Shown: piece by piece, positions 1-64,000 of the stretch
Numbering within the stretch: the stretch's first letter is position 1
Layout: the number at the start of each line of letters is the position of its first letter
From: Candidatus Omnitrophota bacterium
Lineage (GTDB): Bacteria; Omnitrophota; Gorgyraeia; B26-G9
Length of the DNA stretch: 64,000 nucleotides
Direction: 5' to 3'
NCBI GenBank assembly: GCA_043814605.1
Contig: JBDRJV010000007.1
Location: 3,354-67,353, forward strand
Translations under genes and position numbers: made by a program
The notes under the pieces: generated by a model
What the model was told of the DNA's origin: nothing
The model's input: the letters and a program-made list of their open reading frames with translations, nothing else
The model's database searches: none

Positions 1-124
1 AATATACGTAGGAAGTAAAAATAGTCCTTTGAAAAAAATAAGTATCACGATAATGGCAAACCATTCGAAAGGATGGGACAGGTAAGAATAAGCCTTCTCG
101 TAGAAATTTTCATAGATGTGAGCT

Positions 125-300
125 TATTAGTCGCAAGTTGCAAGTCACAAGTTACATGTAAAAGCAAAGACTAAAAGCTAATGATAAAGACTGCGGGAGC
201 AAAGCCACAAACCTAAACAGGTCGCAGGTCTCAAGTAGCAGGCTGCAAGTAAAAGCAATTAACTTGTAACTTGAAACTTGGAACTTGAAACTTGTATGGT
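125..300. repeat. Degenerate heptanucleotide-periodic intergenic repeat (GTNNCAA / CTTGNAA-type 7-mers, about 25 consecutive units)
   Basis: Read directly: gtcgcaa gttgcaa gtcacaa gttacat gtaaaag ... cttgtaa cttgaaa cttggaa cttgaaa cttgtat. The phase is maintained across about 175 nt. Confidence 0.7.
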
Positions 301-345
301 GGTTGGGTTGCCGAATGAAGCAGAGCTCATTTTGAGTCTGATAAA

Positions 346-382
346 AACCTGTTCTTAACTCTTTCGAGAACAGGTTTTTTTA
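346..382 (+). terminator. Rho-independent terminator-like hairpin (aacctgttc / gaacaggtt plus T7) 12 nt upstream of the next start codon
   Basis: 9-bp perfect stem, 10-nt loop and a TTTTTTT run, seen in the sequence. Confidence 0.45.
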
Positions 383-394
383 TTAGGCAAAAAA

Positions 395-2866
395 ATGAAA
401 AAATTAAAATATAAAAAATTAAATAAAAACTTAGCAACGCTAACAATTGCTTTATGTTGGATTTTGTTTTCTGCTTCATTAGCCTTGGCTGCTAATCAAA
501 TGAGTCAGGATAGTTATTCATTCAGCGTAATTGAGGATAATGCTGCTCCTTATCTAGATCATTGTTTGCCTACGGCTAACGCAACTGATGTTCCTCAGCA
601 CACAAATATTCAGTTTACTATTAAAGATGACGTTTCCGGCGTTGATAGTGGTTCAATTGATTTGACAGTTGAAGGGCAGTTGATTATTAATGATGGAGTC
701 GTTCAGTCCTTTGTTAATTCAATAGGCATAACAGTTGATTATGATGTTGAAATAATTGAGAAAAATTCTTGTGAATACGTAATTATGTATGATCCTGCAG
801 AGTATTTTGATTACAAACAAGTGGTAAATATAGCAGTTTCCGCTTCCGATTTAGAGAATAATACAGCAGCGGCAATAAATTATTCTTTTAAAACCCAGAA
901 ATTTGTTTATGGCGTGATAAGAAGTCTATCCAGGAGAAATATTTTAAGTGATGCGGCTGAAGGGGAACAGGATTATTCTGCTATTGCCACTTCCTCTGAT
1001 GGAAAAAAAGTTTATATTGTTTGGCAGGAATATTCTCAAGATGGGCAATGGAATATTTATTATATGCAATCGCTGGATTTTGGTCAGACCTATAGCAGTG
1101 CCCAACAAGTTCATCCAACTCAAATAGGAGTTGACCATTGTAATCCTCAAATCACAATTGATGCATTGGATAATGTTTATGTTGTCTGGCAGCAAAGAAA
1201 CCACAGTGCAGACTGGGACATTTATGTAGCAAGCTTAAATAATGGCGATATGGAATTCAGCGATAGTTATCTTGTTTATAATGATTCTGGGTTAACTGAC
1301 CAAACTAATCCCGTAATTTGTGTAAAAGATGCTTTGACTGATGATGGAGATAGTAATACGCAGGAACCTGCGACCCTGTATATCGGCTGGGTGGATGCAA
1401 ATGCCGGAATAAATAGCATAAAATTTATCCGGACAACTGCTAATTATCAGGATTATTGGTATGAATTTGTAAATAACCCAGTACGTGTTGATGATGATCG
1501 CTGGCCGCAACAGGCGGGTGGATTAGCTTTAGAAGTCGACGATGCGGGAAATATTATTATTGCTTGGTTAGGAATTAATGTTGACGGCACCAACAGTATT
1601 TATCTTGACCGGGCGCAAAAATCAATAATTGACAGCGGAGAAAATTTTGGTACAGATATTGAAGTTAGTGCAGCAACAGCAGCACAAATAGCTCCGCGAT
1701 TAGAAGTATCTAGTGATGGAAATAATGCCTATGTTTTATGGTTATCTGAAAATCAAACTCAATGCAATCTGAATTTTTCTGATTATTTGTACAGCCAGGG
1801 ACAAGGGATATTTAATTTAGACAGTAATCATCAAGTAAATGCCACCGCGATTACTCTGGATAGTGTGAGTGGATACGACTTAAAAGTTGATGAGCAATCA
1901 GATGTTTTTGTTGTTTGGCAGGAAATACAATCTGGTAACTATATTGTAAAGATTGCCGGTGCGAGTGAATCAGACTATAATTTCGAAGAATATGTTGATT
2001 TTGATACAAGCGGAACTCAAACCCATCCGGTGTTAGCTTTAGATAATAACGGTTATCATTATTATACCGCATGGTCAAATGATAGTGACGGGGTAAAAGA
2101 AATTAATTTATGCAGGAATACTTTTATTGAAACTGATTCTGTTAGTTCTCAAAAAATTGAAAATGATGTCGGCGGCAGTATTAATGTTACTAGCGGCGAT
2201 TTAAGCGGTACAAATGTTACGGTAATCCAAGATTCTGTAGAAACTCCTTTACAGGTCACAATTGCAGAAGTTGTTGCCGCTCCTTTAACAGCTGGGAATT
2301 TAGTTGTGGTTAGCAATGTTGTTGATTTTGGCCCGGGAGGGACTCAATTTGGTACTCCGGCTACAATAACAATCCCTTACACAGAGGTTCAATTAGATAG
2401 TGCGGGAATTACCAATAATGCTAGTTTAAAAATTTATTACTATAATTTAGCGGCTCAGGATTGGGAAGAAATGCCGGGATCAAGTATTGATTTAGCCGCG
2501 GAAAAAATATCTGTTTCTACAGATCACTTTTCTATGTATGCAATTTGCGGCGACCCGACAAGTACAGTAGATACAGGCAGTATTATTACCCCAGCAGTCT
2601 CAGCTTCATCAGGCGGTGGCGGCGGAGGAGGATGTTTTATTGCTACGGCAGCTTTTGGTACGAAGATGGCTAAAGAAGTCAAAATTCTCTGTGAATTTAG
2701 AGACCGGTATTTATTAACTAATTATTGGGGAACACAGTTTGTAAAGTTTTATTATAAGAACAGTCCGCCGATTGCAGATTATATCAGACAGAAAGAAGGT
2801 TTAAGAAGTATGATTAGATTCTGCTTAAAACCGTTGATTAGCCTGAGCAGAATGATATGTGATTAA
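395..2866 (+). CDS. Large secreted protein: signal peptide (ALA-AN cleavage site), six or more beta-propeller-like (Y/F)VVWQ repeats, poly-Gly linker and a Cys-containing C-terminal about 80-aa module (GGGGGGGCFIATAAFG...)
   Basis: 823-aa ORF. The N-terminus is basic then hydrophobic then AxA. Repeats recur: YIVWQEY..WNIYY, YVVWQQ..WDIYVA, YIGWVD, IIAWLG, YVLWLS, FVVWQE. It is the first gene of the exosortase locus. Confidence 0.6.
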   Translation: MKKLKYKKLNKNLATLTIALCWILFSASLALAANQMSQDSYSFSVIEDNAAPYLDHCLPTANATDVPQHTNIQFTIKDDVSGVDSGSIDLTVEGQLIINDGVVQSFVNSIGITVDYDVEIIEKNSCEYVIMYDPAEYFDYKQVVNIAVSASDLENNTAAAINYSFKTQKFVYGVIRSLSRRNILSDAAEGEQDYSAIATSSDGKKVYIVWQEYSQDGQWNIYYMQSLDFGQTYSSAQQVHPTQIGVDHCNPQITIDALDNVYVVWQQRNHSADWDIYVASLNNGDMEFSDSYLVYNDSGLTDQTNPVICVKDALTDDGDSNTQEPATLYIGWVDANAGINSIKFIRTTANYQDYWYEFVNNPVRVDDDRWPQQAGGLALEVDDAGNIIIAWLGINVDGTNSIYLDRAQKSIIDSGENFGTDIEVSAATAAQIAPRLEVSSDGNNAYVLWLSENQTQCNLNFSDYLYSQGQGIFNLDSNHQVNATAITLDSVSGYDLKVDEQSDVFVVWQEIQSGNYIVKIAGASESDYNFEEYVDFDTSGTQTHPVLALDNNGYHYYTAWSNDSDGVKEINLCRNTFIETDSVSSQKIENDVGGSINVTSGDLSGTNVTVIQDSVETPLQVTIAEVVAAPLTAGNLVVVSNVVDFGPGGTQFGTPATITIPYTEVQLDSAGITNNASLKIYYYNLAAQDWEEMPGSSIDLAAEKISVSTDHFSMYAICGDPTSTVDTGSIITPAVSASSGGGGGGGCFIATAAFGTKMAKEVKILCEFRDRYLLTNYWGTQFVKFYYKNSPPIADYIRQKEGLRSMIRFCLKPLISLSRMICD

Positions 2867-2869
2867 TAG

Positions 2870-3300
2870 TTATGAATGATGAGTTACGAGTTACGAGTGA
2901 CGAATTATAAGTGACGAGTTGCGAATTACGAATGACGAATTATGAATTAAAAGCGAATAGAAAAGCAGAGAAAAAAGAAAGGAGTTTTAGATAAACACAG
3001 ATCTAAAAGCTTAGATGAACAATGATAGGAAAGTAGATAGAAACCGAGAGACGAGGGACGAAGGAAGAGAGACGAGAAAATAGAAAATATATAAAGTTAC
3101 AAATTACAAGTGACGAATTACGAATTAAAAGCGAATAGAAAAAAACAAAAAAAGAAAAAACTAAAAAGCAAATAAGAGAGACGAAAAAGCGGATAAATTT
3201 TTTAAAAAATAGTTTTTTAAGCGAACGAAGAGAGCGTTCGTCCTTCATGCTAAAGAGTGGAACGAATGGTCGTCTTTCAGACATCGGTAAAAACAGGTAA
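2870..3300. repeat. Composite heptad-periodic intergenic repeat, copy 1 (a gagttac/gaattac tandem 7-mer run plus conserved blocks shared with 9040-9361)
   Basis: Read directly: gagttac gagttac gagtgac gaattat aagtgac gagttgc gaattac gaatgac gaattat, with the 7-nt phase kept for about 400 nt. Blocks 3082-3120 and 3205-3287 are near-identical to 9186-9225 and 9282-9361. Confidence 0.75.
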
Positions 3301-3550
3301 CGGGATTGCTGGAAACGGGTTAACTAGTTTAAAAAATAAGCTGACAAATAAGTGGGAGGCTTAAAAACGAGGGCTTGGTTTTTTAAATTCCAGGCTCTTG
3401 TTTTTTTTAAAAATCAGTGTTATAGTTAGAAAATAGCGAAGAGAAAAAATGCTGCAAGTTGCAGGACTCAGGCTACAAAAGAACGAAAAAACAATAACTG
3501 AAAAAAGTGAACAGCGTTTAGCGATTAGAAAAATCAAAAAATTAAAAATT

Positions 3551-4393
3551 ATGGATAAAAAATTAGTAGATTATTTAACAGTTTTGCTGATTGTATTGTT
3601 TTTAGCAATTATGTATTATCCTGCATTTATTTGGATGTGGGAAAGATGGCATGCTCCTGATACCAATTATAGCCATGGGATATTGATTCCTATTGTTTCT
3701 TTATTTTTGCTTTATTCAAGAAAAGAAAGACTTAAACAAATTCAAATTAAACCGGAAGGTTCAGGTATTATCTTCGTTTGTTTAGCAATTTTAGTGCATA
3801 TTACCGGGAACATGATAAATTTTCCCTTTGCCAGTGCTTTTTCGTTTATAATTATGTTAATCGGAATTGTGCTTTTTTTATTCGGAATAAAAATACTAAA
3901 AGCAGTTAAATTTGAAATATTGTTTTTATTATTCATGATTCCTGCACCGCTAATGTTAATTTCAAATTTAACAATAAGAATGAAATTATTTGCTGCGGGC
4001 ATTGCGACAAATTGTTTGAGTGTAATGGGATTAAAGGCAGTAAGAGAAGGCAGTATGATTCGTATGGGGCATTCATTTTTAGAAATTGAAGCGCCTTGCA
4101 GCGGGTTAAGGTCATTGATTTCCTTATTGGCTTTTGGCGCTGCCTTTGCCTATCTGACAAAACATAAATTTTGGAAAAAAGTAGTGCTTTTTGCAACAGC
4201 GCTACCCATTGCCCTAATTGCTAATGCCGGACGGATAGTCTTGCTAGGCTGGGTGAGTGAGGTATATGGTATGCAGGCAGCACAGGGATGGGTGCATGAT
4301 TTTTCTGGTTTTCTTTTATTCTTTTTTGCTGCTTGCGCGATGATTGCTGTAAATAGCATTTTAATAACACAAAAAATTGATGAACAAAAATAA
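3551..4393 (+). CDS. Exosortase (EpsH/XrtA-family transpeptidase)
   Basis: Polytopic membrane protein with exosortase signature motifs: YSHG (N-terminal), the catalytic Cys in EIEAPCSGLRSLISL, and NAGRIVLLG (Arg motif). I chose the MDKK start at 3551 because the upstream in-frame stretch from 3449 lies inside repeat sequence. Confidence 0.8.
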   Translation: MDKKLVDYLTVLLIVLFLAIMYYPAFIWMWERWHAPDTNYSHGILIPIVSLFLLYSRKERLKQIQIKPEGSGIIFVCLAILVHITGNMINFPFASAFSFIIMLIGIVLFLFGIKILKAVKFEILFLLFMIPAPLMLISNLTIRMKLFAAGIATNCLSVMGLKAVREGSMIRMGHSFLEIEAPCSGLRSLISLLAFGAAFAYLTKHKFWKKVVLFATALPIALIANAGRIVLLGWVSEVYGMQAAQGWVHDFSGFLLFFFAACAMIAVNSILITQKIDEQK

Positions 4394-5015
4394 TTTAGAA
4401 AAAGTAGTTTTAATCTGCTTATTACTAACCGGTATGGTTTTAAGTTTTGTTTTTAAACCAATTAAGTTAGACAATAGTAACGATAAGCGAATAATACAAT
4501 TTCCTCAGACTATCGGAGAATATACTTCAACCGATGTAGTGCTCGGAAAGGAAGTCTATGATATTTTAGAAACTAAAAATGTTATCATGCGTTACTATAA
4601 AAAAAATGCAGAACCGCCGATCTTGTTTTATTTGATTTTCTCCCAGCAAACTCATAAAACATCAGATCCTCCGGAAAATTGTCTTACCGGGGACGGAATC
4701 TTGATTTTACAAAAATCAAAAACTTTTCTTAAGCTTAGCAATAATGTAAAGTTAAGTGTAAATAAATTAATTACCGGTAGTCAGGATAAAAAACAGGTTT
4801 ATTTGTACTGGTTTTTAGCAGGAAATCAATTTGTGGATAGTTATATTACCCAACGGGTTAAATTAATTGCTTCTTATCTAATGCGCAAGCCTCTTAGTGG
4901 CGGACAAATCCGGATTTCTACTGATATAATTGAAGCAAATGAGACAGAAGCCTTGCAAAGGATTAATGCGTTTATTTCAGAATGCTTACCATTATTGGTT
5001 GGACTTCTTTCCTAA
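4377..5015 (+). CDS. EpsI-family exosortase-associated protein
   Basis: About 210 aa with an N-terminal TM helix. It lies immediately after, and overlaps, the exosortase gene, which is the canonical EpsH-EpsI arrangement. Confidence 0.55.
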   Translation: MMNKNNLEKVVLICLLLTGMVLSFVFKPIKLDNSNDKRIIQFPQTIGEYTSTDVVLGKEVYDILETKNVIMRYYKKNAEPPILFYLIFSQQTHKTSDPPENCLTGDGILILQKSKTFLKLSNNVKLSVNKLITGSQDKKQVYLYWFLAGNQFVDSYITQRVKLIASYLMRKPLSGGQIRISTDIIEANETEALQRINAFISECLPLLVGLLS

Positions 5016-5324
5016 AATTTAAAAAATCTTAAAAAAATACAATTACACTTGCAATATAATTTTTATGTGGTATACTTGCTTAACGTTTTTATTTAACTTG
5101 CTAAAAAAATAGTAAGTTAGGTTAATTATGGCAAAATAATAGTGTTGATTTAAACTATGAGTGTGTTGATTAAATTCAACAGTGAATCAGGTAAATTTCA
5201 TTAATAGAATTCAGAGTTATAAGTAAAAATCAACTGTATCTTTTATAAAGATTTTAATTAATTTGGTTGAAGTAAGTTATAGTTTCACTAAAAAATGCTT
5301 TAAATTATATAAATTATTAATGTT

Positions 5325-5341
5325 TGGCACAGAATATGCTT
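5325..5341 (+). promoter_or_regulatory. Sigma-54 (RpoN)-type promoter: TGGCAC-N5-ATGCT with the -24 GG and -12 GC spaced correctly
   Basis: The sequence tgGCacagaatatGCtt lies about 100 nt upstream of the sugar transferase start. A sigma-54-dependent activator is encoded 5 kb downstream. Confidence 0.45.
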
Positions 5342-5436
5342 AAGTATAACAGTCATACAAGAAATTTCTTAACTTAGAATTCAGAAAGCAAAAATGATGT
5401 TTTTGAGCAGTGCCTCAAAAAGGGAAAATAAAAAAA

Positions 5437-6222
5437 ATGAAAAGATTTAATGATTTTGCAAAAATAAATATTAGGATTTTAACTATAGCGGTAATAATGT
5501 TTTCGCTATTAGTAATTCCCAAAGTAATGGCAATGTCTTTGGAAGAGGTAATTGATCTTAAGCCATACGGCTTTTTTGCTTTTTTATTCGGTATAGGAAG
5601 CAGTATGCTGCGTTTTGCACAAACCAAATTTAAAAAAATTAAACGGGTTTTTGATATTATTATTGCTCTAGCGGCCCTAATAGTAACTTCACCTTTACTA
5701 TTAGTTTCTTCCCTATTAATTAAGTGGTTTTCACCAGAAGGCCAAATTTTTTATACACAAAAAAGAGTGGGAAAAGATGGAAAAGTGTTTGAAATTTATA
5801 AATTGCGTTCAATGAAACCAGATGCAGAAAAAACTACCGGAGCAGTATGGGCTAATGAAGATAATGATCCCCGAGTGATTCCGGTGATTGGAAATTTTTT
5901 AAGACAATCGCATATAGATGAAATTCCGCAGTTTTTTAATGTATTAATCGGGGATATGAGTGTTGTCGGCCCCAGGCCAGAGAGACCAGAAATCGTAGCA
6001 GATCTAAAGCATAAAATTAGGGAATATGAAAAAAGACTGTATGTGCGTCCAGGGATTACGGGTTTAGCGCAGATAAGAAACCGTTATGATAAAACATTAA
6101 GTGATGTTAAGAAAAAAGTAAAACTTGATCTAATGTATATTCGTAAAATGTGCTTGTTTGGAGAAATAAGCATTCTTTTGAGAACATTTGTTGTAATTTT
6201 TAAGGGAAAAGTTATTAGTTAA
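5437..6222 (+). CDS. Undecaprenyl-phosphate sugar phosphotransferase (bacterial sugar transferase family, exosortase-associated type)
   Basis: Conserved C-terminal catalytic region: KLRSM, DEIPQFFNVLIGDMSVVGPRPERP, GITGLAQ. The in-frame GTG at 5410 is an alternative start. Confidence 0.8.
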   Translation: MKRFNDFAKINIRILTIAVIMFSLLVIPKVMAMSLEEVIDLKPYGFFAFLFGIGSSMLRFAQTKFKKIKRVFDIIIALAALIVTSPLLLVSSLLIKWFSPEGQIFYTQKRVGKDGKVFEIYKLRSMKPDAEKTTGAVWANEDNDPRVIPVIGNFLRQSHIDEIPQFFNVLIGDMSVVGPRPERPEIVADLKHKIREYEKRLYVRPGITGLAQIRNRYDKTLSDVKKKVKLDLMYIRKMCLFGEISILLRTFVVIFKGKVIS

Positions 6223-6241
6223 AAAAGAAAGGTGTAGAGTT

Positions 6242-6931
6242 ATGGGAAAAGTTTTTGGGAAGTTAAGTATTTGTGTAGTAAGTTGTGTAGTGATTATGTC
6301 TCCAGTATTTAGTTATGCGGCATTTACTGAGCCGATTTTAAATAATTCAGGGGCGCAGTCATTAACAGGTGCAGGTGGAATTTTAGATACATTATACGGC
6401 TTAGAAAATTTAAGGCGTTTTGATGATGATCTAGATCAACTATGGTCACATAAAACAGAAAATTCTAGCGTGGTTACAGCAGAAGCAAAGTTTGCATCTT
6501 ATTCTCAAACATTTGGCTATATATACGGAGAAGAAGGCAATAGCTTTACAGAGCTTTTTACGGTTGGTTCTGGTAATTTGGGTTATGGCGTATCTAATAC
6601 AGCTATGTTTTCCGTAGGTGATTCTGGGGATCCTTTCCGCTTTGGTAATGATCCTTCTGGTCAATATGGTCCGGGATTATTTAGTTCTGTAGAAACCGAC
6701 AATCCAGATCAAGCAGATCATATGCTTACCTGGTATATTATTGGTGGTGAGAAAAAGGGTAATTTTGTGGTTGCCTGGGAAGATTTACTTAATTTAGGAG
6801 ACCGTGATTATAATGATTTAGTTGTTGAAGTATCTGGTGTACGGCCAAGTGCAGTGCCTGAGCCAGCAACAATATTGCTTTTAGGGCCGGCTTTATTAGG
6901 GTTATTAGGGTTAAAAAGGAAAAAAAGTTAA
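6242..6931 (+). CDS. PEP-CTERM sorting-domain protein with a DUF4114-like motif (predicted exosortase substrate)
   Basis: N-terminal signal peptide. The C-terminus VPEPATILLLGPALLGLLGLKRKKS is a textbook PEP motif followed by a TM helix and a basic tail. The protein also contains WEDLLNLGDRDYNDLVV. Confidence 0.85.
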   Translation: MGKVFGKLSICVVSCVVIMSPVFSYAAFTEPILNNSGAQSLTGAGGILDTLYGLENLRRFDDDLDQLWSHKTENSSVVTAEAKFASYSQTFGYIYGEEGNSFTELFTVGSGNLGYGVSNTAMFSVGDSGDPFRFGNDPSGQYGPGLFSSVETDNPDQADHMLTWYIIGGEKKGNFVVAWEDLLNLGDRDYNDLVVEVSGVRPSAVPEPATILLLGPALLGLLGLKRKKS

Positions 6932-6969
6932 TTATTGACATTATTATAAGTAAGTAGTAATATATATTT

Positions 6970-7020
6970 CACGCTCAGGGATGAGATATTCTGGGAAAAA
7001 TCCCTGAGCGTGTTTTTTTA
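6970..7020 (+). terminator. Rho-independent terminator (cacgctcaggga ... tccctgagcgtg plus T7)
   Basis: 12-bp perfect stem followed by a TTTTTTT run, directly after the PEP-CTERM gene. Confidence 0.65.
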
Positions 7021-7065
7021 TGTTTTAGCATATAGAACTGATTGAAAATACAAAGGTTAGGGGGC

Positions 7066-7094
7066 TTGACAAATAGGTTTACATAAGGTATACT
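7066..7094 (+). promoter_or_regulatory. Sigma-70-like promoter: TTGACA, 17-nt spacer, TATACT
   Basis: Consensus -35 hexamer with exact 17-nt spacing to a 5/6 match to the -10 hexamer. It lies about 160 nt upstream of the membrane-protein gene. Confidence 0.35.
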
Positions 7095-7252
7095 TCTGCA
7101 GCCTATTTTTTTTGGTCTTAATGTTGATAAAAATCAACACTGTTGAAAACGTTGAATCTTTTAAAAAGTTATTGATAAATATTAATTTTGTTTTTTATAA
7201 GTAGTATTTTTAAGACACAAATTCTTAAAAGATTTAATGGGGGTTAGTTTGT

Positions 7253-8125
7253 ATGTATACAAGGAAAATATCTGGTTTAAGGATTATTCAGAGATCATGG
7301 CTAGGATGTTTTAATCTGATATTTGGGAAACCCGTAATTGTCTATCCTTTTTTATTTATAAGTATTTTAGAATTAATAAGCATTTTAACTTTATTCCTAT
7401 TCATCCAGCCGCCTTTAGTTAAATATATTAATCCGATTGTGTTACGTTTCTGGGGAGAGAAATTTTTACATTATCCTTTAAATCTGGTTTTATTATCCCG
7501 TCTTTTTTCCTATCTTCAATTAGCAGTTTTAGTCATATTTGGCACTTTTGCTACGGGGATGACGATAAATATGTCTGCGGATTACTTCCTCAATAACCAG
7601 TTTTCCTTTAAAAAAGCGGTATTAGCCACGATTACTAAATATGTGAGTTTATTAATAATCTCATTATTAATATTCTTCCTTTTACATCAGAGCCAAGTAT
7701 TAGAAAATAGAGTACTGCTTAAAATATTAAATAGGGGAAGGTCTTTTTTAGGAGTGGGAGTAGAAGATTGGAAAACGCTTTTCCTTGTATTTTCTGTGGT
7801 TGTTTCGGGTATTATCCAAACAATATTTATATTTATACAGCCCGCAATCATGATTGAAAATAAGAACTTTTTTTTGGCTATTTTTAGGAATTTAAGTTTT
7901 GTAATGAGAAACTTATTTTCCGCTTTAATATTAACAATTATCCCTTTAACTGTATTTATTCCGGTTGTGTTGCTAAAAAGTAATATGATTGTTCTGATGA
8001 ATAGGCTTATTCCGGAAATAGTTTTTATCATACTTATTGCGGGGGTTTTTATTTCGTTTTTTATAAATTTAGTGATTACAATTTCTATAACTAAAGCATA
8101 TTTAGTAATAAAGAATGATAAATGA
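7253..8125 (+). CDS. Polytopic integral membrane protein, function unknown
   Basis: 290-aa ORF with eight or more hydrophobic helices. It sits in the exosortase locus. Confidence 0.45.
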   Translation: MYTRKISGLRIIQRSWLGCFNLIFGKPVIVYPFLFISILELISILTLFLFIQPPLVKYINPIVLRFWGEKFLHYPLNLVLLSRLFSYLQLAVLVIFGTFATGMTINMSADYFLNNQFSFKKAVLATITKYVSLLIISLLIFFLLHQSQVLENRVLLKILNRGRSFLGVGVEDWKTLFLVFSVVVSGIIQTIFIFIQPAIMIENKNFFLAIFRNLSFVMRNLFSALILTIIPLTVFIPVVLLKSNMIVLMNRLIPEIVFIILIAGVFISFFINLVITISITKAYLVIKNDK

Positions 8126-8141
8126 CAAAACTCGGAGCGAT

Positions 8142-9035
8142 ATGAAAAATTTAATACGCAGATGTGCTTTATCCGTAGTTTTAGCTTTAAGCCTGGGAGT
8201 TTTAAATTCTGGATGCATCCAGCAATATACTGTTGAACGAATGCTCTGGCAGGCAAATAAAGCGGCGGAACCGATATTTATAAATCAAGGTTCTGTCCCA
8301 AGTTATGAATTTAACAGGGTTATCGCATTATTTGATAAAGTTATTGAAAAAGTACCAGGATCAAGTTATGCATTAAAATCTAAACTGAGGAAAGCTTCAC
8401 TTTTTATTTCACAAAATTCGTATGAAAAAGCCTTTAAAATTTATGATGATGTAGTTACGGAATATAAAGAACAAAAAGAAATTTGCGCCAGAGTTATTTT
8501 TTTAAAAGGCCAAGCCTGTGAAAAACAAGGCCTGTGGGATAAGGCATTAGAATTTTTTAATCAGATATTATTAGAATATGAAAAAACACAAAAAAGCTTG
8601 GCGGTTCCTTTATATATCGCGAGGTATTATAGTGAAAACGGGCAGGATAGCCAAGCGCAGCAAGCGTATTTAGGAGCGGTTATGTATTTTCAGTCAATTG
8701 CAGATAAATACCCAAATACTAAAGGCGCGGTATTATGCGAAAATTTGATTGTGCGGACTTATTTGGAAATGGGAACCTGGGGAAAAGCTGCTGAATATAT
8801 AGAGCAATTAGATGGAAAATATAAATTGGGGCCAGATACTCTTCTGGTGCTTGCGAGAATTTATGATAATAAGGTAAAGGATCCAGTCCGCGCTAAGCAA
8901 ATTTATCAGCGAATTTTAGAAAATTATCCTAAACATAAAATTATTGAAGCGGTGAAAAAGGATATGAAAAAACTTATTACCAGTGAGCCGGTGGCCAATG
9001 AGCCGGTTGACAGTGAGCCGGTAAATAGTCAATAG
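8142..9035 (+). CDS. TPR-repeat lipoprotein
   Basis: Lipobox LNSGC after a signal peptide. TPR-like helical repeats follow, and the C-terminus carries an EPV repeat tail. Confidence 0.5.
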   Translation: MKNLIRRCALSVVLALSLGVLNSGCIQQYTVERMLWQANKAAEPIFINQGSVPSYEFNRVIALFDKVIEKVPGSSYALKSKLRKASLFISQNSYEKAFKIYDDVVTEYKEQKEICARVIFLKGQACEKQGLWDKALEFFNQILLEYEKTQKSLAVPLYIARYYSENGQDSQAQQAYLGAVMYFQSIADKYPNTKGAVLCENLIVRTYLEMGTWGKAAEYIEQLDGKYKLGPDTLLVLARIYDNKVKDPVRAKQIYQRILENYPKHKIIEAVKKDMKKLITSEPVANEPVDSEPVNSQ

Positions 9036-9039
9036 TCGA

Positions 9040-9361
9040 TGGTCAATGGGTTGAAGTAAAAAGGATAAAGGATAAAAATTGAATGCTGCAAGCTGCAGGG
9101 AAAAATCAATGATGAGTTACGAGTAAACTGAAGGACGAGGGACGACCGCTGCGCTAGGACGAGAGACGAAAAAACAGAAAATATATAAAGTTACAAATTA
9201 CAAGTGACGAGTTATGAGTGAAAAGCAGATAGAAACCGAGAGATGAAGGACGAGGGAAGAAAAAGTTGATAAATTTTACAAGAAATAGTTTTTAAAGCGA
9301 ATGAAGAGAGCGTTTGTCCTTCGTCCTAAAGAGCGGAGCGAATGGTCATCCTTCGGACTGC
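9040..9361. repeat. Composite heptad-periodic intergenic repeat, copy 2 (shares blocks with 2870-3300 and the aaaggataaaggataaa block with 19070)
   Basis: Near-identical blocks gaaaatatataaagttacaaattacaagtgacga and aatagtttttaaagcgaa.gaagagagcgtt.gtccttc...gagcgaatggtc. Two compensatory changes relative to copy 1 preserve the small hairpin. Confidence 0.7.
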
Positions 9362-9386
9362 GGTTAACACTAGTAACAGAGGATAT

Positions 9387-10517
9387 ATGCAGGAATTTTT
9401 AGAAATAATACTGAATCAATGTTTAAATATTTTAGAATCAGATAGCGGTTCGATTTTATTATTGGATAAAAATAATCAGGATATTGTTGTGCGCGTTGCC
9501 CGGGGCAAACATAAAACTTCGATCTTAGGCAAAAAAAACCGTCTGGGAGAAGGTATTTCCGGCATGGTTGCACAACAAAAAAAACCGCTTTTAATTGAAG
9601 ACTTACGTAAAGATGAAGCCATTAAAAATATGTGCCGGGAACAAAATTATCGCACGCATTCGTTTCTTTCGGTGCCGCTTGTTTTTTCCGGCCGCTTGTT
9701 AGGAGTCTTAAATATCACGGAAAAAACAAAAGGCGAACCTTTTTCAATTAAAGAATTATCATATGTCAGCGCCATCGCCAGTTGCGCCGCAGGGACAATT
9801 GACCGGATGTTTTATAACGAGCATTTAGAAAGGCAGTTGGAATCATTTAAAAATTCTACAGCGGTTAGTAAATTTACATCCGCGATTGCCCATGAATTAA
9901 ATAATCCGCTGGATGGAGTATTGCGTTATTTACGCCTGGCAATAATGCAAGTGCCGGAACAAAATGTGCTAAAAGAATATTTATTGGAAATCCTCTCAGG
10001 GGTAAAACGCATGTCGGAAATAATTAAATCTATGCTGGAATTTTCTTTTGCCGGCGATCGAAACCATAGTCCTATTGCACGGGATAAAGTTGATGTGAAT
10101 GAGATTATTCAAAAATCAATAACTTTTTATAAACAAGAGGCTTTTTTTAAAAATATTGAAATTAAAGCAGAATTAGCTCCGGCATTGCCAAAAATTAAAG
10201 ATTGCGGCTTAATTCAAGTATTTAATAATTTTATTAAAAATGCAATTGAAGCTATTCTTGAACAGGGGCAATTATCTATAAAAAGTTATCAGGAAAATGA
10301 TAATATTTTTGTGGATTTTATTGATACAGGTGTGGGTTTAAATAAAGACCTAAAGGATAAAATTTTTGAGCCGTTTTTTACAACAAAAACTAAAGGTAAA
10401 GGATTAGGATTAGCAATTGTGAAAGAAGTTGTTAGCTGTTATGAGGGAGAAGTGAAAGTGGAAAGTTTAATTCCTAAAGGAACAAAATTTACTTTAATGA
10501 TTCCAATACGGAGGTAA
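9387..10517 (+). CDS. Cytoplasmic sensor histidine kinase (GAF - HisKA - HATPase)
   Basis: H-box IAHELNNPL and G2-box GLGLAIVKEVV. The N-terminal region is GAF-like. The RBS agagga sits 6 nt upstream of the ATG. Confidence 0.8.
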   Translation: MQEFLEIILNQCLNILESDSGSILLLDKNNQDIVVRVARGKHKTSILGKKNRLGEGISGMVAQQKKPLLIEDLRKDEAIKNMCREQNYRTHSFLSVPLVFSGRLLGVLNITEKTKGEPFSIKELSYVSAIASCAAGTIDRMFYNEHLERQLESFKNSTAVSKFTSAIAHELNNPLDGVLRYLRLAIMQVPEQNVLKEYLLEILSGVKRMSEIIKSMLEFSFAGDRNHSPIARDKVDVNEIIQKSITFYKQEAFFKNIEIKAELAPALPKIKDCGLIQVFNNFIKNAIEAILEQGQLSIKSYQENDNIFVDFIDTGVGLNKDLKDKIFEPFFTTKTKGKGLGLAIVKEVVSCYEGEVKVESLIPKGTKFTLMIPIRR

Positions 10518-10522
10518 AAATT

Positions 10523-11938
10523 ATGAAAAGGCATATATTGATTACGGATGATGAGCCGCTAACCAGGAAGTCTCTAAAAGAGATTCTCAGATATGAAGGA
10601 TACAATGTTACCACGGCTGAAGACGGGGCAAAAGCTTGGGAAATTATGCAGCGTTTACCCGTAGATGTGATTATGGCTGACATGAAAATGCCTAAAATCG
10701 GCGGTATGGATTTACTGAAAAAGGTGCGGGAAAATTATCCCCAAACTCAGGTTGTGCTGATGAGTGCTTACGGAAATATTGAAAATGCAGTGGAAGCAAT
10801 GCGTTTAGGGGCTTTTGATTATGTAACTAAGCCCATCGAGGATGATCAGCTAAGATTATTAATGAAAAAAATTGATACACGCAGTAACTTAAGAACTGCA
10901 GAGGTTAGTCCTGACTCAGAAATCCAAGCTCCCAAAGAGATACGGTATAAGTTTTATACAGTTATGGGTAAAGATGAAAAAATGCAGAGAATTTATACAA
11001 TGATTGAAGCAATTGCTGATACTCCGTCAACGGTTTTGATTTGCGGTGAAAGCGGTACGGGCAAAAGAATGATTGCACAAGCAATCCATCAGGCAGATCA
11101 TGCTCGGGTGAATCAGCCGTTTATTGAAATCAGCTGTGGGGCACTTCCGGAAACCTTGCTGGAGAGTGAACTTTTTGGTCATGTCAAAGGATCATTCACG
11201 GGTGCGATTAAAGATCGGGCCGGAAGGTTTGAATTAGCTAATGGCGGGACAATATTACTGGATGAAATCGATACCTGTTCGCCTAGTTTACAGGTCAAGT
11301 TATTAAGAATTTTAGAAGAAGGGGAATACGAACGTGTCGGAGATATAAAAACACTTAAATCTGATGTCCGGGTGATTGCGGCGACGAATCAAAGTTTAGA
11401 AGAACTGGTGCAAAGACGCACATTTAGAGGTGATTTATTTTGGCGCTTAAATGTGATTAATATTAATTTACCGGCTTTAAGAGACCGTCTCGGTGATATT
11501 CCGCTCTTGATCGAACATTTTTTAGAAAAATATAATCGGATGCGCCAGAAATCCGGAAAAGGAATAGTGATCGAAAGAATTTCGGATTCGGCAATGAAGT
11601 TCATGTTGGATTACCCTTGGCCGGGGAATATCCGGGAATTAGAAAATACTGTAGAAAGAGCATGTATTTTAGTAAAAGGAGCAGTGCTGGAACCGCGAGA
11701 CTTACCGGATTCGATAACTCATTATAAAGCAAAAAATAATAATAGTTTTCCCACAAAAGAGGATTTTTCATTGAAAAATGCTTTAAAAAATCCCGAACGG
11801 GACATTGTGATTGATGCTCTTAAGCACAATAATTGGAATTGCACAAGAGCCGCAGCATTTTTAGGTATTAATCGAACAACTTTATATAACAAAATGAAGC
11901 TTTACAAAATAAAAAGAACAAACAGTGTAAGATTTTAG
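10523..11938 (+). CDS. Sigma-54-dependent response regulator (NtrC family; PrsR-like by context)
   Basis: REC domain (ITDDEP...D54). AAA+ sigma-54 interaction motifs GESGTGKR, GAFTGA and ESELFGH. C-terminal Fis-type HTH. Confidence 0.85.
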   Translation: MKRHILITDDEPLTRKSLKEILRYEGYNVTTAEDGAKAWEIMQRLPVDVIMADMKMPKIGGMDLLKKVRENYPQTQVVLMSAYGNIENAVEAMRLGAFDYVTKPIEDDQLRLLMKKIDTRSNLRTAEVSPDSEIQAPKEIRYKFYTVMGKDEKMQRIYTMIEAIADTPSTVLICGESGTGKRMIAQAIHQADHARVNQPFIEISCGALPETLLESELFGHVKGSFTGAIKDRAGRFELANGGTILLDEIDTCSPSLQVKLLRILEEGEYERVGDIKTLKSDVRVIAATNQSLEELVQRRTFRGDLFWRLNVININLPALRDRLGDIPLLIEHFLEKYNRMRQKSGKGIVIERISDSAMKFMLDYPWPGNIRELENTVERACILVKGAVLEPRDLPDSITHYKAKNNNSFPTKEDFSLKNALKNPERDIVIDALKHNNWNCTRAAAFLGINRTTLYNKMKLYKIKRTNSVRF

Positions 11939-11969
11939 TGATGGCCTAAGTTTTTGGATGATAAGATAA

Positions 11970-13055
11970 ATGATGGAACTAGGTTTTCTCGACCTAATAA
12001 ATAGTAATAGATGGCAGGTAATTCAAGATTACTTTTCCCAGGTAATTAATGCCGGAGTGCGTGTAGTTGATTGTAACGGAGAGCCGCTCACTTCGTTAAG
12101 TAAACCGTGTAGGTATTGCTATGAATTAATATCCAGCTCACCGCAGGCACTGAGTGAATGCAACCAATGTTCCTTACTGTCTCCTGTACCCCAAATAAAA
12201 GATGACCTATTTTTTAAAAAACAGAATTTTCTTGATCAAGAGGGAAATATTTATTATGATCAGTGTTCTTTTTTTGTTAACCGAATTTATATTCCTATAA
12301 AACTGCTGGAAGGTAATATCTGTGGATATATTATAATTGGGCCTGTGGTTCTAGGTAAAAGAAAAGCTTATACCGATTATTTTAATTTGAGTAAAAACTT
12401 AGAGCTGGATATTAATGAGGTTATTGATTACATTGAAACTATCCGCGTCTTTTCTTTTAACAGTATTGAATCTATAGTGAAATTATTTCAGGAAGTGGTC
12501 AATTGTATGGTGCGTTCTGGATATGAACGAATTAAGAATCGAACAAAAAATGCGGTATTTTTAACGGAGGATCAAAATAAAACTAACTTTTACAGGGGGA
12601 AAATGATTCAAGCCTTGTTTGAAACTGCGACAGAAGGGGTAAATGCCGAACGGGCATCGGTCATGCTTTTTGATGCAGATTCAGAAACTCTTTCTATAAA
12701 AGTGGCAAAAGGGATTCCGGATAAAATTTCTCGTAACGTAAAGATTAGAAAAGGAGAAGGATTAGCCGGGTGGGTAGCCGCAGAAAACCAAATTTTATTT
12801 ATTGATCATAATTTTAAAAATCCTCGATTAATAAGCCGTTTGCGCCAGCCGCAATTAAAAGCTTCTTTAATGGTGCCAATCCGGAGTGCAAAAAAGGTCT
12901 TAGGTGTATTAAGCTTAAGTACGCAAGCGGAAAATAATAAATTTACATCTGAAAATATAAATTCTATTATTCAATTGACTAAAATGGTAGATAGCGCCTT
13001 AGTCGGACTGAGTGCAGATAATCGGATCCAGGATTTACAGGATGAGGAGAGTTAA
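11970..13055 (+). CDS. PocR-like sensory domain plus GAF domain protein
   Basis: N-terminal Cys-containing PocR-like region (VVDCNGEPL...CRYC...CNQC). C-terminal GAF region (GEGLAGWVAAENQILFID). Confidence 0.45.
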   Translation: MMELGFLDLINSNRWQVIQDYFSQVINAGVRVVDCNGEPLTSLSKPCRYCYELISSSPQALSECNQCSLLSPVPQIKDDLFFKKQNFLDQEGNIYYDQCSFFVNRIYIPIKLLEGNICGYIIIGPVVLGKRKAYTDYFNLSKNLELDINEVIDYIETIRVFSFNSIESIVKLFQEVVNCMVRSGYERIKNRTKNAVFLTEDQNKTNFYRGKMIQALFETATEGVNAERASVMLFDADSETLSIKVAKGIPDKISRNVKIRKGEGLAGWVAAENQILFIDHNFKNPRLISRLRQPQLKASLMVPIRSAKKVLGVLSLSTQAENNKFTSENINSIIQLTKMVDSALVGLSADNRIQDLQDEES

Positions 13056-13059
13056 AATT

Positions 13060-13240
13060 AGTGGCTCATAGCTCATGGCTGATAGCGAATAAAAATTATG
13101 AGTGATGAGTTATAAGTGAAAAGCGAAAAAGCAGCGAATAGCGTTTAGCGATTAGGAAATACAAAGACAAAAGCAAAAAATAAAATAAAAACTAGAAAAC
13201 AGGTAACTGGCCAACAGGATAACTGGCTAACTGTATAAGA
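13060..13240. repeat. Heptad-periodic intergenic repeat between convergent genes
   Basis: Read directly: gtggctc atagctc atggctg atagcga ... ttatgag tgatgag ttataag tgaaaag cgaaaaa gcagcga atagcgt ttagcga. The gcgtttagcgattag block is also present at 3515. Confidence 0.65.
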
Positions 13241-13244
13241 GAGA

Positions 13245-15425
13245 CTAAAATTCATCAACTTGTTTTTTAATGTTTAAAGCAATTTCTTTCCCCACGTTTG
13301 GAACCTCTTGTAGTTTCTCTACCGAGACTGTTTTAAGATTAGAAATAGTTTTGTATCCATTATTGAATAAATTACGCGCACGTATGCGTCCAATTCCTTT
13401 TAAATTGACTAATTCCAGCAGTTCTGATTTTACCCCGTACTTAAGTTGAGTCCTCAGGTTAATCAGGGGTTTAGTGCCGGGAATTTTAAACAGTTTAGCC
13501 AACTCAATAGTTGAATATAATAACCATTCGGCAGTATCCATAAAACGGTAGATATCACCAGGGCCTGTGCCAAAAAAATCACAGATTGATTCTTCTTTTT
13601 CTTCATTAATCCATTGGGAAATCATCCAGACTGTTTTGATACGGGCTAAATGCGAATTAAAATCTTCACTTAATGGCAAAGGCAGCTGGAATTCATCTTT
13701 ATGCGAATCAATATAGGGGATAATTTTTTCTAGATCAGATTTATTTACACTTAAGGTGAACATGTCCGGGACACAGCAGATCAGATAAAGTAAAGTTAAG
13801 GGGGTGAACATTCTTTCCGTTCCCTTAAAACAATCTCTGATTATAACCGCTGTGATCGGGTCAATATATAAACGGCTGATTCGGCTGCCAAATGCAGTAG
13901 GTAATAATTTATCTTTTTTTTGTTGGATCATTTCCTGACGCGTTAAAAACGCAATAATTTCTAATACTATTTCCGTCAAGTCATAATATTTTTGTTCGTA
14001 ATAAAAAAAAGTTTTGTGAATAAAGTCAAAGGCAGTATTTATGCTGGAAATAAAACCTGTAACAATTGAAGCGAGAAGATGTACCCGTAGTGCGCTTTCA
14101 TTGCCCAGATGAGAATGAATGGGTTCAGAATCCGCAAATATGAAATCGTTAAATAATTCACTTTGCTCCTGTTTATTACGAGCATAAAGAATTGATTCTC
14201 CAAATTTATCATATTTAGGCCGTCCGGCGCGTCCGCTCATTTGTTTATATTCCATAACACTTATAGGCTTCATGCCTAGGCCGGAGGCATAACGGTACAA
14301 ACCGCGGATTATTGTCCGGCGGGAGGGAAGATTAACGCCGACAGCGAGTGTGGGAGTGGCGCAAATAACCTTGATAATATTTTTTCTAAAATTTTCTTCA
14401 ATTAATTTACGATGATTATGATGTAATCCAGCATGATGAAAAGCCACACCGCATTTTGTATATTCACTTAATTGTTTAGAAACCTTCGTAACTTCTGCAG
14501 AGCTTTTGGTCAATTCCTGGGCTAAAGAAGCTAATTGGGTACGGTCCTTAGGTGTTAAAAAAGCGGATAAGTCTTTAGAAATACGCCGAGCCTCAGCCTG
14601 GGCTGACCTGCGGGTATTAACAAAAACTAAGGTCTGGCCTTTCTCATAAACACAATCAATAGCCAAAGCACTGATATCATCATTAACTCTTTTTAAGTGT
14701 TGTGCATCAAGTTCCTTTGATGTACCATCCGCAAATTTAATTTTGCCTTGACAATAAACCCCTTCTTTTAAAACTACCGGCCGCCAGCTGCTGATGACTA
14801 AATTTGCATTTAACCAATTGGCGATTTGGTCAGCATTAGCAATTGTCGCGCTTAAACCGACTATTTTTAAATTGTCATTTAAACTGATTAATCTGGTTAA
14901 AACTGTTTCTAAAGTAGGCCCGCGGTGAGGATCACCAATATAGTGTATTTCATCAGAGATAACACAAGCTAATTTTGATCCCAGCCAAGATGAATTTTGA
15001 CGCAGCAGGGAATCAACTTTTTCCGCAGTAGCGATTAAAATATCATTTTTTGCTAAGGATGGATTGGAATGGTCAAAATCACTGGTAGCAATACCAATTT
15101 TTATGCCGATTTTTTCGTAACGCTCTTTAAATTCATCATATTTTTCCGAAGCTAAAGCACGTAAGGGTACAATATAAAGACAGTTGCCTTTTTTTGTTAA
15201 AATAGTTTCTAACATGACTAATTCAGCCAGTAAGGTTTTTCCGGAAGCTGTGGGCATAGCTAAAATCATGTTTTTATCAGTAAGCAGCCCTTGTTCAATT
15301 GCTTTTGCTTGTGGGGGATAAAGATCTGTGATTCCGTTATTTGTCAAAATTTCTTGTAAATTTTTCGGTAGTGTTTTGAAAATTGCTTTTGTGTTCATAA
15401 CGTTAGCTAATTGTACCAGTTCCAA
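13245..15425 (-). CDS. Hel308/Ski2-like superfamily-2 DNA helicase
   Basis: Motif I MPTASGKT, motif II DEIH, motif VI (xRxGR) MSGRAGRP (translated). A winged-helix/ratchet region and a C-terminal helix-hairpin-helix (LKGIGRIRARNL) follow. Confidence 0.8.
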   Translation of the reverse strand: MELVQLANVMNTKAIFKTLPKNLQEILTNNGITDLYPPQAKAIEQGLLTDKNMILAMPTASGKTLLAELVMLETILTKKGNCLYIVPLRALASEKYDEFKERYEKIGIKIGIATSDFDHSNPSLAKNDILIATAEKVDSLLRQNSSWLGSKLACVISDEIHYIGDPHRGPTLETVLTRLISLNDNLKIVGLSATIANADQIANWLNANLVISSWRPVVLKEGVYCQGKIKFADGTSKELDAQHLKRVNDDISALAIDCVYEKGQTLVFVNTRRSAQAEARRISKDLSAFLTPKDRTQLASLAQELTKSSAEVTKVSKQLSEYTKCGVAFHHAGLHHNHRKLIEENFRKNIIKVICATPTLAVGVNLPSRRTIIRGLYRYASGLGMKPISVMEYKQMSGRAGRPKYDKFGESILYARNKQEQSELFNDFIFADSEPIHSHLGNESALRVHLLASIVTGFISSINTAFDFIHKTFFYYEQKYYDLTEIVLEIIAFLTRQEMIQQKKDKLLPTAFGSRISRLYIDPITAVIIRDCFKGTERMFTPLTLLYLICCVPDMFTLSVNKSDLEKIIPYIDSHKDEFQLPLPLSEDFNSHLARIKTVWMISQWINEEKEESICDFFGTGPGDIYRFMDTAEWLLYSTIELAKLFKIPGTKPLINLRTQLKYGVKSELLELVNLKGIGRIRARNLFNNGYKTISNLKTVSVEKLQEVPNVGKEIALNIKKQVDEF

Positions 15426-15488
15426 GAGTAGAAGAGGAAAGGGTTTTTTTAGGAAAATTTAAATTTAAATTTAAAATAGTAAATTTTA

Positions 15489-15968
15489 CTAATTTTTCTT
15501 TTTACTTTTTACTATTTTTTCCATTAACTCATCTATTTTATCAATAAAGTCGTTACGCTGTTGGTTTATCGGGTCAATCTTTTTTTTGATTTCTCCGATA
15601 TAAGATAATGGCCTGTCAGTTCGGCGTGCTTCATCTTCTAAATGCCATAATTCAATGTTTTTTCGGGATAATCCTTCTATGGCCTGAGAAAGTTTTTCAT
15701 TTTTACCGATTCTGTTGATATCTTTTAAAGGGTTATAAAGTTTTAATTTTTCTTCTCGTAAAGTAACTTTTTCTGCAAAAGCTAACACGATAAATTGCTC
15801 TATCTCTTTTGTTAGCAACAGCTTTTGTTTTTTTAATAATTTCATTTTTGATTTAAGTTCTTTTTGAGAAAATTTTGATTTTTTACTTTGAATGCTTTTT
15901 TTTAAATAAAATTCCCGGATAGATTTTATGGTTAGCTTATCAACCAAGCTGCCAAGGGTTTCAGACAT
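15489..15968 (-). CDS. Hypothetical coiled-coil protein
   Basis: 159-aa ORF, strongly charged and helical. I recognise no motif. Confidence 0.35.
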   Translation of the reverse strand: MSETLGSLVDKLTIKSIREFYLKKSIQSKKSKFSQKELKSKMKLLKKQKLLLTKEIEQFIVLAFAEKVTLREEKLKLYNPLKDINRIGKNEKLSQAIEGLSRKNIELWHLEDEARRTDRPLSYIGEIKKKIDPINQQRNDFIDKIDELMEKIVKSKKKN

Positions 15969-16154
15969 AAATGCCTCCAGCTTTAAGATTAAAATTTACT
16001 TTAAAATTATAACTTGTATTTAAAAAATACTCAAGGTTTTTCTAAATTTCAAGTTAATTTTTTTAGGAAATAAAAGCAAAAATAATACTTAATTAATTTA
16101 TTTAACAAAATTCCAATTGACTCCAAGGTTAGTTTGTAGTATTTTATAAATGAT

Positions 16155-17129
16155 ATGAAAAATCAAATGATAAAATACATAAGAAAACCGCGTTTAAAAG
16201 ATCCTTATCTGGTGGCAGCTTGGCCCGGCATGGGGAATGTGGCGATTAAAGCTGCGGAGTATTTATGGGAAGCGCTAAAGCCAGTGGAATTTGCCCAATT
16301 AACTGCGGAGGGTTTTTTCTACCCGCATGATGCCTGGATCGTTAATAGCCAGATTGAATTTCCCCGGTTACCTGCAGGAAAGTTTTATTATTGGAGGAAC
16401 CCTCAGGGAGGCAGTGATATTATAATTTTTCTTTGTGAGGCACAGCCTTCTTTGGAAAAAGGATATAATTATGCTCAATTAGTTCTAGAAGTAGCTAAAG
16501 ATTTTAAAGTAAAAAAAGTTTTTACTTTTGCTTCTATGCCGACCCCAATTGATCATACTCAAACGGCTAAAGTTTGGGCTTCTGCGACCGATAAGAAAAT
16601 GCTGAAAGAATTAGAAAAAATTGATGTCGAACTAATGCGGGTCGGACAAATCAGCGGTCTTAACGGATTATTAATGAGTGTTGCTAAAGAACAAAAAATG
16701 CACGGGATTTGTTTTTTAGCGGAAATCCCGATGTATGCTATTCAAATTGAAAATCCTAAAGCTGCGAAAGCTGTGCTCAATATTTTTGCCCAATTAGTTG
16801 GCTTAAAAATTGATTTTACGGGGTTGGATGAAAGAGCAAAAATGGTGGAAGATGAAATAGAAAAATTAGTTGATTATTTTAAAACCGGGGCAACCTTAGG
16901 CCCGATTAGTGAGGAAGAAATTGAGAAAGTAAAACAAACCTTGTCTTTTAGCTCTCGGCTGCCGGAATCAGCAAAAGCAAAGATTGAAGAATTGTTTAAA
17001 GTGGCTCAAATTGATTTATCCCGGGCAAATGAATTGAAAGATGAATTAGACCGCTGGCATATTTATAAGGATTATGAAGATCGTTTTTTAGATTTGTTTA
17101 AGCCGAATAAAAAAGATAACCATTGTTAA
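16155..17129 (+). CDS. PAC2-family protein (COG1938, archaeal-type ATP-grasp-like / proteasome-assembly-chaperone family)
   Basis: N-terminal AAWPGMGNVAIKAAEYL matches the PAC2 G-P-G-x-G-x-V signature. Confidence 0.5.
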   Translation: MKNQMIKYIRKPRLKDPYLVAAWPGMGNVAIKAAEYLWEALKPVEFAQLTAEGFFYPHDAWIVNSQIEFPRLPAGKFYYWRNPQGGSDIIIFLCEAQPSLEKGYNYAQLVLEVAKDFKVKKVFTFASMPTPIDHTQTAKVWASATDKKMLKELEKIDVELMRVGQISGLNGLLMSVAKEQKMHGICFLAEIPMYAIQIENPKAAKAVLNIFAQLVGLKIDFTGLDERAKMVEDEIEKLVDYFKTGATLGPISEEEIEKVKQTLSFSSRLPESAKAKIEELFKVAQIDLSRANELKDELDRWHIYKDYEDRFLDLFKPNKKDNHC

Positions 17130-17173
17130 ATTCAAATAATTTTAGAAAATACCGAGAATATATAAAAATTTAA

Positions 17174-18157
17174 ATGCTTATCTATATTGTAAGACGTTTG
17201 TTTATGCTTATTCCGATGTTGCTGGGTATAAGCATAATTTCTTTTCTGGTAGTTTGTCTTTCCGGTGATCCTGTCGATGTGCAGTATCAGCTTAATCAAA
17301 AAGTGAGTTTAGAATTAAAGGAACGCATTAAAGAAGCAGAAGGCTTTAACCAGCCGCTCTGGCAGCAATATTTCCGGTGGCTTAAGGGAATCATTAAATT
17401 TAATTTTGGGATTTCTTTTATTGACCGTCGTCCGGTGATAGAGAAAATAAGAGAGCGAATCCCGATTACGTTAACAATAAATATCTTATCCCTGCTAATA
17501 ATTTTTTTAATCGCAATTCCTATCGGAGTTTTTAGTGCCGTATGGGAGCAGTCTTTTTTTGACCGGGTAATGACTGTTTTTGTTTTTATCGGCTTTTCCT
17601 TACCTACATTCTGGCTGGCCTTACTTTTAATGCAGTTTTTCGGGGTTAATCTGCATTGGCTGCCTGTGTCCGGGATAAGATCCCTAGAATTTGAATATTT
17701 TAGTATGTGGGGTAAATTTGTAGATTTAGCCCGGCATTTAATCCTACCAATTTGTCTTTCAGCTTTTACAAGCCTTGCGGGAATTTCACGTTATATGCGT
17801 ACAAATATGATTAATGTGCTTAAGCAGGATTATATTCGTACAGCCTATGCCAAAGGATTACCTAAAAATAGAATTTATTTTCGTCATGCTTTAAAAAATG
17901 CGATTTTACCAATTATTACAATCCTCGGATTATCTGTGCCGGGGTTAATCGGCGGCAGTGTAATTTTTGAATCAATATTTGGTATTCCAGGGATGGGTAA
18001 ATTAGCTTATGATGCGGTGATGTCCCGGGACCGTTATGTGATTATGGGCATTTTAATAATTAGTTCTTTGCTAACGCTTTTGGGTAATTTTCTCGCGGAT
18101 TTAGCCTATTGCTATGCTGATCCGAGAATTAGATATGAATCAAATAATGAAAAGTGA
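17174..18157 (+). CDS. ABC transporter permease, OppB/DppB-like
   Basis: Six TM helices, an EAA-loop region, and the conserved N-terminal MLxYIxRRL. Confidence 0.8.
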   Translation: MLIYIVRRLFMLIPMLLGISIISFLVVCLSGDPVDVQYQLNQKVSLELKERIKEAEGFNQPLWQQYFRWLKGIIKFNFGISFIDRRPVIEKIRERIPITLTINILSLLIIFLIAIPIGVFSAVWEQSFFDRVMTVFVFIGFSLPTFWLALLLMQFFGVNLHWLPVSGIRSLEFEYFSMWGKFVDLARHLILPICLSAFTSLAGISRYMRTNMINVLKQDYIRTAYAKGLPKNRIYFRHALKNAILPIITILGLSVPGLIGGSVIFESIFGIPGMGKLAYDAVMSRDRYVIMGILIISSLLTLLGNFLADLAYCYADPRIRYESNNEK

Positions 18158-18194
18158 TAAGTTATGAGTGATAAATTAAAAGTGAAAAGACAGG

Positions 18195-19007
18195 ATGAGA
18201 AAAATATTCAAGAATAAATTAGCAATTTCAGGAGCAATGATTATTATTCTCATGAGCTTGTTGGCAATTTTTGCTCCCTTTATCAGCCGGTATAGTCCCC
18301 AGGAAATTAATGTTGGCAAAAACCTTATGGCTCCTACATCTGAACATATTTTGGGTACAGATAGATTAGGCCGGGATTTATTCAGTCGGATGGCGTACGG
18401 GGCGCGAATATCTTTATCAGTAGGTTTTATTGCCGTAGGGATTTCTGTGATTCTGGGAATTTTTTTTGGCGCCATTGCCGGCTATTACGGAGGAATTTTA
18501 GATCAACTAATTATGCGTTTTGTGGATATCATGCTTTGTTTTCCCAAATTTCTTCTTATTTTATCCATGATTGTAATGCTTGATCCGAGTATTTATATTA
18601 TTATGTTTGTGATTGGCGTTACAAGCTGGATGGGAGTGGCACGTTTAGTCCGGGCAGAAATTTTAAGTTTAAAAGAACGAGATTTTATTCTCGCAGCCCG
18701 CGCTTGTGGTGTCTCCCACACAAAAATTATCATGCGCCACCTTGTGCCTAATGCTATTGGGCCGGTGATTGTGAGTGCAACTTTAGGTGTGGCCGCTGCA
18801 ATTTTAGTTGAATCGAGTTTAAGTTTTTTAGGTATTGGGGTGCAGCCGCCAACTCCGAGCTGGGGCAATATCCTGATGGATGCAAAGTCATGCTTAGGGG
18901 TGGCTTGGTGGATGACTTTTTTCCCGGGTTTGGCAATTTTTATTACTGTTTTAGGGTATAATTTATTAGGTGAGGGGCTAAGGGATGTGCTGATATCCCG
19001 GAAGTAG
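18195..19007 (+). CDS. ABC transporter permease, OppC/DppC-like
   Basis: TM topology and the EAA region AARACGVSHTKIIMRHLVPNA. Confidence 0.8.
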   Translation: MRKIFKNKLAISGAMIIILMSLLAIFAPFISRYSPQEINVGKNLMAPTSEHILGTDRLGRDLFSRMAYGARISLSVGFIAVGISVILGIFFGAIAGYYGGILDQLIMRFVDIMLCFPKFLLILSMIVMLDPSIYIIMFVIGVTSWMGVARLVRAEILSLKERDFILAARACGVSHTKIIMRHLVPNAIGPVIVSATLGVAAAILVESSLSFLGIGVQPPTPSWGNILMDAKSCLGVAWWMTFFPGLAIFITVLGYNLLGEGLRDVLISRK

Positions 19008-19178
19008 CGAATAGCATAAAACAGCGGATTACTTATAGTCCACAGTTAACAGTCGGCAGACCACAGGTAAAGGGATAAAGGATAAAGAAAAAAAGCAGTT
19101 ATGAGTGATGAATGATAAATTACAAGTAAAAAGCAGGAAAAACTAAAACATTTCAGTAACCATTATTAAATTTTTATT

Positions 19179-20153
19179 ATGCAAAGAATACTCGAGGTTA
19201 AAAATTTAAAAACTTGTTTTTATCAGGATGATCAGAAATTTGTTGTGGTTGATGATGTTTCTTTTTCTCTGGATGAAAATACTGTATTAGGTATTGTCGG
19301 CGAATCTGGCTGTGGAAAAACAATCACGGCTTTATCCCTGACAAAACTTTTACCTGATCGTGATTGTAAAATTATTGCGGGCACAGTTAACTTTAAAGGG
19401 GAAAATATTCTTGGGTTTGAAAGCAAGGAGCTGCGCAAAATTAGGGGTAAACAAATAAGTTATATATTTCAGGAGCCATCAACCTCACTTAATCCGGTAT
19501 TGTCAATTAATGAACAAATGAAGGAAGTGGTGCTTTTACACCGGCCGGATATAGAACAAAAATCGATTGACCAATTTTTGGTAAATCAATTGGAAAATGT
19601 GGGGATAAAACCAGCGCGAGATAAATTGAATGCTTATGCCCATCAATTATCCGGGGGCCAAAAACAAAGAGTGATGATTGCCATGGCTTTAATCAGCCAG
19701 CCGCAACTTTTGATTGCCGATGAACCAACAACTGCCTTAGATGTAACAGTTCAGGCTCAGATTTTAGAATTAATTACCGAGCTTAAAGCTAAACTTAAAC
19801 TTTCCATTATATTTATCAGCCATGACCTGGATGTTATTGCTCAGGTGTCTGATTATATTGCGGTAATGTACACCGGTGAAATTGTGGAACTTGCCCCCAC
19901 CCTTGAATTAATAAAAAATCCTAACCACCCCTACACGCAAGGATTACTGGCTTGTTTGGCCAAAGCACAGGTTAATCAACAAAAAAAACTTAAGGTAATT
20001 GACGGCCAAGTGCCGCAGCCGGGAACTCTGCTGTGTGGATGTTCCTTCTTTCCGCGTTGCGCTCAGGCTATGGCACGTTGTCAAAAAGAAAAACCTGAGC
20101 TTCGTAAATTTGGTGTTAATCAGGAGGTCCGCTGTTGGCTATACTCAAGTTGA
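19179..20153 (+). CDS. ABC transporter ATP-binding protein, OppD/DppD-like
   Basis: Walker A GESGCGKT, signature LSGGQKQR, Walker [13 protein letters not shown], and a C-terminal oligopeptide-type extension. Confidence 0.85.
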
Positions 20154-20947
20154 AAAATATACATAAACATTATAAATTACAGAAAACTATTTTTTCTAAA
20201 AGTAAATTTATTAAAGCTGTGCATAATGTTTCTTTTGAGATAGAACAGGGAGAAACTCTCGGATTAGTGGGAGAATCAGGCTGTGGCAAGTCGACTTTAG
20301 CCAAAATCATTCTGAAATTAATTGATGCCACAGAAGGTGATATTTTTCTGGAAAATATAAATATTACACGGCTCAAGAATGAAGCATTTCGTCCTTTACG
20401 TAAACAACTGCAGATTGTTTTCCAGGATCCCTACAGCAGCCTTTCTCCCGGGCTTAAAATAAAAGATATTATCAGCGAAGGATTGATAGCATTTAAATTT
20501 GAAAAATCTCAAATAGTAAACAGAGTAAATGAATTAATTCATCAAGTTGGCCTAACCCCAGAACATTTAAATCGTTTACCGCATCAGTTAAGCGGCGGAG
20601 AACGCCAGCGTGTGGGCATTGCACGGGCTATAGCAATAAATCCTAAACTAATTGTGCTGGATGAGGCAGTATCGAGTTTAGACTTGTCAATTCAGGCGCA
20701 AATTTTAAATTTACTGGTTGATTTACAAAAAAAATATAATTTAACTTATCTTTTTATTGCGCATAATTTACATGTGGTGCGTTTTATCAGTGACAGAATC
20801 GCAGTTATGTATCAAGGGGAAATTGTGGAGACAGGAAAAACAGAAGGTATCTGGCGTAATCCCCAACATCCCTACACAAAGCGCTTACTGAGCAGTATGC
20901 CATCAATGGAGAAGAAAAAAGCGAAGGACGAAGGACGAAAAAAATAA
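20135..20947 (+). CDS. ABC transporter ATP-binding protein, OppF/DppF-like
   Basis: Walker A GESGCGKST, signature LSGGERQR, Walker B IVLDEAVSSLD. Confidence 0.85.
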   Translation: MAILKLKNIHKHYKLQKTIFSKSKFIKAVHNVSFEIEQGETLGLVGESGCGKSTLAKIILKLIDATEGDIFLENINITRLKNEAFRPLRKQLQIVFQDPYSSLSPGLKIKDIISEGLIAFKFEKSQIVNRVNELIHQVGLTPEHLNRLPHQLSGGERQRVGIARAIAINPKLIVLDEAVSSLDLSIQAQILNLLVDLQKKYNLTYLFIAHNLHVVRFISDRIAVMYQGEIVETGKTEGIWRNPQHPYTKRLLSSMPSMEKKKAKDEGRKK

Positions 20948-21130
20948 AAAAAGTTATAAATTATAAGTGATGTGTGATAAATTAAAAGCTAAAAACTAAG
21001 AGCTAAATGCTAAATTGGCTAACAGCTGATAGTAAAAGCGAAAAAAGCAAAAAATTGGACGTAGATGGACGCAGATTAGCAGGATTAGAGCAGATTGAAA
21101 GAAATTTTCTGATAATCTAGTGCTCTGTTT
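20945..21130. repeat. Heptad-periodic intergenic repeat
   Basis: Read directly: gttataa attataa gtgatgt gtgataa attaaaa gctaaaa actaaga gctaaat gctaaat tggctaa cagctga ... Confidence 0.6.
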
Positions 21131-21371
21131 GCAACAGAGAATGCTAATTTTAAAAAACCAATAAAAAACAAAAATAAATTTTTATGTTTTAATCTGTGTG
21201 AACCAGTGTAAATCTGTGTCCTATGAATAAAGAGAGAATCAGTGTTCATCCGTGTACTATTAAACTTTGGTGTTTTTTTCTGTTTGCCCTGAGATTTTGT
21301 CAAAGGGGCTCATTAGAGATTAATCGAGTTTTTGTTCTAATCCTGCAAATCTTGTCAAAAAAGGAAATAAA

Positions 21372-22481
21372 ATGTTTGAATTTTTCGAAAGTAAAGAATT
21401 TCTCAAGTATAAACAGGAAAAGATTTTTGCCAAAATAAAAGAGCAGATTAAAACTCTGGCCATATATAAAGGCGGCGGGGGTTTGGGAGATTTAGTGGTT
21501 GCCAACCCATTATTTGCCAGTTTTAAAAAAGCGTTTCCCGATGCTAAAATAATGTATCTGGGTACAGTTTACCCGCGTTTTAAGAAAATATTCAAAGCAA
21601 TTAAAGCAATTGATGGGTACATTGATTTTAAGCGGCCAGACAGAGGTAAATCAAAAAAAGAATATCTTGAGTTTAGAAAAAATAATTTAGGCAAAATCGA
21701 TTTACTCATAGATACACAACGCCGTTGGGAGACCAGTTTTTGGCTAAAAAAGCTAAACCCTAGATATATGCTTAGTGCCAGTGTGTTTCTCTCTGATTGG
21801 AAAATGCCGAGGTTAAATTACAAGAAAATGCATATCCTAGAACAGATGTTGAGTTTACCGGCTCGATTAGGCATAAATAATTTTTCTCAATGGGGGGATG
21901 CAGATTGCAGTTTAAATATTGACTCTGAATACAAAGAAAATGCGGCAAAAATATTAAAAGGATATAAAGGTAAATTTATGGCTTTAATGCCGAGTTGCGG
22001 GATGCAGTTTAAAAACTGGATGCCGGAAAATTTTGCAAAATTAGGGGATTTATTTGCAAATTATGGATATATGGTTATAATATTAGGCAGTCCGCAGGAG
22101 CTGAATCTTTATAAGCAAATTGCCGCAAACATGAAACAGAGGAGTATTATCCCCGGTTTAATTGATTTAGAGTTTGCACAGGAATTAATGAATGATGCGG
22201 CAATTTTAAAACAATGTGAAATTGCCGTGGGTAATGATTCTGGAGGAATGCATTTAGCAAGTTGTTTAGGAAGTTTGTGTGCAACTGTTTTTGGTCCGAC
22301 AACGCCGCGTAAATTTGCTCCGATTGGACCACGTAACATAGTTTTTTATGAAAACATGCAATGTTCACCTTGCCGTTTTAAATGCTCAAGAAAAATAGAA
22401 AGAGAATGTTTAAGACGGATTACTCCGGAGCAGGTTTTTACTGCATGTATAAATAAACTGAAAAGCCAGAAAGAGGATTAG
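21372..22481 (+). CDS. Glycosyltransferase family 9 (heptosyltransferase-like)
   Basis: N-terminal LAIYKGGGGLGDLVV matches the GT9 RxGxxGD motif. Confidence 0.65.
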   Translation: MFEFFESKEFLKYKQEKIFAKIKEQIKTLAIYKGGGGLGDLVVANPLFASFKKAFPDAKIMYLGTVYPRFKKIFKAIKAIDGYIDFKRPDRGKSKKEYLEFRKNNLGKIDLLIDTQRRWETSFWLKKLNPRYMLSASVFLSDWKMPRLNYKKMHILEQMLSLPARLGINNFSQWGDADCSLNIDSEYKENAAKILKGYKGKFMALMPSCGMQFKNWMPENFAKLGDLFANYGYMVIILGSPQELNLYKQIAANMKQRSIIPGLIDLEFAQELMNDAAILKQCEIAVGNDSGGMHLASCLGSLCATVFGPTTPRKFAPIGPRNIVFYENMQCSPCRFKCSRKIERECLRRITPEQVFTACINKLKSQKED

Positions 22482-22483
22482 AA

Positions 22484-23260
22484 ATGTCAGAAAAGCTGCC
22501 AATCAGTATTGTGATTATCACCTGCAATGTTGCGGCGAATATAAAGGAATGCTTAGAATCTGTAAAATGGGCGGATGAAATAGTAATTGTGGATAATCAT
22601 TCTACAGATAAAACATTAGATATTGCCCAAGCATACACAAAAAGCATTTACCATGATACTTGGGATAGGGAAGGTTCAATTCGTAATCGGGCTTACAAAA
22701 AAGCGAAAAATGAATGGGTTCTGACTTTAGATCCGGATGAACGTGTGAGTGATCAGTTAAAAGAGCAAATTAAAGATTTTATATCTCAGGGCACAGAGTT
22801 TAATGCTTTTTCTGTTTCGATGAGGAATATTTTTGGCCGTAAATTTTGGATAAAAAACGGCGGTTGGTATCCGGCAAGCCGCATAAAAATATTTAAAAAA
22901 AGTAAGTTTTATTATGAAGATGCAGAAATCCATCCCCGCGCATATCTTGACGGTAAAGAAGGGAGATTAACCGGGGAGATTATTCATTATTGCTATGATG
23001 ATTTTACGCAAGTTGTATCTAAAATGAATGTGCAGAGCACGCTGGAAGCAGAAAAATGGATTCGGGATAAACGTAAAATGAGTTTCAGTATTGCATTAAT
23101 CAGAACTTTTTCCCGGTTTTTTAAGATGTATTTGCAGAAAAATGGCTACAAAGATGGGATGGTAGGTTTTATGATGGCTTGGCAATGGGCAACCTATCAG
23201 TTGCTTAGTTACGCAAAATATTGGTTAATAAAAAATATGCGCAATAGTAATGATGCTTAA
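22484..23260 (+). CDS. Glycosyltransferase family 2
   Basis: ISIVIITCN...VDNHSTD...LDPDE GT-A fold motifs (DxD). Confidence 0.75.
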   Translation: MSEKLPISIVIITCNVAANIKECLESVKWADEIVIVDNHSTDKTLDIAQAYTKSIYHDTWDREGSIRNRAYKKAKNEWVLTLDPDERVSDQLKEQIKDFISQGTEFNAFSVSMRNIFGRKFWIKNGGWYPASRIKIFKKSKFYYEDAEIHPRAYLDGKEGRLTGEIIHYCYDDFTQVVSKMNVQSTLEAEKWIRDKRKMSFSIALIRTFSRFFKMYLQKNGYKDGMVGFMMAWQWATYQLLSYAKYWLIKNMRNSNDA

Positions 23261-23409
23261 AATAAAAGCTAAAAAAAGTTTTGATAATGTTGAGTTAAAA
23301 AACTGTAATTAGATTCAAAATTTTAATAAATACTATTTACTGCATAATATTGCCGCGACCATTATCTATCCGGATAATTTTTTTAATTCAAGAAAGATTA
23401 TGAAAAAAA

Positions 23410-23934
23410 ATGATTGAATTATACATTCTCCTTTTGATTATGATTATCGCTTCAATTGCGGCGCTGGAAGTTAACGATTTGCTTTCTTCTGTGGTTGTAA
23501 TTGGTGCGGTAGGGTTATGTTTAAGTGTCGGATTTTTGCTTTTAAAAGCTCCGGATTTAGCAATTACACAATTGATTGTAGAAATTGTGCTGGTAACAAT
23601 CCTGCTCAGAGCTACATTGACACAGGATCAACATTGTTTTAAAAATAAAAGAGATTTTTATAAACTATTCTTAGTTATTCTGTTAATTAGTTTATTCTTG
23701 TCGGCTGCGTACGTTGTGATTAATGACCTGCCTATTTTTGGCAAACCTTTAATGCGTGCAAGTGAAACTTATTTAATGCAGGAATTAAAAAATAAAAAAG
23801 TTACTAATTTGGTATGTTTAATCAATCTAAAGTACATGATTTTAGACACATTTGGGGCAATGGTTACGTTATTCAGCTGTGTAATCAGCGTTATTTTATT
23901 GAGCCGAAAAAATCCAGAGGAGGATGATTTTTGA
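23410..23934 (+). CDS. Mrp/Mbh-type membrane subunit (MrpB-like DUF4040; MbhD-like)
   Basis: LLKAPDLAITQLIVE matches the DUF4040 APDVALTEA motif. Three or four TM helices. Confidence 0.55.
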   Translation: MIELYILLLIMIIASIAALEVNDLLSSVVVIGAVGLCLSVGFLLLKAPDLAITQLIVEIVLVTILLRATLTQDQHCFKNKRDFYKLFLVILLISLFLSAAYVVINDLPIFGKPLMRASETYLMQELKNKKVTNLVCLINLKYMILDTFGAMVTLFSCVISVILLSRKNPEEDDF

Positions 23935-24419
23935 AAAAAGAAAATCTAAACACAAAGCAAAAAACAGCAGATATGAACACAGAGAAAGGCATGAGCATTA
24001 TTATTAAGACAATTACCCGAATAACTGTGGGAATACTTTTTCTTTATGGAGTGAATATGGTTTTACATGGGAATATTAATCCGGGGGCAGGATTTGCCGG
24101 AGGCGGGATTATTGCCTTGGCTTTTATTAATTTAATTTTAGCTTTTGGCAAGGATGCGGCATTAGAAAAACTGAACCACACCGGGGCGGGAATTATTGCG
24201 GGATTAGGTTTATTTATGTTTTTAGTTTTGAGCATTATTGGTTTCTACGAAGACAGCTTTATCAAATATTTTAAACAGGACAACACATTGATTACAGAAT
24301 TTATGGCGGGAAGCAGGGTTACATTATTTAATATTAGTATTTGTGTGGAAGTCGGAGTAGGAATTTTTGCAATTTTTTTTAGCTTAATTACTTTAAAAAT
24401 TATCGAGGGCAGGAAATGA
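23931..24419 (+). CDS. Na+/H+ antiporter subunit B homologue (MnhB/MrpB; MbhE-like)
   Basis: HGNINPGAGFAGGGI matches the MnhB HGxxTPGGGFQGG motif. TTG start with a GGAGGA RBS. Confidence 0.7.
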   Translation: MKKENLNTKQKTADMNTEKGMSIIIKTITRITVGILFLYGVNMVLHGNINPGAGFAGGGIIALAFINLILAFGKDAALEKLNHTGAGIIAGLGLFMFLVLSIIGFYEDSFIKYFKQDNTLITEFMAGSRVTLFNISICVEVGVGIFAIFFSLITLKIIEGRK

Positions 24420-24742
24420 TATACTTTTTATGTTTTGTTCTGTTTTGCGTAGGAATATACGGGTTGTTGATAAAGAAAAATATTATCAAATTAATCATAA
24501 GTTTAATTATTATTAATTATTCAATTCATATTTTTCTGATCCTGATCGGGTTTAGATGGCAGGGGGCAGCGCCGGTACTCGAAACCGGGGGCAAATTAAC
24601 GCTTATTGTGGATCCTTTGCCGCAAGCAATTGTTCTGGTTTTGCTAATTGTGAATATGTCGGCAATAGCATTATTAATTGCCGTAGCGATGAAGCTTTAC
24701 CAGAAATTTAAAACATTTAATATTAAAGAAATGAAAAATTAA
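24416..24742 (+). CDS. MrpC/NuoK-like small membrane subunit
   Basis: 108 aa, three TM helices, NuoK-like. Its position is after MrpB. Confidence 0.55.
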   Translation: MIYFLCFVLFCVGIYGLLIKKNIIKLIISLIIINYSIHIFLILIGFRWQGAAPVLETGGKLTLIVDPLPQAIVLVLLIVNMSAIALLIAVAMKLYQKFKTFNIKEMKN

Positions 24743-24747
24743 AACAA

Positions 24748-26265
24748 ATGCAATTATTACCTTTATTTATAATCATCCCTGTATTGGCCAGTTTAATCAC
24801 GGCAATTATTGCGCGTCAGAATAATAAAATTGCTGATTTTATTTGTTTTTTAGCCGGAATATCCTTATGGGGATTATCAGTATATTTGCTTATTGTTTTT
24901 AAAAATCAGGCGTTGCTTGTTTTTGCGCAAAGCAGATGGGGGTGGTCGGAAGGAGTTTTATTAGTCGCAGATGGGTTAAGCATAGTTTTATTAAGCATGG
25001 TTTATTTTTTATTTATGAGTATGTTCATATATAATTTTAGATTCCTAAAGGCAGCGGAACAAAGATGGGGATATCACGTAATAGTTTTATTATTGTTAAC
25101 CGGCATTAACGGAGTATTAATAGCGGCAGATATATTTACAATGTATGTTTTTCTGGAAGTCGCGGTTATTGCTTCTTATGCTTTGGTAATTTTTAGAAAT
25201 AAAACAAGAGCATTTTTGAGTTTTTTTAAATATATGGTTACGGGAATATTTGCTTCGGCTTTAATTTTAATGGCAATTGCGGTTTGTTATAGTTATGTGG
25301 CTACCTTAAACATGGCGGAAATCTCGCGTCAAATATCAATACGCGCTGTAAATAGTAATCTTTTATCTGAGAATCCCGTAGTTTGTTTCATGGGAATTTT
25401 ATTTGCTTTAGGTATTGGCTTAAAAACAGGGTTGATTCCTTTTTTAAGTTCGATTTCTAATATCCAGGTGCAAACGAAAACTCCGGCAACAAATATACTT
25501 TCCGTCCTTTTCCTGCCGGTGATTGGAATATACCTTTTTCTGCGGATATTTTTCAATGTACTTATGTTAGGAACAGAATTTTCTAATTTTATTATTTTTT
25601 GGGCAGTTATGTTAATATTCACAGGCATAATTCGGGCGATGTTTAAAAATAATTTTAAGGAAGTTTTAGCTTGCGTTTATATTACAGAAATTGGTATTTG
25701 CTTATTAGCTATCGGTATTGGCAACCTGCTGACAATTACGGCTGGGTTAATGCATCTTTTTCATTATATGATTAACCGGGCTGTTTTAAATTCTTATGCG
25801 GGTATTTTTGAATATACACAGGGAACTACAGATTTTATTCTGATAAAAGGTTTTAAAGTTAAAATGCCGGTAATCGCAATCACTTCGCTGATTGGGAGTT
25901 TTTCATTTGTGGGTATTCCTCCGTTTTCTGGCTTTTGGACAAAGGCTGCAATTGTGGCCGGAGCAGAGCAAGCGGGTTTTCAGTGGGCCCTGCCGTTTAT
26001 GGTAATTGTAAGTTTAGGGAGTTTTATTATTTTTTTTAAAGTCCAATCCCGCATATTTTTTAATTTTAATAAAAATAATGAAAAGCTGCCTTCCCGGCAA
26101 GGAATACCTTTGCTTATGAAAACTGCAATGGTTATCTTAGCTTTTGTATCTTTATTAATTAATGTTTTGTGGTTAATCCCAGAGGAAGAAATGTTTTTAA
26201 CTCCCATTGCGAAAACGATCAAAAACAGTAAGGATTATGCAAGCCGTATCATGGATATATTTTAA
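24748..26265 (+). CDS. MrpD/NuoL/M/N-family proton-translocating antiporter-like subunit (the only one in the cluster)
   Basis: 505 aa with about 14 TM helices and complex I antiporter-family topology. Confidence 0.75.
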   Translation: MQLLPLFIIIPVLASLITAIIARQNNKIADFICFLAGISLWGLSVYLLIVFKNQALLVFAQSRWGWSEGVLLVADGLSIVLLSMVYFLFMSMFIYNFRFLKAAEQRWGYHVIVLLLLTGINGVLIAADIFTMYVFLEVAVIASYALVIFRNKTRAFLSFFKYMVTGIFASALILMAIAVCYSYVATLNMAEISRQISIRAVNSNLLSENPVVCFMGILFALGIGLKTGLIPFLSSISNIQVQTKTPATNILSVLFLPVIGIYLFLRIFFNVLMLGTEFSNFIIFWAVMLIFTGIIRAMFKNNFKEVLACVYITEIGICLLAIGIGNLLTITAGLMHLFHYMINRAVLNSYAGIFEYTQGTTDFILIKGFKVKMPVIAITSLIGSFSFVGIPPFSGFWTKAAIVAGAEQAGFQWALPFMVIVSLGSFIIFFKVQSRIFFNFNKNNEKLPSRQGIPLLMKTAMVILAFVSLLINVLWLIPEEEMFLTPIAKTIKNSKDYASRIMDIF

Positions 26266-26759
26266 TGAAAAGAAAAACAGTTTTGTTTATAATTTGTGTT
26301 CTAATTTGGTGCGGATTAAATTGGCCAATCAATCGGAAATGGTTAATTATCGGCTTGGGAGTGAGCACGATTATTGCTTTAGGCTCAGGTGATATTTTTA
26401 TCCGGCGCCCCCATATTTTAATTCATTTTAAAAGATATTTTTGGCTGATTTACTATTTAGCTTTTCTTTCAACTCAAATAATAAAAGCTAATATTTATAT
26501 TATTTATTGTCTTTGCCAGCCGGCTTTATCACTGCATCCGGGGATTGTAAAAGTTAAAACAAGAATAAGAAGTGAAATGGGTCTGACTGTTTTGGCTAAT
26601 TCGATAACTTTTTCCACAGGAACTTGCGTTGTTGATATCGATAACGCTAATGGATATATATATGTACATTGGATGGATGTTAAAAGTCAAAGTATAAAAC
26701 CGGCAACTGAACTGATTGTTGAGAAATTCGAAAAAATATTAAGAGAGGTGTTTGATTAA
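26265..26759 (+). CDS. MrpE-like subunit
   Basis: 164 aa with an N-terminal TM pair. Size and position are typical of MnhE. Confidence 0.5.
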   Translation: MKRKTVLFIICVLIWCGLNWPINRKWLIIGLGVSTIIALGSGDIFIRRPHILIHFKRYFWLIYYLAFLSTQIIKANIYIIYCLCQPALSLHPGIVKVKTRIRSEMGLTVLANSITFSTGTCVVDIDNANGYIYVHWMDVKSQSIKPATELIVEKFEKILREVFD

Positions 26760-27117
26760 TAAAATGGTTGAAGATAAAATAGGGCAAAGAATTTATTGGT
26801 TAATGGGAATAATATTTTTAAGCTTAATGCTGATTGCTACGTTTTTATTATTTCCCTATTTTTTAGAACGGGCTTTATTTTTTCTTTTGATTTGTTGTTT
26901 ATTTGTTCTGATGCGAATGCTTATCGGGCCGGGAGCATGCCAAAGAATAGTTGCGGTAACAATCATTAGCATGCTGATTATCGGATTTTGCGGCATTCTC
27001 GCGTTCTTTACCCAAAAGAACTGGTATATTGATATTGCTTTAGTTTGGGTTTTTCAGTCTTTTATTGCCACACTTACTTTTGCAAAATTTCTCGAAGGAA
27101 AAAGATTTGATGATTAA
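26752..27117 (+). CDS. MrpF-like subunit
   Basis: Small three-TM protein in the MnhF position. Start is TTG 26752 or ATG 26764. Confidence 0.4.
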   Translation: MINKMVEDKIGQRIYWLMGIIFLSLMLIATFLLFPYFLERALFFLLICCLFVLMRMLIGPGACQRIVAVTIISMLIIGFCGILAFFTQKNWYIDIALVWVFQSFIATLTFAKFLEGKRFDD

Positions 27118-27145
27118 ATGATTATTGTAAAGCAGGAAGGAAGTT

Positions 27146-27493
27146 ATGATTGAATTAGGAAAAATATTTTTAATTTTAGGGTTGATATTTGATTTGATCG
27201 GAACAATTAGTTTAATGCGCATGCCGGATATTTATAGCCAATTACAAAGCGCGGCAAAAAGTGTAACCTTAGGGACTTGCTTGATTCTCTTTGGTGTGTT
27301 TTTAAGCCGGGGGATGAGTAGCGCTGGGTTCAAAACACTTTTGGTCCTGGGGTTTTTAATCCTGATCAGTCCTGTTTCTGTACATGCTTTAGCACGGGGA
27401 ATTCATAAAAGCCGAAACATAAACCTTAAAAACTATGTATGTGATCAATACCATGATGATCAATTAAGGAAAAAAGATAACATTTCTAATTAG
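27146..27493 (+). CDS. MrpG-like subunit (MnhG/PhaG)
   Basis: LMRMPDIYSQLQSAAKSVTLG matches the MnhG LRxPDxYTRLHAAxK core. Confidence 0.65.
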   Translation: MIELGKIFLILGLIFDLIGTISLMRMPDIYSQLQSAAKSVTLGTCLILFGVFLSRGMSSAGFKTLLVLGFLILISPVSVHALARGIHKSRNINLKNYVCDQYHDDQLRKKDNISN

Positions 27494-27554
27494 TTACTAT
27501 TAAATAAGTTATAACATAATAGTAATTATTTATGAATTTTTAGCAATTTATACA

Positions 27555-27660
27555 TCCGCGGCCTAAAACCGCTCCCATTTATGGCGCGGATAAAAGGAGG
27601 CCGCTTGAGTATTCCAGGCCAGGAACACGGGCTTTAGCCCGTGAGGGGGTCCATTAGGCA
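27555..27660 (+). ncRNA. GC-rich structured intergenic element, a candidate small RNA or cis-regulatory RNA
   Basis: GC content is locally far above the flanks. Perfect hairpin cacgggc-ttta-gcccgtg. Imperfect stem atccgcggcc...ggcgcggat. No ORF. Confidence 0.3.
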
Positions 27661-27708
27661 AAATTATATATTTTGCCCAGTTGCTTTTTTGATTAAAACT
27701 GGTAAAAT

Positions 27709-27744
27709 TAAGAACTTAAACAGATTAATTTGTTTAAGTTCTTA
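27709..27744. promoter_or_regulatory. Candidate operator: 14-bp perfect inverted repeat TAAGAACTTAAACA-N8-TGTTTAAGTTCTTA abutting a TATAAT -10 box at 27751-27756
   Basis: Perfect 14/14 arms. The spacer contains ATTAAT. It ends 34 nt upstream of the hypA ATG. Confidence 0.4.
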
Positions 27745-27777
27745 GATACCTATAATTTATTTTAAAAAAGGATAAAT

Positions 27778-28020
27778 ATGCACGAAATGGGGATAGCGCA
27801 GGAAGTTTTTAAATCTGTTTTACTGGAACTGAAGGACTATGAATATAAAAAAATTAATAAAATTGTCCTGGAAGTTGGTGAATATAATTTAATTGAGCCA
27901 GAGTCTCTTCAAAATGCGTTTAGGCTGATTGCAGAAAACTCCCGGGCAAATAATGCTATCCTTGAAATAAAACAAATCCCGGGAATGGAAATAAAAATAA
28001 TACACATTGATGCAGAGTAA
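27778..28020 (+). CDS. hypA: HypA-like nickel metallochaperone lacking the zinc-finger domain
   Basis: N-terminal MHE nickel-binding motif. The N-domain and the final beta-strand (IKIIHIDAE, compare E. coli LQIRRIEIDQE) are present. There are no cysteines, so the CxxC...CxxC Zn site is precisely absent. Confidence 0.6.
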   Translation: MHEMGIAQEVFKSVLLELKDYEYKKINKIVLEVGEYNLIEPESLQNAFRLIAENSRANNAILEIKQIPGMEIKIIHIDAE

Positions 28021-29212
28021 AATTGAGCAAATTCAAATACCATTAAATAATATTTACCAAAAATCTTGGATAAAAAATAAAACGGTTTTGGCTTTAGGTC
28101 CGGAACTTAAGTCAAATTATGCTGTTATTATAAATTCTCAGGCTATTGTTTACACCGGGTTTGGAGATTTAAAAAACCCGGATAATTTTACGAGATACAA
28201 AAAACATATTTTAAAAACAATCAAAAATTTATCAAAAAAACCGCAAGTTATAGCCTGTGATTTTAATCCGATATTTTTAAGCTCCCAATTTGCCCGTAAG
28301 TTACAAGCTTCAACTTTAGGTAAAAGCAAATTAAATCCTGTATTGCATCATTATGCGCATATTGCGGCCAGCTGTGCGGTTTTAAATCTAATGCAGACAC
28401 AAGTTTTAGGTATTGTTTGTGATGGTACGGGATTGGGCGATGATGATCAGACTTGGGGCTGTGAGTTTATCAAAAAATCGGCAGGCAATTTTACACGCTG
28501 CGGACACTTAAATTATATTCCTTTGCCTGGTGCGGATTATGCGGTTATTGAGCCTTGGCGCGTCGGGCTTTCCTTGCTTTATCAAACTTTTGGTGATAAA
28601 ATATTTACTCTGGATTTAGCTTTGCTTAAACATCACCAGGATAAAACAAATATATTAGTTAAAATGATCAAACAGGGTTTTAATACGCCGATGGCTTCCA
28701 GTGCAGGTAGATTATTTGATGGAGTTGCGGCAATTTTGGGTTTTTTTAAAAAAATAAAATTTGAAGCTCAGGCAGCTGTACTTTTAGAGCAGCAGGCACA
28801 AAAAGTTATAAATTATGAAAAAGGCAAGTATGCTTATAAGATACAAAAAGCAGGTTTAAAGTTTATTCTGAACACAAATGAGTTAATTGAGGATATTGTG
28901 GCAGACTTAAGGGCTAATCAACCTAAAGAAATTATAGCCGCGCGTTTTCATAATACATTTAGCGATATGATAATAAAAATGGCGGGAAAAATTACGCAAC
29001 AAAAAGAAAATAGTAAGATTAAGGATATTGTTTTATCCGGAGGAGTTTTTTTTAATAGGATAATTTCCGATAAAGTAATCAGGGGCTTAGAAAAGTATGG
29101 ATTTAAAGTACATAAACCAGAGAACTTAATTTTATCTGATGCGGGTTTATCATTAGGGCAGGCGGTGATAGGGTATGTGTTTAGGAATTCCGGTAAAGGT
29201 AAAAAAAATTAA
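28007..29212 (+). CDS. hypF: HypF C-terminal (Kae1/TsaD-like carbamoyltransferase) domain only; the acylphosphatase, Zn-finger and YrdC domains are absent
   Basis: HHYAHIAAS, GIVCDGTGLGDDDQTWGCEF, PLPGADYAVIEPWR, SSAGRLFDGVAAILG and LSGGVFFN match the HypF C-terminal domain. Only about 25 aa precede it. Confidence 0.75.
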   Translation: MMQSKIEQIQIPLNNIYQKSWIKNKTVLALGPELKSNYAVIINSQAIVYTGFGDLKNPDNFTRYKKHILKTIKNLSKKPQVIACDFNPIFLSSQFARKLQASTLGKSKLNPVLHHYAHIAASCAVLNLMQTQVLGIVCDGTGLGDDDQTWGCEFIKKSAGNFTRCGHLNYIPLPGADYAVIEPWRVGLSLLYQTFGDKIFTLDLALLKHHQDKTNILVKMIKQGFNTPMASSAGRLFDGVAAILGFFKKIKFEAQAAVLLEQQAQKVINYEKGKYAYKIQKAGLKFILNTNELIEDIVADLRANQPKEIIAARFHNTFSDMIIKMAGKITQQKENSKIKDIVLSGGVFFNRIISDKVIRGLEKYGFKVHKPENLILSDAGLSLGQAVIGYVFRNSGKGKKN

Positions 29213-29408
29213 AGGGAATACGGCTACAGTCAGTACCGGATCTGTAGAAAAACAGATTGGTATTGAACTGACTCCGGATGTAAAAGTAGGTGATTATGTG
29301 CTTTTACATGCTGGGTTTGCGATAGAAATTATAAATGAAAAAGTTGCTCAAGAGACCTTGAAATTATTAGAAGAAATGTTTTCAATGGAAATAGATGATC
29401 AAAAATAA
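29175..29408 (+). CDS. hypC: HypC/HupF hydrogenase maturation factor
   Basis: N-terminal MCLGIP (essential Cys2), about 77 aa, OB-fold. Confidence 0.8.
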   Translation: MCLGIPVKVKKIKGNTATVSTGSVEKQIGIELTPDVKVGDYVLLHAGFAIEIINEKVAQETLKLLEEMFSMEIDDQK

Positions 29409-29428
29409 TATGGTTAAGGCAAAGGCAA

Positions 29429-30520
29429 TTGAAGCTTATGGATAAAACTAGAAATAATAAATTAGCCAGTCAGCTCCGGCAAACGATTACCCGTTTTTGT
29501 AAAAAAATAGAAAAAAATATATCAATCATGGAAGTCTGCGGTACGCATACAGTGGCTTTGTTTCGTTCCGGGATTAGAGAAATGCTGCCTTCTAATATGA
29601 GAATCATCTCCGGGCCCGGATGTCCGGTTTGCGTAACCGATCAAGCTGATGTTGACCGCGCCATCGGTCTTTGTCAATTAGAGAATACTATTGTTACCAC
29701 TTTTGGTGATATGATGCAGGTTCCGGGGACTGAAGTTAGTTTAGAACAGATGAAAGCACAGGGCCGAGATGTACGGGTTGTATATTCTGCGTTGGATGCT
29801 TTAGAAATTGCTAAAACTAATAATGAAAATGTTATTCATATTGCGGTTGGATTTGAAACTACAGCTCCGACAATTGCAGCAGTTTTAAAAAGAGCTAAAC
29901 AAGAAAAGGTAAATAATTTTTATGTATTGAGTGCGAATAAAATTGTACCGCCGGCTTTGGAGTGTTTGGTTGCTTGCGCAAAAAGCAGGATTAATGCGTT
30001 TATTTTACCCGGACATGTTAGTGCCATTATTGGAGCAAAACCATACCAATTTCTTGCGGATAAGTATAATAAACCCTGTGTGATTGCCGGATTTGAGCCT
30101 GTAGATATTTTGCAGGCAATCGCAATGTTGTGTAAACAAATAGTCGAACAAAAATCGAGGATTGAGATACAATATACACGTTGTGTGCAAAGGGAGGGAA
30201 ACATTTTAGCTCAGAAAATATTAAGAGAAGTTTTTGAGGTTCGGGATGCACAATGGCGCGGCTTGGGGGTAATGAAGAAAAGTGGATTTTTTTTAAATAA
30301 AAATTATGCAGGATTTGAGGCGCGAGAAAATTTTAAGGTAAAAATTCCTAAGCCAAAAAAAACGCCTTGCCGCTGCGGTGATGTTTTGCAGGGGGTAATT
30401 TTGCCGCCGGAATGCAAACTGTTTCAGAATAAATGTACGCCAGAGAATCCGATTGGACCGTGTATGGTTTCAACAGAAGGAACTTGCGCAGCATATTATC
30501 GTTACGCCAGAGTTTCTTAA
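29429..30520 (+). CDS. hypD: HypD hydrogenase maturation factor (Fe-S)
   Basis: CGTHT, GPGCPVCVT, FETTAP and the C-terminal CPVC-type cysteines. ATG 29438 is an alternative start. Confidence 0.9.
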   Translation: MKLMDKTRNNKLASQLRQTITRFCKKIEKNISIMEVCGTHTVALFRSGIREMLPSNMRIISGPGCPVCVTDQADVDRAIGLCQLENTIVTTFGDMMQVPGTEVSLEQMKAQGRDVRVVYSALDALEIAKTNNENVIHIAVGFETTAPTIAAVLKRAKQEKVNNFYVLSANKIVPPALECLVACAKSRINAFILPGHVSAIIGAKPYQFLADKYNKPCVIAGFEPVDILQAIAMLCKQIVEQKSRIEIQYTRCVQREGNILAQKILREVFEVRDAQWRGLGVMKKSGFFLNKNYAGFEARENFKVKIPKPKKTPCRCGDVLQGVILPPECKLFQNKCTPENPIGPCMVSTEGTCAAYYRYARVS

Positions 30521-30540
30521 CTTATTATCAGAGGAAAAAA

Positions 30541-31569
30541 TTGAATGACCAATTAAAAAATAAAAACGTTACATTAGCTTACGGTAATGGCGGACAATTA
30601 ATGCAGCAGCTGATCAATAATTTGATCAAGGCTAATTTTGGCAATCCGATATTAAATAAACTGGATGATGCTGCTGTTTTAAACGGGGTTGGCTTTAGGG
30701 AACATCTTGTATTTACTACAGATTCTTTTGTGGTGAGTCCGATATTTTTTCCGGGTGGCGATATCGGTAAGCTGGCGGTTTGCGGTACAATAAATGACCT
30801 TTGCATGATGGGTGCAAAACCATTATATTTAAGTCTGAGTATGATTATTGAGGAGGGATTTGCTTTTAAAGATCTAGAAAGAATTGTTAGCTCCATTAAG
30901 AAAACAATTAAAATAGCTGGGGTTAAAATAGTTTGCGGTGATACTAAGGTTGTAAATAAAGGTAATTGTGATAAAATATTCATTAATACATCTGGAATCG
31001 GCAGTATTGATAATCGCACAAATATTAGTGCATCTAAGGCTAAACCTGATGACCTAATTATCGTGAGCGGGCCAATTGGTGAACATGGAATTGCAATTAT
31101 TAGTCAACGAAAGGGGCTCGGGTTTAAAACAAAATTGAAAAGTGATTGTGCGCCTTTAAATGATCTTGTCCTAAATTTAATGAAATATAAAAATAAAATT
31201 CATGTTTTCAGAGATCCGACACGCGGGGGGCTTGCGAGTGTATTAAATGAAATTGCGCAACTTTCCAATGTTGGCATAGAAGTTGATGAAGTAAAGATTC
31301 CCGTGAGTAATGCAGTAAAGGGCGCGAGTGCAATTTTGGGATTGGATCCTTTGTACCTGCCGTGTGAAGGAAGATTAGTCGCTGTGGTTAGCCCGGATAA
31401 AATGCCGCAAATTTTAAACTTAATGCAAAAAAATAAAAAAGGCAGGGGAGCAAGAGTTATTGGCCGAATAAAAGCCGGGCACAAAAAAGAGGTATATTTA
31501 AATACTGTAATTGGCGGCAGGCGGATTCTTGATTTACCGATCCGGGAACAAACACCGCGAATTTGTTAA
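30541..31569 (+). CDS. hypE: HypE (carbamoyl dehydratase, PurM-like)
   Basis: PurM-like fold motifs and the invariant C-terminal PRIC. TTG start 7 nt after an AGAGGA RBS, with no overlap with hypD. Confidence 0.85.
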   Translation: MNDQLKNKNVTLAYGNGGQLMQQLINNLIKANFGNPILNKLDDAAVLNGVGFREHLVFTTDSFVVSPIFFPGGDIGKLAVCGTINDLCMMGAKPLYLSLSMIIEEGFAFKDLERIVSSIKKTIKIAGVKIVCGDTKVVNKGNCDKIFINTSGIGSIDNRTNISASKAKPDDLIIVSGPIGEHGIAIISQRKGLGFKTKLKSDCAPLNDLVLNLMKYKNKIHVFRDPTRGGLASVLNEIAQLSNVGIEVDEVKIPVSNAVKGASAILGLDPLYLPCEGRLVAVVSPDKMPQILNLMQKNKKGRGARVIGRIKAGHKKEVYLNTVIGGRRILDLPIREQTPRIC

Positions 31570-31594
31570 GTATTAAGAGGAAAAAGGAGATAAC

Positions 31595-32401
31595 ATGATC
31601 GTAAGAGAAGCAGATATTACCCGGGCAATAATCAAAACAGCTACGGATGAATTACTTGATAATATTGAAGTGGATGTGATCATTGCTGGCGGCGGTCCCG
31701 CCGGACTTACGTGTGCGCGTTACTTAGGTCAAGCGGGGAAAAAAGTTGTACTTTTTGAGCGTAAATTAAATTATGGGGGGGGAATGCCGGGCGGAGGGAT
31801 GTTATTTCCCCGGATAGTGATTGAGAAACAAGCAAAATCAATCCTTTCTGAAATAAATGTGAGATTAAAACCTTATGATAAAAATTATTACACTGCAGAT
31901 TCAGTGGAAGCAATTTCTAAAATGGGTGTTGCAGCAATCGATGCTGGATTAAGAATATATCCTGCAGTTACAGTTGAAGATTTGGTGATTCGAGCGAATA
32001 ATAAAGTGCAAGGTGCAGTAATAAATTGGTCTGCAGTACAAATTGCCGGATTACATGTTGATCCATTAGTAATTATGTCTGAATACGTTGTGGATGCGAC
32101 CGGGCATGATGCCGATATTACAAATACGTTATTAAGAAAGAATCCTAATGTAAAACTAAAAACAAAAACAGGTAAAGTTATAGGTGAAAAATCAATGTGG
32201 GCTCAGCAGGGAGAAAATTTAATTCTGTCTAATACAAAGGAAGTTTTTCCCGGGCTTTTTCTGGCGGGTATGGCGGTTAATGCTGTTGCCGGGGTACCAC
32301 GGATGGGAGCTGTTTTTGGCGGTATGCTGCTTTCGGGAAAAAAAGCGGCAATGCTAATTTTAGCCAGATTAAATAATAAAAAGAAAAGAAAGTTAAATTA
32401 A
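31595..32401 (+). CDS. thi4: Thiamine thiazole synthase, Thi4 family (archaeal/eukaryotic type)
   Basis: VDVIIAGGGPAGLTCA FAD/NAD Rossmann motif and Thi4-family spacing. AGGAGA RBS. Confidence 0.8.
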   Translation: MIVREADITRAIIKTATDELLDNIEVDVIIAGGGPAGLTCARYLGQAGKKVVLFERKLNYGGGMPGGGMLFPRIVIEKQAKSILSEINVRLKPYDKNYYTADSVEAISKMGVAAIDAGLRIYPAVTVEDLVIRANNKVQGAVINWSAVQIAGLHVDPLVIMSEYVVDATGHDADITNTLLRKNPNVKLKTKTGKVIGEKSMWAQQGENLILSNTKEVFPGLFLAGMAVNAVAGVPRMGAVFGGMLLSGKKAAMLILARLNNKKKRKLN

Positions 32402-32419
32402 TTACCGGAGGTTAGAAAA

Positions 32420-33619
32420 ATGGCCAAAACTATAGCTGAAATTAATAATAAAATTAAAAAAGGCGAAGCTGTTGTTGTTACTAAAGAGGAAATGCTGGAA
32501 ATTGTGAAAAAAAAGGGGACAAAAAACAGCGCAGAATATGTAGATGTTGTTACAACAGGAACTTTTGGCCCGATGTGTTCCTCAATGGCAATTTTTAATA
32601 TTGGCCATTCAAAACCAAAAATTAAAATACAAAAGGCTTGGCTGAACGATGTTGAATGCTATTGCGGCTTGGCAGCGGTGGACATGATTATCGGAGCTAC
32701 TGAATTATCAACTAAAGATCCGGCTAATACTTTTGGGCCCGGAGAGTTTAAATACGGGGGAGCGCATGTAATTGAAGATTTGGTGGCGCATAAGGATCTT
32801 AAACTAAAGGCAATTGGTTATGGAACAGATTGTTATCCCCGTAAAGAATTAGAAACTTTTATAAATTTAGATGATTTAAATGAAGCCTGGCTGACTAATC
32901 CGCGTAACGCCTATCAAAACTATAATGTTGCCGTGAATCTTTCGGATAAAACAATTTACACTTATATGGGTGTTTTAAGGCCGGATTTATCAAATGCAAA
33001 TTATTGCAGTGCCGGCCAGCTTTCTCCGTTATTAAATGACCCAGGTTTTAGAGCCATAGGTATTGGTACAAGAATTTTTCTCGGGGGAGGAATCGGGTAT
33101 ATTTTCTGGCACGGGACTCAGCATACCACTGATGTTAAGCGTACAAAAGGCGGAGTGCCTGTTACGCCTTCCGGAACTTTGGCCGTCAACGGCGATTTAA
33201 AAGGCATGAGCCAAGAATGGTTAAGGGCAGCTTCAATGCAGGGTTACGGAGTAAGTCTGGCAGTAGGGATTGGGGTGCCGATACCGATTATTGATGAGGA
33301 AATGGTCAACAGTGTATGCGTACGGGATGAGGAAATTTTTACGCAGATTATTGATTATAGCCATGATTATCCTGATGGTAAATCAAATTCCTTAGGACAG
33401 GTTAATTATGAACAGCTTAAGTCCGGATTGATCAATATTAAAGGCAAAACTGTGCCTACAGCAGGGCTTTCCAGCTACTACAAAGCTAAGCAAATATGCC
33501 AAATTTTAAAGGAAAATATTCTTAAAGGAGATTTTAGTTTAACCGAACCAGTACACCCCCTGCCACGGGAAGGTTCCGGCGTTAATTTTAAAGCTTTAAA
33601 AATGAAAAATGTTAAGTAA
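32420..33619 (+). CDS. COG1900 / DUF39 protein (homocysteine-biosynthesis / L-aspartate-semialdehyde sulfurtransferase family)
   Basis: The N-terminus EINNKIKKGEAVVVTKEEM...VDVVTTGTFGPMCSSMA is characteristic of COG1900. Confidence 0.7.
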   Translation: MAKTIAEINNKIKKGEAVVVTKEEMLEIVKKKGTKNSAEYVDVVTTGTFGPMCSSMAIFNIGHSKPKIKIQKAWLNDVECYCGLAAVDMIIGATELSTKDPANTFGPGEFKYGGAHVIEDLVAHKDLKLKAIGYGTDCYPRKELETFINLDDLNEAWLTNPRNAYQNYNVAVNLSDKTIYTYMGVLRPDLSNANYCSAGQLSPLLNDPGFRAIGIGTRIFLGGGIGYIFWHGTQHTTDVKRTKGGVPVTPSGTLAVNGDLKGMSQEWLRAASMQGYGVSLAVGIGVPIPIIDEEMVNSVCVRDEEIFTQIIDYSHDYPDGKSNSLGQVNYEQLKSGLINIKGKTVPTAGLSSYYKAKQICQILKENILKGDFSLTEPVHPLPREGSGVNFKALKMKNVK

Positions 33620-33633
33620 TTTTCAAATTGTCT

Positions 33634-34245
33634 TTATTTTAAAGAACCTTCTAAAAATTCTTTAACATTATTGGGAGAAAACATAATAAAAAAACTGCCT
33701 TTAATATTTTTTCGCTCAATTTCAAAAAATGTTTCCAAGAGAATAATCTGAACCTCATCCTGTAAAACTTCATTAAAGGCAATATTGCAGACAGTTTCTA
33801 ATGTGCCGCAAATTAAGCTAGGAGTTGAATGCAGAATTACTTTTTTGCTCAGGCTGGAGAGTGTTCCCAAATAAGCAGAAATGACAATATTGCCAATTTC
33901 TTTTAAAAGTGAAACACCGTATTCAGTCTTAGTTCCTAGATTATCCTTATTCTGTTCTGAACATACAGTGTCAATTAAACTATAGGCGCTTTTTTCGGGA
34001 AATATTAATAAAATATTACCAGTAAGATTACTGAGAAGCTGCATTCTTATTCCTACTAAAATATCTGGTATATCTTTTAGTTCAGAGATTAGTTTATCCC
34101 GATCAATGATTTTTAATCCAGGAATGCTCAATCCAATTTTCTGATTTAAAACTTGCGATAAAGCAACAGCGGCATTTCCGATGCAAATATTACCGACTTC
34201 CTTAAGCATATCAATAAAATCAGCATCAATTTTTACTTTTTTCAT
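33634..34245 (-). CDS. CheC-like protein (CheC/CheX/FliY phosphatase family)
   Basis: Duplicated EVGNICIGNAAVALSQ and EIGNIVISAYLGTLS motifs, which are the CheC D/ExxN...GxxAxALS signature. Confidence 0.65.
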   Translation of the reverse strand: MKKVKIDADFIDMLKEVGNICIGNAAVALSQVLNQKIGLSIPGLKIIDRDKLISELKDIPDILVGIRMQLLSNLTGNILLIFPEKSAYSLIDTVCSEQNKDNLGTKTEYGVSLLKEIGNIVISAYLGTLSSLSKKVILHSTPSLICGTLETVCNIAFNEVLQDEVQIILLETFFEIERKNIKGSFFIMFSPNNVKEFLEGSLK

Positions 34246-34296
34246 GAAATTTTAAAACCTCGAGTTTAAATTTATTTTCTTATTAATTATATGCTG

Positions 34297-36051
34297 TTAG
34301 TTAGACTTTTCCTTTAATTTAATAAATTTCTTTTTTATTAATTCCACAAAAATATCCACAATTTTTGGATCCAATTGATCCGGAGTGCATTTTTTTAATA
34401 ATTTAATTGCTTTTTGCACGGAAAAAGCCTTACGGTAAGGCCGGTCCGCAGTCATGGCTTCAAAAGTATCCGCAACAGCTAAAATACGCGAACCAATAGG
34501 GATCTGATCACCTTTAATGCCGTTGGGATATCCACCTCCGTTATGGCGTTCATGGTGGTGATAAATCATAGTTTTAATTTCATTAGATAAATCTGTATTA
34601 TTAATAATGCTAAGAGTTGCAGAAAGCGGATGAATAACTTTTTCTAATAATTTTTTATTAATTATCACGTTATTCATTAAATCTTGGGGAGTATCTTTTG
34701 CCGGTTCGTTCAATTCTCCTAAATAAAAATTTACCGGTTCTAAAATTCGCTTGCCGATTGCCGGGTGATTCTTAATAATTTCATATTCTGCATAAGTTAA
34801 GGTACTCGGTTTTGCCAGGATTTTTTCCGGGATTCCGATTTTTCCAATATCATGTAGTATCCCGGCAATTTGGATGCCTTCGATCATTATTTTGGGCAAA
34901 TTAAGGGCTTGAGCAATGGATACTGCATAATAAGAAACTAAATCAGAATGGCCACGGGTACAGGGGTCTTTTTCCTCAATTGCTTGCGCTAAGGCTTTGA
35001 TTGTACTTAAATAAGTTGTTCTTAAATTTCTGTAAAGAATTGTATTTTCAATAGCTACGGCTACATGATTAGAAAGTGTAATTAAAGACTGCTGATTTTT
35101 TTGATTAAAACCATCATTTTTTAATGAATAAATACTTAACATTCCCCGGGTATTTCCTTTTGATGTTATCGGAGTATTAAGTATAGATTTTATATCTTTA
35201 GGTAAAACTTTTTTCTTAAAACGTTTTGTGGGGCCGGGCACTTTTTTAAGAATTACTTCAATACTGCGTGCATTAATTTTTTTCTTTTTTAACCCGTAGA
35301 TGACTAAACTGAGGTTTCTTTTTAAAAAGTTGATTGTCTTATGGCTTAAAGAGTTTTGGGAACAAATCAATAAAGTATATTTATTTTTTTCAATAATCAA
35401 GAGAGAATAAATATCAAAAGGAAAAAGCTCAAATATACAAACATTCAAAACTTCAAATAAACTCTCTTGATTTGTCGCGGAGTTAAGGGCACAGCTGATC
35501 ACATTGAATCTGAATAAATGCTGGATTTTTTCTTCGGCATCAATATAAAGTTTAGCGTTTTCAATAGCAATAGAACTTTCCGAAGCAAATTTTGCAAAAA
35601 TATTTAATTCCTCCTCTGTGAATTCTTTTGCGCCGGGAATCCGGTTTAAATTGATTACGCCGATTAATTTATCCGCTAAAAGCAGGGGAATAGAAATTGA
35701 GGATTTTAGATTTTTGCGGGGTTTTTTCTTGAAAATAGTATAAAAATTTGTATTATCAATAATTAAAGGCTTTTTGCTGCGAGCAACAATCCCAGCAATC
35801 CCTTTGCCGATTTTTATGTGTGCTCTTTTAACAATGGATTTTTTTATGCCACGGAAGGCTTTGATCCTTAATTCTTTTTGTTTTTTATCAAAAAGCATGA
35901 GAGAGCCAGAATTTGCATGAGTTTGTCTGAGCATTGTTTCCAGGATAATATTAAGCAATTTATTAAAATCATAGGAAGCACCCAGTACATTGCTAATTTC
36001 CTGCAGGCTGGCAAGTTTTAATGTTTTTTCCGTAGATTTAGGTCTATTCAT
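34297..36051 (-). CDS. GAF-GAF-HD-GYP domain protein (predicted c-di-GMP phosphodiesterase)
   Basis: Two GAF-like regions. HD motif GILHDIGKIGIP. HHERHNGGGYPNG is the GYP motif. Confidence 0.8.
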   Translation of the reverse strand: MNRPKSTEKTLKLASLQEISNVLGASYDFNKLLNIILETMLRQTHANSGSLMLFDKKQKELRIKAFRGIKKSIVKRAHIKIGKGIAGIVARSKKPLIIDNTNFYTIFKKKPRKNLKSSISIPLLLADKLIGVINLNRIPGAKEFTEEELNIFAKFASESSIAIENAKLYIDAEEKIQHLFRFNVISCALNSATNQESLFEVLNVCIFELFPFDIYSLLIIEKNKYTLLICSQNSLSHKTINFLKRNLSLVIYGLKKKKINARSIEVILKKVPGPTKRFKKKVLPKDIKSILNTPITSKGNTRGMLSIYSLKNDGFNQKNQQSLITLSNHVAVAIENTILYRNLRTTYLSTIKALAQAIEEKDPCTRGHSDLVSYYAVSIAQALNLPKIMIEGIQIAGILHDIGKIGIPEKILAKPSTLTYAEYEIIKNHPAIGKRILEPVNFYLGELNEPAKDTPQDLMNNVIINKKLLEKVIHPLSATLSIINNTDLSNEIKTMIYHHHERHNGGGYPNGIKGDQIPIGSRILAVADTFEAMTADRPYRKAFSVQKAIKLLKKCTPDQLDPKIVDIFVELIKKKFIKLKEKSN

Positions 36052-36677
36052 GACTTTTTCATGCTTTTAGCAAAAGCTTTACAAGCTTTTAAGATTAACC
36101 GCATTGAATTGGGATCAAAAGCAATAAAAAATTTTCCCTTAACAGAATTTGTGAATTCATTAAAATATGTTTCAATCAGGATAACATTAGGATTTTGTTT
36201 TTTGCTTGTTCCAAAAACGCTTTTTATTACCATTTCGGGAACTCCGTCTGTAAATTGGGGGCAGGATAAGTATACTGGCAATTTAGACATTGCGCTTAAT
36301 GTTGAGACGTAAGCAGAAATAACAATGTTTCCGATTTCCTTGAGTGAGGAAATTCCGATTTGTGTAATTAGCTTGGTTTTTTGCATTTTAGGACTGCCTA
36401 CGAGAAGCTCCATTAGTTGATATGCGCTTTCCTGCGAAAAAAGCAGTAATATTTGACTGTTAATCATCCCTAAAGTTTCCATTTGAATGCCAATTATGGG
36501 GATACCGTCTTTATCAATCGTGGAAGCTAGTTTTACCAGTGGTACGGATTTAAGGGTAGGGACTTGGAGTTCGATTTTTTTAAATAAAATTTGAGCTAAC
36601 GCAACGGCAGCATTACCGGCACAGATATTTCCTACTTCTCTTAAAATATCGCGCTGATTTTTATTAAATTTGTTCAT
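36048..36677 (-). CDS. CheC-like protein, second paralogue
   Basis: EVGNICAGNAAVALAQ and EIGNIVISAYVSTLS. The gene overlaps the HD-GYP gene by 4 nt. Confidence 0.65.
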   Translation of the reverse strand: MNKFNKNQRDILREVGNICAGNAAVALAQILFKKIELQVPTLKSVPLVKLASTIDKDGIPIIGIQMETLGMINSQILLLFSQESAYQLMELLVGSPKMQKTKLITQIGISSLKEIGNIVISAYVSTLSAMSKLPVYLSCPQFTDGVPEMVIKSVFGTSKKQNPNVILIETYFNEFTNSVKGKFFIAFDPNSMRLILKACKAFAKSMKKS

Positions 36678-36888
36678 ATTTTGTAAATCCGTTTGATTTT
36701 AAAAAAATCGTTAACTCCTTTATTTTTAAACTATAACATAAACATCAACCAGTGTCAATAAATTTTGTTTTCATTTTTGAGTATTTATGATATTATATGT
36801 ATTCAGTTTGTTTGCAAAAGAGTACCGAGGCGAATTTTTTCCGATTTAATCAGTTTTAAGGATAAAAAAAGGGTAAAAGAGGCTAAAC

Positions 36889-38190
36889 ATGGGCGAAACT
36901 TTTACAGGTGGAAAACATTTAGAAAATTATAAATATTTGAGTAAAGATGCCCGGATTACAGTGATGCCAATACCTGATCAAGTAATCATTCCTTTATCTC
37001 AACATACAGGATCAATAACTCAACCTGTTGTAAAAAAAGGGGATAGGCTAAAAGTAGGCACTGTTATTGGTACAACAGATAAGTTTATTTCCGCAATTGT
37101 GCATTCGAGTGTTTCCGGGACAGTAAGTAATATTGTTGATTATAATCATCCTGTTTTAGGGCAATCTCCCTCTGTAATTATTGATTCTGATGGAAAAGAT
37201 GAGCGGGAAAATACAATAATTCCGAGAAAAGTAGTGGATTCTTTAGATAAAGATAAATTACTAGAAATTATTAAACAAGCAGGTATTGTAGGTTTAGGCG
37301 GAGCAGCTTTTCCCACGCATGTGAAATTGAATCCGCCTAATCCAGTAGATACATTAGTGATTAATGGGGCTGAATGCGAGCCGTATTTAACCTGTGATTA
37401 TCGTTTAATGATTGAACATACTAATGATATTTTAAAAGGAATTTTACTGCTAAAAAAAATACTTTCTGTTTCTTTAGTGCTGATTGGTATTGAAGAAGAT
37501 AAATCAGAAGCAATGAGTATGATGCGGAATAAAATTGTTGAAAGGGGTTTAGCGGCATTAAAAGTTATCCCGCTTCAGGCAAAGTATCCGCAGGGAGCAG
37601 AAAAACAATTGATTAAGGCTACTTTAGACCGGGAAGTTCCCTCAGGCAAGCTTCCTTTTGATGTCGGCGTGGTTGTGTGTAATGTGGGAACAGCCTATGC
37701 AGTATACGAAGCCGTATATTTAAGTAAGCCACTTTATGAAAGAGTTATTACTGTAACCGGAAATCCGATTAAGAATCCCTCCAATCTAAGAGTAAGAATC
37801 GGGACTAGATTTTCTGAGATAATTTCTTATTGCGGTTTAAAGACTCAGGCCATAGGAAAAATAATTATGGGAGGGCCGATGATGGGCTTGGCCCAATTTA
37901 CAGACGATGTTCCAGTAATTAAAGGGACTTCGGGGATTCTTTTGCTAAGCTCAAAAGACAGTACAATGAGTGAACCAGGGCCATGTATTCGTTGTGGCCG
38001 CTGCGCTACTTTATGTCCTGTAGGGATGTTACCTTATGCGTTAAGCTTATGTGTCGAAGCAAAAAAAATAGATCAAACGCAAATTTATAATGCGCAAGAT
38101 TGCATGGAGTGCGGAATTTGCACTTATGTTTGCCCGGCAAAAAGAAAAATTTTAGAAAGTATCCGGTTGGTAAAGGCGGTTATGAAATGA
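36889..38190 (+). CDS. rnfC: Rnf/Nqr-type complex subunit C
   Basis: GIVGLGGAAFPT (NADH/FMN site), NGAECEPYLTCD, and two 4Fe-4S motifs CIRCGRCATLCP and CMECGICTYVCP. Confidence 0.85.
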   Translation: MGETFTGGKHLENYKYLSKDARITVMPIPDQVIIPLSQHTGSITQPVVKKGDRLKVGTVIGTTDKFISAIVHSSVSGTVSNIVDYNHPVLGQSPSVIIDSDGKDERENTIIPRKVVDSLDKDKLLEIIKQAGIVGLGGAAFPTHVKLNPPNPVDTLVINGAECEPYLTCDYRLMIEHTNDILKGILLLKKILSVSLVLIGIEEDKSEAMSMMRNKIVERGLAALKVIPLQAKYPQGAEKQLIKATLDREVPSGKLPFDVGVVVCNVGTAYAVYEAVYLSKPLYERVITVTGNPIKNPSNLRVRIGTRFSEIISYCGLKTQAIGKIIMGGPMMGLAQFTDDVPVIKGTSGILLLSSKDSTMSEPGPCIRCGRCATLCPVGMLPYALSLCVEAKKIDQTQIYNAQDCMECGICTYVCPAKRKILESIRLVKAVMK

Positions 38191-39170
38191 CATTAAATTT
38201 TAAAAATAATATTATTTTGAGCAGTTCCCCTCACTTACGGAGTCCGGAAACAACATCTAAAATTATGTGGACTGTATTCTTTTGTTTGATTCCTTCAGGG
38301 CTTGTCAGTATCTATGTTTTTGGTATTTCAACCTTGTGGATTATGCTCAGCGCAGTACTGGGGGCAATGCTCAGTGAATGGATATGTTCACAAATACAAA
38401 AAAAACCCGCTACACTTAGTAACGGAAGTGCGGTTTTAACGGGATTATTATTAGCTTATAATCTGCCGCCGGGCTCTCCTTTGTGGATGGCTTTTTTAGG
38501 ATCATGTGTTGCCATAATTTTGGGAAAAGTTGTTTTTGGCGGTTTAGGTTTCAATATTTTTAATCCTGCTTTAATCGGCCGCGTATTTTTAATGGCGAGC
38601 TTTCCGGTATTAATGACACGCTGGCCAGCACCTTTTCAGTTAGACGCTGTAACTGCTCCTACGCCATTAGCTATACTTAAAGATAGTTTTAGTCAAGCCC
38701 CCATTCTAGATAAAGCAGAAATTATTCATTACTCAATACGAGATTTAATCCTCGGGTTTAGGGGCGGATGCATAGGAGAAGCATGTATTTTAGCTTTAGT
38801 GATTGGCGCAGCTTTTTTAATGCTTAAAGGATATATTTCCTGGCATATCCCAGGTAGTTTTATCGGCACGGTTGCTGTTTTTACCTGGATTTTTGCGGGA
38901 GAAAGTTTATTTACCGGTAATTTTTTACTGCATATTCTCTCCGGCGGACTTGTTCTCGGAGCTTTCTATATGGCCACGGATTATGTTACCGGGCCCATAA
39001 CTGTTTATGGAAAAGTACTTTTTGGTATTGGTTGTGGAATTATTACCTGTGTAATCCGGCTGTGGGGAGGATATCCGGAAGGAGTATCTTATTCAATTTT
39101 ATTAATGAATATTCTAACTCCTTTGATGGATAAATTTATCCGGCCGCGAAGATTGGGAGAGAAAAAGTGA
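38187..39170 (+). CDS. rnfD: Rnf/Nqr-type complex subunit D (covalent-FMN membrane subunit)
   Basis: SSPHLRS near the N-terminus. SGGLVLGAFYMATDYVTGP contains the FMN-attachment Thr. Start ATG overlaps the rnfC stop as ATGA. Confidence 0.85.
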   Translation: MTLNFKNNIILSSSPHLRSPETTSKIMWTVFFCLIPSGLVSIYVFGISTLWIMLSAVLGAMLSEWICSQIQKKPATLSNGSAVLTGLLLAYNLPPGSPLWMAFLGSCVAIILGKVVFGGLGFNIFNPALIGRVFLMASFPVLMTRWPAPFQLDAVTAPTPLAILKDSFSQAPILDKAEIIHYSIRDLILGFRGGCIGEACILALVIGAAFLMLKGYISWHIPGSFIGTVAVFTWIFAGESLFTGNFLLHILSGGLVLGAFYMATDYVTGPITVYGKVLFGIGCGIITCVIRLWGGYPEGVSYSILLMNILTPLMDKFIRPRRLGEKK

Positions 39171-39961
39171 ACGCAGTAATTCTGGCGCTATTATCACTAT
39201 CTGGATTAGGTTTTTGTTTTGGATTGTTATTAGCTTGGGCATCAAAAAAATTTCAGCTAAAAGTTGATCCGCGTATTATTGAGATTAATGATTTATTGCC
39301 GCAAGCAAATTGTGGTGCTTGTGGGTTGGCGGGTTGTACAAACTTTGCGGAAGCATTGGTTGAGGAAAAAGTAGAATTGAATGCTTGTGTTGTTTGTAGT
39401 TCTGATAACAAAAAGCAAATTGCACATGTACTGGGGCTGGATTCAGAAGGGGCTAAACTTGCGGCTAGATTAGCTGTGGTCAGTTGTGGCGGTGGCGTTA
39501 ATTGCAAAGATAAGTTTGAATACAGAGGTTTAAAAGACTGCCGTGTTGCCGTATTAACTATGCAAGGGAATAAGCAATGTAGATTTGCTTGTGTTGGCCA
39601 GGGCAGCTGCGTGGATGTTTGTCCCTTTAATGCAATTAAAATGGCTGATACCGGATTGCCGATAATTGATCAAGCGGCGTGTCGAGGTTGCCAGAAATGT
39701 GTGGCGATTTGCCCGCGTCAGCTAATTTTTATGATTGATCGGGAAAAGAAAATTTATATAAACTGCAATTCCCATGATAAAGGATTTGTGGTTACAAAAA
39801 ATTGTAAAGTCGGGTGTATTGGATGCGGAAAATGTGTAAAAACGTGTCCGACAAAAGCGATAAAGCTGGTGGATAATCTCGCGGTTATTGATTATAAAAA
39901 ATGCATAAATTGTACGAAGTGTGTAAAGGAGTGCCCCACAAAAACAATTGCAATTTTATGA
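39167..39961 (+). CDS. rnfB: Rnf subunit B (membrane-anchored polyferredoxin)
   Basis: N-terminal TM helix, the CGACGLAGC cluster, and three or more further 4Fe-4S Cx2Cx2Cx3CP motifs. GTG start with a GGAGAG RBS. Confidence 0.8.
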   Translation: MNAVILALLSLSGLGFCFGLLLAWASKKFQLKVDPRIIEINDLLPQANCGACGLAGCTNFAEALVEEKVELNACVVCSSDNKKQIAHVLGLDSEGAKLAARLAVVSCGGGVNCKDKFEYRGLKDCRVAVLTMQGNKQCRFACVGQGSCVDVCPFNAIKMADTGLPIIDQAACRGCQKCVAICPRQLIFMIDREKKIYINCNSHDKGFVVTKNCKVGCIGCGKCVKTCPTKAIKLVDNLAVIDYKKCINCTKCVKECPTKTIAIL

Positions 39962-41280
39962 ATGCCAGAAAAACATCTCATTTCCCAAAAAAAGTTGCGG
40001 CAATTATAAAAAGGGTTAATTTCAAATCTGGATTATCTTTCCTGTTAGATAATGATGAGTTGATTAAAATCGAAAAAACTCAAGCAGATCATATTTTCGG
40101 AATTGCGGTTGATTTAGGCACGACATCAATTTGTGTTAGCTTGTGTAATTTAGAAAACAAACAGGAGCTAGCCCAAGTTATCGTGAGAAATAAACAATAT
40201 ATTTACGCACAAGATATCCAGGATTTTTCGCAAACGGCGGATAAGCTGCAGCATAATCAGCAATCATTATCTCGGGAACTTATTTACTCTGTAAATAAAG
40301 CAATTAAAGATTGCCTGCGAAAATCAGGCGTAGAAGAAAATAGAATTTTTACAGCGATAGTGGCCGGCAATCCGGTAATGATCAATTTATTGTTACAGAC
40401 TGCAATAAAGACGAACCTGCTTAAAAAACAAAAAAATCAATATCAGGAAAGCTATTTATTTAAGGCTGCCATGCTCGGGCTAAATATTAATCCTCAGGCA
40501 AATATTAGATTTTTGCCAGGCATAGATTCAGTGATTGGTTCGGATACGGTTTCCGCTATTTTAAAACTAGGAATGTTTAAAACTAAAGACCAGATTCTTT
40601 GCATTGATGTGGGGATAAACAGTAAAATTATTTTGGGTAATAATAAGAAAATTACTGTAGCTTGTTCAAAGAGTAGTTCTTCTTTTGAAGGCCACTTGCT
40701 AAAATGCGGCATGATTGCTAAACCTGGGGCGATTGAATGGGTAAGAATAAATAAAGGAGAAATTAAAATATTAACCGTGGGGCATATCCGGCCGGTCGGC
40801 ATTAGCGGAAGCGGGGTTATTGATACGATCAGTGAACTGTTGAAAAATAAAATTATTAATTCTCAAGGACAGATGAAATCTGATTCTTTCGTTGTTTATC
40901 AGGATAAAAGTTCCTGCGTGGAATTAACCGCTGATGATATTCGAAAGATTCAAGTGAGTAAGGCGATAATTTTTGCGGGAATAAAAATATTAATGAAAAA
41001 TTTAAATGTGGGGTTTGATCAGATAAAGAAAGTATTTATTTGCGGGGAATTGGGCAGTTATTTGAATACTGAGCATATTGTTCTCCTGGGAATGGTACCG
41101 GTTGAATTAAAAAATAAAATCAATTTTGGCGGTAATGCCGCATTTTTAGGGGCAAAAATGGTATTGCTGAATAAAAAATATTTAAACCAAATGAATAAAA
41201 TCCAAAAATTAATTAAACATATTGATTTAAAGCAAGATCAGGAATTTTTAGGTTTGTATAAAAGAGCATTAAATTTTTAG
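39958..41280 (+). CDS. ASKHA-superfamily ATPase (DUF4445 / RACo C-terminal-domain-like), lacking a ferredoxin domain
   Basis: GIAVDLGTTSI phosphate-1 motif and an ASKHA-like second half (GISGSGVID). Translationally coupled to rnfB through an ATGA overlap. I reject the 19-aa N-terminal extension of the listed ORF. Confidence 0.5.
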   Translation: MNARKTSHFPKKVAAIIKRVNFKSGLSFLLDNDELIKIEKTQADHIFGIAVDLGTTSICVSLCNLENKQELAQVIVRNKQYIYAQDIQDFSQTADKLQHNQQSLSRELIYSVNKAIKDCLRKSGVEENRIFTAIVAGNPVMINLLLQTAIKTNLLKKQKNQYQESYLFKAAMLGLNINPQANIRFLPGIDSVIGSDTVSAILKLGMFKTKDQILCIDVGINSKIILGNNKKITVACSKSSSSFEGHLLKCGMIAKPGAIEWVRINKGEIKILTVGHIRPVGISGSGVIDTISELLKNKIINSQGQMKSDSFVVYQDKSSCVELTADDIRKIQVSKAIIFAGIKILMKNLNVGFDQIKKVFICGELGSYLNTEHIVLLGMVPVELKNKINFGGNAAFLGAKMVLLNKKYLNQMNKIQKLIKHIDLKQDQEFLGLYKRALNF

Positions 41281-41289
41281 GATAATAAG

Positions 41290-42339
41290 ATGAAGTTGAA
41301 AAAGGCAATTGTCGCAATGAGTGGGGGAATAGATTCATCTTTTTGTGTTCATTTTTTGCAAAAAGCTGGTTATCAAGTCAGTGGATTGACAATGCGGCTG
41401 AGTAATGATTCAGAAACAATCACCCGGGCAAAAAAAATGGCTGAAGTTTTGGGGATTAAACATCAGATTGTAGACATTAGAGATGTTTTTAAAAAGGCAA
41501 TCATGGATTATTTTGCTTATGAGTATACGCAGGCGAGAACACCTAATCCTTGCTTAAGGTGTAATAAATTTATAAAATTTGGCATTCTTATGCAGATTGC
41601 TAAAAAGGCGAAATCTTTTTTTGCTACAGGGCACTATGCGCGTGTATTACGGGATAGGGAAAAAAATATTTATGAATTGAGAAAAGGCATCGATGCAAAA
41701 AAAGATCAGTCCTATGTTTTATACGCTTTAAAACAAGACCATTTATCCAGATTATTATTGCCCCTAGGGGATTTTACCAAAGAGCAAGTTTACCGCGAGA
41801 TTAAAAAATTAAAGCTTCCTTTAAGACCAGGAAAGGAAAGCCAGGATATTTGTTTTATTCCGGATCGGGATTATGCGGGATTTATTAAAAAACATATTCC
41901 AAATTATGTGCCGCATGCGGGTAATATTGTTACTCCAGAGGGGGAAGTTTTAGGTCGGCATAAAGGGATAATTCATTATACAATAGGACAAAGAAAAGGA
42001 CTGGGCATTGCCCATAATGAACCTTTATTTGTTTGTGGTTTTGATGTTAAAAAAAATCAAGTAGTTGTTACCACAAATAAGAATTTAGGCGCCAGTACAT
42101 TTTTAGTCCGGGAAGTATCTTTTATGCACCGAAAATATCTGCGGGATGATTTTATCGTGCGTGTTAAAATTCGGTATCATCATATTCCTCAAACAGCCAG
42201 GGTTAAAAGAATTGGTTCAAAAATTGTACAGGTAAAATTTAAGAATTTACAACGGGCAATAACTCCGGGACAAGGGGCTGTATTTTATAAAAACGATTTA
42301 GTCTTAGGCGGGGGAGTAATTGCTCAAGTTATAAGATAA
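41290..42339 (+). CDS. mnmA: tRNA-specific 2-thiouridylase
   Basis: PP-loop AMSGGIDSS, catalytic Cys region, and a C-terminal beta-barrel. Confidence 0.9.
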   Translation: MKLKKAIVAMSGGIDSSFCVHFLQKAGYQVSGLTMRLSNDSETITRAKKMAEVLGIKHQIVDIRDVFKKAIMDYFAYEYTQARTPNPCLRCNKFIKFGILMQIAKKAKSFFATGHYARVLRDREKNIYELRKGIDAKKDQSYVLYALKQDHLSRLLLPLGDFTKEQVYREIKKLKLPLRPGKESQDICFIPDRDYAGFIKKHIPNYVPHAGNIVTPEGEVLGRHKGIIHYTIGQRKGLGIAHNEPLFVCGFDVKKNQVVVTTNKNLGASTFLVREVSFMHRKYLRDDFIVRVKIRYHHIPQTARVKRIGSKIVQVKFKNLQRAITPGQGAVFYKNDLVLGGGVIAQVIR

Positions 42340-42350
42340 TTTTCTTGAGC

Positions 42351-42599
42351 TTAATCTTTTTCATTTATTTCTTTATCTGATTCAAGGTAAATAATATTTT
42401 TAGGTAAAGGTTTAGCTTTTCCTTTTGGCTGCCAGTGTAAAAGCTCAATTTTTTGTTTATCCTTATTCCAGACAATTTTAAAATGTCCGCCGTTAGGCAG
42501 GGTGCATTCGTATTCATGCCCACTATAAATAAATCCGAATATTAAGATAGCAATTATTAAAAGTGCGGCAAAGAATTTAAAGAAGGTATTTAATCCCAT
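42351..42599 (-). CDS. Small membrane-anchored hypothetical protein
   Basis: 82-aa ORF with one N-terminal TM helix. Confidence 0.3.
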   Translation of the reverse strand: MGLNTFFKFFAALLIIAILIFGFIYSGHEYECTLPNGGHFKIVWNKDKQKIELLHWQPKGKAKPLPKNIIYLESDKEINEKD

Positions 42600-42715
42600 A
42601 ATTTTTTTTATGAATAGATTTTTTGGCCGCTGGTTTAAACATAAGAAATTTTTCTTTTACTTTATTTTCAACATTTACTTTTCTTTTCTGTTTACAGCTT
42701 CAAGGCGCAGACGAA

Positions 42716-42801
42716 TGGTACCGAAGGTGGGATTCGAACCCACACGAGCGTAAACTCAATGGTTTTTGAGACCACCGCGTATGCCATTCCGCCACTTCGG
42801 C
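42716..42801 (-). tRNA. tRNA-Leu (anticodon CAA), class II with a long variable arm
   Basis: My reverse complement folds as a cloverleaf: acceptor GCCGAAG/CTTCGGT-A-CCA, T-arm GTGGGTTCGAATCCCAC, anticodon loop CTCAAAA, and a 17-nt variable arm. CCA is encoded. Confidence 0.8.
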
Positions 42802-42821
42802 TTAAGTATTATTTTTAAAAA

Positions 42822-43355
42822 TTAAAAAATTAATGGTATTTGTTTGTACTGCTTTATTTTAGCTCTGGGCGGACCTAAAATAATAGACCATATTATACCT
42901 TCTTTTATATTACTTTTCAAGCTGAGGGAGTCAGTTTTTTTTACAATTGGTTTTTCTTCCTTTAACTTAGATGGTTCCGGAAGTACAAAATCTGTTTTTT
43001 TTGTTTGAATTTGTTCTGTTTTTGCTTTTGTTAGTGAAATTTTTTTTAAGCTTTTTTGCTTTAAATCATTGAACTTTTTCCGGCGTACAGCCAGGCGTTC
43101 TTCATAACTTTGATCAGATTGAACATCTTTTAAAAAATCTCCCTCACGCTGGGGCAGATCTTTTATTTGATAATCCTGGACAAATTGCTCCAAACCAAAA
43201 TCTCCTGCTGCTAAGTTGCTTTTTGTTAAGGCATCAGGCACATAAGGTTTAGGAGGTTTCTTTATGGTATTGAATTTTTCTTGTTTTTTTAAATTAGAAA
43301 CAACCCAAATTACCATGATCAGTAAATAAAAAATTAATTTAATTAATCCTTCCAT
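42822..43355 (-). CDS. Hypothetical membrane-anchored, charged protein
   Basis: 177-aa ORF with an N-terminal TM helix followed by a K/E-rich region. It is the last gene of the floA operon. Confidence 0.4.
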   Translation of the reverse strand: MEGLIKLIFYLLIMVIWVVSNLKKQEKFNTIKKPPKPYVPDALTKSNLAAGDFGLEQFVQDYQIKDLPQREGDFLKDVQSDQSYEERLAVRRKKFNDLKQKSLKKISLTKAKTEQIQTKKTDFVLPEPSKLKEEKPIVKKTDSLSLKSNIKEGIIWSIILGPPRAKIKQYKQIPLIF

Positions 43356-43386
43356 TATTTTCCTCTTGAAATATTAACCATTTTTT

Positions 43387-44367
43387 TTACTTATCATTTT
43401 CCGGGTTATGGCCTTCACCGCCGATTTTATCCCGCATTTTTGTATCCGCTTGTATATTCTTAATATTATAATAATCCATTATGCCTAATTTACCTTCCCG
43501 AAAAGCTTGGGCAATAGCTTTCGGTACTTCGGATTCAGCTTCCACAACCCGCGCTCTCATTTCTTGCGTTTTTGCACTCATTTCCTGTTCCTGAGCTACA
43601 GCCATAGCACGCCTAGTTTCCGCACGGGCTTGGGCAACTTTGAGGTCCGCTTCTGCCTGGTCAATTTGTAATTTTGCGCCGACATTCCTTCCGACATCCA
43701 CATCGGCAATATCAATGGAAAGAATTTCAAAAGCTGTTCCAGCATCCAAGCCGCGTTCAAGCACATTTTTAGAAATTTTATCCGGATTCTCTAATACACC
43801 TTTATAAGTGTCTGCGGAGCCGATTGTTGTCACAATGCCTTCTCCTACACGAGCAATAATCGTATCTTCAGTTGCTCCGCCTACAAGTCTTTCAATGTTC
43901 GCCCGCACGGTAACCAGAGCACGCACTCTTACTTCAATACCGTCTTTGGCTACAGCAGAAAGCAGACCCTGTTTGGGAGCATCAATCACTTTTGGGTTAA
44001 CAGATGTTTTCACTGCTTCTAATACATTGCGTCCGGCTAAGTCAATGGCACAGGCTTTTTCAAATTTTAAATCTAAATTCGCTTTATCCGCTGAAATTAA
44101 AGCTTTAACCACACGGATTACATCTCCGCCGGCTAAATAATGTGCTTCCAGAGCATCAGAGTTAACGCTTAAACCAGCTTTATGCACCATAATAATTGAT
44201 GGGACAATAACAAATGGATCAACCTTTCTTAACCGCATCCCCAATAAACTAAATAAAGAAATTTTAACACCAGATGCAATTGCCGATACCCAAAGCCTTA
44301 CCGGAATAAAGTACGCAAATAAAAATAAAAATCCGACAAAAAATATTATCACTAAAAACATTGCCAT
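43387..44367 (-). CDS. floA: Flotillin-like protein FloA (UPF0365/YqfA family, SPFH domain)
   Basis: [44 protein letters not shown] and NPKVI are collinear with B. subtilis YqfA. Confidence 0.85.
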
Positions 44368-44537
44368 AACAGCCTCCTTTAAATGAGCACATCACTTAGG
44401 GAACGAAGTGACCTAAGTAATAAGTGCGAATTTACCCCTTTGTTTAGATTTGCGCAAGCAAATCTGAATGGGGTCAATTTAATTAACAACCAATAGTAAT
44501 CAAATGTAAATTTTATCGCAGTTCAGTTAAATAATTT

Positions 44538-45023
44538 TTAGACTTTATCCGTTTTTTTTACAACAATTTTGTTGCCTTCAACATCGTAGACAATTATTTC
44601 CTGATCTTTTTCAATAAATTCACCATCCGTAACAACATCGTAGCGTTTATTTTCTATAATTATGGTGCCGCTGGGGCGGAGCATAGTTAAGGCAATACCT
44701 TTTTTATTGATCAGTTCCTTAAATTCAGGTTGTGCTACTTGATAACCCTGAGATTTATTTTGAATCAAAGAAAGCCGGGTTTTTTGCCAGAACGCGGTTT
44801 TAGGTAAAATTTTAAAAAAAATAACCGTGAGAATAATACTGGTTAAGCTGATTAAAATTCCGGCAAACGTGCTGAGAGATTCAAATGCAGTATAGCATGC
44901 CGCAACCAAAGATATTGCTCCTAAAATACCCGCGAACCCAATTCCCGGGATAAGCACTACTTCAATAAAAATCAAAACAAAACCAATAATAAAAAGTGAG
45001 GTAATTACAAACAATGTTGACAT
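44538..45023 (-). CDS. NfeD-like membrane protein, short form (C-terminal OB-fold)
   Basis: N-terminal TM helices plus a C-terminal beta-rich NfeD-type domain. Adjacent to floA. Confidence 0.6.
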   Translation of the reverse strand: MSTLFVITSLFIIGFVLIFIEVVLIPGIGFAGILGAISLVAACYTAFESLSTFAGILISLTSIILTVIFFKILPKTAFWQKTRLSLIQNKSQGYQVAQPEFKELINKKGIALTMLRPSGTIIIENKRYDVVTDGEFIEKDQEIIVYDVEGNKIVVKKTDKV

Positions 45024-46514
45024 TTAAAGCTCCCTTATTTTTTCTACAAAAATTTTATTTCCAGATATCCTGACGATTTTTATTTTTTCACCTTTGGGGA
45101 TAAAATCACCCTGAGTTGTTACATCAATGGAAATATTATTAAATTGGGCCCGGCCGGAGGGGCGTAAAATAGATTGAGCTGTGCCTATTGCATCAATATT
45201 GATATTTTCTGGGATTGATTTAACCTCAAATCCTAAATTTTTCTCTTCCCGATTACTCAGAAGGATATGTTTCCAAACTTTGCTTTGAGGGAAAAATCTG
45301 AATAATAATATGAAAAAAATAAATAAAGCAATTAAAGTAAATCCTAAAGTGCTTAACGCGCTGCCCAGTTGAAGTGAAGGAAAAGTAAGCGGGTATTTTA
45401 TTAAAGATAGAGTTAACCCGCTAATGATCAGGATTATTCCGGTGATGCCAAAAACACCGAATCCGGGAATGATGAAAAGTTCAATGAATAATAAAATTAC
45501 ACCGATTACCAGAATGAGAATATCCAGCCAGCTGGCTAACCCTACTAAATAATGCCCCCAAAAAAATAAAATGATAAAAATCACTCCCAGTGTACCGCTA
45601 ATTCCCCAACCGGGGATTTTTAATTCAAAAATAAGGCCGAGAAAACCCAGACTTAATAACAGAGAACTAACAATAGGATGAGTTAAAAACCGTACTAGAT
45701 TTTCAGACCAGGTCGGCTGAGGCCGAAAAATATCTAAATTTTTTAAGACTGGGTTTATTGTTTGCTTGAGATATTCTATAAAATCTTTTTCAGAATCAAC
45801 AATTAAAACAGCCAGTTTTAAATCAAAAGCTTCCTGGGCTGTGAGATTCAGTAATTTTTCTTTTTTATTAATAATTTTTTCATCTTTGTTTTTTAATTTT
45901 AATTCACTTTTTTTTGCAGTTAATTCATCACGGGTTAAGATCAGAAATCCGTCTTTTTCAAGAATCTTAATTAATTCAACATCTTTATCAACCATAGCTA
46001 CCGCTAAAGCAGAATTGTGATTACTCGCTTCTGCAGTCGCCTTGAATTTAGCCCTTAATGCAGAAATAGTTTTTTCATCAACACTCTCAGCCCCGGGGGT
46101 TAGTCCCAGAATCCGTGGTTCTGCCGAACCAATCGAAGCCCCTTTTTTCATAATAATATTTTTGCAGGATAGAGCAATGAGTGCTCCGGCAGACCAGGCA
46201 GAATTTGTGATATAAGCAAACGTGGGTAGAGGAGAAATTTTCTGAATGCTGGTGACAATGTCATTAGCAGCATCAACCCGTCCGCCGAAAGTATCAATTT
46301 CCAGCACAATTGCCAAAGCTTTTTTTTCTTGTGCCTCTTGAACACATTTTACAATAAAAGAAGATAAACCTAAGTCAATTGTTCCTTTTACCGGGATAAA
46401 GTAAACGCTATCAGAATTAATTTGTGTAGGTTCATTACATAAAGCAGGAATAGATAATAGTATAATAAAATTAGTAATAAGGATTAATTTGAGTATTAAT
46501 TTTGAATTTTCCAC
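45024..46514 (-). CDS. NfeD-like membrane-bound ClpP-class serine protease, long form (YqeZ-like)
   Basis: ClpP/crotonase-like region (AIVLEIDTFGGRVDAAN...SAWSAGALIA), multi-TM middle and C-terminal OB domain. Confidence 0.7.
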   Translation of the reverse strand: MENSKLILKLILITNFIILLSIPALCNEPTQINSDSVYFIPVKGTIDLGLSSFIVKCVQEAQEKKALAIVLEIDTFGGRVDAANDIVTSIQKISPLPTFAYITNSAWSAGALIALSCKNIIMKKGASIGSAEPRILGLTPGAESVDEKTISALRAKFKATAEASNHNSALAVAMVDKDVELIKILEKDGFLILTRDELTAKKSELKLKNKDEKIINKKEKLLNLTAQEAFDLKLAVLIVDSEKDFIEYLKQTINPVLKNLDIFRPQPTWSENLVRFLTHPIVSSLLLSLGFLGLIFELKIPGWGISGTLGVIFIILFFWGHYLVGLASWLDILILVIGVILLFIELFIIPGFGVFGITGIILIISGLTLSLIKYPLTFPSLQLGSALSTLGFTLIALFIFFILLFRFFPQSKVWKHILLSNREEKNLGFEVKSIPENINIDAIGTAQSILRPSGRAQFNNISIDVTTQGDFIPKGEKIKIVRISGNKIFVEKIREL

Positions 46515-46569
46515 ATGTATTACTCCGTTTAATCTTATAGGTGTGCCCTGAACCCGAACATAGTGAGTG

Positions 46570-46591
46570 GTTCAGGGTGGAGCTGGGGGGA
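46570..46591 (-). repeat. Direct repeat of the tRNA-Ala 3' end (CGAGTCCCCCCAGCTCCACC), 135 nt downstream of the tRNA
   Basis: 20/20 identity to the T-arm and acceptor 3' strand of the tRNA at 46726-46801. It is followed by a 9-bp perfect hairpin (46545-46576 region). Confidence 0.6.
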
Positions 46592-46725
46592 CTCGCCTAC
46601 TACGTTCGCAACATCGTGTTGCTCACTGCGCAGGCCCACCCGGCTCACTGTTGCTCACAGTCCTGCTCGCTTTTCCTCCTAAGGGTCGGCGTTCGCCTTG
46701 CTTCGAATCCCCAGAGAGAAATTTT

Positions 46726-46801
46726 TGGTGGAGCTGGGGGGACTCGAACCCCCGACCAACAGACTGCCAGTCTGCTGCGCTCCCAACTGCGCTACAGCCC
46801 C
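46726..46801 (-). tRNA. tRNA-Ala (anticodon GGC)
   Basis: Reverse complement GGGGCTGTAGCGCAGTTGGGAGCGC...CTGGCAG...GGGGGTTCGAGTCCCCCCAGCTCCACCA. It has the G3-U70 identity pair. CCA is encoded. Confidence 0.85.
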
Positions 46802-47070
46802 ATAAAGTATTATCAACTATATCAAAAAAGTAAATTTAAGTCAAATAAAATAGGGTGGAAAACAATTGGTTTTTTAAATTAAGAGAAAAAAATAAATGTC
46901 GGTTTTTTTTAAATAATAATAGGGTAAAAAACAGAATGAGATATTTTATACTGAAAATTGCGCTTGCTCAATCAATCATAGCTGTGTTAAAATAGCATTC
47001 ATTAAATTTAATTTTGCAACTAAATTATGCGAAATATTAGACTTCATGCTGAGAAGGAAGTGATTTTTTT

Positions 47071-49557
47071 ATGAAGACTTATGATTTTTTAAAAATCGAA
47101 AAAAAATGGCAGGAATATTGGCAGAAAAAAGAGGTTTTTAAATCTGTGCCGGATAAAAATAAGCCAAAGTATTATATTTTAGAAATGTTTCCTTATCCGT
47201 CGGGAAGAATTCATATGGGGCATGTGAGGAATTACACAATTGGGGATGTAATTGCCCGTTATCGCATGCAAGCCGGGTTTAATGTTTTGCATCCTATTGG
47301 TTTTGATGCTTTTGGCCAACCTGCAGAAAATGCGGCTATAAAACACAATGCCGACCCCCAGGAATGGACAGAAAAATGTATTAATTGGATGGTTAAAGAA
47401 TTAAAGCAAATGGGGTTTTCTTATGATTGGCTCAGGGAGTTATCAACGCATCGAGAAGAGTACTACAAGTGGAATCAATGGATTTTCTTAAAGATGCGGG
47501 AGAAAGGATTAGCTTATAAAAAAAGCTCGAGTGTAAATTGGTGCCCGGATTGTCAGACAACATTAGCAAATGAAGAAGTTGTTGATGGTGGCTGTTGGCG
47601 TTGTCAAACAAAGGTCATTCAAAAAGAACTAGAACAATGGTATTTAAAAATAACCGATTTTTCCGATTGCCTGCTGGAAGATTTAAAAACTCTTGAAAAT
47701 TGGCCGGAGCGGGTTATTACAATGCAGCAGAATTGGATTGGGAAAAGTTATGGAGTGGAAATTTATTTTCAGGAATCAGGAACAAAAAAACAAATTCCTG
47801 TTTTTACAACGCGTCAGGATACAATTTTTGGCGCAACATATGTGGTATTAGCTTGTGAACATCCGTTATTAAAAGATTTAATTAAAAATAAACCGGAAGA
47901 AAAAAAAGTGCTTGATTTTATTGAGCAGGTTTCACAGAAAAGTAAAATTGTACGGATTTCCACGGATGTGAAAAAAGAAGGTGTTTTTACCGGTTGTTAT
48001 GCGATCAATCCGGTGAACAATGAAAAGATTCCAATCTGGACAGCAGATTATGTTTTAATGGATTATGGAACGGGTGCGATTATGGCTGTGCCGACACACG
48101 ATCAAAGAGATTTTCTTTTTGCCAAAGAACATAATTTACCGATGCGTATTGTAATTGCAGATCCGGATAACCCGGATTTAAATGTATCAGATTTAAAATC
48201 AGCTTATGAGGAAAACGGCAGGCAAGTTAATTCCGCACAATTTGATGGGTTAACTAATGAGCAGGCAAAGGTTAAAATTGCGGATTGGATGGAACAAACA
48301 GGAATTGGTAAAAGAAAAACATTTTTTCGATTGCGCGATTGGCTGATTTCCCGCCAGCGGTATTGGGGAACCCCGATCCCGATAATTTATTGCCAAAAAT
48401 GCGGTACCGTGGGTGTCCCGGATTCGGAATTACCGGTTAAATTACCAAAAAAAATAGAAATTACCGGAACCGGCGGCAGCCCTTTATCTAAAGTAAAAGA
48501 CTTTGTTGAGGTAAGTTGTCCGCAATGTTCGGGGCTGGCACTGCGGGAAACAGATACAATGGCCACGTTTATTGATTCATCCTGGTATTTTTTGCGTTTT
48601 TGCAGCCCCAGGAATGATAAAAATATTTTTGATCCTGATGCAGTTAGTTATTGGATGAAAGTAGACCAGTATGTTGGCGGAATTGAACATGCTGTATTAC
48701 ATCTTCTCTATTCCCGTTTTTTTACAAAATTTTTTCAGTCAATAGGATTGATTAATTTTAGCGAACCGTTTGAAAAACTCCTGACGCAAGGTATGGTTTT
48801 AAAAGATGGTGAAGTCATGTCTAAATCTAAGGGTAATGTTATTGATCCGGATGAAATGATTAAAAAATACGGAGCGGATGCATTACGGGTTTGTATTTTA
48901 TTTGCTGCTCCGCCAGAAGCAGAATTTGACTGGAATGAAAAAGGTATGGATGGGGCCTGGCGATTTTTAAATCGCGTTTGGACGCTGGTGCAAAATTTGA
49001 TTGAATTAAAACAATTAAGCCCAGTAAAACATGAAACTAAAATATCAGAGCAAGATAAAAAACTAGAATTTAAATTACATCTGACAATTAAAAAAGTCAG
49101 CGAAGAAATGTCCGGTGGATTTAAATTTAATACAGCAATTAGTGCAATGATGGAATTGACTAATGAAGTTACAGCTGTATTACGCTCGGCTTGTGAAAAT
49201 AAAATCTGCCCGCCGGTTTTACAAGAAACTGTGGAAAAATTAGTTATTTTACTTTCGCCGATCGCACCGCATATCTGCGAGGAACTCTGGAAAATGCTTA
49301 ATCCGCAGAATTCCGCGAGTATTACTAATACCCGTTGGCCCCGGTATGATGCGCAGAAATTAATGCAGGATGAAGTTATGATAGTTGTCCAGGTAAATAG
49401 TAAAGTGCGGGCAAAAATCACTGTTGCGGCAAACCTGCAAGGTTATGACCTGGAACAAGCTGTCTTAAGCGATGAAAAAATTCAAAGCTGGGTTAAAGAT
49501 AAAAAAATAAAAAAATTTATTGTGGTTCCGAATAAATTAGTAAATATTATTATTTAG
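47071..49557 (+). CDS. leuS: Leucyl-tRNA synthetase
   Basis: HMGH (HIGH) motif, VMSKSKGN (KMSKS), and a CP1 editing domain. 828 aa. Confidence 0.95.
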
Positions 49558-49570
49558 CTGATTTTTTTAA

Positions 49571-49951
49571 ATGAAAGAATTCACTTTAGATGAAAGAAAA
49601 ATATTAATTTTTATCCTGGTTGCTTTGATTTTTGGCCTGGGGTTATCCTGGTTCAATAAAACCTATCCGCAAAAATCTCAGAATTTAATTTTTCTTCCTG
49701 CCCCGATTATAGAAGAAAAAAATAACTTTAACCCTAATGATACTAATTCGGTTAGGCGAAAATTAATCAACATAAATACAGCTGATCTTAGTGCTCTGAT
49801 TGATTTGCCGGGGATAGGGGAGGTTATTGCTAAACGGATTATCTCTTTTCGTAAAGCTAACGGTCCTTACCGGCAGAAAGAAGATTTGATAAAAGTTAAA
49901 GGGATTGGTCCTAAAAAATTTGAAAAGTTTAAAAATCAGATTTCCATTTAA
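49571..49951 (+). CDS. comEA: ComEA-like helix-hairpin-helix DNA-binding protein
   Basis: N-terminal TM helix and tandem HhH (LPGIGEVIAKRII ... VKGIGPKKFEKFK). Confidence 0.75.
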   Translation: MKEFTLDERKILIFILVALIFGLGLSWFNKTYPQKSQNLIFLPAPIIEEKNNFNPNDTNSVRRKLININTADLSALIDLPGIGEVIAKRIISFRKANGPYRQKEDLIKVKGIGPKKFEKFKNQISI

Positions 49952-49965
49952 AAGGTTTAAGTCAA

Positions 49966-51537
49966 TTGTTTAAAAATTTTTTAAGGATACAGATACTGCT
50001 AATCAGGGAATTGTTTATTAAGCGGCCGTTATTATTTATCTGCAGCGGATTTATCCCGGGAATTTTAACAGCAAATTTTATTCCCAGTAAATTTTTTTTA
50101 TATTTTTTTTGTTTGCAGGTCGTCTGTTTAATTATTCTTTTTAAAAATATTAATAATTTTAAAATTTTTTTGACATTGCTTTTGGTGGTTAGTTTTTTAC
50201 TGGGGATTTGTGTATTTTTAAATTCCGTGACGTTTCCCGCTAACCATATAAAAAATTTAGTGCCGCAAAAAAGTATAATTGTAAAAATCAGGGGCAAAAT
50301 TATAACCACTCCTAAACAAAAAAAGCACAAACATGTTTTTGTGCTAGAAGCGCAGGAATTAATCACAAAAAAGACAATTACTCCTATTGTGGGTAAAATA
50401 CTCGTATGGGATTTTAAAAAAGATATTAAAGAAAGTTATCAGCGGGGGCAAACACTGATTTTAAAGGGGAGTTTTTACCGTCCTTTCCCATTTCGTATTT
50501 CAAAGCAGCTGGATTACCGTACCTATCTGTCCCGTAAGAATATTTATGCAATGTTGAATATCGGTCAGCAAGGGGAAGTTGTTTTTCTTAAAACGCCAGA
50601 GTTGAATTTTGTCCTGAAATCAGCACTGCAGTTAAAAGCGAAAATTCAAAAAATTTTTGAAAACAATTTATCTTTTGCCGCCGCAGGAATAATGAAAGCC
50701 ATGGTTATCGGGGAAAGGGAAGAAGTGAGTGATTTTTTTAACAGCGTATTGCAAAAAACCGGCACAGTACATATTCTGGCTGTTTCCGGATTACATGTGG
50801 GAATCATAACAGTGATTATGATTTTACTGATCCGATTACTGATGATTCCTTATCGGGTTCAATATCTGGCAGTAATTTTTGCGTTAATTTATTACTGTTT
50901 TATCACTGATTTTAGGATTTCTGTAATCCGGGCTACAATTATGGCGGTTTTATTACTTTTCGGTAAAGTCATCAGCCGTGATTATGATGCACTGAATGCT
51001 TTAAGCTTAGCGTTTCTGATTATTGCTGGCCGAGATCCCCAGGAGGTTTTTGCTTTAGGTTTTCAATTATCATTTGTGAGTGTTTTTTTTATTTTGCTAT
51101 TATTTCAAGATATTACCGATCTTTTTCCTAACTTGATGAAAGAAAACAGTTTTTTAAATTATTTAACTACAAGCTTAAGTGTATCTTTAGCTGCTTGGTT
51201 TGGGACGTTAGGTATAATCATCTATAATTTTGGAATTTTTTCTCCGGTTACAATTATGTCAAATATTTTTTCCGTAAGTTTGTTATTCCTGATTATTGCT
51301 AATGGACTGGTTCTGATTATAACCGGGATAGTTGTGCCTTTTTTTACTGGACCGGTTGCTTTAACCTGTGAATTTCTGATTAATCTCTTATATCGCAGTA
51401 ATGCTTTAATGTTAAAAATTCCGGGAGCTTGTTTCCTAGGACTTGATTTTAATTTTTCGTTAATACTATTATATTACTCATTATTAATTTTATTGATATT
51501 TATTTTTAAAAATTATAAGTACAAAAATTTTTTATAA
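49966..51537 (+). CDS. comEC: ComEC/Rec2-family membrane channel protein (no metallo-beta-lactamase domain)
   Basis: DUF4131-like N-terminal region plus a competence domain (ILAVSGLHVGII). TTG start, uncertain. Confidence 0.65.
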   Translation: MFKNFLRIQILLIRELFIKRPLLFICSGFIPGILTANFIPSKFFLYFFCLQVVCLIILFKNINNFKIFLTLLLVVSFLLGICVFLNSVTFPANHIKNLVPQKSIIVKIRGKIITTPKQKKHKHVFVLEAQELITKKTITPIVGKILVWDFKKDIKESYQRGQTLILKGSFYRPFPFRISKQLDYRTYLSRKNIYAMLNIGQQGEVVFLKTPELNFVLKSALQLKAKIQKIFENNLSFAAAGIMKAMVIGEREEVSDFFNSVLQKTGTVHILAVSGLHVGIITVIMILLIRLLMIPYRVQYLAVIFALIYYCFITDFRISVIRATIMAVLLLFGKVISRDYDALNALSLAFLIIAGRDPQEVFALGFQLSFVSVFFILLLFQDITDLFPNLMKENSFLNYLTTSLSVSLAAWFGTLGIIIYNFGIFSPVTIMSNIFSVSLLFLIIANGLVLIITGIVVPFFTGPVALTCEFLINLLYRSNALMLKIPGACFLGLDFNFSLILLYYSLLILLIFIFKNYKYKNFL

Positions 51538-51615
51538 AAGTTTAACTTATTTGCAAATTTGACAAGCTTGTATTGTTGATATATAATAACCCCTTCTAGC
51601 GAATAGGAGTTTTTT

Positions 51616-52191
51616 ATGCAAGCTTTTGAAAAAGTAATTTTTTTAGACCGCGACGGGGTAATCAATAAGAATGTTAAGTATGAATATGTTACTTCCTGGG
51701 CAAAATTTAATTTTTTACCCAATGTTTTTGAAGCACTTAAGTTACTAAAAGACAATGAGTTCAAGGTAATAATTATCTCTAATCAGCAGGGGGTTGGTAA
51801 AGGGCTTTATACAGAAGCAGCGCTTGCGGATATGACTGAAAGAATGCTTGCCCGGATCCAAAGCCGGGGAGGTAAAATTCATTCTGTACATTATTGCCCG
51901 CATCTTAAGGAAGCTGATTGTGTTTGCCGTAAGCCAAAGGTAGGATTATTTAAGCAGGCTCTAGTAGGAAAATCGGTAGATATTAAAAATACATTTTTTA
52001 TCGGAGATACAGAACGAGACGTAGAAACCGGTAAAAAATTAGGCTGCCGGACAATACTGGTTTTAAGCGGTAATACAGAAAGCCAGGCTGCGGTAAGTGA
52101 TTTTAAATTTCAGCCTGATTTTATTGCGAAAGATTTATTAGCAGCGGTAAAGAATGTAGTGCTGAAGGGAAAGGTTAAGTCATGGGAATAA
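51616..52191 (+). CDS. gmhB: D-glycero-D-manno-heptose-1,7-bisphosphate phosphatase (HAD-IIIA)
   Basis: FLDRDGVIN (motif I), ISNQ (motif II), the CxC...CRKPK Zn/motif III region, and GDTERD (motif IV). Confidence 0.8.
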   Translation: MQAFEKVIFLDRDGVINKNVKYEYVTSWAKFNFLPNVFEALKLLKDNEFKVIIISNQQGVGKGLYTEAALADMTERMLARIQSRGGKIHSVHYCPHLKEADCVCRKPKVGLFKQALVGKSVDIKNTFFIGDTERDVETGKKLGCRTILVLSGNTESQAAVSDFKFQPDFIAKDLLAAVKNVVLKGKVKSWE

Positions 52192-52757
52192 TTAGTTCTG
52201 TATTAATTAGTTTTTTTGGCTTGTTTCTGGCAATTGATGCTCTGGGGAAAATTCCGAATTTTAATTTAATCATTCAAGGAGGGCCGGAAAAAGAACAAAA
52301 TAAAGCTTTAAAAAATTGGATACAATATGTTTTAGGGATAAGTTTAGGAATAATTTTTTTAGGGGTAATCTTATTTTGGATTATGGGAGTATCTTTAGCA
52401 GATTTTAAGATCGCCGGCGGAATTTTATTGTTTATCCTGATTGTGCGTGCTTTAATGGGTAATCCCGAAGTTAAAAAGACGCAGGACAAATTTTTTGCCG
52501 AAATTCTACTTTTTGTGCTTAATCCTAGGGTTATTATAATGTTATTAATTTTGGCGGATGCTTTTGGCATAATCATAGCGTTCATAACTTATGCCTTAAA
52601 TATTTTATTTTGTTTTTATATTTTTAAACATCAGAATTATTTTATGAAAAAAATCGACATGGCCGGTATTAATTTGTGTTCAAAAATTACAAATATTATT
52701 TTAGCCGGCTTTGCCGTAACTTTAATCAGAGAAGGAATTTTATTAATAATCCGGTAA
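52182..52757 (+). CDS. MarC-family (UPF0056) integral membrane protein
   Basis: Six TM helices. The N-terminal FLAIDALGKIP matches the MarC signature. Confidence 0.5.
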   Translation: MGIISSVLISFFGLFLAIDALGKIPNFNLIIQGGPEKEQNKALKNWIQYVLGISLGIIFLGVILFWIMGVSLADFKIAGGILLFILIVRALMGNPEVKKTQDKFFAEILLFVLNPRVIIMLLILADAFGIIIAFITYALNILFCFYIFKHQNYFMKKIDMAGINLCSKITNIILAGFAVTLIREGILLIIR

Positions 52758-52833
52758 AAAAGACGTCCTATAATGGGAAAGAAGGAGGATGTCTTGATTA
52801 TATAGATTAAAGTTATTTTATCAGAAGATTGCA

Positions 52834-53206
52834 GTGATTAAGGAAAGGGCTTCGTTAACTGATAAAATAATCGCTTGTGCTTATAATGTGCATAGTAAGC
52901 TTGGTCCTGGATTTAGCGAAAGTATAATACCATAAGGCATTAAAAATAACCTTAAAAGAACAGGGTTTAAAGTATCAAACTGAGAAAAGTTTTGATGTTT
53001 GTTTTCAAGGTAAAAACATTGGTAAATGTAGGCTCGATTTAGTCATCGCCGACAAGATTGTAACAGAACTGAAAGCTTTTAGCGGGAATATTCCTGCTGT
53101 ATTTGAATCGCAGGTTTTATCTTATCTAAAAGCATCAGGATATAAAGTTGGACTATTGATAAACTTTGACAACAAGAGTTGTCAAGTTAGAAGATTAATG
53201 GTTTAA
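52834..53206 (+). pseudogene. GxxExxY-family (PD-(D/E)xK-like) protein gene interrupted by a +1 frameshift near 52917
   Basis: My two-frame translation gives ...KLGPGFSESI / YHKALKITLKEQGLKYQTEKSFDVCFQGKNIGKCRLDLVIADKIVTELKAFS...SQVLSYLKASGYKVGLLINFDNKSCQVRRL. This is collinear with the GxxExxY family, with one extra A in agtataATAcc. Confidence 0.55.
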
Positions 53207-53284
53207 TCTTCGTAATCTATTGTTAATCGTGGTAATCAGGGATAATCCATTCCAGGAGTGAGGATTATACCAGCTGAGGTGAAT

Positions 53285-53692
53285 ATGGAAAAGAAAAGAG
53301 TTGTCTTAACGTTTCCGCATGATTTATTAGGTAAGCCGATAACTTATCATCTAATCAAAGATTATAATCTAATCGTAAATATTCTCAAAGCCAAAATTAC
53401 CCCGAAAGAGCAGGGGTTGCTGGTACTGGAAATTGAAGGAGATAAGCATCAATTACAGGAAGGGGTTAACTTTTTAAAAAAAACCGGAGTTAAAATTGAG
53501 GCTTTAATTGAAGATATTAAATGGGATTCGGATAAGTGTATCCATTGTACGGAATGCGTAACTGTCTGCCCGACACAAGCTTTTATTTTAGATCGCCAAA
53601 AAATGGAAATTAGTTTTTATAAAGATAAATGTATTGCTTGCGGATTGTGTGTTTCTCTGTGTCCCTATCGGGCCATAGAAATAATCATATAA
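53285..53692 (+). CDS. NIL-domain / 2x[4Fe-4S] ferredoxin protein (the usual partner of COG1900 proteins)
   Basis: N-terminal NIL-like region and C-terminal CIHCTECVTVCP...CIACGLCVSLCP. Confidence 0.6.
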   Translation: MEKKRVVLTFPHDLLGKPITYHLIKDYNLIVNILKAKITPKEQGLLVLEIEGDKHQLQEGVNFLKKTGVKIEALIEDIKWDSDKCIHCTECVTVCPTQAFILDRQKMEISFYKDKCIACGLCVSLCPYRAIEIII

Positions 53693-53708
53693 CTATTTTA
53701 GGTGCCCG

Positions 53709-54158
53709 ATGATTAGAAAAGCAAATATCAGTGATGTAACTAAAATCCAGGAACTGATTAAAACTTGTGCAAAAAGTGGTGAGGTACTGCCGCGTTCCTT
53801 AAATAATATTTATGAAAATTTACGTGATTTTTTTGTATTTGAAAAAGATGGCCGCATCGTAGGTTGCTGTGCATTACATATTACCTGGGATGATTTGGCG
53901 GAAATCCGCTCACTTGTGGTTGAAGCTTCTGTTCAAGGACAGGGGATTGGGAAAAAACTTATTGAAGCCAGTATTAAAGAAACGCAAGCATTTAAGATCA
54001 GAAAAGTTTTTTTGCTGACAGAAAAACTTGATTTTTTTAAAAAAATGGGTTTTATCCCCACCGATAAATCACTTCTGCCGCATAAGATCTGGAGTGATTG
54101 CGTACATTGTATTCATTTTCCTAATTGTAATGAAGAAGCAATGATTATGGAAGTTTAG
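53709..54158 (+). CDS. GNAT-family N-acetyltransferase (N-acetylglutamate-synthase-like, COG1246 type)
   Basis: Acetyl-CoA motif [12 protein letters not shown]. Confidence 0.65.
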
Positions 54159-54234
54159 GGCAATATGTTTTTATTACAGATTTTTTGGCAAGGTGGTAAA
54201 AATTTGGGCAGATGATGGGAGGCTAAAGAAAAAA

Positions 54235-55521
54235 ATGGGATTTACGATTTCTGAGAAAATATTTTGTAATCATTTAAAGAAAAAAGGCCCAAAAGTCCGC
54301 GCCGGTGAGTTTATCTATGCAGCGGTTGATTTAACATTAGGTAATGATATTACCGCTCCGATTGCAATTGATCAATTTAAAAAATTAGGGGCAAAAAAAG
54401 TTTTTGATTGTAAAAAAGTAGTGCTTGTGCCGGATCATTTTACTCCGGCCAAAGATATTAAAAGCGCAATGCAGGCTCAACAATTAAGAGAGTTTGCCCA
54501 GGAGCATAAGATTAAACACTATTTTGAAATAGGCAGAATGGGGATCGAACATGCGCTTTTGCCAGAAGCCGGGCTGATCCGCCCGGGGGACTTAATTATT
54601 GGCGCAGATTCACACACTTGTACTTACGGGGCATTAGGCGCTTTTTCAACCGGGGTGGGTTCAACTGATTTAGCGGCAGCTTGGGCAACAGGTTTTTGTT
54701 GGTTTAAAGTTCCCGAAACAATCAAATTTATCTATAAAGGAAAAATGAACAAATGGGTTTCGGGAAAAGATTTAATTCTTTTTACAATCGGAAAAATTGG
54801 AGTTGATGGTGCGCTGTATATGGCCATGGAATTTACCGGTCCGGTAATTGAAAAATTAGCGATTGATCAGCGGTTTACAATGTCCAATATGGCTATTGAA
54901 GCCGGTGGTAAAGCCGGAATGATCGCGCCGGATAAAATCACTTTTGAATATTTAAAATCCCGCGGTATAAAATTCTCCGCTGCCCAGGAAAATATTTGGA
55001 AAAATTTAAAATCAGATAAGGACGCTGAATTTAAAAAAGTTATCGAGATTGATGTGGCGAAAATTAAGCCGCAGGTAGCTCTGCCGCATTTACCCAGTAA
55101 TACAAAAAATGTAGATAAGCTTAGAAAAATAAGAGTTGATCAGGTTGTTATTGGTTCTTGTACTAACGGCAGAATTTCTGATTTAAGGATAGCGGCAAAA
55201 ATTTTAAAGGGTAAAAAAGTCCATCCCCATGTGCGTTGTATTATTTTTCCCGCAACCCAGGAAATCTATTTGCAAGCGGTGAAAGAAGGGTTAGTGGAAA
55301 TTTTTGTCAAAGCGAATGCCGTTGTGTCAACGCCAACCTGCGGGCCTTGTTTAGGAGGGCATATGGGAATTCTGGCAAAAGGGGAAAGAGCCATTGCTAC
55401 AACCAATAGAAATTTTATCGGCCGCATGGGGCATCCGAAAAGTGAAGTTTGTTTAAGCTCACCAGCTGTTGCGGCAGCGAGTGCAATTACGGGTAAAATT
55501 ACGCATCCTGAATCTGTCTAA
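54235..55521 (+). CDS. leuC: 3-isopropylmalate (or homoaconitate) dehydratase large subunit, type 2
   Basis: Aconitase family. The three cluster cysteines lie in GSCTNGR and CGPCLG. About 420 aa, the short archaeal type. Confidence 0.85.
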
Positions 55522-55544
55522 AAATAACAGGTAGAGAGTAGCCC

Positions 55545-55640
55545 TCCTACGCTAAAGCTTCGGAGGGTAAAAGAGTAGAGAGTAGAGAGAAAGATCGCAT
55601 ATAGGTGTTTGATAATAAGAGTATAAATTTCAATATAAAA
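55545..55640. repeat. Heptad-style intergenic repeat containing a hairpin (ccctcc...ggaggg) and a gtagaga gtagaga tandem
   Basis: Seen in the sequence between leuC and leuD. Confidence 0.45.
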
Positions 55641-55669
55641 TTTAAAGTGTGAGGATAAAGAGAAAAAAT

Positions 55670-56170
55670 ATGAAAATAAAAGGAAAGGCTTGGAAGTTTG
55701 GTGCAAATATCAATACCGATGAAATAATTGCGGCAAGATATTTAAATACATTTGATTCGCAGGAGTTAGGGGTGCATTGCCTGGAAGATATTGATGAGAA
55801 GTTTTCGGATAAAATTAAAAGGGGAGATCTAATTGTTGCCGGTCGTAATTTTGGCTGCGGGTCTAGCCGTGAACATGCTCCGATTGCAATTAAAGGCTGC
55901 GGAATTTCTTGTGTTATTGCGGAAAGTTTTGCGAGAATTTTTTACCGCAATGCCATAAATATTGGGTTGCCGATTTTAGTGAGTAAAGAAGCGCCCGGCC
56001 GGATTAAAGAAAAAGATCAAATTGAGGTTGATATCAACGCTGGTCTGATTTATAATCGAACTCAAAATAAAACGTATAAAACAGATAAATTTGCGGATTT
56101 TATGCAGCAAATTATTAGTCATAACGGATTGTTAAACTGGATTAAAAGAAAAGGATTAATTAAAAAATGA
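55670..56170 (+). CDS. leuD: 3-isopropylmalate dehydratase small subunit, type 2
   Basis: Short LeuD form (about 166 aa). GDLIVAGRNFGCGSSREHA. Confidence 0.85.
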   Translation: MKIKGKAWKFGANINTDEIIAARYLNTFDSQELGVHCLEDIDEKFSDKIKRGDLIVAGRNFGCGSSREHAPIAIKGCGISCVIAESFARIFYRNAINIGLPILVSKEAPGRIKEKDQIEVDINAGLIYNRTQNKTYKTDKFADFMQQIISHNGLLNWIKRKGLIKK

Positions 56171-56403
56171 AGGTATCCCAGACCGAAGTTGAAGTGACAA
56201 TTTTTATGCAGAATTCTCGTATTGAAGGAAAAATTCATTTACCGGAACAGGGACGATTAACAGATTATTTAGCTTTAGTCGAGCGGAAATTTATTCCGGT
56301 AACAAATGCGAGTATCTATTTAATTCCGAGTAACGAATTGCTGTACTCTGTAGATTTTTTAAGCCTGAATAAGGATTTTATTATTTGTATTTTTCCTAAA
56401 TAG
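56167..56403 (+). CDS. Hypothetical small protein inside the leuCDB cluster
   Basis: 78-aa ORF with coupled start and stop codons. No recognisable motif. Confidence 0.3.
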   Translation: MKVSQTEVEVTIFMQNSRIEGKIHLPEQGRLTDYLALVERKFIPVTNASIYLIPSNELLYSVDFLSLNKDFIICIFPK

Positions 56404-56436
56404 AATATGTGATAAAAAAATAGAGAGGTGGTTTAA

Positions 56437-57489
56437 ATGTATAAAATTGCCGTTATTCCCGGGGATGGAACAGGCCCGGAAGTTGTTAAAGAAGGGTTAA
56501 AGGTTTTGGCAGCCGTAAGTAAAATTCATAAATTCTCGTACCAGACGAAAATATTTGATTGCGGGGGAGACCGTTATCTGGCAACCGGAAAAACAATTAC
56601 CGATGAGGAACTGGGAGCATTAAAAACATTTGATGCGATTTTTCTCGGAGCAATTGGCCACCCGGATGTAAAACCGGGGATTTTAGAACAGGGAATTTTA
56701 CTTAAAACTAGATTTGCTTTAGATCAATACATTAATTTAAGGCCGGTACGGTTGTATAACGAAACTTTCTGTCCGTTAAAAAATAAAAAAGAGGCTGATA
56801 TTGATTTTGTTGTTGTCCGGGAAAATTCAGAAGGCCTGTACAAAGGGATGGGAGAATTTAAAGATAAAGATACTGCGAATGAGGTTGCCATTCAAATTTC
56901 TTATAATACCCGTAAAGGAGTAGAACGCTGTATCCGCTATGCTTTCGAATATACGCGAAAACGTAATCGCAGAAAGAATCTTACCCTTTGCGGAAAAACT
57001 AATGTTTTAACTTATGCTTGGGATCTTTGGCAAAGAGTTTTTGACGCAGTAGCAAAAGAATATCCGGATATTACAACTGATTATGCGCATATTGATGCAA
57101 CAACAATGTGGTTTGTAAAAAATCCAGAATGGTTTGATGTAATTGTTACGGATAACATGTTTGGCGATATTATTACAGATCTGGGGGCAATGATTCAAGG
57201 GGGTATGGGTATTGCCGCGGGAGGAAATATTAATCCGCAAGGCGTATCGATGTTTGAACCCATCGGCGGTTCCGCGCCTAAGTATACGGGAAAAAATGTA
57301 ATCAATCCTCTGGCAGCAATTTGTGCCCTGGGTATGTTGCTGGAGACCATAGGCGAAAAAGCAGCCGCAGGTAATATTGAAAATTCAGTGATTAATATTG
57401 CTAAAAATAAGCTAACAAATTTAAGTGCGGGAAAAATGGGGTATGCGACAACGGAAATAGGGGATTTAGTAGTTAAAAATTTAAAATAG
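56437..57489 (+). CDS. leuB: 3-isopropylmalate dehydrogenase (isocitrate/isopropylmalate DH family)
   Basis: The N-terminus [13 protein letters not shown] and the NMFGDIITD motif. Confidence 0.85.
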
Positions 57490-57534
57490 AAATTAATTAT
57501 AAATCTTGAATTATATTTTAAAAAGGAGCTGTAC

Positions 57535-58593
57535 ATGAAGAAAAAAGAAAAATATAATGTCGCAGTTGTGGGTGTGGGAGCAGTAGGAGTGGAAATGATT
57601 CGTGTGCTTAAACAGCATAAGTTTCCTTTAAATAAATTAAAAATTCTCGCCCGCAGTGAAAGAAAGATAATCATTGACGGAAAAGCTTATAATGTTGAAA
57701 AAATTACGCCGGATTCATTTAATAATATGGATTTTGCTCTTTTTGCCGGAACCGAAGGGGAAAAAGGCGCGGCGGTTACTTATGCTCAGGAAGCCGTAAA
57801 AAGAGGTGCGATTGTTATTGATAACGGAGCTGATTTTAGATTAAAAAAAGATGTACCGCTGGTTGTGCCGGAAGTTAACGGGATTGAGGCTAAACAAAAT
57901 AAGGGAATAATTTCTAATCCGAATTGTTCAACAATTCAGATGGTTGTAGCTTTAGCTCCGATTTATAAAAAAGCCGGGATTAAGCGGATTATTGTTTCTA
58001 CTTATCAAGCGGCATCAGGCGCAGGCCGTAGTGCGTTAAAACAGCTTTGGGATGAAGCTGGCCAGCTCTATGAAAAATCTAACTTAGTGAGTGTGGCACA
58101 TAATCCGATGCAAATTAAATATGATAAGCAGAGCCAGCCGGCATTTAGCCATCAGATTGCGTTTAATGTGCTGGCGCAAATCGGCGGATTCGGCCAAGAT
58201 AATTATACTTCAGAAGAATGGAAAATGGTCCATGAAACGCATAAAATATTGGGTTCAAATAAGATTAAGATTTCGGCGACATGTATTCGGGTACCGGTAC
58301 TGAATGCGCATTCAGAAGCAATTTATATCGAAACCAATAGATCAATTACTCCGGCTGAGATTATCAGGCTTTTAAAAAAATCAAAGGGCATAGTTGTAAT
58401 TGATGAACCAAAAAAAGGTAAATATCCTATGCCGGGATATGCTTCTAACCGGGATGAAGTATTTGTCGGCAGAATCCGTAAAGATCCTTATGTAAAAAAT
58501 GGTTTTTGGCTTTGGGTTGTCAGCGATAATTTACGCAAGGGAGCTGCAACTAATGCTGTGCAAATTGCGGAATTTTTAATTGGTAAACATTAA
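57535..58593 (+). CDS. asd: Aspartate-semialdehyde dehydrogenase
   Basis: NVAVVGVGAVG Rossmann motif and the catalytic Cys in SNPNCSTI. Confidence 0.9.
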   Translation: MKKKEKYNVAVVGVGAVGVEMIRVLKQHKFPLNKLKILARSERKIIIDGKAYNVEKITPDSFNNMDFALFAGTEGEKGAAVTYAQEAVKRGAIVIDNGADFRLKKDVPLVVPEVNGIEAKQNKGIISNPNCSTIQMVVALAPIYKKAGIKRIIVSTYQAASGAGRSALKQLWDEAGQLYEKSNLVSVAHNPMQIKYDKQSQPAFSHQIAFNVLAQIGGFGQDNYTSEEWKMVHETHKILGSNKIKISATCIRVPVLNAHSEAIYIETNRSITPAEIIRLLKKSKGIVVIDEPKKGKYPMPGYASNRDEVFVGRIRKDPYVKNGFWLWVVSDNLRKGAATNAVQIAEFLIGKH

Positions 58594-58653
58594 TTTTGCC
58601 CCATTTTTTGTCGAGAATTAAAAGTATTTTTAAGTTATTTATGAGCTTGGAGA

Positions 58654-59412
58654 TTGCCGGAATTGAGAAATTTATTATTAAAGATTGAATATGATGGAAC
58701 AAATTATCAGGGTTGGCAAACACAAAGAGTAAAAGGTAATATCCATAAAAATACTGTTCAAGCGACAATAGAAAAAAAACTCATGCAGATCCTGCAGCAT
58801 AAAATTATTCTTTGTAGCTCAGGCCGCACCGATTCCGGAGTCCATGCACGGGCGCAATATGCAAACTTTAGAACTCCTTCAGCCATTCTGCCTGCCAAAT
58901 TAAAAAAATCAATTAATGCTCTTTTGCCGAAAGATATCAGAGTTATTAGTATCAAAGAAGTAGGTACAGATTTTCACGCTAGGTTTTCGGCGAAAAGTAA
59001 GGTTTACCGGTACACGATTTTAAACCGGTCTTACCATTCTGCTTTTTTAAAAAATCATGTTTGTTTTATCGGACAAAAACTGAATGTAAATAAAATGCAG
59101 CAACAAGCAAAAATGCTAAAGGGCAGGCATGATTTTAAATCTTTTCAAGCTAGCGATAGAAAAATACGTGGTTCGATAAGGACGATAAAAAATATTGATG
59201 TTAAGAAAAAGGGCAGCCAAATTATAATTGATATTGAAGCAGATGGCTTTGTTTATAATATGGCCAGAAATATTGTGGGAACTTTAATCGAATTTGGTCG
59301 TGGTAAGCTTAGCGGCACCAATATGAAAAAAATTTTAAAAGCAAAAAATAGGTGTCAGTCTGGGCCAACCGCTAGTGCTTGTGGCTTGTGTCTCATTAAA
59401 GTTAATTACTGA
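58654..59412 (+). CDS. truA: tRNA pseudouridine(38-40) synthase
   Basis: KIEYDGTNYQGWQ and the GRTDSGVHA catalytic Asp motif. TTG start, with 58666 as an alternative. Confidence 0.85.
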   Translation: MPELRNLLLKIEYDGTNYQGWQTQRVKGNIHKNTVQATIEKKLMQILQHKIILCSSGRTDSGVHARAQYANFRTPSAILPAKLKKSINALLPKDIRVISIKEVGTDFHARFSAKSKVYRYTILNRSYHSAFLKNHVCFIGQKLNVNKMQQQAKMLKGRHDFKSFQASDRKIRGSIRTIKNIDVKKKGSQIIIDIEADGFVYNMARNIVGTLIEFGRGKLSGTNMKKILKAKNRCQSGPTASACGLCLIKVNY

Positions 59413-59541
59413 TGTTAAGTATTTTTTAAGAGTGAAGTTTCGGATAAAATCATTGACAATATTTGCTAAATCTGTTATTTTAAATTAAATATGATGGTAG
59501 CATATTTAGTTTAATGGGGGAAATTTAACCAAGGGGGAACA

Positions 59542-60573
59542 ATGACTCCAGAACTTAAAGGTCATGGCATTCCGTTTGATCCGATTGATTTTGATTTAGA
59601 AGAACCCATCAAGCAAGATTTCGTACAATCCCAAGAACCAGCCCTAGGGGATAAGCCTACACTGGCTGATGCTAAAAAGCCGCAGTTACCAAAGAAAAAA
59701 TTTGCAACCCGTTTTGTTTTAATTTTCTTTGTTCTTTTAGCCTTATCTGCTATAGGTGTTGCGGCGTATTATTATTTAGGTAAAGAAGAAGAAATTAGTA
59801 AAAGAATAGAAGTCGAAGCAACTTTAGCTACGGTTAAAGAGGAAAAAGTAATTGTGGAAAAAAATTTAGATGAAATTACTTTACAACGGGATCAGCTGCA
59901 GGTAGATGTGGAAGAAAGTAAAAGCAATTATAAAAGATTGTTAGTGGATTTTGAACAAGAACAAAACGCTAACAAAAAACTTGCCTCAGAGCTTGATAAA
60001 AGTGTAAAACAAATAACTTCGCTTAAGAAAGTTCTGGATAAGGAAGTAGAAAATAATGCCAAAATTAGCGCAAAGTTAACAATGTCTTCACGTGAATATG
60101 AAGACATAAAGCTGCAATTAAGCCAAATTAGAATGGCTAAAGAAGCTTTGGAGAATAGAATTTTGCAAATGAATAAAAAACAATCTCACAGCGGTGTGGA
60201 ATTGGAAAAAATTGTGGTTAATTCCAGCCCGCAAGATTTGCAACCGGAGACAGACTTAACACAAGAAACAACCAAGGTTAATTTTCAAAACTCACCGCTG
60301 CAAGCGTCAAAGCCCGTGTTTATTCCTTTGCCCCCTCCGGCTCGTTTGGAAGGGCAAGTGCTGGTGGTAAATAAAGAATTTGCTTTTGTGGTAATCAATA
60401 TCGGAGAAAAAGATGGCATAAAAAATTCAGAAGTTTTAGATGTTTATCATGGGCTGGAAAAAGTCGGGAAAGTTCAAATTGAAAGAATTTATGACACAAT
60501 GTCATCCGCGATTATTATTCCGGAGTCGACAAAACAGCAAATCAAAGAAGGCGATATTGTAAGGCTAATGTAG
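59542..60573 (+). CDS. Membrane-anchored coiled-coil protein with a C-terminal beta-rich domain, function unknown
   Basis: One TM helix (FVLIFFVLLALSAIGVAAYYY), about 150 aa of coiled coil, and a C-terminal GxVLVVNKEFAFVVINIG..DGI domain. Confidence 0.45.
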   Translation: MTPELKGHGIPFDPIDFDLEEPIKQDFVQSQEPALGDKPTLADAKKPQLPKKKFATRFVLIFFVLLALSAIGVAAYYYLGKEEEISKRIEVEATLATVKEEKVIVEKNLDEITLQRDQLQVDVEESKSNYKRLLVDFEQEQNANKKLASELDKSVKQITSLKKVLDKEVENNAKISAKLTMSSREYEDIKLQLSQIRMAKEALENRILQMNKKQSHSGVELEKIVVNSSPQDLQPETDLTQETTKVNFQNSPLQASKPVFIPLPPPARLEGQVLVVNKEFAFVVINIGEKDGIKNSEVLDVYHGLEKVGKVQIERIYDTMSSAIIIPESTKQQIKEGDIVRLM

Positions 60574-60660
60574 TATTTTTAGTAAAATAATTAATAAGGG
60601 GGAGTCTTAACTTCCCCTTATTCCTTTTTTTAGTTGAATTAATTTTAGTGGTGATTATTT

Positions 60661-61974
60661 ATGATGCAAATAAAAATAAAAAAAATCAATCGGATTTCCG
60701 GTGAATTTACAGTTCCGGCGGATAAGTCTGTTTCACAGCGGGCAATAATTTTAAGTGCTGTAGCTACTGGGACAACAATTATTGATAATTTTCTTAAAAG
60801 TGATGATACACAAAGAACAATTGCGGCATTTCAGGCAATGAAAATCCCCATAAAAATTAAGAGAATTAATAACCGTATCAGGGTAACTGTAAAGGGCAAA
60901 GGATTAACCGGGCTAAAAGTTCCGGCAACAGATCTGTTTATGGGTAATTCTGGTACAACAATGCGGCTGATTACGGGAATGTTAGCTGCGCAAAATTTTA
61001 AAACAAAACTAACCGGAGATTATTCTTTATCCCGCCGTCCAATGCAAAGAATTGTTAACCCGCTTAAAAAAATGGGGGCAAATATTCAGGGAAAATTTAA
61101 ATTCGGCCAAATTTATCCGCCCTTAGTGATTCAGGGGAAAAAATTAAAAGCAATAAATTATCGATTACCCGTAAAGAGTGCCCAGGTAAAATCAAGCATT
61201 TTGTTAGCGGGTCTTTATGCTAACGGAAAAACAGCAGTGAAAGAAATTTTAAAAACACGTGACCATACGGAAAGAATGCTTAAGCTTTTTAAGGCTGAAA
61301 TTTTAATTCAAGGGTTAAAGATTAAAATCTCCGGTGGCAGAGAATTAATCAGCCCTAAAAAAATGTTTATTCCGGGAGATCTTTCTTCTGCAGCTTTTTT
61401 TATGGTGGCAGCAGCAATAATTCCGGGGTCAAAATTAATCATCAGAGATGTAGGATTGAATCCCACCCGTATCGGGGTCATAAAATTGTTAAAAAAAATG
61501 GGTGCGAACATTAAAATTATAAAGAAAAATGCCCATTTAAAAGCTTATGAACCTTATGCGGATATTATAATTAAATCCAGTAATCTTAAAGGTATTACAA
61601 TCCGGGAAAAAGAGGTTGCGTTTTGTATTGATGAGTTACCGATTATTTGTGTTGCCGCCTGCTTGGCTACTGGCCGAACAAAGATTTTACGGGCAGATGA
61701 GCTAAGAATAAAAGAAACTGACCGAATTTTTTCAATGGTGAGTAATTTAAAAAAAATGGGCGCAGATATCAGAAATCAGGGAAATGATCTGATCATCAAG
61801 GGGAAAAGTGAGCTAACTGGAGCAATTGTGGATAGTTTTGGCGACCATCGCACAGCAATGTGTATGGCTATCGCGGGATTAAAAGCCTCCGGCGAGACGA
61901 TTATAAAAAATACTGATTGTATCAATAAATCTTTTCCGAATTTTCTGGAAATTTTAAGATTAATCCAGAATTGA
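60661..61974 (+). CDS. aroA: 3-phosphoshikimate 1-carboxyvinyltransferase (EPSP synthase)
   Basis: GNSGTTMRL and DHRTAM motifs. Confidence 0.9.
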   Translation: MMQIKIKKINRISGEFTVPADKSVSQRAIILSAVATGTTIIDNFLKSDDTQRTIAAFQAMKIPIKIKRINNRIRVTVKGKGLTGLKVPATDLFMGNSGTTMRLITGMLAAQNFKTKLTGDYSLSRRPMQRIVNPLKKMGANIQGKFKFGQIYPPLVIQGKKLKAINYRLPVKSAQVKSSILLAGLYANGKTAVKEILKTRDHTERMLKLFKAEILIQGLKIKISGGRELISPKKMFIPGDLSSAAFFMVAAAIIPGSKLIIRDVGLNPTRIGVIKLLKKMGANIKIIKKNAHLKAYEPYADIIIKSSNLKGITIREKEVAFCIDELPIICVAACLATGRTKILRADELRIKETDRIFSMVSNLKKMGADIRNQGNDLIIKGKSELTGAIVDSFGDHRTAMCMAIAGLKASGETIIKNTDCINKSFPNFLEILRLIQN

Positions 61975-62163
61975 CAGACCGAATTGATTGTGATATAACA
62001 ATAATACTATTTTAAAAGGTTTTTTTGGGCAATAGACAAAAAAAGGCGAAATTTTAATTTTAAACACAGTTTAAAATTTTGCGCTGGCTGTGTTTCTGAG
62101 CTAAAAGCAGATGTATTTATAACTAAAAAAATCCGGACCTTTTTAATTAAATGAGAGAGGTAA

Positions 62164-63231
<1,068 letters not shown>

Positions 63232-63247
63232 ATATTAAAAACTTGTT

Positions 63248-64000
63248 GTGTTTAGACAGAAAAAAATCCATTCAATCATCCCATTAGTTTTTATTTTTAT
63301 TGTAATATTTATCGTTAGCCCTCATAAATTAGTGCATTTAAAAAGTCATTTCTTATCTTTAATCAAAATACCTTTAAACTTTTCCATGCGTACTTATTTC
63401 ACTTTTTTAAATGCAAATCGCATATTTACGATTTACGCTGATTTTAAAGAAAACGAGAAAGAATTAAAAAATTTAAAATTTCAACTTAATAATTTTAATG
63501 AACTAAAACTTGAAAATGAGCGTTTACGTAAGTTATTGGAATTAAAACAGAATTTTGAATTTGCATTCCAACCCGCACAGGTTATCGGAAAAGAACCGAC
63601 AAATTGGTTGGACAGTTTAATTATCAATAAAGGGACAAATCACAACATTTTTATAAATCAGCCGATCATGGATGCTTCGGGGCTAATTGGAAAAATAATT
63701 GAGGTGGGTAATGATTGGGCAAAAGTGCTTTTGATCAGCGATTTAAATTCTCGAGTAGTTGTTTTGGTGCAGAGGACACGTGAAGAAGGGATGCTCGAAG
63801 GAATCGGCCGCGGTATGTGCCGTTTAAAATATTTACCGCTGGATGCGGATGTAAAATTAAATGATATTGTGATCAGTGCAGGAGTGGGCGGAGTTTATCC
63901 GAAAGGATTATTAGTGGGCCGGGTTGAGAGCATTCGCTTGCAGCGCGGCGGTATTTATAAGAGCTGTATTATTAAGCCCGCGGTTAAACTGTCCCAGGTG
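63248..64000 (+). CDS. mreC: Rod-shape-determining protein MreC (3' end beyond the window)
   Basis: GTG start. N-terminal TM helix, coiled coil, then the MreC beta-domain (GLIGKIIEV...LLVGRVESI). Confidence 0.75.
   Translation, partial: MFRQKKIHSIIPLVFIFIVIFIVSPHKLVHLKSHFLSLIKIPLNFSMRTYFTFLNANRIFTIYADFKENEKELKNLKFQLNNFNELKLENERLRKLLELKQNFEFAFQPAQVIGKEPTNWLDSLIINKGTNHNIFINQPIMDASGLIGKIIEVGNDWAKVLLISDLNSRVVVLVQRTREEGMLEGIGRGMCRLKYLPLDADVKLNDIVISAGVGGVYPKGLLVGRVESIRLQRGGIYKSCIIKPAVKLSQV

Follow-up and report, generated by a model that had tools for sequence, protein, structure and literature searches.

Why are spacers between the genes of a Candidatus Omnitrophota bacterium built from units of seven bases, and how did they come to be so? 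We examined a window of 64,000 nt, i.e., the whole stretch of DNA analysed, and found that the spacers in its first third are decaying tandem 7-base repeats. We posit, with a probability of about 0.6, that these are tandem heptanucleotide SSR arrays, STRR-like and here in Candidatus Omnitrophota, which arise by slippage and local spread and are mostly tolerated as filler.

Seven of the regions that the original prediction listed as heptameric (2870-3300, 125-300, 9040-9361, 13060-13240, 18150-18195, 19010-19175 and 20945-21130) have lag-7 identities of 0.41-0.70 vs about 0.30 at adjacent lags, and a sliding scan of the window recovered 13 lag-7 regions vs 0-3 for each of lags 5, 6 and 8-11. 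When the non-coding DNA of 1-21.4 kb is pooled, it shows maxima at lags 7, 14, 21 and 28, with a lag-7 identity of 0.397 vs a shuffle mean of 0.306 (z 11.6), and the period is real; the anticipated peak above a shuffled control is confined to this part, falling to a z of 0.9 in the non-coding DNA of 21.4-64 kb. Coding DNA displays only period 3 by autocorrelation. Two further listed examples fared less well: 21180-21280 has no period-7 signal (0.32 at lag 7, 0.42 at lag 10) and 55545-55640 has a weak one, with three AGAGTAG units. The period-7 regions sit in spacers or overlap gene ends, and the claim that most longer intergenic spaces are of this kind was an overstatement, as five spacers have a z of 4.4-7.5, two have 2.4-2.9 and about 20 others of at least 60 nt in the window stay below 1.5. 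Six of the seven signal-bearing spacers lie inside the first 21.4 kb, the exception being the weakest (55522-55648). The phase, first put at 100-400 nt, runs unbroken for only about 20-105 nt per stretch. At least eight unrelated unit families are found among the arrays, whose purine content on the gene strand is 70% vs 54% for other spacers and for coding DNA. As in heptanucleotide long SSRs, the 7-nt units of the window are joined head to tail in runs longer than chance and are concentrated in non-coding DNA.

The focal spacer and the leader of the next gene contain the following features:

2868-2953, + strand: focal heptamer array of about 12 RARTKAY units (GAGTTAC, GAGTGAC, GAATTAC, GAATGAC, GAATTAT)
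3045-3077, + strand: GGACGAR array (AGACGAG GGACGAA GGAAGAG AGACGAG; TRF period 7)
3094-3127, + strand: RTTACRA array (AGTTACA AATTACA AGTGACG AATTACG; repeat families D1-D3)
3045-3312, + strand: segmental paralogue of 9125-9386 (about 80% identity with two indels by pairwise alignment; repeat families D3, D4, D9, D14)
3364-3410, + strand: hairpin and T-run resembling an intrinsic terminator, past the arrays (RNA fold)
3478-3558, + strand: period-7 stretch in the exosortase gene leader (blocks GCTGCAAGTTGCAGG at 3451 and GCGTTTAGCGATTAG at 3514)

Read originally as one heptamer run, 2870-3300 holds up as such at 2868-2953, 3045-3077 and 3094-3127, the rest being without a clear array. The first of these begins 1 nt past the stop codon of a CFI-box-CTERM gene, has TRF periods of 7/14/21/28/35 and a lag-7 identity of 0.70, and is matched with 2-4 mismatches by a probe of three AATTACG units. 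The other two together form a composite module, [GGACGAR]n-ATATA-[RTKAYGA]n-AAAAG, which occurs in this order in three window spacers and at four sites of the related Omnitrophota locus L018 (family D4 there). The paralogous 9125-9386 segment is non-coding DNA upstream of a GAF histidine kinase gene, and inspection of the duplicated segment by eye revealed no sigma-54 -24/-12 motif. The left edge of the 3045-3312 paralogy falls inside the GGACGAR array; this 265-nt paralogy, with the 7-nt-step indel described below, fits the earlier guess of a recombinogenic element. The four sub-blocks that had been named as recurring between loci do so, in every case on the + strand and more often than shuffles predict. 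A coding origin was rejected, in line with the non-coding period first noted: the sole ORF across the focal region (3003-3284, minus strand) is without a Pfam match, and TGA and TAA stops fall within the arrays. An Rfam scan of 1-3600 returned nothing in 2870-3300. Downstream, the Pfam EpsH match begins at residue 50 of the ORF that starts at 3449, and therefore the true start of the exosortase is probably the ATG at 3559.

The leader of the CFI-box-CTERM gene holds a predicted c-di-GMP-I riboswitch-like aptamer, in which heptamer arrays fill both variable hairpins:

55-315, + strand: c-di-GMP-I (GEMM-I) riboswitch-like aptamer (Rfam RF01051)
129-165, + strand: AGTCGCA AGTTGCA AGTCACA AGTTACA array (TRF period 7), located in the variable, lineage-specific riboswitch hairpin
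218-296, + strand: inverted array pair, CAGGTCG CAGGTCT CAAGTAG CAGGCTG CAAGTAA and then five TAACTTG units, which extends the P1b hairpin
344-385, + strand: intrinsic terminator-like hairpin and T-run, 9 nt ahead of the start codon at 395 (fold)

The RF01051 matches in the window score 33.0 bits at 153-315 (420-nt search, E 8e-5), falling 2 bits short of the gathering score of 35, and 24.2 bits at 45-135, and the orthologous leader of the related locus L026 (9671-9855) reaches 37.7 bits, above gathering, as does a second L026 copy with 38.2 bits. As in RF01051, the window copy has a P1a hairpin with a GAAA (GNRA) tetraloop, the GCAAAGCC junction (199-206), a P1b stem and a 3′ GCCGAA; next come a terminator and a surface or EPS-related gene. 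The window, L026, L027 and L028 all keep the P1a hairpin GGCAAACCATTCGAAAGGATGGGAC, the junction and the 3′ strand GGTTGGGTTGCCGAA, and the P1b stem covaries, with a compensatory AA/UU to GG/CC change from CAAACC/GGUGGUUGG to CAGGCC/GGCAGCUGG. Unlike the family model, the window copy holds a heptamer-array insertion of 65-69 nt in the P1b loop (69 nt in the Rfam alignment) and an extra variable hairpin between P1a and the junction (33-119 nt across loci), whose insert, carrying the 129-165 array, measures 119 nt in the window vs 33-36 nt in L026 and L027. The RNA of 196-320 folds as one long hairpin (z -4.46) and that of 110-395 has a z of -5.42. The terminator stem CCTGTTCT...AGAACAGG and its T-run are kept in L026 and L027, and the modelled 344-385 hairpin is the likely expression platform of the riboswitch. 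The 125-300 example of the original prediction lies inside this predicted riboswitch, a context that had been overlooked.

Further arrays lie between 9 and 21 kb:

9020-9260, + strand: four TAGTCAA and two AAGGATA units, then the composite module (GGACGAR, CGCTGCGCTAGGACGA, RTKAYGA, GGACGAG; spacer z 7.1)
13057-13160, + strand: four GCTCATA units, three TGAGTGA units and GCGAATA/GCGTTTA/GCGATTA, between convergent genes (spacer z 7.4)
18135-18196, + strand: short array of RTKAYGA units, filling the spacer between oppB and oppC
19008-19150, + strand: ACAGTTA-type, AAGGATA and GTTATGA/GTGATGA arrays in the oppC-oppD spacer (spacer z 6.6)
20905-21032, + strand: composite module (two CGAAGGA units, GTTATAA/GTGATGT, GCTAAAA-type; family D3)

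The last of these overlaps the 3′ end of oppF and runs on downstream, and at 13057-13160 the array of GCTCATA pairs with that of TATGAGT in a hairpin (fold z -2.52). The repeats lie on both sides of terminators and also between convergent genes, as had been noted. Structured RNA as a general reading was discarded, as 19008-19150, 20905-21040 and 2933-3070 of L027 fold no more stably than shuffles. Rfam returned nothing in 8900-21400.

Comparison with related loci points to how the arrays change. The product of 395-2866 matches an NCBI Candidatus Omnitrophota MAG protein at 100% identity, and the flanking genes are Omnitrophota-specific and syntenic with other Omnitrophota loci. Omnitrophota-related loci contain 32 lag-7 regions vs about three per other lag, and archaeal and Desulfobacterales control loci contain two lag-7 regions. 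Arrays recur at orthologous positions in five loci (L001, L018, L026, L027, L028) with differing units and lengths: between the same riboswitch anchors are found CAGGTCG/TAACTTG in the window, AGCTGAT/CCATTGA in L026 and AGCTCAT in L027, and the oppB-oppC spacer is 37 nt in the window vs 1,357 nt of the same modules in L018. The counterpart of the focal spacer in L027 likewise has an array and then a terminator. L018 further displays tandem segmental duplications of 180-530 nt and two 100% identical 50-nt copies of the module. L027 and L028 show no mismatch in 8,852 nt and differ by one 28-nt gap of exactly four GCTCATA units, immediately past the orthologous gene's stop codon; this is direct evidence of change in 7-nt steps, though both are metagenome assemblies, in which repeat collapse is conceivable. 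Whole-unit copy-number change between close relatives, a mark of SSRs, is seen in this pair of relatives of the window genome. Phase-variable contingency loci switch expression through unit changes in a near-perfect tract within a reading frame or between promoter elements. The polymorphic L027 tract lies 3′ of its gene, and in the window most arrays come after stop codons and all are degenerate; such degenerate arrays slip less readily, and the evidence for 7-nt indels is that of L027/L028. Separately, a 60-nt element of L018 occurs in four copies beside arrays.

On the preferred reading, replication slippage in the 7-nt register (or unequal recombination) would create and resize the arrays, and point mutation would then decay them into the degenerate period-7 sequence of the window. 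When arrays recombine ectopically or templates switch between them, composite blocks together with adjacent unique DNA may be copied to nearby spacers, which would give the shared "vocabulary" of units and the clustering at 1-21 kb. The arrays sit between stop codons and intrinsic terminators, in opp operon spacers and in riboswitch variable loops, and because of the riboswitch and terminator context and the opp operon spacers we read the array-bearing non-coding DNA as evidently transcribed. In most cases the arrays are probably filler that untranslated RNA tolerates and whose length can vary; under structural constraint, for instance in riboswitch P1b, they may persist as inverted pairs that lengthen the hairpin. 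Some units may have a role that depends on their sequence. Over 30-67 nt, the spacer modules of the window share 79-88% identity with those of L018, vs 45.5% at oppB third codon positions, and neutral slippage alone does not explain this conservation above synonymous sites; nor does it explain the recurrence of the 16-mer CGCTKCGCTAGGACGA or the 7-nt step size.

The original prediction recognised no described bacterial family here; tandem heptanucleotide arrays in intergenic DNA are, however, a described class. The canonical STRR units are CCCCAGT (STRR1), TTGGTCA (STRR2) and CAACAGT (STRR3). STRR (short tandemly repeated repetitive sequences) of heterocystous cyanobacteria were reportedly first described by Mazel et al. 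in 1990 in Calothrix/Tolypothrix PCC 7601, and Elhai et al. are said to have reported in 2008 that small dispersed repeats (SDR) are embedded in tandem heptameric repeats of Nostoc. The window resembles the latter in its mosaic spacers, which combine heptamer arrays with short blocks that recur from spacer to spacer. Like STRR, the window has dispersed tandem heptamers in intergenic DNA, with the GAATTAC unit common to a plasmid of Tolypothrix PCC 7601; unlike STRR, it lacks CCCCAGT, TTGGTCA and CAACAGT arrays (0, 0 and 2 weak matches, at 5/21 mismatches, to three-unit probes in the window), its host is not a heterocystous cyanobacterium and other Omnitrophota units are without a Nostocales plasmid match.

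Intergenic DNA is enriched in heptanucleotide long SSRs (Mrazek, Guo & Shah 2007, as summarised in PMC4679880), and Rehm et al. (2015, PMC4692102), who also cite the Calothrix PCC 7601 STRR, describe G-rich heptamer SSRs in Xanthomonas and Nostoc. In related species such SSRs occupy the same gene pairs with extensive length and sequence variation, sometimes as inverted pairs, and polymerase slippage has been proposed as their origin (PMC4692102, PMC4679880). By sequence, our arrays match this class, seen here in a new phylum: they share with it intergenic tandem 7-nt units in perfect and heterogeneous arrays, occurrence in the same spacers of relatives, length and sequence variation, occasional stem-loop-forming inverted pairs and slippage as the proposed origin. 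They differ in having many unit families per spacer, arrays within a riboswitch and an Omnitrophota host, and, unlike the G-rich SSRs of Xanthomonas and Nostoc, in units that are A/G-rich, C-poor (RTKAYGA, GGACGAR, AGCTCAT) and not G4-forming; the GGGGATT and GGGAATC units are absent from the window. Our literature search retrieved no report of heptanucleotide arrays in Candidatus Omnitrophota. The TAACTGA direct repeats of marine Beggiatoaceae, Cyanobacteria and Bacteroidetes, for which RNA-binding proteins have been proposed (MacGregor 2015, PMC4679880), are likewise intergenic direct heptamers with a gene-relative orientation bias and one unit across distant phyla. In the BOGUAY (Orange Guaymas 'Maribeggiatoa') genome one unit dominates, just upstream of start codons (PMC4679880), whereas the window has no TAACTGA arrays (only two matches at 5/21 mismatches, on the minus strand of RTKAYGA arrays) and many units, mostly past stop codons or in leaders. 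REP/BIME/REPIN elements and MITEs are also short, intergenic, conserved above neutrality and often transcribed in 3′ UTRs, but are imperfect palindromes of 20-40 nt rather than direct tandem 7-mers; we found no inverted pair in L018 2200-5200, and only some arrays form inverted pairs. As originally stated, the arrays are not CRISPR-like, their units being 7 nt and contiguous, vs repeats of 23-50 nt with unique spacers of similar length.

Beyond Omnitrophota, a BLAST search of 2866-2962 against plasmids matched only Nostocales, which carry (GAATTAC)9 arrays; that on the Tolypothrix PCC 7601 plasmid shares the GAATTAC/AATGAC unit with the focal array. AATTAYG forms at least 120 stretches in IMG/VR, of which 38% lie in contigs with more than 50% GC, vs 43 and 45 stretches, nearly all AT-rich, for two order-shuffled control heptamers. 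The 16-mer CGCTKCGCTAGGACGA recurs in L018 and in an IMG/VR contig of 58% GC. Among isolated phages, BLAST matched only Vibrio phage arrays, and a literature text search did not find AATTACG 14-mers. A general Omnitrophota-Nostocales link was rejected, as GCTCATA, AGCTGAT/CCATTGA and CAAGTTG arrays gave no matches to plasmids or sporadic ones in Pseudoalteromonas and Pseudomonas.

It is possible, though we consider it unlikely, that the arrays are instead multivalent RNA (or DNA) platforms for a sequence-specific Csp-, S1- or CsrA-like binder. Through it the exosortase/PEP-CTERM and opp mRNAs would be regulated in their stability, termination or translation, with slippage only adjusting the number of sites. 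The strict orientation bias could reflect such an RNA-level function: RTKAYGA dimers lie on the gene strand rather than the opposite one by 11:0 in the window and 17:0 in L018 (28:0 jointly), and AGCTNWT dimers by 11:0 in L027. Yet all compared loci have one synteny and positive GC skew, which makes transcription and replication bias inseparable, and AATTAYG arrays in viral contigs reverse the orientation (55 antisense vs 28 sense). The conservation of window/L018 modules above synonymous sites, GGA-rich GGACGAR arrays adjoining start codons in L033 and L034, array positions flanking the CFI-box-CTERM gene that are kept in four genomes and the similar roles proposed for TAACTGA repeats and Nostoc heptamers (PMC4679880; bioRxiv 10.1101/2022.06.06.494920) agree with a binder; the unrelated unit families, the swapping of the unit at a given position between genomes, the four-unit indel without any other change and the 37-1,357-nt range of one spacer's array argue against it.

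Rather improbable is a derivation of the composite blocks from miniature non-autonomous mobile elements (Nostoc SDR- or REPIN/MITE-like) copied in trans between spacers and perhaps genomes. The ordered module at seven sites with its identical 50-nt copies, the cross-genome conservation exceeding synonymous sites, the 16-mer in IMG/VR contigs, the widespread viral AATTAYG arrays and the four-copy L018 element would suit such copying, but inverted-repeat pairs are absent from L018 2200-5200, block boundaries are fuzzy and lie inside arrays, the variation consists of single-unit changes and tandem segmental duplications, not of insertion/absence, and the roughly 30 window proteins scanned with Pfam include no transposase or RAYT-like gene.

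It is comparably doubtful that a subset of the units, chiefly AATTAYG and the GGACGAR/CGCTKCGCTAGGACGA block, is not a random slippage product and represents a specific element common to Omnitrophota, Nostocales plasmids and at least 120 viral contigs, GC-rich ones included, in which it forms hairpins. On this account a widespread protein or transferable system would recognise or generate the element, keeping it above synonymous-site conservation, and the arrays would be the footprint of heptamer-specific machinery. An assembly artefact or chimeric contig (a metagenome bin misassembled at repeats, or contamination with cyanobacterial DNA) is barely credible: the source is a MAG and the AATTACG unit is common to Nostocales plasmids, but in independent assemblies of related Omnitrophota the same spacers hold arrays, the genes on either side are syntenic and specific to Omnitrophota, the arrays are shorter than typical reads and flanked by conserved riboswitch anchors, and the window encodes an activator of sigma-54, a factor that cyanobacteria are not known to have.

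As tandem heptanucleotide SSR arrays, the repeats extend to Candidatus Omnitrophota (PVC superphylum) the host range of a phenomenon known for decades in cyanobacteria, with one unit identical. They offer a compact test system, in which the unit is replaced between genomes within fixed c-di-GMP riboswitch anchors and a near-identical genome pair differs by four units, making slippage, structural tolerance and possible protein binding testable. For annotation, heptamer arrays inflate spacers and lead to spurious ORFs and misassigned start codons, and on their account genuine riboswitches can drop under database score thresholds. Elsewhere in the window, an Rfam match to tmRNA at 46726-46801 proved to be a tRNA-Ala.

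We found that the heptamer arrays of the window are genuine and represent a known kind of repeat, here seen in a new lineage; they include one instance inside a riboswitch-like element and some unexplained conservation. The window has a G+C content of 35.7%, and the product of 395-2866 matches, at 100% identity, a protein that NCBI lists as 'CFI-box-CTERM domain-containing protein' on a 264-kb contig of a Candidatus Omnitrophota MAG. The features concerned are:

0-13 kb: exosortase/PEP-CTERM locus (EpsH, EpsI, sugar transferase, PEP-CTERM protein, TPR protein, GAF histidine kinase, sigma-54 response regulator, PocR-GAF protein)
After this locus: Hel308-like helicase (13245-15425, minus strand), PAC2 protein, oppBCDF
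2868-2953: focal tandem array, period 7/14/21/28/35 (TRF)
3045-3077 and 3097-3127: shorter period-7 arrays (TRF)
Unit families: RTKAYGA, GGACGAR, AGCTCAT/GCKNWTA, TRGTCAA, CARGTYR/NAACTTG, AAGGATA

The helicase has the archaeal domain 4 and, after one Omnitrophota MAG, its nearest genome matches are Hadarchaeota and other archaea (~50% identity), a sequence likeness that suggests inter-domain transfer. An Rfam 'tmRNA' match at the gathering threshold (46726-46801, minus strand; 47.3 bits) was rejected, as ARAGORN calls tRNA-Ala(GGC).

Lag-7 identity, the fraction of bases matching the base 7 nt away, is 0.70 in the focal array with neighboring lags at ~0.30, and seven of the nine example regions of the original prediction give 0.41-0.64 versus ~0.30 at adjacent lags; the signal is weak at 55545-55640, and 21180-21280 has none, showing lag 10 instead. 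Within the latter, 2.9 copies of a period-10 repeat, AATCTGTGTA, lie at 21191-21219 upstream of a heptosyltransferase gene. A sliding scan of the window returned 13 regions at lag 7 versus 0-3 at lags 5, 6 and 8-11. With coding and non-coding DNA separated by a crude gene model, the non-coding DNA of 1-21.4 kb, when pooled, has its maxima at lags 7, 14, 21 and 28 and displays the predicted excess over shuffled sequence (0.397 versus 0.306 on average in shuffles; z 11.6), that of 21.4-64 kb has no period-7 signal (z 0.9), and coding DNA has period 3 only. The lag statistics and the scan therefore establish a real period-7 signal limited to about seven spacers, which lie in the first third of the window except for a single weak case, and not one that pervades most longer spacers as had been proposed. 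The proposed recurrence of particular sub-blocks was borne out, with every copy on the plus strand.

The statement that no described family fits does not hold, as tandem heptanucleotide arrays form a class already in the literature: they are the commonest long simple-sequence repeats in many genomes, with three such repeats first reported from Calothrix PCC 7601; the intergenic DNA of Xanthomonas and Nostoc is enriched in them; related species have them between the same genes, with length and sequence varying and in some cases as inverted pairs; and they have been hypothesized to arise by polymerase slippage (PMC4692102, PMC4679880; also PMC6749651, PMC2700814). BLAST of 2866-2962 against 72,556 plasmids returned Nostocales matches only, e.g., a Tolypothrix PCC 7601 plasmid with AATGACM x4 followed by (GAATTAC)9; other Omnitrophota units had no Nostocales match among the plasmids. 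The array type is shared, but the canonical STRR1-3 units and TAACTGA were not found in the window, which therefore belongs to the kind and not to the named unit families. A literature search for Omnitrophota and heptamers found nothing relevant.

Arrays start at or adjoin stop codons (array at 2868, stop at 2866; array at 13057, stop at 13055), overlap some gene ends (20905-20947, 8980-9035, 15489-15536), and lie upstream of intrinsic terminator-like hairpins (344-385, 3364-3410), downstream of one terminator (3478-3558), between opp cistrons (18135-18196, 19008-19150) and in the spacer of a convergent gene pair (13057-13160). At 8980-9022, within the sequence that encodes the C-terminal end of the TPR protein, 2.9 copies of a 15-nt repeat, CCAGTGAGCCGGTGG, run straight into the array at 9020. 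On the gene strand, arrays are 70% purine (A 46%, C 11%) versus 54% in other spacers and coding DNA. The main unit families keep a single orientation (for RTKAYGA dimers, 11:0 in the window and, in the related metagenome contig L018, 17:0), in which transcription and replication biases are not separable because all loci share one synteny and positive GC skew. Some families are near reverse complements of one another and pair as hairpins (e.g., 13064-13115; z -2.5). Because arrays lengthen reading frames, the longest-ORF starts at 9342-9386 and 3449-3558 are probably wrong; the exosortase gene probably starts at 3559 and not 3449, since its Pfam match begins only at residue 50 of the 3449 ORF.

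The repeats predicted at 125-300 are present, but are sited inside a riboswitch-like element: Rfam RF01051 (c-di-GMP-I) matches 153-315 with 33.0 bits (E 8e-5 in a 420-nt search; gathering score 35) and a 69-nt insertion in the P1b loop, and the orthologous leader of L026, a relative, scores 37.7 bits, above gathering, its P1b loop being interrupted at the same point by 66 nt. In the leader (55-394) the aptamer is followed by a terminator directly before the CFI-box-CTERM gene, and P1a and the junction are separated by an additional variable hairpin, absent from the Rfam model. Across four loci, we found in common the P1a hairpin GGCAAACCATTCGAAAGGATGGGAC, this lineage-specific variable hairpin, the junction GCAAAGCC, the 3′ strand GGTTGGGTTRCCGAA, where AA/UU is replaced by GG/CC as a compensatory change, and the terminator just ahead of the start codon. 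The P1b inserts are:

Window: CAGGTCG-type and TAACTTG x5
L026: AGCTGAT x4 and CCATTGA x4
L027 (another relative): AGCTCAT x4

In the window and L026 the two arrays, inverted relative to each other, fold into a single long hairpin (z -4.46 and -1.73, respectively), which the L027 insert lacks. As the arrays lie in a riboswitch-like leader with units differing by genome, they are evidently transcribed and occupy sites at which the RNA can vary in length, and one fixed position has seen its unit replaced over time.

The helicase anchor led to L001, an Omnitrophota MAG contig in synteny with the window (69% amino-acid identity), whose orthologous spacers contain arrays, and the PAC2 anchor to metagenome contigs, one of which, L018, contains five arrays within 7 kb; L026, L027 and L028 were obtained through homologues of the CFI-box gene. 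Omnitrophota-related loci have 32 lag-7 regions versus ~3 per other lag, archaeal and Desulfobacterales control loci have 2, and two more distant relatives (L021, L024) have none. L027 and L028, two assemblies encoding an identical protein (P0010), are identical over 8,852 nt bar one 28-nt gap of four GCTCATA units directly 3′ of a stop codon. The spacer between oppB and oppC measures 37 nt in the window versus 1,357 nt in L018, where it comprises tandem duplicates of a composite module, [GGACGAR]n-ATATA-[RTKAYGA]n-AAAAG, whose order matches that of window 3045-3140, 9125-9235 and 20915-21000. Four copies of a 50-60-nt element (ATCCTCCTTCGCCAACCCTACTACGCCAAGGCTACGAAGGGCAATGGG...) are interleaved with the L018 modules (2227-2274, 2754-2801, 2932-2979, 4681-4728); a GC-rich block that looks similar by eye lies 3′ of the L027 terminator. 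Within the window, 3045-3312 is a ~80% paralogue of 9125-9386 (265 nt, non-coding), and the left edge of the duplication falls within a GGACGAR array. Alignment of the histidine kinase to the orthologue in L026 begins only at the ATG at 9387 and puts the start there rather than at 9342; the duplicated segment is thus wholly upstream non-coding DNA. Both copies keep a non-heptamer part, GATAAATTTT...AAGCGAAYGAAGAGAGCGTTYGTCCTTC...CGAATGGTC; in the first a terminator follows, and 3190-3410 could be a small transcript.

The arrays thus compared change in 7-nt steps, turn over at fixed positions and duplicate in larger blocks. We posit that slippage in a 7-nt register, followed by mutational decay and then array-mediated ectopic recombination, would generate their degenerate, locally clustered pattern, and favor, with a probability of about 0.6, the reading that most arrays are tolerated filler in untranslated RNA. 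These processes do not account for the module conservation or for the spread of the module 16-mer and the AATTAYG-type pattern. Modules of the window and L018 are 79-88% identical over 30-67 nt versus only 45.5% at oppB third codon positions, and the 16-mer is found again in L018 and has three copies in an IMG/VR contig of 58% G+C. In IMG/VR, GAATTAYGAATKAYGAATTAYGA gave at least 120 stretches versus 43 and 45 for two order-shuffled control heptamers; among the matches listed, its median G+C is 0.45 (controls 0.31-0.32), 38% are in contigs of >50% G+C, and 11 of 159 are in a hairpin configuration, with no hairpins among the control matches. The module identity, the 16-mer recurrence and this excess, with its GC-rich contigs and hairpins, would fit putative protein-binding sites, which we deem unlikely, or mobile elements, which appear somewhat less likely still.

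Among the matches listed, the viral GAATTAYGAATKAYGAATTAYGA arrays are mostly intergenic, with an orientation bias opposite to that in Omnitrophota. The three copies of the 16-mer in the viral-classified contig, CGCTTCGCTAGGACGA (L033 2388-2403 and 5863-5878; L034 136-151), have GGGACGA repeats at their flanks and each lies shortly upstream of a likely start codon. Three further IMG/VR loci (L037, L063, L073; 57-61% G+C) display near-identical intergenic hairpins with arms (AATTACG)4 and (CGTAATT)4 and differing loops, that of L073 being followed by GCGAACGAAGAGAGCG, the same 16-mer as at window 3221-3236.

Follow-up and report, generated by a model that had tools for sequence, protein, structure and literature searches.

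The roughly 10 kb of DNA between positions 3551 and 13055 is a genuine exosortase/PEP-CTERM protein-sorting cluster, conserved across the Omnitrophota, a phylum of largely uncultured and often ultra-small bacteria, and equipped with a sigma-54 promoter. Taken as a whole, it is best explained, with a probability that we put near 0.78, as a widespread Omnitrophota exosortase cluster comprising a sigma-54 operon of a priming sugar transferase (PGT) and PEP-CTERM cargo, a variable cassette of cargo genes, and sensor and activator genes downstream. A sequence search with the exosortase returned 413 homologs at E≤1e-20, and the gene order Xrt-EpsI-PGT-[PEP-CTERM genes]-TM290-TPR-HK-NtrC-PocRGAF recurs on many independent metagenome contigs, the cluster being shared by dozens of contigs assigned to Candidatus Omnitrophota. 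Within the window, by which we mean the whole 64 kb stretch analysed here, all of the open reading frames noted were confirmed on the + strand, and the four genes named by the first-pass annotation in the front half of the cluster (3551-6931), encoding an exosortase, an EpsI protein, a sugar transferase and a PEP-CTERM/DUF4114 protein, are all present by HMM match. The features are collected in Table 1.

Table 1. Genes and DNA elements of the cluster, in window coordinates; scores are in bits, with model cutoffs after "vs".
Feature	Position	Strand	Basis and remarks
Exosortase	3551..4393	+	PF09721 (Exosortase_EpsH) 222.4 vs 25.7; TIGR02602 171.8 vs 105.55; alternative NCBI-annotated start 3449, 314 aa
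Exosortase Cys183 codon (putative catalytic)	4097-4099	+	CSGLRS motif
EpsI-family exosortase partner	4377..5015	+	TIGR02914 60.2 vs 42.8; DUF3485 83.7
Palindrome TGTTGATTAAATTCAACA	5164..5181	.	Candidate NtrC-type regulator binding site (upstream activator site), 161 bp 5' of the -24 element
Sigma-54 -24/-12 promoter, TGGCAC-AGAAT-ATGC	5325..5339	+	Roughly 98 nt 5' of ATG 5437
PGT, short polyprenyl-phosphate sugar-phosphate transferase (Bac_transf)	5437..6222	+	PF02397 207; first possible start GTG 5410; NCBI annotation 261 aa from 5437
Degenerate sorting-signal-like module in PGT (residues 41-67)	5557..5637	+	LKPYG, hydrophobic helix, basic residues
Single cargo, secreted DUF4114 protein with PEP-CTERM signal	6242..6931	+	DUF4114 42.8 vs 27; PF07589 22.0 vs 20.7; TIGR02595 23.2 vs 16
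Intrinsic terminator closing the PGT-cargo operon	6970..7020	+	Perfect 13 bp stem (6970-6982 / 7000-7012), then T run
Sigma-70-type promoter (TTGACA-17-TATACT), preceding TM290 and the genes after it	7066..7094	+	11/12 consensus positions; best promoter-like site in 1-13400
Second perfect palindrome copy TGTTGATAAAAATCAACA	7122..7139	.	Just 3' of the sigma-70 promoter
TM290, conserved multi-helix membrane protein	7253..8125	+	Syntenic in about 25 loci
TPR protein, lipoprotein-like N-terminal signal (…LNSGC), PrsT-like component	8115..9035	+	TPR Pfam matches; syntenic
Soluble GAF-HisKA-HATPase histidine kinase	9342..10517	+	Pfam domains
NtrC-type sigma-54 enhancer-binding response regulator (REC, AAA+, Fis HTH)	10523..11938	+	Sigma54_activat 218.8
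PocR-GAF soluble sensor protein, last conserved gene	11970..13055	+	PocR 81.9; GAF 49.6

The cluster would be read as three units. The first would hold the exosortase and EpsI, a membrane Cys/Arg/His transpeptidase and its partner; the second, a sigma-54-dependent operon, the short priming PGT followed by the variable PEP-CTERM cassette, with a terminator at its end; and the third, probably driven by the sigma-70-type promoter, TM290, the TPR lipoprotein, the soluble GAF kinase, the NtrC-type regulator and PocR-GAF. No polysaccharide polymerase or export genes lie within the cluster, and an Rfam scan of the intergenic regions adjoining the exosortase or the PGT found no riboswitches. Literature searches for exosortases or PEP-CTERM proteins in Omnitrophota returned nothing relevant.

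The exosortase carries the YSHG, CSGLRS (with its Cys) and NxxRI motifs originally ascribed to it. Across 29 homologs Y40, H42, G43, C183, S184, G185, N225, R228, H249 and D250 are invariant and R187 and S188 nearly so; the conserved C183 (CSGLRS), R228 (NxxRI) and H249 are the residues of the proposed transpeptidase site, for which a catalytic role is predicted. EpsI, whose gene overlaps the exosortase stop codon and comes after the exosortase at almost every related locus, has one N-terminal transmembrane (TM) segment, and was assigned by a TIGR02914 score of at least 42.8 bits together with adjacency to an exosortase. The suspicion that the enzyme is not plain XrtA was borne out by the subtype HMMs, since XrtA (TIGR03109) scores 174.8 bits against a cutoff of 208 and all other subtype models likewise failed, leaving only the generic exosortase model to accept it; NCBI calls this protein and its close relatives simply 'exosortase/archaeosortase family protein'. 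The best-scoring subtype models were XrtD (TIGR04152; VPLPA-CTERM) and XrtW (NF038142), yet their scores of 199.9 and 196.6 bits are half of their cutoffs of 400 and 425 and cover only the N-terminal halves of the models. XrtD and XrtW are exosortase-EpsI fusions, whereas the Omnitrophota cluster has two genes, and the separate EpsI protein scores 75.6 bits against the C-terminal half of the XrtD model. The cargo signal also differs, being a classical VPEP here as against VPLPA for XrtD.

The cargo gene begins 20 nt beyond the stop codon of the PGT and encodes a protein with an N-terminal hydrophobic segment (residues 10-28) and the tail VPEPATILLLGPALLGLLGLKRKKS, where the match to the PEP-CTERM sorting domain runs to the last residues. 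Against the PepA model (NF033554) it scores 25.6 bits, below the cutoff of 80, and only over its C-terminal half (residues 106-229, tail included). A regular expression and an HMM built from 90 related tails each identify this tail as the only one in the 64 kb window, in agreement with the single adjacent PEP-CTERM protein noted at the outset. From this the first-pass annotation had gone on to suggest that the exosortase is dedicated one-to-one to the neighbouring DUF4114 protein, as a specialised system apart from the bulk EPS-associated ones. We consider this unlikely. It is true that the sole PEP-CTERM gene of the window adjoins the exosortase, that the enzyme is accepted neither by the XrtA model nor by that of any other subtype, and that nearly every PEP-CTERM gene within ±10 kb at related loci sits in or beside the cluster; however, the corresponding slot of orthologous clusters, between the PGT and the next conserved gene, holds anywhere from 0 to 8 PEP-CTERM genes of unrelated families. 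DUF4114 was considered as a core cargo domain and rejected, occurring in just 6 of the 81 cassette proteins, the remainder of which carry unrelated domains. The one cargo gene seen here thus stands at the lower limit of a variable cassette and is not a defining trait, and, because each slot holds 0 to 8 cargo genes with mostly unrelated domains, the exosortase serves a changing cargo set. Nor does the proposed contrast with EPS-associated systems stand: the cluster is still glycan-linked, with a priming transferase in the same sigma-54 operon as the cargo, as in XrtA/EpsB2 systems.

That priming transferase has an architecture for which we found no description in the searchable literature, namely a signal peptide, a periplasmic linker and a PEP-TM-basic module ahead of Bac_transf; searches combining PEP-CTERM with phosphoglycosyl transferase, or for CFI-box, also returned nothing relevant. 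As in small monotopic PGTs (PglC-like Bac_transf) and in EpsB2 (TIGR03013), the catalytic Bac_transf domain follows a membrane-associated helix, and EpsB2 is, like the PGT here, linked to exosortase systems; what sets the Omnitrophota protein apart from both is that the signal peptide, linker and module (LKPYG in the window) precede the catalytic domain. Matches to EpsB_2 (TIGR03013; 234.6 vs 393 bits) and to EPS_sugtrans (TIGR03025; 266 vs 295.6) are confined to that domain and fall below cutoff, while some relatives pass TIGR03025 (e.g., L017 at 314). An APEP-TM-basic segment, which was unexpected, occupies the equivalent position ahead of the catalytic domain in 35 of 40 orthologs. The cargo-tail HMM found 35 internal matches among 1,358 ORFs, all 35 of them in the PGT, and curated PEP-CTERM models match the PGT segment at or near their cutoffs. 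In the sub-clade to which the window's PGT belongs, L-x-P-Y-G stands in place of PEP and the linker is down to about 10 residues; the window's own module, which comes after a signal-peptide-like N-terminus, is not matched by the tail HMM. At one locus (L080) the PGT has the sorting signal and the cargo slot is empty. It is conceivable, and we advance it tentatively, that the PGT may itself be an exosortase client or docking partner, physically coupling polyprenyl-linked glycan priming to protein sorting, with a lipid-linked glycan as the candidate acceptor. The drift to LKPYG and the shrunken linker in the window's sub-clade would fit docking without cleavage.

Proteobacterial PEP-CTERM genes were predicted to have sigma-54 sites and to be controlled by PrsK/PrsR/PrsT (Haft 2006, PMC1569441), and in Aquincola pepA is RpoN-dependent, with prsT, epsB2 and prsK required (PMC9850573). 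As noted in the first-pass annotation, the kinase and NtrC-type activator found here parallel PrsK/PrsR; both are syntenic members of the cluster, and the kinase is, as described there, a soluble GAF protein, with no TM segment and an H-box of HELNNP. It matches PrsK (TIGR02916) at 92.6 bits against 300, over profile positions 321-679 (the cytoplasmic part) only. The regulator, with an intact Walker A (GESGTGK) and the loop GSFTGA, shares the REC-AAA+-Fis architecture of PrsR (TIGR02915) and scores 368.6 vs 502.6; the AtoC and NtrC models outscore PrsR on it, and none passes. The TPR protein scores 28 against a PrsT (TIGR02917) cutoff of 312, and has 306 aa as compared to the 899 positions of that model. 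Because the regulators fail these equivalog cutoffs, it is architecture and context that carry the analogy with PrsK/PrsR/PrsT. A full kinase is absent from some relatives that do have the activator and PocR-GAF. Synteny of PocR-GAF extends to 12 separate loci, the 13 rows including one locus twice, as L009 and L010. TM290 has no Pfam or NCBIfam match, and its AlphaFold2 model (pLDDT 88.7) has no significant match in the PDB (best E-value 0.04).

These comparisons bear on whether the cluster is simply an ordinary XrtA/PrsKRT system, functionally no different, whose low scores reflect a divergent lineage. The parts list does agree, and XrtA is among the best-scoring models: both pair the exosortase with EpsI, include a priming transferase of the Bac_transf type, have PEP-CTERM cargo downstream of a -24/-12 promoter that is itself preceded by an activator site, and encode a TPR lipoprotein together with a GAF histidine kinase and an NtrC-type sigma-54 activator. 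However, all of the equivalogs tested (XrtA, EpsB_2, PrsK, PrsR, PrsT) fall below cutoff, the kinase is missing the PrsK membrane domain, XrtD and XrtW, which are fused enzymes, give the best partial matches, the PGT is short, with a signal peptide and an embedded sorting-signal-like module, as against an EpsB2 of ~450 aa, and TM290 and PocR-GAF are without counterpart in the XrtA system. The sigma-54 promoter, too, stands before a PGT-plus-cargo operon here, and before single cargo genes in the XrtA system, and the phylum is a different one. We therefore judge a mere lineage effect improbable, and favor a distinct Omnitrophota form of the cluster.

As a promoter we counted an intergenic element upstream of a gene in which, within the context TGGCAC-N5-TTGC, the dinucleotides GG and GC are spaced by 10 nt. 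The motif TTGGCACAGAATATGCTT at 5324-5341 contains such an element, TGGCACAGAATATGC at 5325-5339, which matches 9 of 10 consensus positions. Taken alone the motif is not significant: at least one TGGCAC-N6-TGC match appears in 23% of shuffles, and looser matches are at chance level. Its significance lies in its conservation in related loci, an equivalent -24/-12 element being found ahead of the transferase gene in 41 of the 42 orthologous loci, against a background of 0.05 sites per kb per strand, which strongly backs the sigma-54 control initially proposed. A search for further sites also located good ones directly 5' of PEP-CTERM genes at three loci (L002, L011, L061). A regular-expression search for the RpoN box in the 64 kb window and the fetched loci gave no match.

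Upstream of the promoter lies the palindrome TGTTGA-N6-TCAACA, of which the 64 kb window holds only two perfect copies (0.15 expected). Allowing up to 2 mismatches at N6 spacing, it occurs at 31 of 39 loci against an expectation of about 3, and in 30 of those the best site falls at -146 to -180. We predict that it is the site of the NtrC-type regulator; the true activator site could differ, because many loci also have 10-bp-phased TTGTCATAG repeats, which are absent from the window's locus. The second copy, next to the sigma-70-type promoter, may speculatively be an autoregulatory site, and stays speculative since it is conserved in only 2 of 25 loci.

The presence of promoter and activator goes together. 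Among the loci with enough sequence they are jointly present in 8/8 and jointly absent in 3/3 (L003, L053 and L060 having neither an activator nearby nor a sigma-54 site), and L003 carries TTGACA-17-TATACT in place of the latter. That the kinase, activator and PocR-GAF are mere neighbours belonging to another regulon, with a different activator serving the promoter, accordingly seems to us quite unlikely: the binding of the palindrome by the activator is a prediction and some relatives (L002) have the promoter and no activator within 10 kb, but this co-variation, the placement of the activator after the TPR gene in 8 of the 11 loci with enough sequence, and the fixed, enhancer-like distance of the palindrome from the promoter all argue against it.

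The arrangement of the Omnitrophota cluster suggests a pathway, whose phosphorelay, DNA binding, cleavage and cargo destination we infer by analogy with PrsK/PrsR/PrsT and RpoN of Proteobacteria. Sensing of a cytoplasmic signal by the GAF and PocR domains would lead to phosphorylation of the regulator, which would bind TGTTGA-N6-TCAACA some 150 bp 5' of the -24/-12 element and activate sigma-54 RNA polymerase. The glycan priming enzyme and the cargo would be produced together, because both lie in one sigma-54-activated operon. Sec would then export the cargo, whose C-terminal helix would retain it in the membrane until the exosortase cuts it at VPEP and passes it on to surface or matrix attachment.

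The cluster is a known kind of system, and it is the variant form found in the Omnitrophota that is new. Variation of the cassette corrects the view that one neighbouring cargo gene is the mark of a dedicated system. With its sensor proteins, sigma-54 activator, likely DNA site and promoter, the cluster offers a compact regulatory circuit whose parts are legible in the sequence and which could be rebuilt in a model host. To our knowledge, the target to which exosortase cargo is attached has been unknown since 2006. Because the priming glycosyltransferase has the cargo's sorting signal in most relatives, the link between glycan synthesis and protein sorting becomes directly testable and, if the coupling suggested here is true, a lipid-linked glycan would be the long-sought acceptor of exosortase transpeptidation.

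The exosortase genes of the window are the front half of a conserved cluster of about 10 kb that ends at position 13055, a conclusion that follows from a gene order recurring in related loci and from how often the regulator and kinase are retained there. We searched with tblastn, using the window proteins, two genome loci and 80 metagenome loci (numbered with the prefix L) that encode exosortase relatives at 39-58% identity. The recurrent order is exosortase, EpsI, a priming sugar-phosphate transferase (PGT), a variable stretch, a conserved membrane protein (TM290), a TPR protein, a GAF kinase, an NtrC-type regulator and a PocR-GAF protein. All the genes named in the first-pass annotation (exosortase, EpsI, sugar transferase and PEP-CTERM protein), as well as the exosortase motifs, were found on the plus strand, and the link that it drew to a downstream kinase and activator holds in the wider cluster: of 11 non-redundant loci whose sequence continues for 3 kb or more past the TPR gene, 8 carry the regulator and 5 the full kinase. 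Beyond 13055 the genes have unrelated housekeeping functions. TM290 is a membrane protein of 290 aa that belongs to no family; its predicted structure is confident (pLDDT 88.7), and no solved structure matches the model significantly.

Features of the exosortase cluster in the window and the matches that identify them (scores in bits, against model cutoffs where given)
Feature	Position	Strand	Evidence
Exosortase	3551-4393	+	Pfam Exosortase_EpsH 222 bits; TIGR02602 171.8 vs 105.6
EpsI	4377-5015	+	EpsI model 60.2 vs 42.8
Bac_transf sugar-phosphate transferase (PGT)	5410/5437-6222	+	Bac_transf 207 bits
Cargo: DUF4114 with C-terminal PEP-CTERM	6242-6931	+	DUF4114 42.8 vs 27; both curated PEP-CTERM models passed
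TM290	7253-8125	+	
GAF-HisKA-HATPase kinase	9342-10517	+	domain matches
REC-AAA+-Fis regulator	10523-11938	+	domain matches

The exosortase, for which the NCBI annotation takes a start at 3449 and hence a longer product of 314 aa, passes the generic NCBIfam model and has the YSHG, CSGLRS and NxxRI motifs. Across 29 homologs Y40, H42, G43, C183, S184, G185, N225, R228, H249 and D250 are invariant, and R187 and S188 almost so. The specialised subtype suggested earlier stands in a weak sense only, namely that the clade is unclassified: no subtype model reaches its cutoff, whether XrtA (174.8 bits, cutoff 208), XrtD (199.9, cutoff 400) or XrtW (196.6, cutoff 425), the last two matching the N-terminal half only. 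This agrees with the naming of its relatives by NCBI, which is “exosortase/archaeosortase family protein” and nothing finer. The exosortase shares 100% identity with a protein from a Candidatus Omnitrophota MAG. A search of a large protein database gave 413 proteins that match it at E<=1e-20, and those with a named source are nearly all from Omnitrophota/Omnitrophica.

The proposal that this enzyme serves a single dedicated substrate is not supported by comparison with the related loci. Exactly one PEP-CTERM protein is indeed encoded in the 64 kb window, as judged by a regular expression and by an HMM trained on 90 related tails. The equivalent stretch between PGT and TM290, however, holds anything from no PEP-CTERM gene (L080) through one (the window and several others) to as many as 7-8 (L052). 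Of the 81 proteins encoded in this slot, 77 match the Pfam PEP-CTERM family and only 6 contain DUF4114; the remainder either have VWA, ice-binding, NIDO, C-type lectin, cohesin or CBM domains or lack any known domain. The slot is thus a fast-changing cargo cassette, and a single cargo gene lies at the low end of its range rather than marking a dedicated enzyme.

Sigma-54 control, also proposed earlier, is borne out by conservation. The motif in the window (TTGGCACAGAATATGCTT, 5324-5341) is by itself not significant, since at least one comparable match arises in 23% of shuffled sequences, and looser matches occur at chance level. Of 42 loci, 41 nevertheless have a -24/-12 element ahead of PGT; it matches 8 or more of the 10 consensus positions, in most loci 9 or more, and its usual form is TTGGCAC-G-N4-TTGCT. 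Sites with at least 9 of the 10 positions occur at 0.05 per kb per strand over the 750 kb of all loci together. The PGT-upstream sites make up about half of these, and most other well-placed ones lie directly 5' of PEP-CTERM genes (L002, L011, L061). L003, L053 and L060, the three loci whose sequence extends past the cluster and shows no nearby regulator, lack a sigma-54 site altogether; in L003 a consensus sigma-70 promoter takes its place. In the window, 20 nt separate the PGT stop from the cargo start, and the cargo gene ends in front of a perfect hairpin of 13 bp that leads into a T run. On the strength of these comparisons, we regard the predicted sigma-54 promoter as real and as driving a PGT-cargo operon.

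Upstream of this promoter, the palindrome TGTTGA-N6-TCAACA is found with at most two mismatches in 31 of 39 loci, against an expectation of about 3 without a preferred position. In 30 of the 31 it lies between -146 and -180 (the best site in L082 is at -59), and the window copy, at 5164-5181, is perfect. The neighbouring regulator, whose Walker A motif is intact and which has the GSFTGA loop for contact with sigma-54, is most likely the activator of the promoter; its binding to DNA and the presence of rpoN are what we infer. A further set of repeats, TTGTCATAG in 10-bp phase, is present in many loci at about -100 to -130 and absent from the window. In L008, L011, L030, L031, L037, L041, L046, L052, L058, L066 and L075 these are two to four TTGTC(A/C)TAG direct repeats spaced by 10-11 bp, which come after the palindrome and before the sigma-54 promoter, at roughly -100 to -130 relative to its -24/-12 element; the window's closest relatives lack them too. 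A second factor may bind these repeats, or the activator's true targets may be here. A second perfect TGTTGA-N6-TCAACA occurs at 7122-7139, just 3' of a near-consensus sigma-70 promoter (7066-7094) and before the genes for TM290, the TPR protein, the kinase and the regulator. This copy might serve autoregulation, but with a presence in 2 of 25 other loci it is not conserved.

The arrangement recalls the XrtA/Prs system. For the PEP-CTERM genes of proteobacteria, Haft et al. (2006; PMC1569441) predicted sigma-54 sites accompanied by an activator motif upstream, together with the correlated proteins PrsK (a transmembrane kinase), PrsR (NtrC-like) and PrsT (a TPR lipoprotein). In Aquincola, RpoN1 is required for pepA transcription, and prsT, epsB2 and prsK for floc formation (PMC9850573). 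The logic is the same, yet no part of the window cluster passes the corresponding equivalog model: the kinase scores 92.6 bits against PrsK (cutoff 300, cytoplasmic part of the model only), the regulator 368.6 against PrsR (cutoff 502.6), the TPR protein 28 against PrsT (cutoff 312) and PGT 234.6 against EpsB_2 (cutoff 393). Neither kinase nor regulator has a hydrophobic segment, and TM290 and PocR-GAF have no counterpart in the XrtA/Prs system. By analogy, the cluster would work like that system while lying outside its families. In L015, L019, L066 and L075, the TPR gene is followed by the activator and PocR-GAF with no full GAF kinase ahead of the activator, so that PocR-GAF may be the sensory partner that varies less.

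The gene immediately 5' of the exosortase gene (395-2866) encodes an 823 aa secreted protein. Its C-terminal end consists of a Gly run, then CFIATAAFG and a CFI-box-CTERM domain of 69 residues (98.3 bits to NF041770, cutoff 40), another C-terminal sorting-type domain, on which a literature search found nothing. This neighbourhood is common only to the closest relatives, L004 and L005 (48-51% identity). A near-threshold match to the c-di-GMP-I aptamer lies directly 5' of the gene (153-315; E=0.0027, 33 bits where the gathering cutoff is 35), and a second, weaker one stands in tandem at 45-135. Matches recur at the equivalent position in L005 (2276-2428, 33.2 bits) and L004 (4946-5017, where the GGC variant model scores 35.3 bits), and this recurrence in three loci suggests a genuine c-di-GMP riboswitch with a score-lowering insertion, which would control the CFI-box-CTERM surface protein. 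The 580 bp purine-rich intergenic region 5' of the exosortase contains a tandem array of about nine TTACGAA-like heptamers (2884-2949), the end of which has a second copy of 64 nt, at 83% identity, 178 nt downstream (regions 2868-2960 and 3083-3131). On the minus strand, 13245-15425 encodes a 726 aa helicase (DEAD, Helicase_C, Pfam ‘Archaeal helicase, domain 4’, C-terminal HhH) whose Hel308/Ski2-like architecture is more typical of archaea, here in a bacterial MAG.

In most relatives the transferase itself carries a predicted sorting signal. Among 40 complete orthologs of PGT, 35 have an N-terminus made up of a signal peptide ending …AWA, a linker of 30-50 residues and a segment of the form (S/K)(R/H)APEP(S/T)T-LALFGSGLLGMI-…-R/K, followed by the Bac_transf domain; the segment is a predicted PEP-CTERM signal in everything except position. 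TIGR02595 (cutoff 16) recognizes it in three of six tested proteins (17.4, 17.1 and 16.6 bits), the other three falling slightly under the cutoff, and precomputed Pfam matches place PF07589 ahead of PF02397 in seven database homologs. Among 1,358 ORFs of the loci, an HMM of cargo tails gave 98 C-terminal and 35 internal matches, and all 35 internal ones lie in this PGT. The literature that could be searched yielded no account of such an architecture. In L080 (11759-13753), TM290 comes straight after a PGT with the full PEP-type internal signal; the slot is empty of PEP-CTERM cargo genes, and the transferase is therefore the only nearby protein with a sorting signal. The best 120 database homologs comprise 75 of the PEP type, 30 of an L-x-P-Y-G type and 15 near variants. 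The window PGT belongs to the L-x-P-Y-G sub-clade, with a signal peptide ending …VMA/MS, a linker of about 10 residues and the module LKPYG-FFAFLFGIGSSML-RF…KFKK (residues 41-67, nt 5557-5637), which the tail HMM does not match; in this genome the signal is degenerate.

Long-tailed PEP-CTERM domains were viewed by Haft et al. (2006; PMC1569441) as probably non-functional, and the conservation of the predicted signal in PGT argues against that view. The topology would fit, with the helix running from outside to inside and the basic cluster and catalytic domain in the cytoplasm. We hypothesize that the signal serves in docking to the exosortase or in cleavage by it. It is this predicted sorting signal on a priming transferase that should be of most interest to specialists, since it touches on the question of what exosortases attach their cargo to.

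Follow-up and report, generated by a model that had tools for sequence, protein, structure and literature searches.

A mosaic, imperfectly palindromic intergenic repeat of Omnitrophota with a predicted long hairpin in its sense transcript

The 64-kb window, by which we mean the whole stretch of Omnitrophota DNA that was analysed (G+C 35.7%), carries two copies of a composite intergenic repeat that ends in a conserved block of about 100 nt. The description with the best support assigns this repeat to a new family of ERIC/BIME/MITE-like mosaics that lie between genes and are made of heptamer arrays. On balance, we lean towards a reading in which the block forms the 3' arm of an intergenic repeat of approximately 260-310 nt, mosaic and imperfectly palindromic, that is specific to Omnitrophota, is inserted sporadically and may act post-transcriptionally as a duplex in the sense RNA.

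The presence of the repeat in two window copies was confirmed. Local alignment of the two spacers that hold them (2867-3448 for copy 1 and 9036-9386 for copy 2) matched 3040-3315 with 9124-9395 far above chance, collinearly, at 73% identity and with few indels. An exact 35-mer is common to both copies (3082-3116 = 9176-9210). The initial annotation had located the first shared block correctly in copy 1 (3082-3120) but about 10 nt away in copy 2, where the exact 35-mer sets the true partner at 9176-9214 rather than at 9186-9225. The terminal blocks are 84% identical over 70 core columns. The order of the internal blocks had also been described as cyclically permuted, X-Y in one copy and Y-X in the other. 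This appearance arose because a purine-rich X-like module (GATAGAAACCGAGAGAYGA..GGACGA, related to GAAGGACGAGGGACGA) occurs more than once per copy, at 9128-9172 and 9225-9260 in copy 2 and at 3031-3080, with a remnant at ~3171-3190, in copy 1. Since the two copies are collinear, the idea that they are excerpts of a longer tandem array is unnecessary.

Both window copies lie within one PEP-CTERM/exosortase locus, as assigned by Pfam. Its order is an 823-aa protein, copy 1, an EpsH exosortase, EpsI/DUF3485, a sugar transferase, a PEP-CTERM protein, a 290-aa protein, a TPR protein and copy 2, followed by a GAF histidine kinase, a sigma-54 response regulator and a PocR-GAF protein. The proposal that both copies end just upstream of genes held for the histidine kinase, whose ATG (9387) lies 10 nt past the stem base of copy 2 and whose Shine-Dalgarno sequence AGAGGA (9378-9383) abuts that base. 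It did not hold for the exosortase gene, from which copy 1 is separated by an intrinsic terminator (fold 3355-3420: -20.7 kcal/mol, z = -3.7, 0/200 shuffles equally stable); copy 1 therefore lies in the 3' UTR of the upstream gene. The heptamer array that follows the 823-aa gene belongs to the same mosaic spacer as copy 1. No PF05635 gene (23S rRNA IVS protein / Avd-like) was found in the window.

Table 1. Coordinates of the repeat copies, their parts and neighbouring features in the window.
Feature	Position	Strand	Basis
Composite element copy 2 (intact); imperfect palindrome, one long predicted hairpin in the sense transcript	9116-9377	+	Fold, inverted-repeat alignment
Left arm of copy 2: GTTAC plus purine-rich module C (GAAGGACGAGGGACGA-CCGCTGCGC-TAGGACGAGAGACGA), GGACGAR heptamers flanking a short centre	9116-9175	+	Module C HMM match 9128-9172, E = 6e-10
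Module Y (AAAATATATAAAGTTACAAATTACAAGTGACGAGTTATGAGTGAAAAGC), heptamer-like filler in the hairpin loop	9176-9222	+	Exact 35-mer = 3082-3116; period-7 arrays (TRF)
Second purine-rich X-like module (GATAGAAACCGAGAGATGAAGGACGAGGGAAGA)	9225-9260	+	Direct repeat D14, 3022-3068 / 9214-9260, 85%; same words in L024
Terminal block copy 2: right arm of the palindrome plus conserved 5' extension TAGTTTTTAAAGCGAATGAAGAGAG	9281-9381	+	nhmmer E = 3e-30; CM R1 117 bits; 93% to L002, 90% to L004
Small hairpin TCC-TTC-GGA	9349-9357	+	Outer pair A.C; full fold pairs these bases with 9134-9140
GAF-HisKA-HATPase sensor kinase (PrsK-like), PEP-CTERM/exosortase locus	9387-10517	+	Pfam
Heptamer tandem array, TTACGAA-like, ~9 copies, directly past the stop codon of the 823-aa gene	2868-2953	+	TRF periods 7/14/21/28/35
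Composite element copy 1 (degenerate); left arm decayed, ~12 long-range pairs left	3031-3305	+	Fold, inverted-repeat score
Terminal block copy 1	3205-3305	+	nhmmer E = 3e-29; CM R1 120.6 bits
Small hairpin GTCT-TTC-AGAC	3272-3282	+	Read from sequence
Intrinsic terminator, 16-bp stem plus U-run, separating copy 1 from the exosortase gene	3363-3405	+	Fold 3355-3420

The block is one arm of a long-range stem. When 9110-9386 was folded, copy 2 gave a minimum free energy (MFE) of -70.0 kcal/mol (z = -5.7; 0/200 shuffles equally stable), with 9116-9175 paired to 9312-9377 through 47 bp, including 4 G-U, and its inverted-repeat alignment scored 43, where shuffles averaged 17.7 (sd 2.6). The copies in two other Omnitrophota genomes, L002 and L004, folded similarly: L002 formed a 50 bp stem (-91.4 kcal/mol, z = -2.4, 0/100 shuffles equally stable) and L004 a stem of at least 33 bp (-80.5 kcal/mol, z = -4.4, 0/200). 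In the full-length sense folds of these three intact copies, block nucleotides pair with the upstream inverted module in a 33-50-bp long-range stem, found by MFE and centroid alike. The arms, 60-70 nt long and ~70% complementary, are reverse-complementary at z ~9.6, 8 and 4.6 above shuffles, and the inverted repeat reaches outward to GTTAC...GTAAC. The block HMM also matched the opposite strand 100-200 nt upstream in copy 2, L002 and L004. Module C, with the consensus AACCGAAGGAYGAKGGACGATCG-(CTGCGC or TTCCCnTTGGTCAC)-TAGGACGAGGGACGC, is the reverse complement of the block at ~65-70% identity. On the arms alone RNAalifold gave 47 consensus pairs, of which 2 are compensatory and several carry one-sided, wobble-compatible changes.

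Folding of the sense strand was more stable than that of the antisense strand in copy 2 (-70.0 vs -50.6 kcal/mol) and in L004 (-80.5 vs -72 kcal/mol). A G/U-rich sense strand out-folds its complement with or without selection. Hand counting from the sense folds gave ~16 G-U pairs against 5-6 A.C mismatches, an excess weakly compatible with selection on the sense RNA and also expected of a G/U-rich strand. The two arms differed in conservation, the right arm being 84-93% conserved and the left arm 71% on average. This inequality is not predicted by a plain transposon with equivalent ends and suggests that the block may be under some additional constraint.

Copy 1 showed little of this structure. 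Its fold (3030-3310) reached -39.9 kcal/mol (z = -1.3), equalled by 19/200 shuffles; its inverted-repeat score was not above shuffles, and its block is the most divergent among the four known (84-89%).

The further copies came from a search of 596 Gb of species-representative genomes with an exact 19-base block pattern, which returned three matches: two true copies and one chance match (L003, Neomarinimicrobiota), which was rejected as it lies inside a coding region. Both true copies are in Omnitrophota MAGs (L002 and L004) and are 86-93% identical to the window copies, giving four true copies in three MAGs (the window genome, GCA_022013205.1 and the JAZDHG01 assembly). The same exact pattern found two chance matches and no true copy in JGI metagenomes, two patterns found none or chance matches in IMG/VR, and BLAST against plasmids and phages found nothing. 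In ~263 kb of non-redundant Omnitrophota DNA the block occurs in only four copies, two of them in the window, and it was absent from a further 11 kb of the L004 genome.

Pairwise identity among the four blocks was 84-93%, whereas protein identity to the window in these genomes was 61% for the kinase and 60% for HypD. Copy 2 is 93% identical to L002 and 90% to L004, but 84% to copy 1; it is closer to the foreign copies than to the copy in its own genome, and these values do not fit a plain transposon or a neutral repeat. The L002 element lies between hypF and hypC, inside the hyp operon. The L004 element, whose block has a 25-nt insertion, precedes a 292-aa gene and then a TPR gene; gene order, size and a shared upstream promoter lead us to infer that these are orthologous to the window pair 7253-8125 / 8115-9035. 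Three of the four copies are placed in PEP-CTERM/exosortase loci, and the three intact copies end 23-31 nt ahead of a start codon. The block had been put forward as a conserved RNA hairpin. Its conservation (84-93% across three Omnitrophota MAGs), sense-strand placement and non-coding nature were borne out, and they fit a transcribed, possibly constrained RNA element; the compensatory change cited for the small hairpin was not significant, as detailed below.

To assess orthologous sites, we examined the PEP-CTERM loci of eight additional sources, with kinases of 58-67% identity, together with the hyp operons of L002 relatives (HypD 81-88% identical). The block was absent from all of these by nhmmer and covariance model. 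Kinase orthologues of 58-67% identity in many Omnitrophota MAGs have the same start, ATGCAGGA, without the element, and the idea of a leader conserved with the kinase or exosortase gene was rejected, as the orthologous loci L007-L014 and L019-L022 lack the block. The TPR-to-kinase spacer is 351 nt in the window versus 8-19 nt in L008 and L010. At the hypF-hypC junction the genes overlap in the window and are 80 nt apart in L034; L002 holds the full element, and L024-26 hold a mosaic of module C, heptamers and (GGTCAAT)n without the block. The close L002 relatives likewise had spacers with related modules and no block. The L004 element is followed by the start codon and preceded by a promoter (TTGACA-N17-TATACT) and leader that are conserved in six loci, and the window counterpart of this region (7066-7150) has no element. 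Presence/absence polymorphism was therefore seen at three sites: TPR-to-kinase, hypF-to-hypC and promoter-to-292-aa gene. Because orthologous spacers in related genomes lack the block, the element is, judging from these comparisons, a sporadic insertion into transcribed spacers, whether 5' UTR, intra-operon or 3' UTR.

Many metagenome contigs break at the spacer upstream of hypC/hypD, as expected of repeated DNA. In L011-L014, the spacer occupied by copy 2 in the window carries a frameshifted PF05635 gene, which on our reading has inverted heptamer arrays of the TTAGC type on both sides.

Each site combines the modules in its own way (L002, L004, L020, L022, L024), and module C stands alone in L020 and L022. 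Window copy 2, L022 and L024 share an identical CGCTGCGCTAGGACGAG. Where both arms occur, module C reads in the sense direction and the block in the antisense direction, parted by common motifs (Y, X', AAAAGCGGATAA...). All eight independent copies of module C in the sampled Omnitrophota loci have their purine-rich side on the strand that is sense for the flanking genes. Counted over spacers that separate plus-strand genes, GGAYGA occurred 26 times in sense and 4 times in antisense, those 4 being the blocks; spacers between minus-strand genes made up only 1.9 kb of the sample, and strand biases of transcription and replication are inseparable in it. TRF reported at least 15 period-7 arrays in the window spacers, including 2884-2949, 3045-3077, 3097-3127, 9020-9049 and 9060-9076. 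Such arrays make up flanks and arms, not the unique centre of the block, and often stand directly before start codons.

Several known identities were tried. Rfam 15 at the gathering threshold gave only tRNA/tmRNA-type matches over the whole window, and nothing was found on the block at E up to 10 over 2860-3460 and 9030-9420 or up to 1 over all of L004. A protein-coding small ORF was rejected, as reading frames are not conserved between copies: a 93-aa minus-strand ORF (3003-3284) has no counterpart across 9281-9381, the ATG of a 17-codon plus-strand ORF in copy 1 is missing from the other copies, and the L004 insertion breaks any frame. A sigma-54 promoter in the composites was rejected, the sole window match to TGGCAY-N6-TGC (5325-5339) lying outside both, as was a sigma-70 promoter inside the blocks, for which no motif was found. 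A link to PF05635 or to a diversity-generating retroelement was discarded as well; the window has no such gene, and the differences between copies are not adenine-specific. Integron attC sites and IS200/IS605 ends were dropped, since the ends of the element do not match RYYYAAC/GTTRRRY and its arms are inverted instead of forming same-strand hairpins. No direct repeat that would mark a target-site duplication was evident on reading the approximate outer boundaries of copy 2, L002 and L004. No transposase or RAYT was identified by Pfam among 10 window proteins near the copies and 9 proteins of L002 and L004.

In the reading we favour, the element has five parts. A purine-rich left module, with GGACGAR heptamers around a short centre, is followed by variable filler of other heptamer-like words, a conserved AAAAGCGGATAA...TAGTTTTTTAAGCGA..GAAGAGAG stretch, the block as a reverse-complement copy of the left module, and GGTNANAAC..GTAAC. 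It has been inserted sporadically between co-directional genes, in every case leading with its purine-rich arm in the sense direction, and so would be co-transcribed with the flanking genes. In the mRNA, the arms would pair into a 33-50-bp imperfect duplex whose base is 0-17 nt upstream of the Shine-Dalgarno sequence of the next gene. This duplex could serve as a processing site for a double-strand-specific (RNase III-type) enzyme and/or as a stabilising 5'/3' stem, uncoupling neighbouring cistrons. By analogy with ERIC, Correia and REP/BIME elements, we infer that the hairpin may act on mRNA through such processing, stabilisation or translational uncoupling. Copy 1 would then be a decaying copy in a 3' UTR, and copy 2 an intact one directly before the kinase gene.

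An unlikely alternative, though the one that survives best, is that the repeat is a selfish or neutral DNA product with no host function, arising as a non-autonomous transposon (MITE) or as a side effect of the process that generates and inverts heptamer arrays, and that it is conserved only because it is young or horizontally spread. Its sporadic presence at orthologous sites, the reuse of the same modules in different mosaics from locus to locus and from genome to genome, the visible decay of copy 1, the long inverted arms and an identity higher between genomes than within one all agree with such an origin. The sampled DNA contained no target-site duplication or transposase, and the high copy number typical of REP and MITE families is not shown by four copies in ~263 kb. 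Nor would unequally conserved arms be anticipated, and strict sense orientation would be unexpected of a neutral transposon unless antisense insertions were selected against. The G-U to A.C ratio in the sense stems weakly favours selection on RNA.

It is decidedly unlikely that the block serves the next gene as a conserved cis-regulatory RNA leader in its own right, binding a ligand or protein, with the upstream inverted module as an incidental or accessory anti-sequence. Such a leader would account for a block 84-93% identical across MAGs whose orthologous proteins are ~60% identical, for its far better conservation than that of the left arm, for the 23-31 nt that separate the intact copies from a start codon, and for the placement of three of the four copies in PEP-CTERM/exosortase loci. 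The block can also form two mutually exclusive local helices (CGAACG/CGUUCG and CGUUCGUCC/GGAGCGAAUG) that are 95-100% paired with only wobble-compatible changes and that include invariant G-U pairs, which would be A.C on the other strand; the 25-nt insertion of L004 falls exactly in the apical loop. Yet the block folded by itself was not stable beyond shuffled sequence (z = -1.5, -0.6, -0.2 and -0.1 for the four copies), and full-length folds place it in the long-range stem. The two small hairpins were found exactly where the initial annotation had placed them, and the T-A to C-G change between them is real but statistically unsupported: with n = 4 sequences, 98% of cells in the local helix were paired, 13/16 pairs were invariant and 231/500 shuffles reached the observed covariation score. 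The closing pair is UA, CG, UG and CG over the four copies, and the outer G-C pair of copy 1 is A.C in copy 2. For the alternative local helix, the score was matched by 267/500 shuffles. The case for a small hairpin conserved through compensatory change thus comes down to a single pair among four sequences, which lacks statistical significance. The block column that the initial annotation had assigned to the small hairpin also contributes to one of the two compensatory arm pairs of the long-range stem (G-C in copy 2, A-U in L002, A.C in L004). Also counting against a leader are the lack of any Rfam family even at E <= 10 and the orthologous genes that do without the block in 8 other sampled sources. 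The block was not associated with one gene family or pathway; the downstream genes are unrelated (kinase, HypC and a 292-aa membrane protein), and copy 1 leads to a terminator.

A bolder proposal, which we regard as doubtful, casts the 100-nt block as a functional RNA signal that is specific to the phylum and maintained by purifying selection, perhaps recognised by a processing nuclease or by an RNA-binding regulator whose targets also include the GGA-rich heptamers. As a portable cassette, it would bring unrelated operons (PEP-CTERM/exosortase, hydrogenase maturation) under shared post-transcriptional control, with the purine-rich arm as a built-in anti-sequence or switch. The stronger conservation of the right arm and the greater likeness of copies between genomes than within one are the features that keep this proposal in view. 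A DNA-level promoter or enhancer duplicated before genes of the PEP-CTERM locus, such as a site for the adjacent sigma-54 activator PrsR, is very improbable: three of four copies do lie in PEP-CTERM/exosortase loci that encode a sigma-54 activator, and the locus has a sigma-54 promoter (5325-5339), but neither composite has a -24/-12 motif, the blocks hold no sigma-70-like site, one copy is inside a hyp operon, the L004 element is downstream of a conserved promoter in the 5' UTR, and orthologous PEP-CTERM loci lack the element.

Comparison with known repeat families places the element near several of them. In enterobacteria, ERIC (IRU) sequences occupy transcribed intergenic regions as imperfect palindromes of ~127 bp, and Neisseria has Correia elements; the hairpins of both are targets of RNase III or RNase E and alter mRNA stability. 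Like them, the Omnitrophota element is an imperfect palindrome in transcribed spacers in or beside operons, polymorphic at orthologous sites, conserved in sequence between species and predicted to form a long mRNA hairpin. Unlike them, it is about twice as long, with a 120-170-nt variable loop and heptamer-built arms, and has no sequence relationship to either. ERIC occurs in both orientations, whereas the Omnitrophota element is strictly sense, has unequally conserved arms and is apparently low in copy number.

BIMEs and REPINs are mosaics of REP palindromes that alternate in orientation and are moved by RAYT transposases. The Omnitrophota element resembles them in being extragenic and co-transcribed, in drawing on a small set of modules that are combined anew in each spacer, and in having key modules inverted to give a hairpin. 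However, its modules are 45-100 nt rather than 20-40 nt, no RAYT/IS200-like gene was present among the 19 proteins scanned, and the ~263 kb sampled gave four copies, against hundreds per genome in that class. With MITEs it shares a length of 250-300 nt, long terminal inverted repeats, a non-coding nature and insertion polymorphism; target-site duplications, a cognate transposase and near-identical within-genome copies were not seen in the sampled DNA, and the arms are unequally conserved. 23S rRNA intervening sequences are inserts bounded by inverted repeats, some with a PF05635 ORF, that are excised by RNase III. The arrangement of inverted repeat, insert and inverted repeat is similar, and a PF05635 gene occupies the same spacer in L011-L014, but the Omnitrophota element lies outside rRNA, its window copies have no ORF and its arms are unrelated in sequence.

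MacGregor (2015, PMC4679880) proposes the TAACTGA direct repeats of Beggiatoaceae as binding sites for a post-transcriptional regulator of the S1, Csp or CsrA families. As with these and the cyanobacterial STRR repeats, the window spacers are full of head-to-tail period-7 arrays, and the units GGTCAAT and TAACTGG resemble STRR2 and TAACTGA. The Omnitrophota element differs in its units, which include TTACGAA, GGACGAR, AAAGGAT and others, and in combining two complementary arrays with unique sequence to give a hairpin.

Even if merely a selfish repeat, the element shows strand-biased heptamer words to be the building material of Omnitrophota spacers, as they are in filamentous cyanobacteria and Beggiatoaceae, a likeness that represents unexplained convergence or exchange. 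The element could also explain why assemblies are fragmented at such spacers. Omnitrophota are, to our knowledge, uncultured, and we know of nothing reported on the control of their gene expression. A portable element of this kind, with a long hairpin, ~90% conservation between genera and a position beside ribosome-binding sites, would offer a first way into the study of post-transcriptional control in Omnitrophota.

Promoters were noted at two points in the PEP-CTERM/exosortase locus of the window. The sugar-transferase gene is preceded, at a distance of about 70 nt, by a sigma-54-type promoter, TGGCACAGAATATGC, and the same motif occupied the equivalent position in two orthologous loci. The adjacent PrsK/PrsR-like two-component system likely targets this promoter. 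Upstream of the 290-aa gene, a TTGACA-N17-(G)GTATACT promoter was conserved in six Omnitrophota sources, followed on its 3' side by a conserved leader comprising a T-run and then TGTCTAAAAAAAACAACAGTGTT. Mean column identity across promoter and leader was 74% in these six sources; in one exception, L007, they precede the kinase gene of the locus rather than the 290-aa gene.

Positions of promoters, repeats and a PF05635 gene in the window and in Omnitrophota loci from other sources (L numbers)
Feature	Source	Position	Strand
Sigma-54-type promoter TGGCACAGAATATGC	window	5325-5339	+
Sigma-54-type motif TTGGCACGTAAAATGCTT	L007	about 8345-8360	
Sigma-54-type motif TTGGCATAATAAATGCTA	L010	about 5715-5730	
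TTGACA-N17-(G)GTATACT promoter and leader	window	7066-7150	+
Same	L004	505-590	
Same	L019	95-185	
Same	L021	285-375	
Same	L022	2875-2965	
Same	L007	9518-9600	
Palindromic module AATGCTGCAAG(Y)TGCAGG	window	3449-3466, 9083-9100	+
Same	L020	about 115-135	
Same	L024	about 7018-7032	
Period-7 arrays (examples)	window	129-152, 260-296, 2868-2953, 9020-9049, 9060-9076, 13064-13155, 13198-13233, 18150-18189, 20922-21014	
Second PF05635 gene	L011	16348-16578	-

Period-7 tandem arrays were pervasive in the intergenic spacers of the window, with units including TTACGAA, GGTCAAT, AAAGGAT, GCTCATA, TAACTGG and TAAAAGC among others, and showed a strong strand bias relative to flanking genes. They resemble cyanobacterial STRR sequences and the TAACTGA repeats of Beggiatoaceae (PMC4679880).

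Another recurrent module, the small palindrome AATGCTGCAAG(Y)TGCAGG, was present in spacers shared with the composite inverted-repeat element and the mosaic repeats. In the spacer of copy 1 of that element, the module supplies an artefactual ATG 'start' for the exosortase ORF (3449-4393). Because the Pfam match begins only at residue 50, the true start is probably downstream of 3449.

The window segment at 46726-46801 (-) was called tmRNA by Rfam, barely above threshold (47.3 bits vs 47), and tRNA-Ala(GGC) by ARAGORN; it is most likely a tRNA. In the spacer upstream of hypA, the window segment CCGCGGCCTAAAACCGCTCCC...GGGCTTTAGCCCGTGAGGGGG (27540-27660, +) stands apart from its AT-rich surroundings by a high G+C content and appears to be structured.

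For one Omnitrophota species, many metagenome assemblies made independently of one another (L026-L033, first 100-700 nt) break off inside the mosaic repeat spacer, upstream of either hypD or hypC and at most a few hundred bases away. These breaks suggest that the repeats of this spacer cause assembly fragmentation.

The TPR-to-kinase spacer, which holds copy 2 of the composite element, carried a frameshifted PF05635 gene in one related Omnitrophota population (L011 9574-9965; L012-L014 likewise). PF05635 is the 23S rRNA intervening-sequence protein/Avd-like four-helix-bundle family. By our reading, inverted TTAGC-type heptamer arrays lie on both sides of this gene, and L011 has a second PF05635 gene 6 kb from the spacer copy. 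As copy 2 and the PF05635 gene occupy the same spacer, cassettes bounded by inverted repeats appear to have a hot spot for insertion there.

Follow-up and report, generated by a model that had tools for sequence, protein, structure and literature searches.

The window analysed here, a 64 kb stretch of DNA from an Omnitrophota bacterium, carries a tightly packed cluster of seven genes (23410-27493, plus strand) which encodes an Mrp-type membrane module with a single antiporter-like subunit and no MrpA. The module is conserved within one family-level clade, and this clade has replaced most of the residues through which protons and sodium are moved in complexes of this type. The best explanation, in which we place about even confidence, is that the module is an MrpA-less group 3 Mrp, a remnant of a hydrogenase supercluster with replaced residues that may act as an accessory cation/proton exchanger. 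Group 3 Mrp systems are defined by the absence of mrpA and are exemplified by Pf1147-53, with the gene order mrpEFGBB'CD (PMC8415708). The composition is therefore not a new architecture; what is new is its recurrence across Omnitrophota together with its ancestry, the rewired residues, and selection that is accompanied by repeated loss.

Composition of the module

All seven open reading frames of the original prediction were verified on the plus strand, the spacing between neighbours ranging from -8 bp (an overlap) to +28 bp, and each of them passes the Pfam gathering score. [quoted passage not shown] Its sequence corresponds to the TM17-21 domain of MrpA (residues ~605-790) and, in the solved structures, aligns to MrpA residues 654-803 of 6z16_A and 633-795 of 7qru_A. 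The MbhD+E-type protein of the Pyrococcus furiosus Mrp is named MrpB (B) and its MbhF-type protein B' (PMC8415708). The next gene (23931..24419, TTG start) encodes the 162 aa MrpB/MbhF-like subunit (PF04039 MnhB, 6e-18), which retains the HG-x-x-PGxGF motif and has MbhF (6cfw_F, 4.9e-12) as its best solved relative, and is followed by the gene for a 108 aa MrpC/MbhG/NuoK-like subunit (24416..24742; PF00420, 9e-20) that is closest to MbsG (6e-21). Downstream of the 505 aa MrpD/MbhH-type antiporter-like subunit (24748..26265; PF00361, 3e-31) lies the gene for a 164 aa MrpE/MbsA-like subunit (26265..26759; PF01899 MNHE, 1.5e-32), which matches MbsA (6u8y_A) at 7.6e-28 and retains His135 (equivalent to H131e), while its LTPGT motif reads FSTGT. 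The last two genes encode a 121 aa MrpF/MbhB-like subunit with a TTG start (26752..27117; PF04066 MrpF, 4e-12) and a 115 aa MrpG/MbsC-like subunit (27146..27493; PF03334 MrpG, 5e-20), the latter exceeding the TIGR01300 cut-off and matching MbsC (6u8y_C) at 8e-19.

The claim of a single antiporter-like subunit was borne out by tblastn of the window with the Omnitrophota second subunit and MrpD as queries, which matched 24748-26265 only. Pfam scans of about 60 of the 68 non-nested window ORFs of at least 100 aa revealed no second Proton_antipo_M protein, and no MrpA N-domain is found anywhere in the 64 kb. Against PDB sequences the 505 aa protein scores highest with MrpD (7qru_D, 127 bits), followed by MbhH (116), MbsH (115) and MrpA (at most 60). 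Its AlphaFold2 model (pLDDT 77.7, pTM 0.83) finds its best fold matches in the MrpD subunits of group 1/2 complexes (6z16_D, TM-score 0.87; 7qru_D, 0.86), and the MrpD fold is thus predicted to be retained despite the divergence of the sequence. In the phylogeny the protein falls outside ordinary group-1 MrpD, in a long-branched clade of its own (98% bootstrap) within the MrpD/MbhH/MbsH group. The sister placement of this clade with canonical Omnitrophota MrpD has a bootstrap of 15%, and the argument on ancestry therefore relies on the small subunits together with synteny.

As originally noted, the module lies beside hydrogenase maturation genes. The Pfam-assigned hypA (80 aa), the C-terminal half of hypF (401 aa), hypC, hypD and hypE occupy 27778..31569 on the plus strand, and their motifs (MHE, MCLGIP, GPGCPVC, GFETT, CX14CX6C and PRIC) are intact. 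The reported lack of hydrogenase catalytic genes likewise withstood a search of the 64 kb, in which no catalytic gene was recovered by tblastn (queries: NiFe large subunit, NuoB-, NuoC-, NuoH-, NuoI-like, PhoU-like and HycI) or by the Pfam scans. Catalytic, NuoH-like and MbhI-like genes are absent from the 23 kb upstream and 36 kb downstream of the module and from the flanks of 12 relatives (at most ±10 kb, and shorter where the contigs are short). The region upstream of the glycosyltransferase (GT) genes, where an mrpA gene or an mbh catalytic cluster would have contradicted the original prediction, holds neither; the genes there are for an Opp ABC transporter, PAC2, DUF4254 and a helicase. 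The description of the module as stand-alone accordingly holds for the sequenced neighbourhoods, and does not extend to whole genomes.

Ancestry within the Omnitrophota

Mrp-linked group 4g hydrogenases have been reported in the Omnitrophota, in Gorgyraea and Saelkia (PMC8542988), and it is in loci of this kind that all seven window proteins have their closest relatives in sequence, encoded in the same order, MbhDE-B-C-D-E-F-G. One such locus (L002, JBGGGU010000003) begins with NuoI/H/B/C/LSU-like genes, continues with PhoU, an antiporter-like subunit of 548 aa and the genes MbhDE, MnhB, C, D, E, F and G, and then has Fer4. In another (L001) an Mrp part of the same type leads into Fer4, HycI and hypAFCDE, with the 80 aa HypA and truncated HypF that are also seen in the window. 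The small subunits of the window are 42-54% identical to those of L001 and L002. Unlike the window, the group 4g loci contain a second antiporter-like subunit, PhoU-like, Fer4 and HycI genes and often catalytic genes, and their MrpD proteins keep the canonical triad and evolve slowly (64% identity between L001 and L002), in which the MrpD of the window differs. This comparison indicates that the module was derived from the Mrp half of a supercluster of Mrp-linked group-4g [NiFe]-hydrogenase and hyp genes that is common among Omnitrophota. In its descent the second antiporter-like subunit (MrpA-N/MbsH'-like) and the PhoU-like gene were lost upstream, as were the ferredoxin-like (Fer4) and HycI genes downstream.

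Conservation, selection and repeated loss

The module and its synteny recur in at least 12 other Omnitrophota assemblies with the shared order PAC2-Opp-GT9-GT2, the seven genes, hyp, HcyBio and, further along, RnfCDB. The ORFs are all full-length in the syntenic loci (L004, L006, L007, L009, L010, L013, L016, L017, L020, L021 and L024). Hyp genes follow the module in all seven loci which extend that far, the contigs of the remaining four ending earlier, and the same adjacency is seen in the distant relative L001. Among 16 syntenic genomes the module is present in 11, two have hyp only (L014 and L022) and three have neither, whereas the module without hyp never occurs. No Mrp fragments are left in those genomes that are without the module, and the distribution supports the view that close relatives lost it independently on at least three occasions.

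At dS values of 0.6-0.8 the dN/dS of MrpD is 0.16-0.22, the highest or jointly highest of the locus, and across all seven module genes it ranges from 0.07 to 0.22, compared with 0.03-0.13 for the flanking genes (with the exception of oppF, 0.18 in one pair). These ratios indicate that the seven genes are under purifying selection. They nevertheless evolve fast, at about twice the rate of their neighbours. Between the window and L004 MrpD is only 36% identical, as against 59-80% for the flanking genes, and the MrpD proteins of the clade lie at distances of 1.9-2.1 from outgroups, as opposed to 1.2-1.5 in canonical relatives. At 66 positions which are at least 85% conserved in homologues, the MrpD proteins of the clade retain 37-46 residues, compared with a mean of 60.8 in homologues.

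Ion-path residues

The roles of the Mrp ion-path residues are taken from two publications, in which the Lys-His-Lys triad of MrpD serves in proton transfer, the MrpF Asp in Na+ entry, and MrpA Glu796/780 and MrpC Thr75 in Na+ exit; the residues lost here are those on which both published mechanisms depend (PMC7419157, PMC9568556). The TM8 Lys of MrpD, present in 231 of 254 homologues, is Pro in 12 of 12 clade members (Pro257 in the window), and the TM11 Lys is likewise gone in all 12, Tyr340 and Arg344 standing in place of His and Lys in the window protein. In the MrpA-C protein Ala150 replaces E796/E780 (A or C in 11/11), MrpC Thr75 is Val75 (V, I or M in 11/11) and MrpF Asp35 (Anoxybacillus)/Asp38 (Bacillus) is Thr70 (T, M or N in 10/10), with MrpF Asp29 also changed, to Gln64, in the window lineage. 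Because the triad and the Na+-path residues are replaced, canonical Na+/H+ antiport by the module appears doubtful; the joint loss of LysTM8, the TM11 His/Lys, Glu780 of SLS2 and MrpF Asp38 would be expected to abolish it. With the triad and three Na+-path residues gone, the original description of the module as ion-translocating becomes uncertain. Other residues persist: MrpD E137, K226 and K399 are retained in the window, as are Glu58 (E706/E687) and Asp146 (D792) of the MrpA-C protein, and the central Glu/Lys coupling site is kept across the clade. The TM10 Gln of MrpD has become Glu in 12 of 12 members (Glu314 in the window).

It is proposed that the seven-gene, MrpA-less complex to which the Mrp half of the supercluster was reduced by the loss of its second antiporter-like subunit and associated genes could function as a stand-alone accessory cation/proton exchanger. 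Such an exchanger would be built around the retained coupling site, comprising the MrpD Glu/Lys pair, MrpA-C Glu706/687 and the TM12 Lys of MrpD, and with the gain of the invariant TM10 Glu its path may be shortened or re-routed from K226 to E314 to K399. It would not be the canonical electrogenic 2H+/Na+ extruder. Since canonical antiport is expected to be abolished, it is purifying selection alone that suggests the module is still a transporter. Its use could be tied to hydrogen metabolism because the module is only ever found with hyp.

Relation to known complexes and competing explanations

The resemblance to the membrane arm of Mbh, Mbs and FHL complexes, on which the original prediction was based, holds for MBH, whose arm (MbhA-H, PDB 6CFW) matches the window subunits one-to-one with MbhH as sole antiporter-like subunit. 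It does not extend to MBS, which has two antiporter-like subunits, nor to FHL, whose E. coli structure is not known to include the small Mrp subunits. In MBS, MbsH' occupies the position of MrpA TM1-16 (PMC8415708), and every Mrp subunit other than MrpA-N is common to Mrp and MBH (PMC7419157). Group 1/2 Mrp complexes (Bacillus, Anoxybacillus, Dietzia; PDB 7QRU, 6Z16, 7D3U) share subunits B-G and the MrpA C-domain with the window, but their MrpA is complete, including the N-terminal antiporter-like domain and a lateral helix, and all of the ion-path residues are conserved. The stand-alone Mrp of P. furiosus, for which a deletion phenotype has been published (Haja & Adams 2021, PMC8415708), also consists of seven genes with one MrpD and no mrpA, carries the MrpA TM17-21 domain as its own protein beside a separate MrpB, and forms an operon without an energy-input module. 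It differs in its archaeal host, in its gene order (E-F-G-B-B'-C-D as opposed to B-B'-C-D-E-F-G), in lacking the constant downstream hyp genes and in reportedly retaining the proposed H+/Na+ pathway residues, of which LysTM8, the TM11 His/Lys, the MrpF Asp, MrpA Glu796/780 and MrpC Thr75 are replaced in the window clade.

The constant adjacency to hyp, and the fact that none of the 16 syntenic genomes has the module but not hyp, would be just as compatible with a physical part in a hydrogenase complex. The module would then serve an MBH-like group-4 [NiFe] hydrogenase as its membrane arm, with MbhJKLMN and MbhI equivalents encoded elsewhere in the genome and a redox module docking, in the manner of MBH, on the TM12 face that MrpD leaves free. 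The subunits are precisely those of MbhA-H, although MbhD and MbhE are fused; the ancestral locus is hydrogenase-linked (PMC8542988), the hyp genes directly 3' are intact, and the small subunits score at least as well against MBH/MBS chains as against Bacillus Mrp (100 bits for MbsA versus 57 for MrpE, 78 for MbsG versus 56 for MrpC). We consider this reading unlikely, given that MbhI, MbhM and MbhJKLN genes are missing from the neighbourhood and that the ancestral second antiporter-like subunit, situated between the catalytic and the other Mrp genes, is gone together with the PhoU-like, Fer4 and HycI genes; by analogy with MBS, this lost subunit would separate the redox module from MrpD. Furthermore, MbhH of MBH keeps all of the key residues that the clade has lost (PMC7419157), and the presence of hyp without the module in L014 and L022 implies that the module is dispensable for the hydrogenase that hyp serves.

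The residue losses could also mean that ions are no longer moved, the module having a structural or other membrane role or being weakly selected on its way to loss. Several residues that have been described as strictly conserved or essential were lost together, MrpD has shed many highly conserved positions and no gene of the locus exceeds it in dN/dS, and the losses of the module among close relatives are clean. This explanation is nonetheless improbable, as the dN/dS values amount to real constraint on all seven genes, whose ORFs remain full-length in 12 lineages while MrpD has diverged to ~30% identity. In addition, little or no variation is seen within the clade at E137, K226, K399, the MrpA-C Glu and the newly acquired Pro257 and Glu314, which points to selection on buried charged residues and not on the fold alone. 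An ordinary Mrp with its mrpA encoded elsewhere or missed through misassembly is very improbable. The window covers 64 kb of a 264 kb contig, and in relatives the N- and C-domains of MrpA are already encoded by two different genes, but the second antiporter-like subunit of these relatives sits immediately upstream, and the clade-wide residue losses do not suit an ordinary Mrp. Twelve independent assemblies, produced in different studies, share the same boundaries (GT2, a gap of 100-380 bp and the MbhD-like gene), which rules out an assembly artefact.

Intergenic regions

The corresponding gap 5' of the first module gene in the window is 149 bp long and contains a weak sigma-70-like promoter match (TTGCCG-17-GATAAT, 23350..23378, plus strand; 9/12 in a consensus scan only), which is no more than suggestive because shuffled sequence yields more matches of this kind than the region does. 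The 284-bp gap between mrpG and hypA contains no ORF of at least 60 aa and, by consensus scan only, a terminator-like hairpin on the plus strand (27657..27677).

Gene content of the Mrp module

The window has a G+C content of about 35% and is part of a 264 kb contig. Seven ORFs are arranged head to tail on its plus strand at 23410-27493, all of them scoring above the Pfam gathering scores that served as the cut-off. The first ORF (23410-23934) encodes an MbhD domain (PF13244, E 1e-14) and is followed by MnhB (23931-24419, E 6e-18), Oxidored_q2 (24416-24742, E 9e-20), Proton_antipo_M (PF00361; 24748-26265, E 3e-31), MNHE (26265-26759, E 1.5e-32), MrpF_PhaF (26752-27117, E 4e-12) and PhaG_MnhG_YufB (27146-27493, E 5e-20), and with five of these matches the small subunits B, C, E, F and G are all present. 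NCBIfam and PDB alignments place the first protein over MrpA residues ~605-800, the C-terminal domain comprising TM17-21, which equals MbhD plus MbhE. Promoter and terminator scans gave weak consensus matches only.

The PF00361 protein is the only one of its kind in the 64 kb window; tblastn for a second antiporter-like subunit across this stretch matches the mrpD gene alone, and such a subunit is likewise absent in twelve relatives. Pfam searches of non-nested ORFs from 100 aa upwards (about 60 of 68) revealed no hydrogenase catalytic gene and no second antiporter-like protein in the window, and tblastn with queries from relatives found no NiFe large subunit, no NuoB-, NuoC-, NuoH- or NuoI-like, no PhoU-like and no HycI gene there. 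The catalytic large and small subunits, the NuoH-like anchor (MbhM) and MbhI are missing both from the window and from up to 10 kb on either side in the 12 relatives, and there is no space for a hidden small gene within the cluster or just 3' of it. A search of a protein database with an Omnitrophota NiFe large subunit gave no match below 80% identity among its best 120. GCA_016213925 and JACQZH are not mentioned in the supplements of Seymour et al. (2023), which contain per-genome hydrogenase tables.

Downstream of the module lie hypA (80 aa), hypF with its Kae1-like half only, hypC, hypD and hypE. Pfam and tblastn thus bear out, for the 64 kb window, the original prediction of a seven-gene module without MrpA that has a single antiporter-like subunit and is adjacent to hyp genes but not to catalytic genes. 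An mrpA gene or an mbh catalytic cluster upstream, beyond the glycosyltransferase genes GT2 and GT9, was to count against that proposal; neither was found, and OppBCDF, PAC2, DUF4254 and a Hel308-type helicase are encoded there instead.

Descent from hydrogenase-linked Mrp loci

In an exhaustive HMMER search covering 1.84 billion representatives, no homologue of the window MrpD exceeded 36% identity, and ordinary Omnitrophota relatives are 30-36% identical to it. An Mrp-linked group 4g hydrogenase is known from Omnitrophota (PMC8542988; PMC10066038). In L002, an example of the canonical relatives' loci with a second antiporter-like subunit, NuoI-, NuoH-, NuoB- and NuoC-like genes, the NiFe large subunit, a PhoU-like gene and the 548-aa second antiporter-like subunit make up the 5' part, and MbhD/E, MnhB, MrpC, MrpD, MrpE, MrpF, MrpG and a Fer4 protein the 3' part. 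Another such locus, L001, is from a closed 1.14 Mb genome and has the same arrangement from PhoU to Fer4, which then continues with HycI and hypA(80 aa)-hypF(C-half)-hypC-hypD-hypE. The small subunits of the window share 42-54% identity with their counterparts in L001 and L002, and HypD and HypE 51-53%; the window cluster therefore represents the Mrp-hyp part of this supercluster. Compared with the latter, the second antiporter-like subunit and the PhoU-like gene are missing from its 5' end, and Fer4 and HycI from its 3' end. The module has thus descended from a hydrogenase-linked supercluster.

Canonical hydrogenase-Mrp loci of Omnitrophota (L002 6436-8696, also L001 6427-8672) have a PhoU-domain gene that follows the NiFe large subunit and precedes the second antiporter-like subunit. 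The latter begins at a position matching MbhH residue 80, so that TM1-3 are apparently absent, and it aligns to MbsH' through its C-terminal extension.

A conserved clade with repeated loss

Six database proteins share the peculiarities of the window, and all of them occur in identical synteny (L004, L006, L007, L009 and L010), in the order PAC2-OppBCDF-GT9-GT2-[seven genes]-hypA-hypF...-HcyBio-CheC-RnfC-RnfD-RnfB-like. These loci were drawn from independent NCBI, JGI and Logan assemblies, and because the arrangement recurs between them an assembly artefact was rejected. A scan of 185,579 species genomes that was anchored on the upstream GT2 gene yielded 13 species representatives with matching flanks and 72-76% identical GT2 proteins. 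Eight of the 13 carry the seven genes, with every ORF full length, and neither catalytic genes nor a second antiporter-like subunit occur in the flanks of these eight, which span up to 10 kb per side. The module is conserved across at least 12 lineages. In one representative (L020, 14942-16012) a 356-aa IS-like ORF, probably a transposase, is inserted between mrpF and mrpG, and the flanking genes are intact.

The remaining five representatives have lost the module, of which no Mrp fragments are left. In L014 and L022 GT2 is followed directly by hypAFCDE, and in L018, L019 and L023 directly by HcyBio, with neither module nor hyp genes. A tree of the flanking proteins nests L014 in the L004/L013/L016/L017 group (98%) beside L016 (90%), joins L019 and L023 (100%) and places L022 outside a 96% group, which implies at least three independent losses. 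The module never occurs without hyp genes in this sample.

A link between the module and the RnfC-D-B genes was considered and rejected, since these genes persist in L014, L018, L019 and L023, the four module-less relatives whose loci reach that far. There, RnfC follows HcyBio in the absence of Mrp-like genes. The Rnf cluster of the window (36889-39961) consists of rnfC, rnfD and an rnfB-like gene only, an order also found in L004, and no RnfG, RnfE or RnfA gene is present anywhere in the window.

Fast evolution under purifying selection

Between the window and L004 the flanking proteins are 59-80% identical, the Hyp proteins 50-71%, the small Mrp subunits 44-57% and MrpD only 36%; the MrpD proteins of the canonical loci L001 and L002 share 64% identity. 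Distances from four outgroups amount to 1.9-2.1 substitutions per site to the clade, compared with 1.2-1.5 to the canonical relatives. In three close pairs within the clade (dS 0.5-0.8), MrpD has a dN/dS of 0.16-0.22; the remaining six subunits range over 0.07-0.21 and the flanking genes over 0.03-0.13, the one outlier being oppF, which reaches 0.18 in a single pair. Purifying selection therefore acts on all seven genes, with an about two-fold relaxation for MrpD, and evolution of the module is accelerated. Pseudogene status is ruled out by the dN/dS values together with the integrity of the ORFs.

Identity of the antiporter-like subunit

Among solved structures the MrpD-like protein matches Bacillus pseudofirmus MrpD best (127 bits), followed by MbhH (116 bits), MbsH (115 bits), two other MrpD chains (104-107 bits), NuoN (78 bits) and the MrpA chains (47-60 bits). 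The AlphaFold2 model (pLDDT 77.7, pTM 0.83) displays the full antiporter-like architecture including the beta-hairpin and discontinuous TM7 and TM12. It superimposes best onto MrpD (6z16_D, TM 0.87, rmsd 2.9 Å; 7qru_D, 0.86), followed by MbhH and MbsH (TM 0.81); the value for the MrpA chain 6z16_A is 0.78. Sequence and fold both resemble the MrpD type of subunit more than the MrpA/NuoL type. An NJ tree with MrpA/MbsH' sequences as the root puts it inside the MrpD/MbhH/MbsH group, where it and its syntenic relatives make up a monophyletic clade on a long branch (bootstrap 98%) apart from Bacillus group-1 MrpD, so the affiliation with ordinary group-1 MrpD that was to speak against the original prediction is not seen. 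The placement of this clade beside the canonical Omnitrophota MrpD group has a bootstrap value of only 15%.

Replaced and retained residues

The roles of individual residues are those described by Steiner and Sazanov (2020; PMC7419157) and Lee et al. (2022; PMC9568556). GluTM5 (E137), LysTM7 (K226), LysTM12 (K399) and the beta-hairpin-linked Asp75 and Asp128 are kept in MrpD throughout the clade, and the MrpA-C-like protein keeps Glu58 (E706 in Af, E687 in Bp numbering) and Asp146 (D792). The H+/Na+ coupling point is thus preserved under both published mechanisms.

Other positions have been replaced across the clade. The central LysTM8 (K250) of MrpD, a lysine in 231 of 254 homologues, is proline in 12 of 12 members; the TM11 lysine (K337) is lost in all 12, the TM11 His/Asp (333) in 10 of 12 and the gating Phe341 of TM11 in five of the six members in one alignment, and the TM10 glutamine (Q307) has become glutamate in all 12. 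Beyond MrpD, Glu796 of MrpA (Af; Glu780 in Bp, sodium-loading site 2) is replaced by Ala or Cys (11/11), Thr75 of MrpC by Val, Ile or Met (11/11), Asp35 (Af)/Asp38 (Bp) of MrpF by Thr, Met or Asn (10/10) and Pro114 of MrpE by Thr or Lys (7/12). The window itself has Ala, Val and Thr at the MrpA, MrpC and MrpF sites. Under both published mechanisms the route that protons take through MrpD is thus altered, as is the Na+ route at either end. Of 66 positions with 85% conservation or more among 248 other homologues, MrpD of the clade retains 37-46, against a homologue mean of 60.8, with losses clustering in TM7b-TM8 and TM10-TM11. In the AlphaFold2 model Pro257 is in the middle of helix 246-271 and Glu314 in the middle of helix 303-324.

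The window lineage (26752-27493) has further changed MrpF Asp29 of the conserved DR motif to Gln64 and the conserved MrpG Arg40 to Gln, and its WLPDAH motif in MrpD TM7b is the most degenerate within the clade. P0148, which has proline at TM8 and otherwise canonical residues, was considered as a possible intermediate; it is unrelated, and its neighbour on a contig of 2.8 kb is a NuoJ-like gene.

Relation to known Mrp and MBH-type complexes

[quoted passage not shown] The same seven proteins are encoded in the window, in a different gene order, and the architecture is therefore already known. For P. furiosus Mrp, a deletion phenotype related to pH, coupling to Na+ and conservation of the pathway residues are reported (PMC8415708); the window and its clade differ in lacking LysTM8, the TM11 His/Lys, E796/780a, T75c and D35/38f of group 3 Mrp, and agree in E137, LysTM7, LysTM12 and E706/687a. 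New here are the rewiring of residues throughout the clade, its fast evolution and a patchy distribution that is bound to hyp.

MBH/MBS-type group 4 complexes encode catalytic subunits, MbhM and MbhI with their Mrp-like genes, and these are absent from the neighbourhood of the module. Small Mrp subunits are not known from the structure of E. coli FHL. The original prediction, which likened the module to the membrane arm of MBH, MBS and FHL complexes, was right about an MBH-like arm without MrpA; its comparison with FHL was imprecise because FHL is not known to have small Mrp subunits, and that with MBS because MBS has two antiporter-like subunits. [quoted passage not shown] In MBS it is MbsH' that takes the position of MrpA TM1-16 (PMC8415708).

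Possible function

The preferred reading is that the complex still works and would be a small, accessory exchanger of cations and protons that is built on the coupling site it has kept, with Glu314 possibly standing in for the lost lysine; it would not be a canonical electrogenic Na+ extruder. The main rival explanation, which keeps some probability, is that the module provides a membrane arm to a hydrogenase whose genes lie at another place in the genome. Against it, the subunit expected between the redox module and MrpD, by analogy with MbsH' of MBS (PMC8415708), has been lost, as have key MbhH-type residues, and L014 and L022 retain hyp genes without the module. A second rival, a purely structural or decaying remnant, is opposed by the constraint on the buried charged residues.

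A more far-reaching possibility, less likely than not, is a repurposed Mrp with a single antiporter subunit that works without the TM8 lysine or the Lys-His-Lys triad, and whose relocated carboxylate (Glu314, TM10) and altered cation path would confer another ion specificity, or a proton-only or hydrogenase-associated function. If true, the repurposed Mrp is a natural test of which residues the complex I/Mrp antiporter fold needs.

The movement of protons and sodium by Mrp, MBH and the membrane arm of complex I is still disputed. The clade offers at least 12 naturally diverged MrpA-less complexes that have replaced canonical residues and kept the Glu/Lys coupling site under purifying selection. 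If they transport ions, they reveal dispensable parts of the machine; if not, they record a respiratory module decaying or being repurposed in reduced genomes. Within one phylum the loci form an evolutionary series from hydrogenase with a two-subunit Mrp, via the MrpA-less module with hyp genes and hyp genes only, to nothing. For annotation, the labels "Na+/H+ antiporter subunit A-G" on these genes are no evidence of canonical Na+ extrusion.

Neighbouring genes

At 27778-29212 the 80-aa HypA has the MHE N-terminus and lacks the zinc module, and HypF is the Kae1-like C-terminal half alone (401 aa); neither hypB nor a maturation protease is encoded in the window. The same truncated hypA and hypF are found in L001, L004, L009 and L010, and hence represent a trait of the phylum and not local damage. 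The longest hypE ORF (378 aa) overlaps hypD by 88 bp (30433-30560) and has an N-terminal extension of ~40 aa that is absent in relatives (328-338 aa); the true start is probably near 30559.

Further upstream (13245-17129), an archaeal-type Hel308 helicase (PF21280, domain 4), a DUF4254 protein and a PAC2-family protein are encoded in this bacterial MAG. All three occur at the same position in L004 and L010, and PAC2 across the wider clade too. An 823-aa ORF without a Pfam match (395-2866) precedes an exosortase (EpsH)/DUF3485 pair and a sugar transferase (3449-5015), which together may constitute a PEP-CTERM-type export locus.
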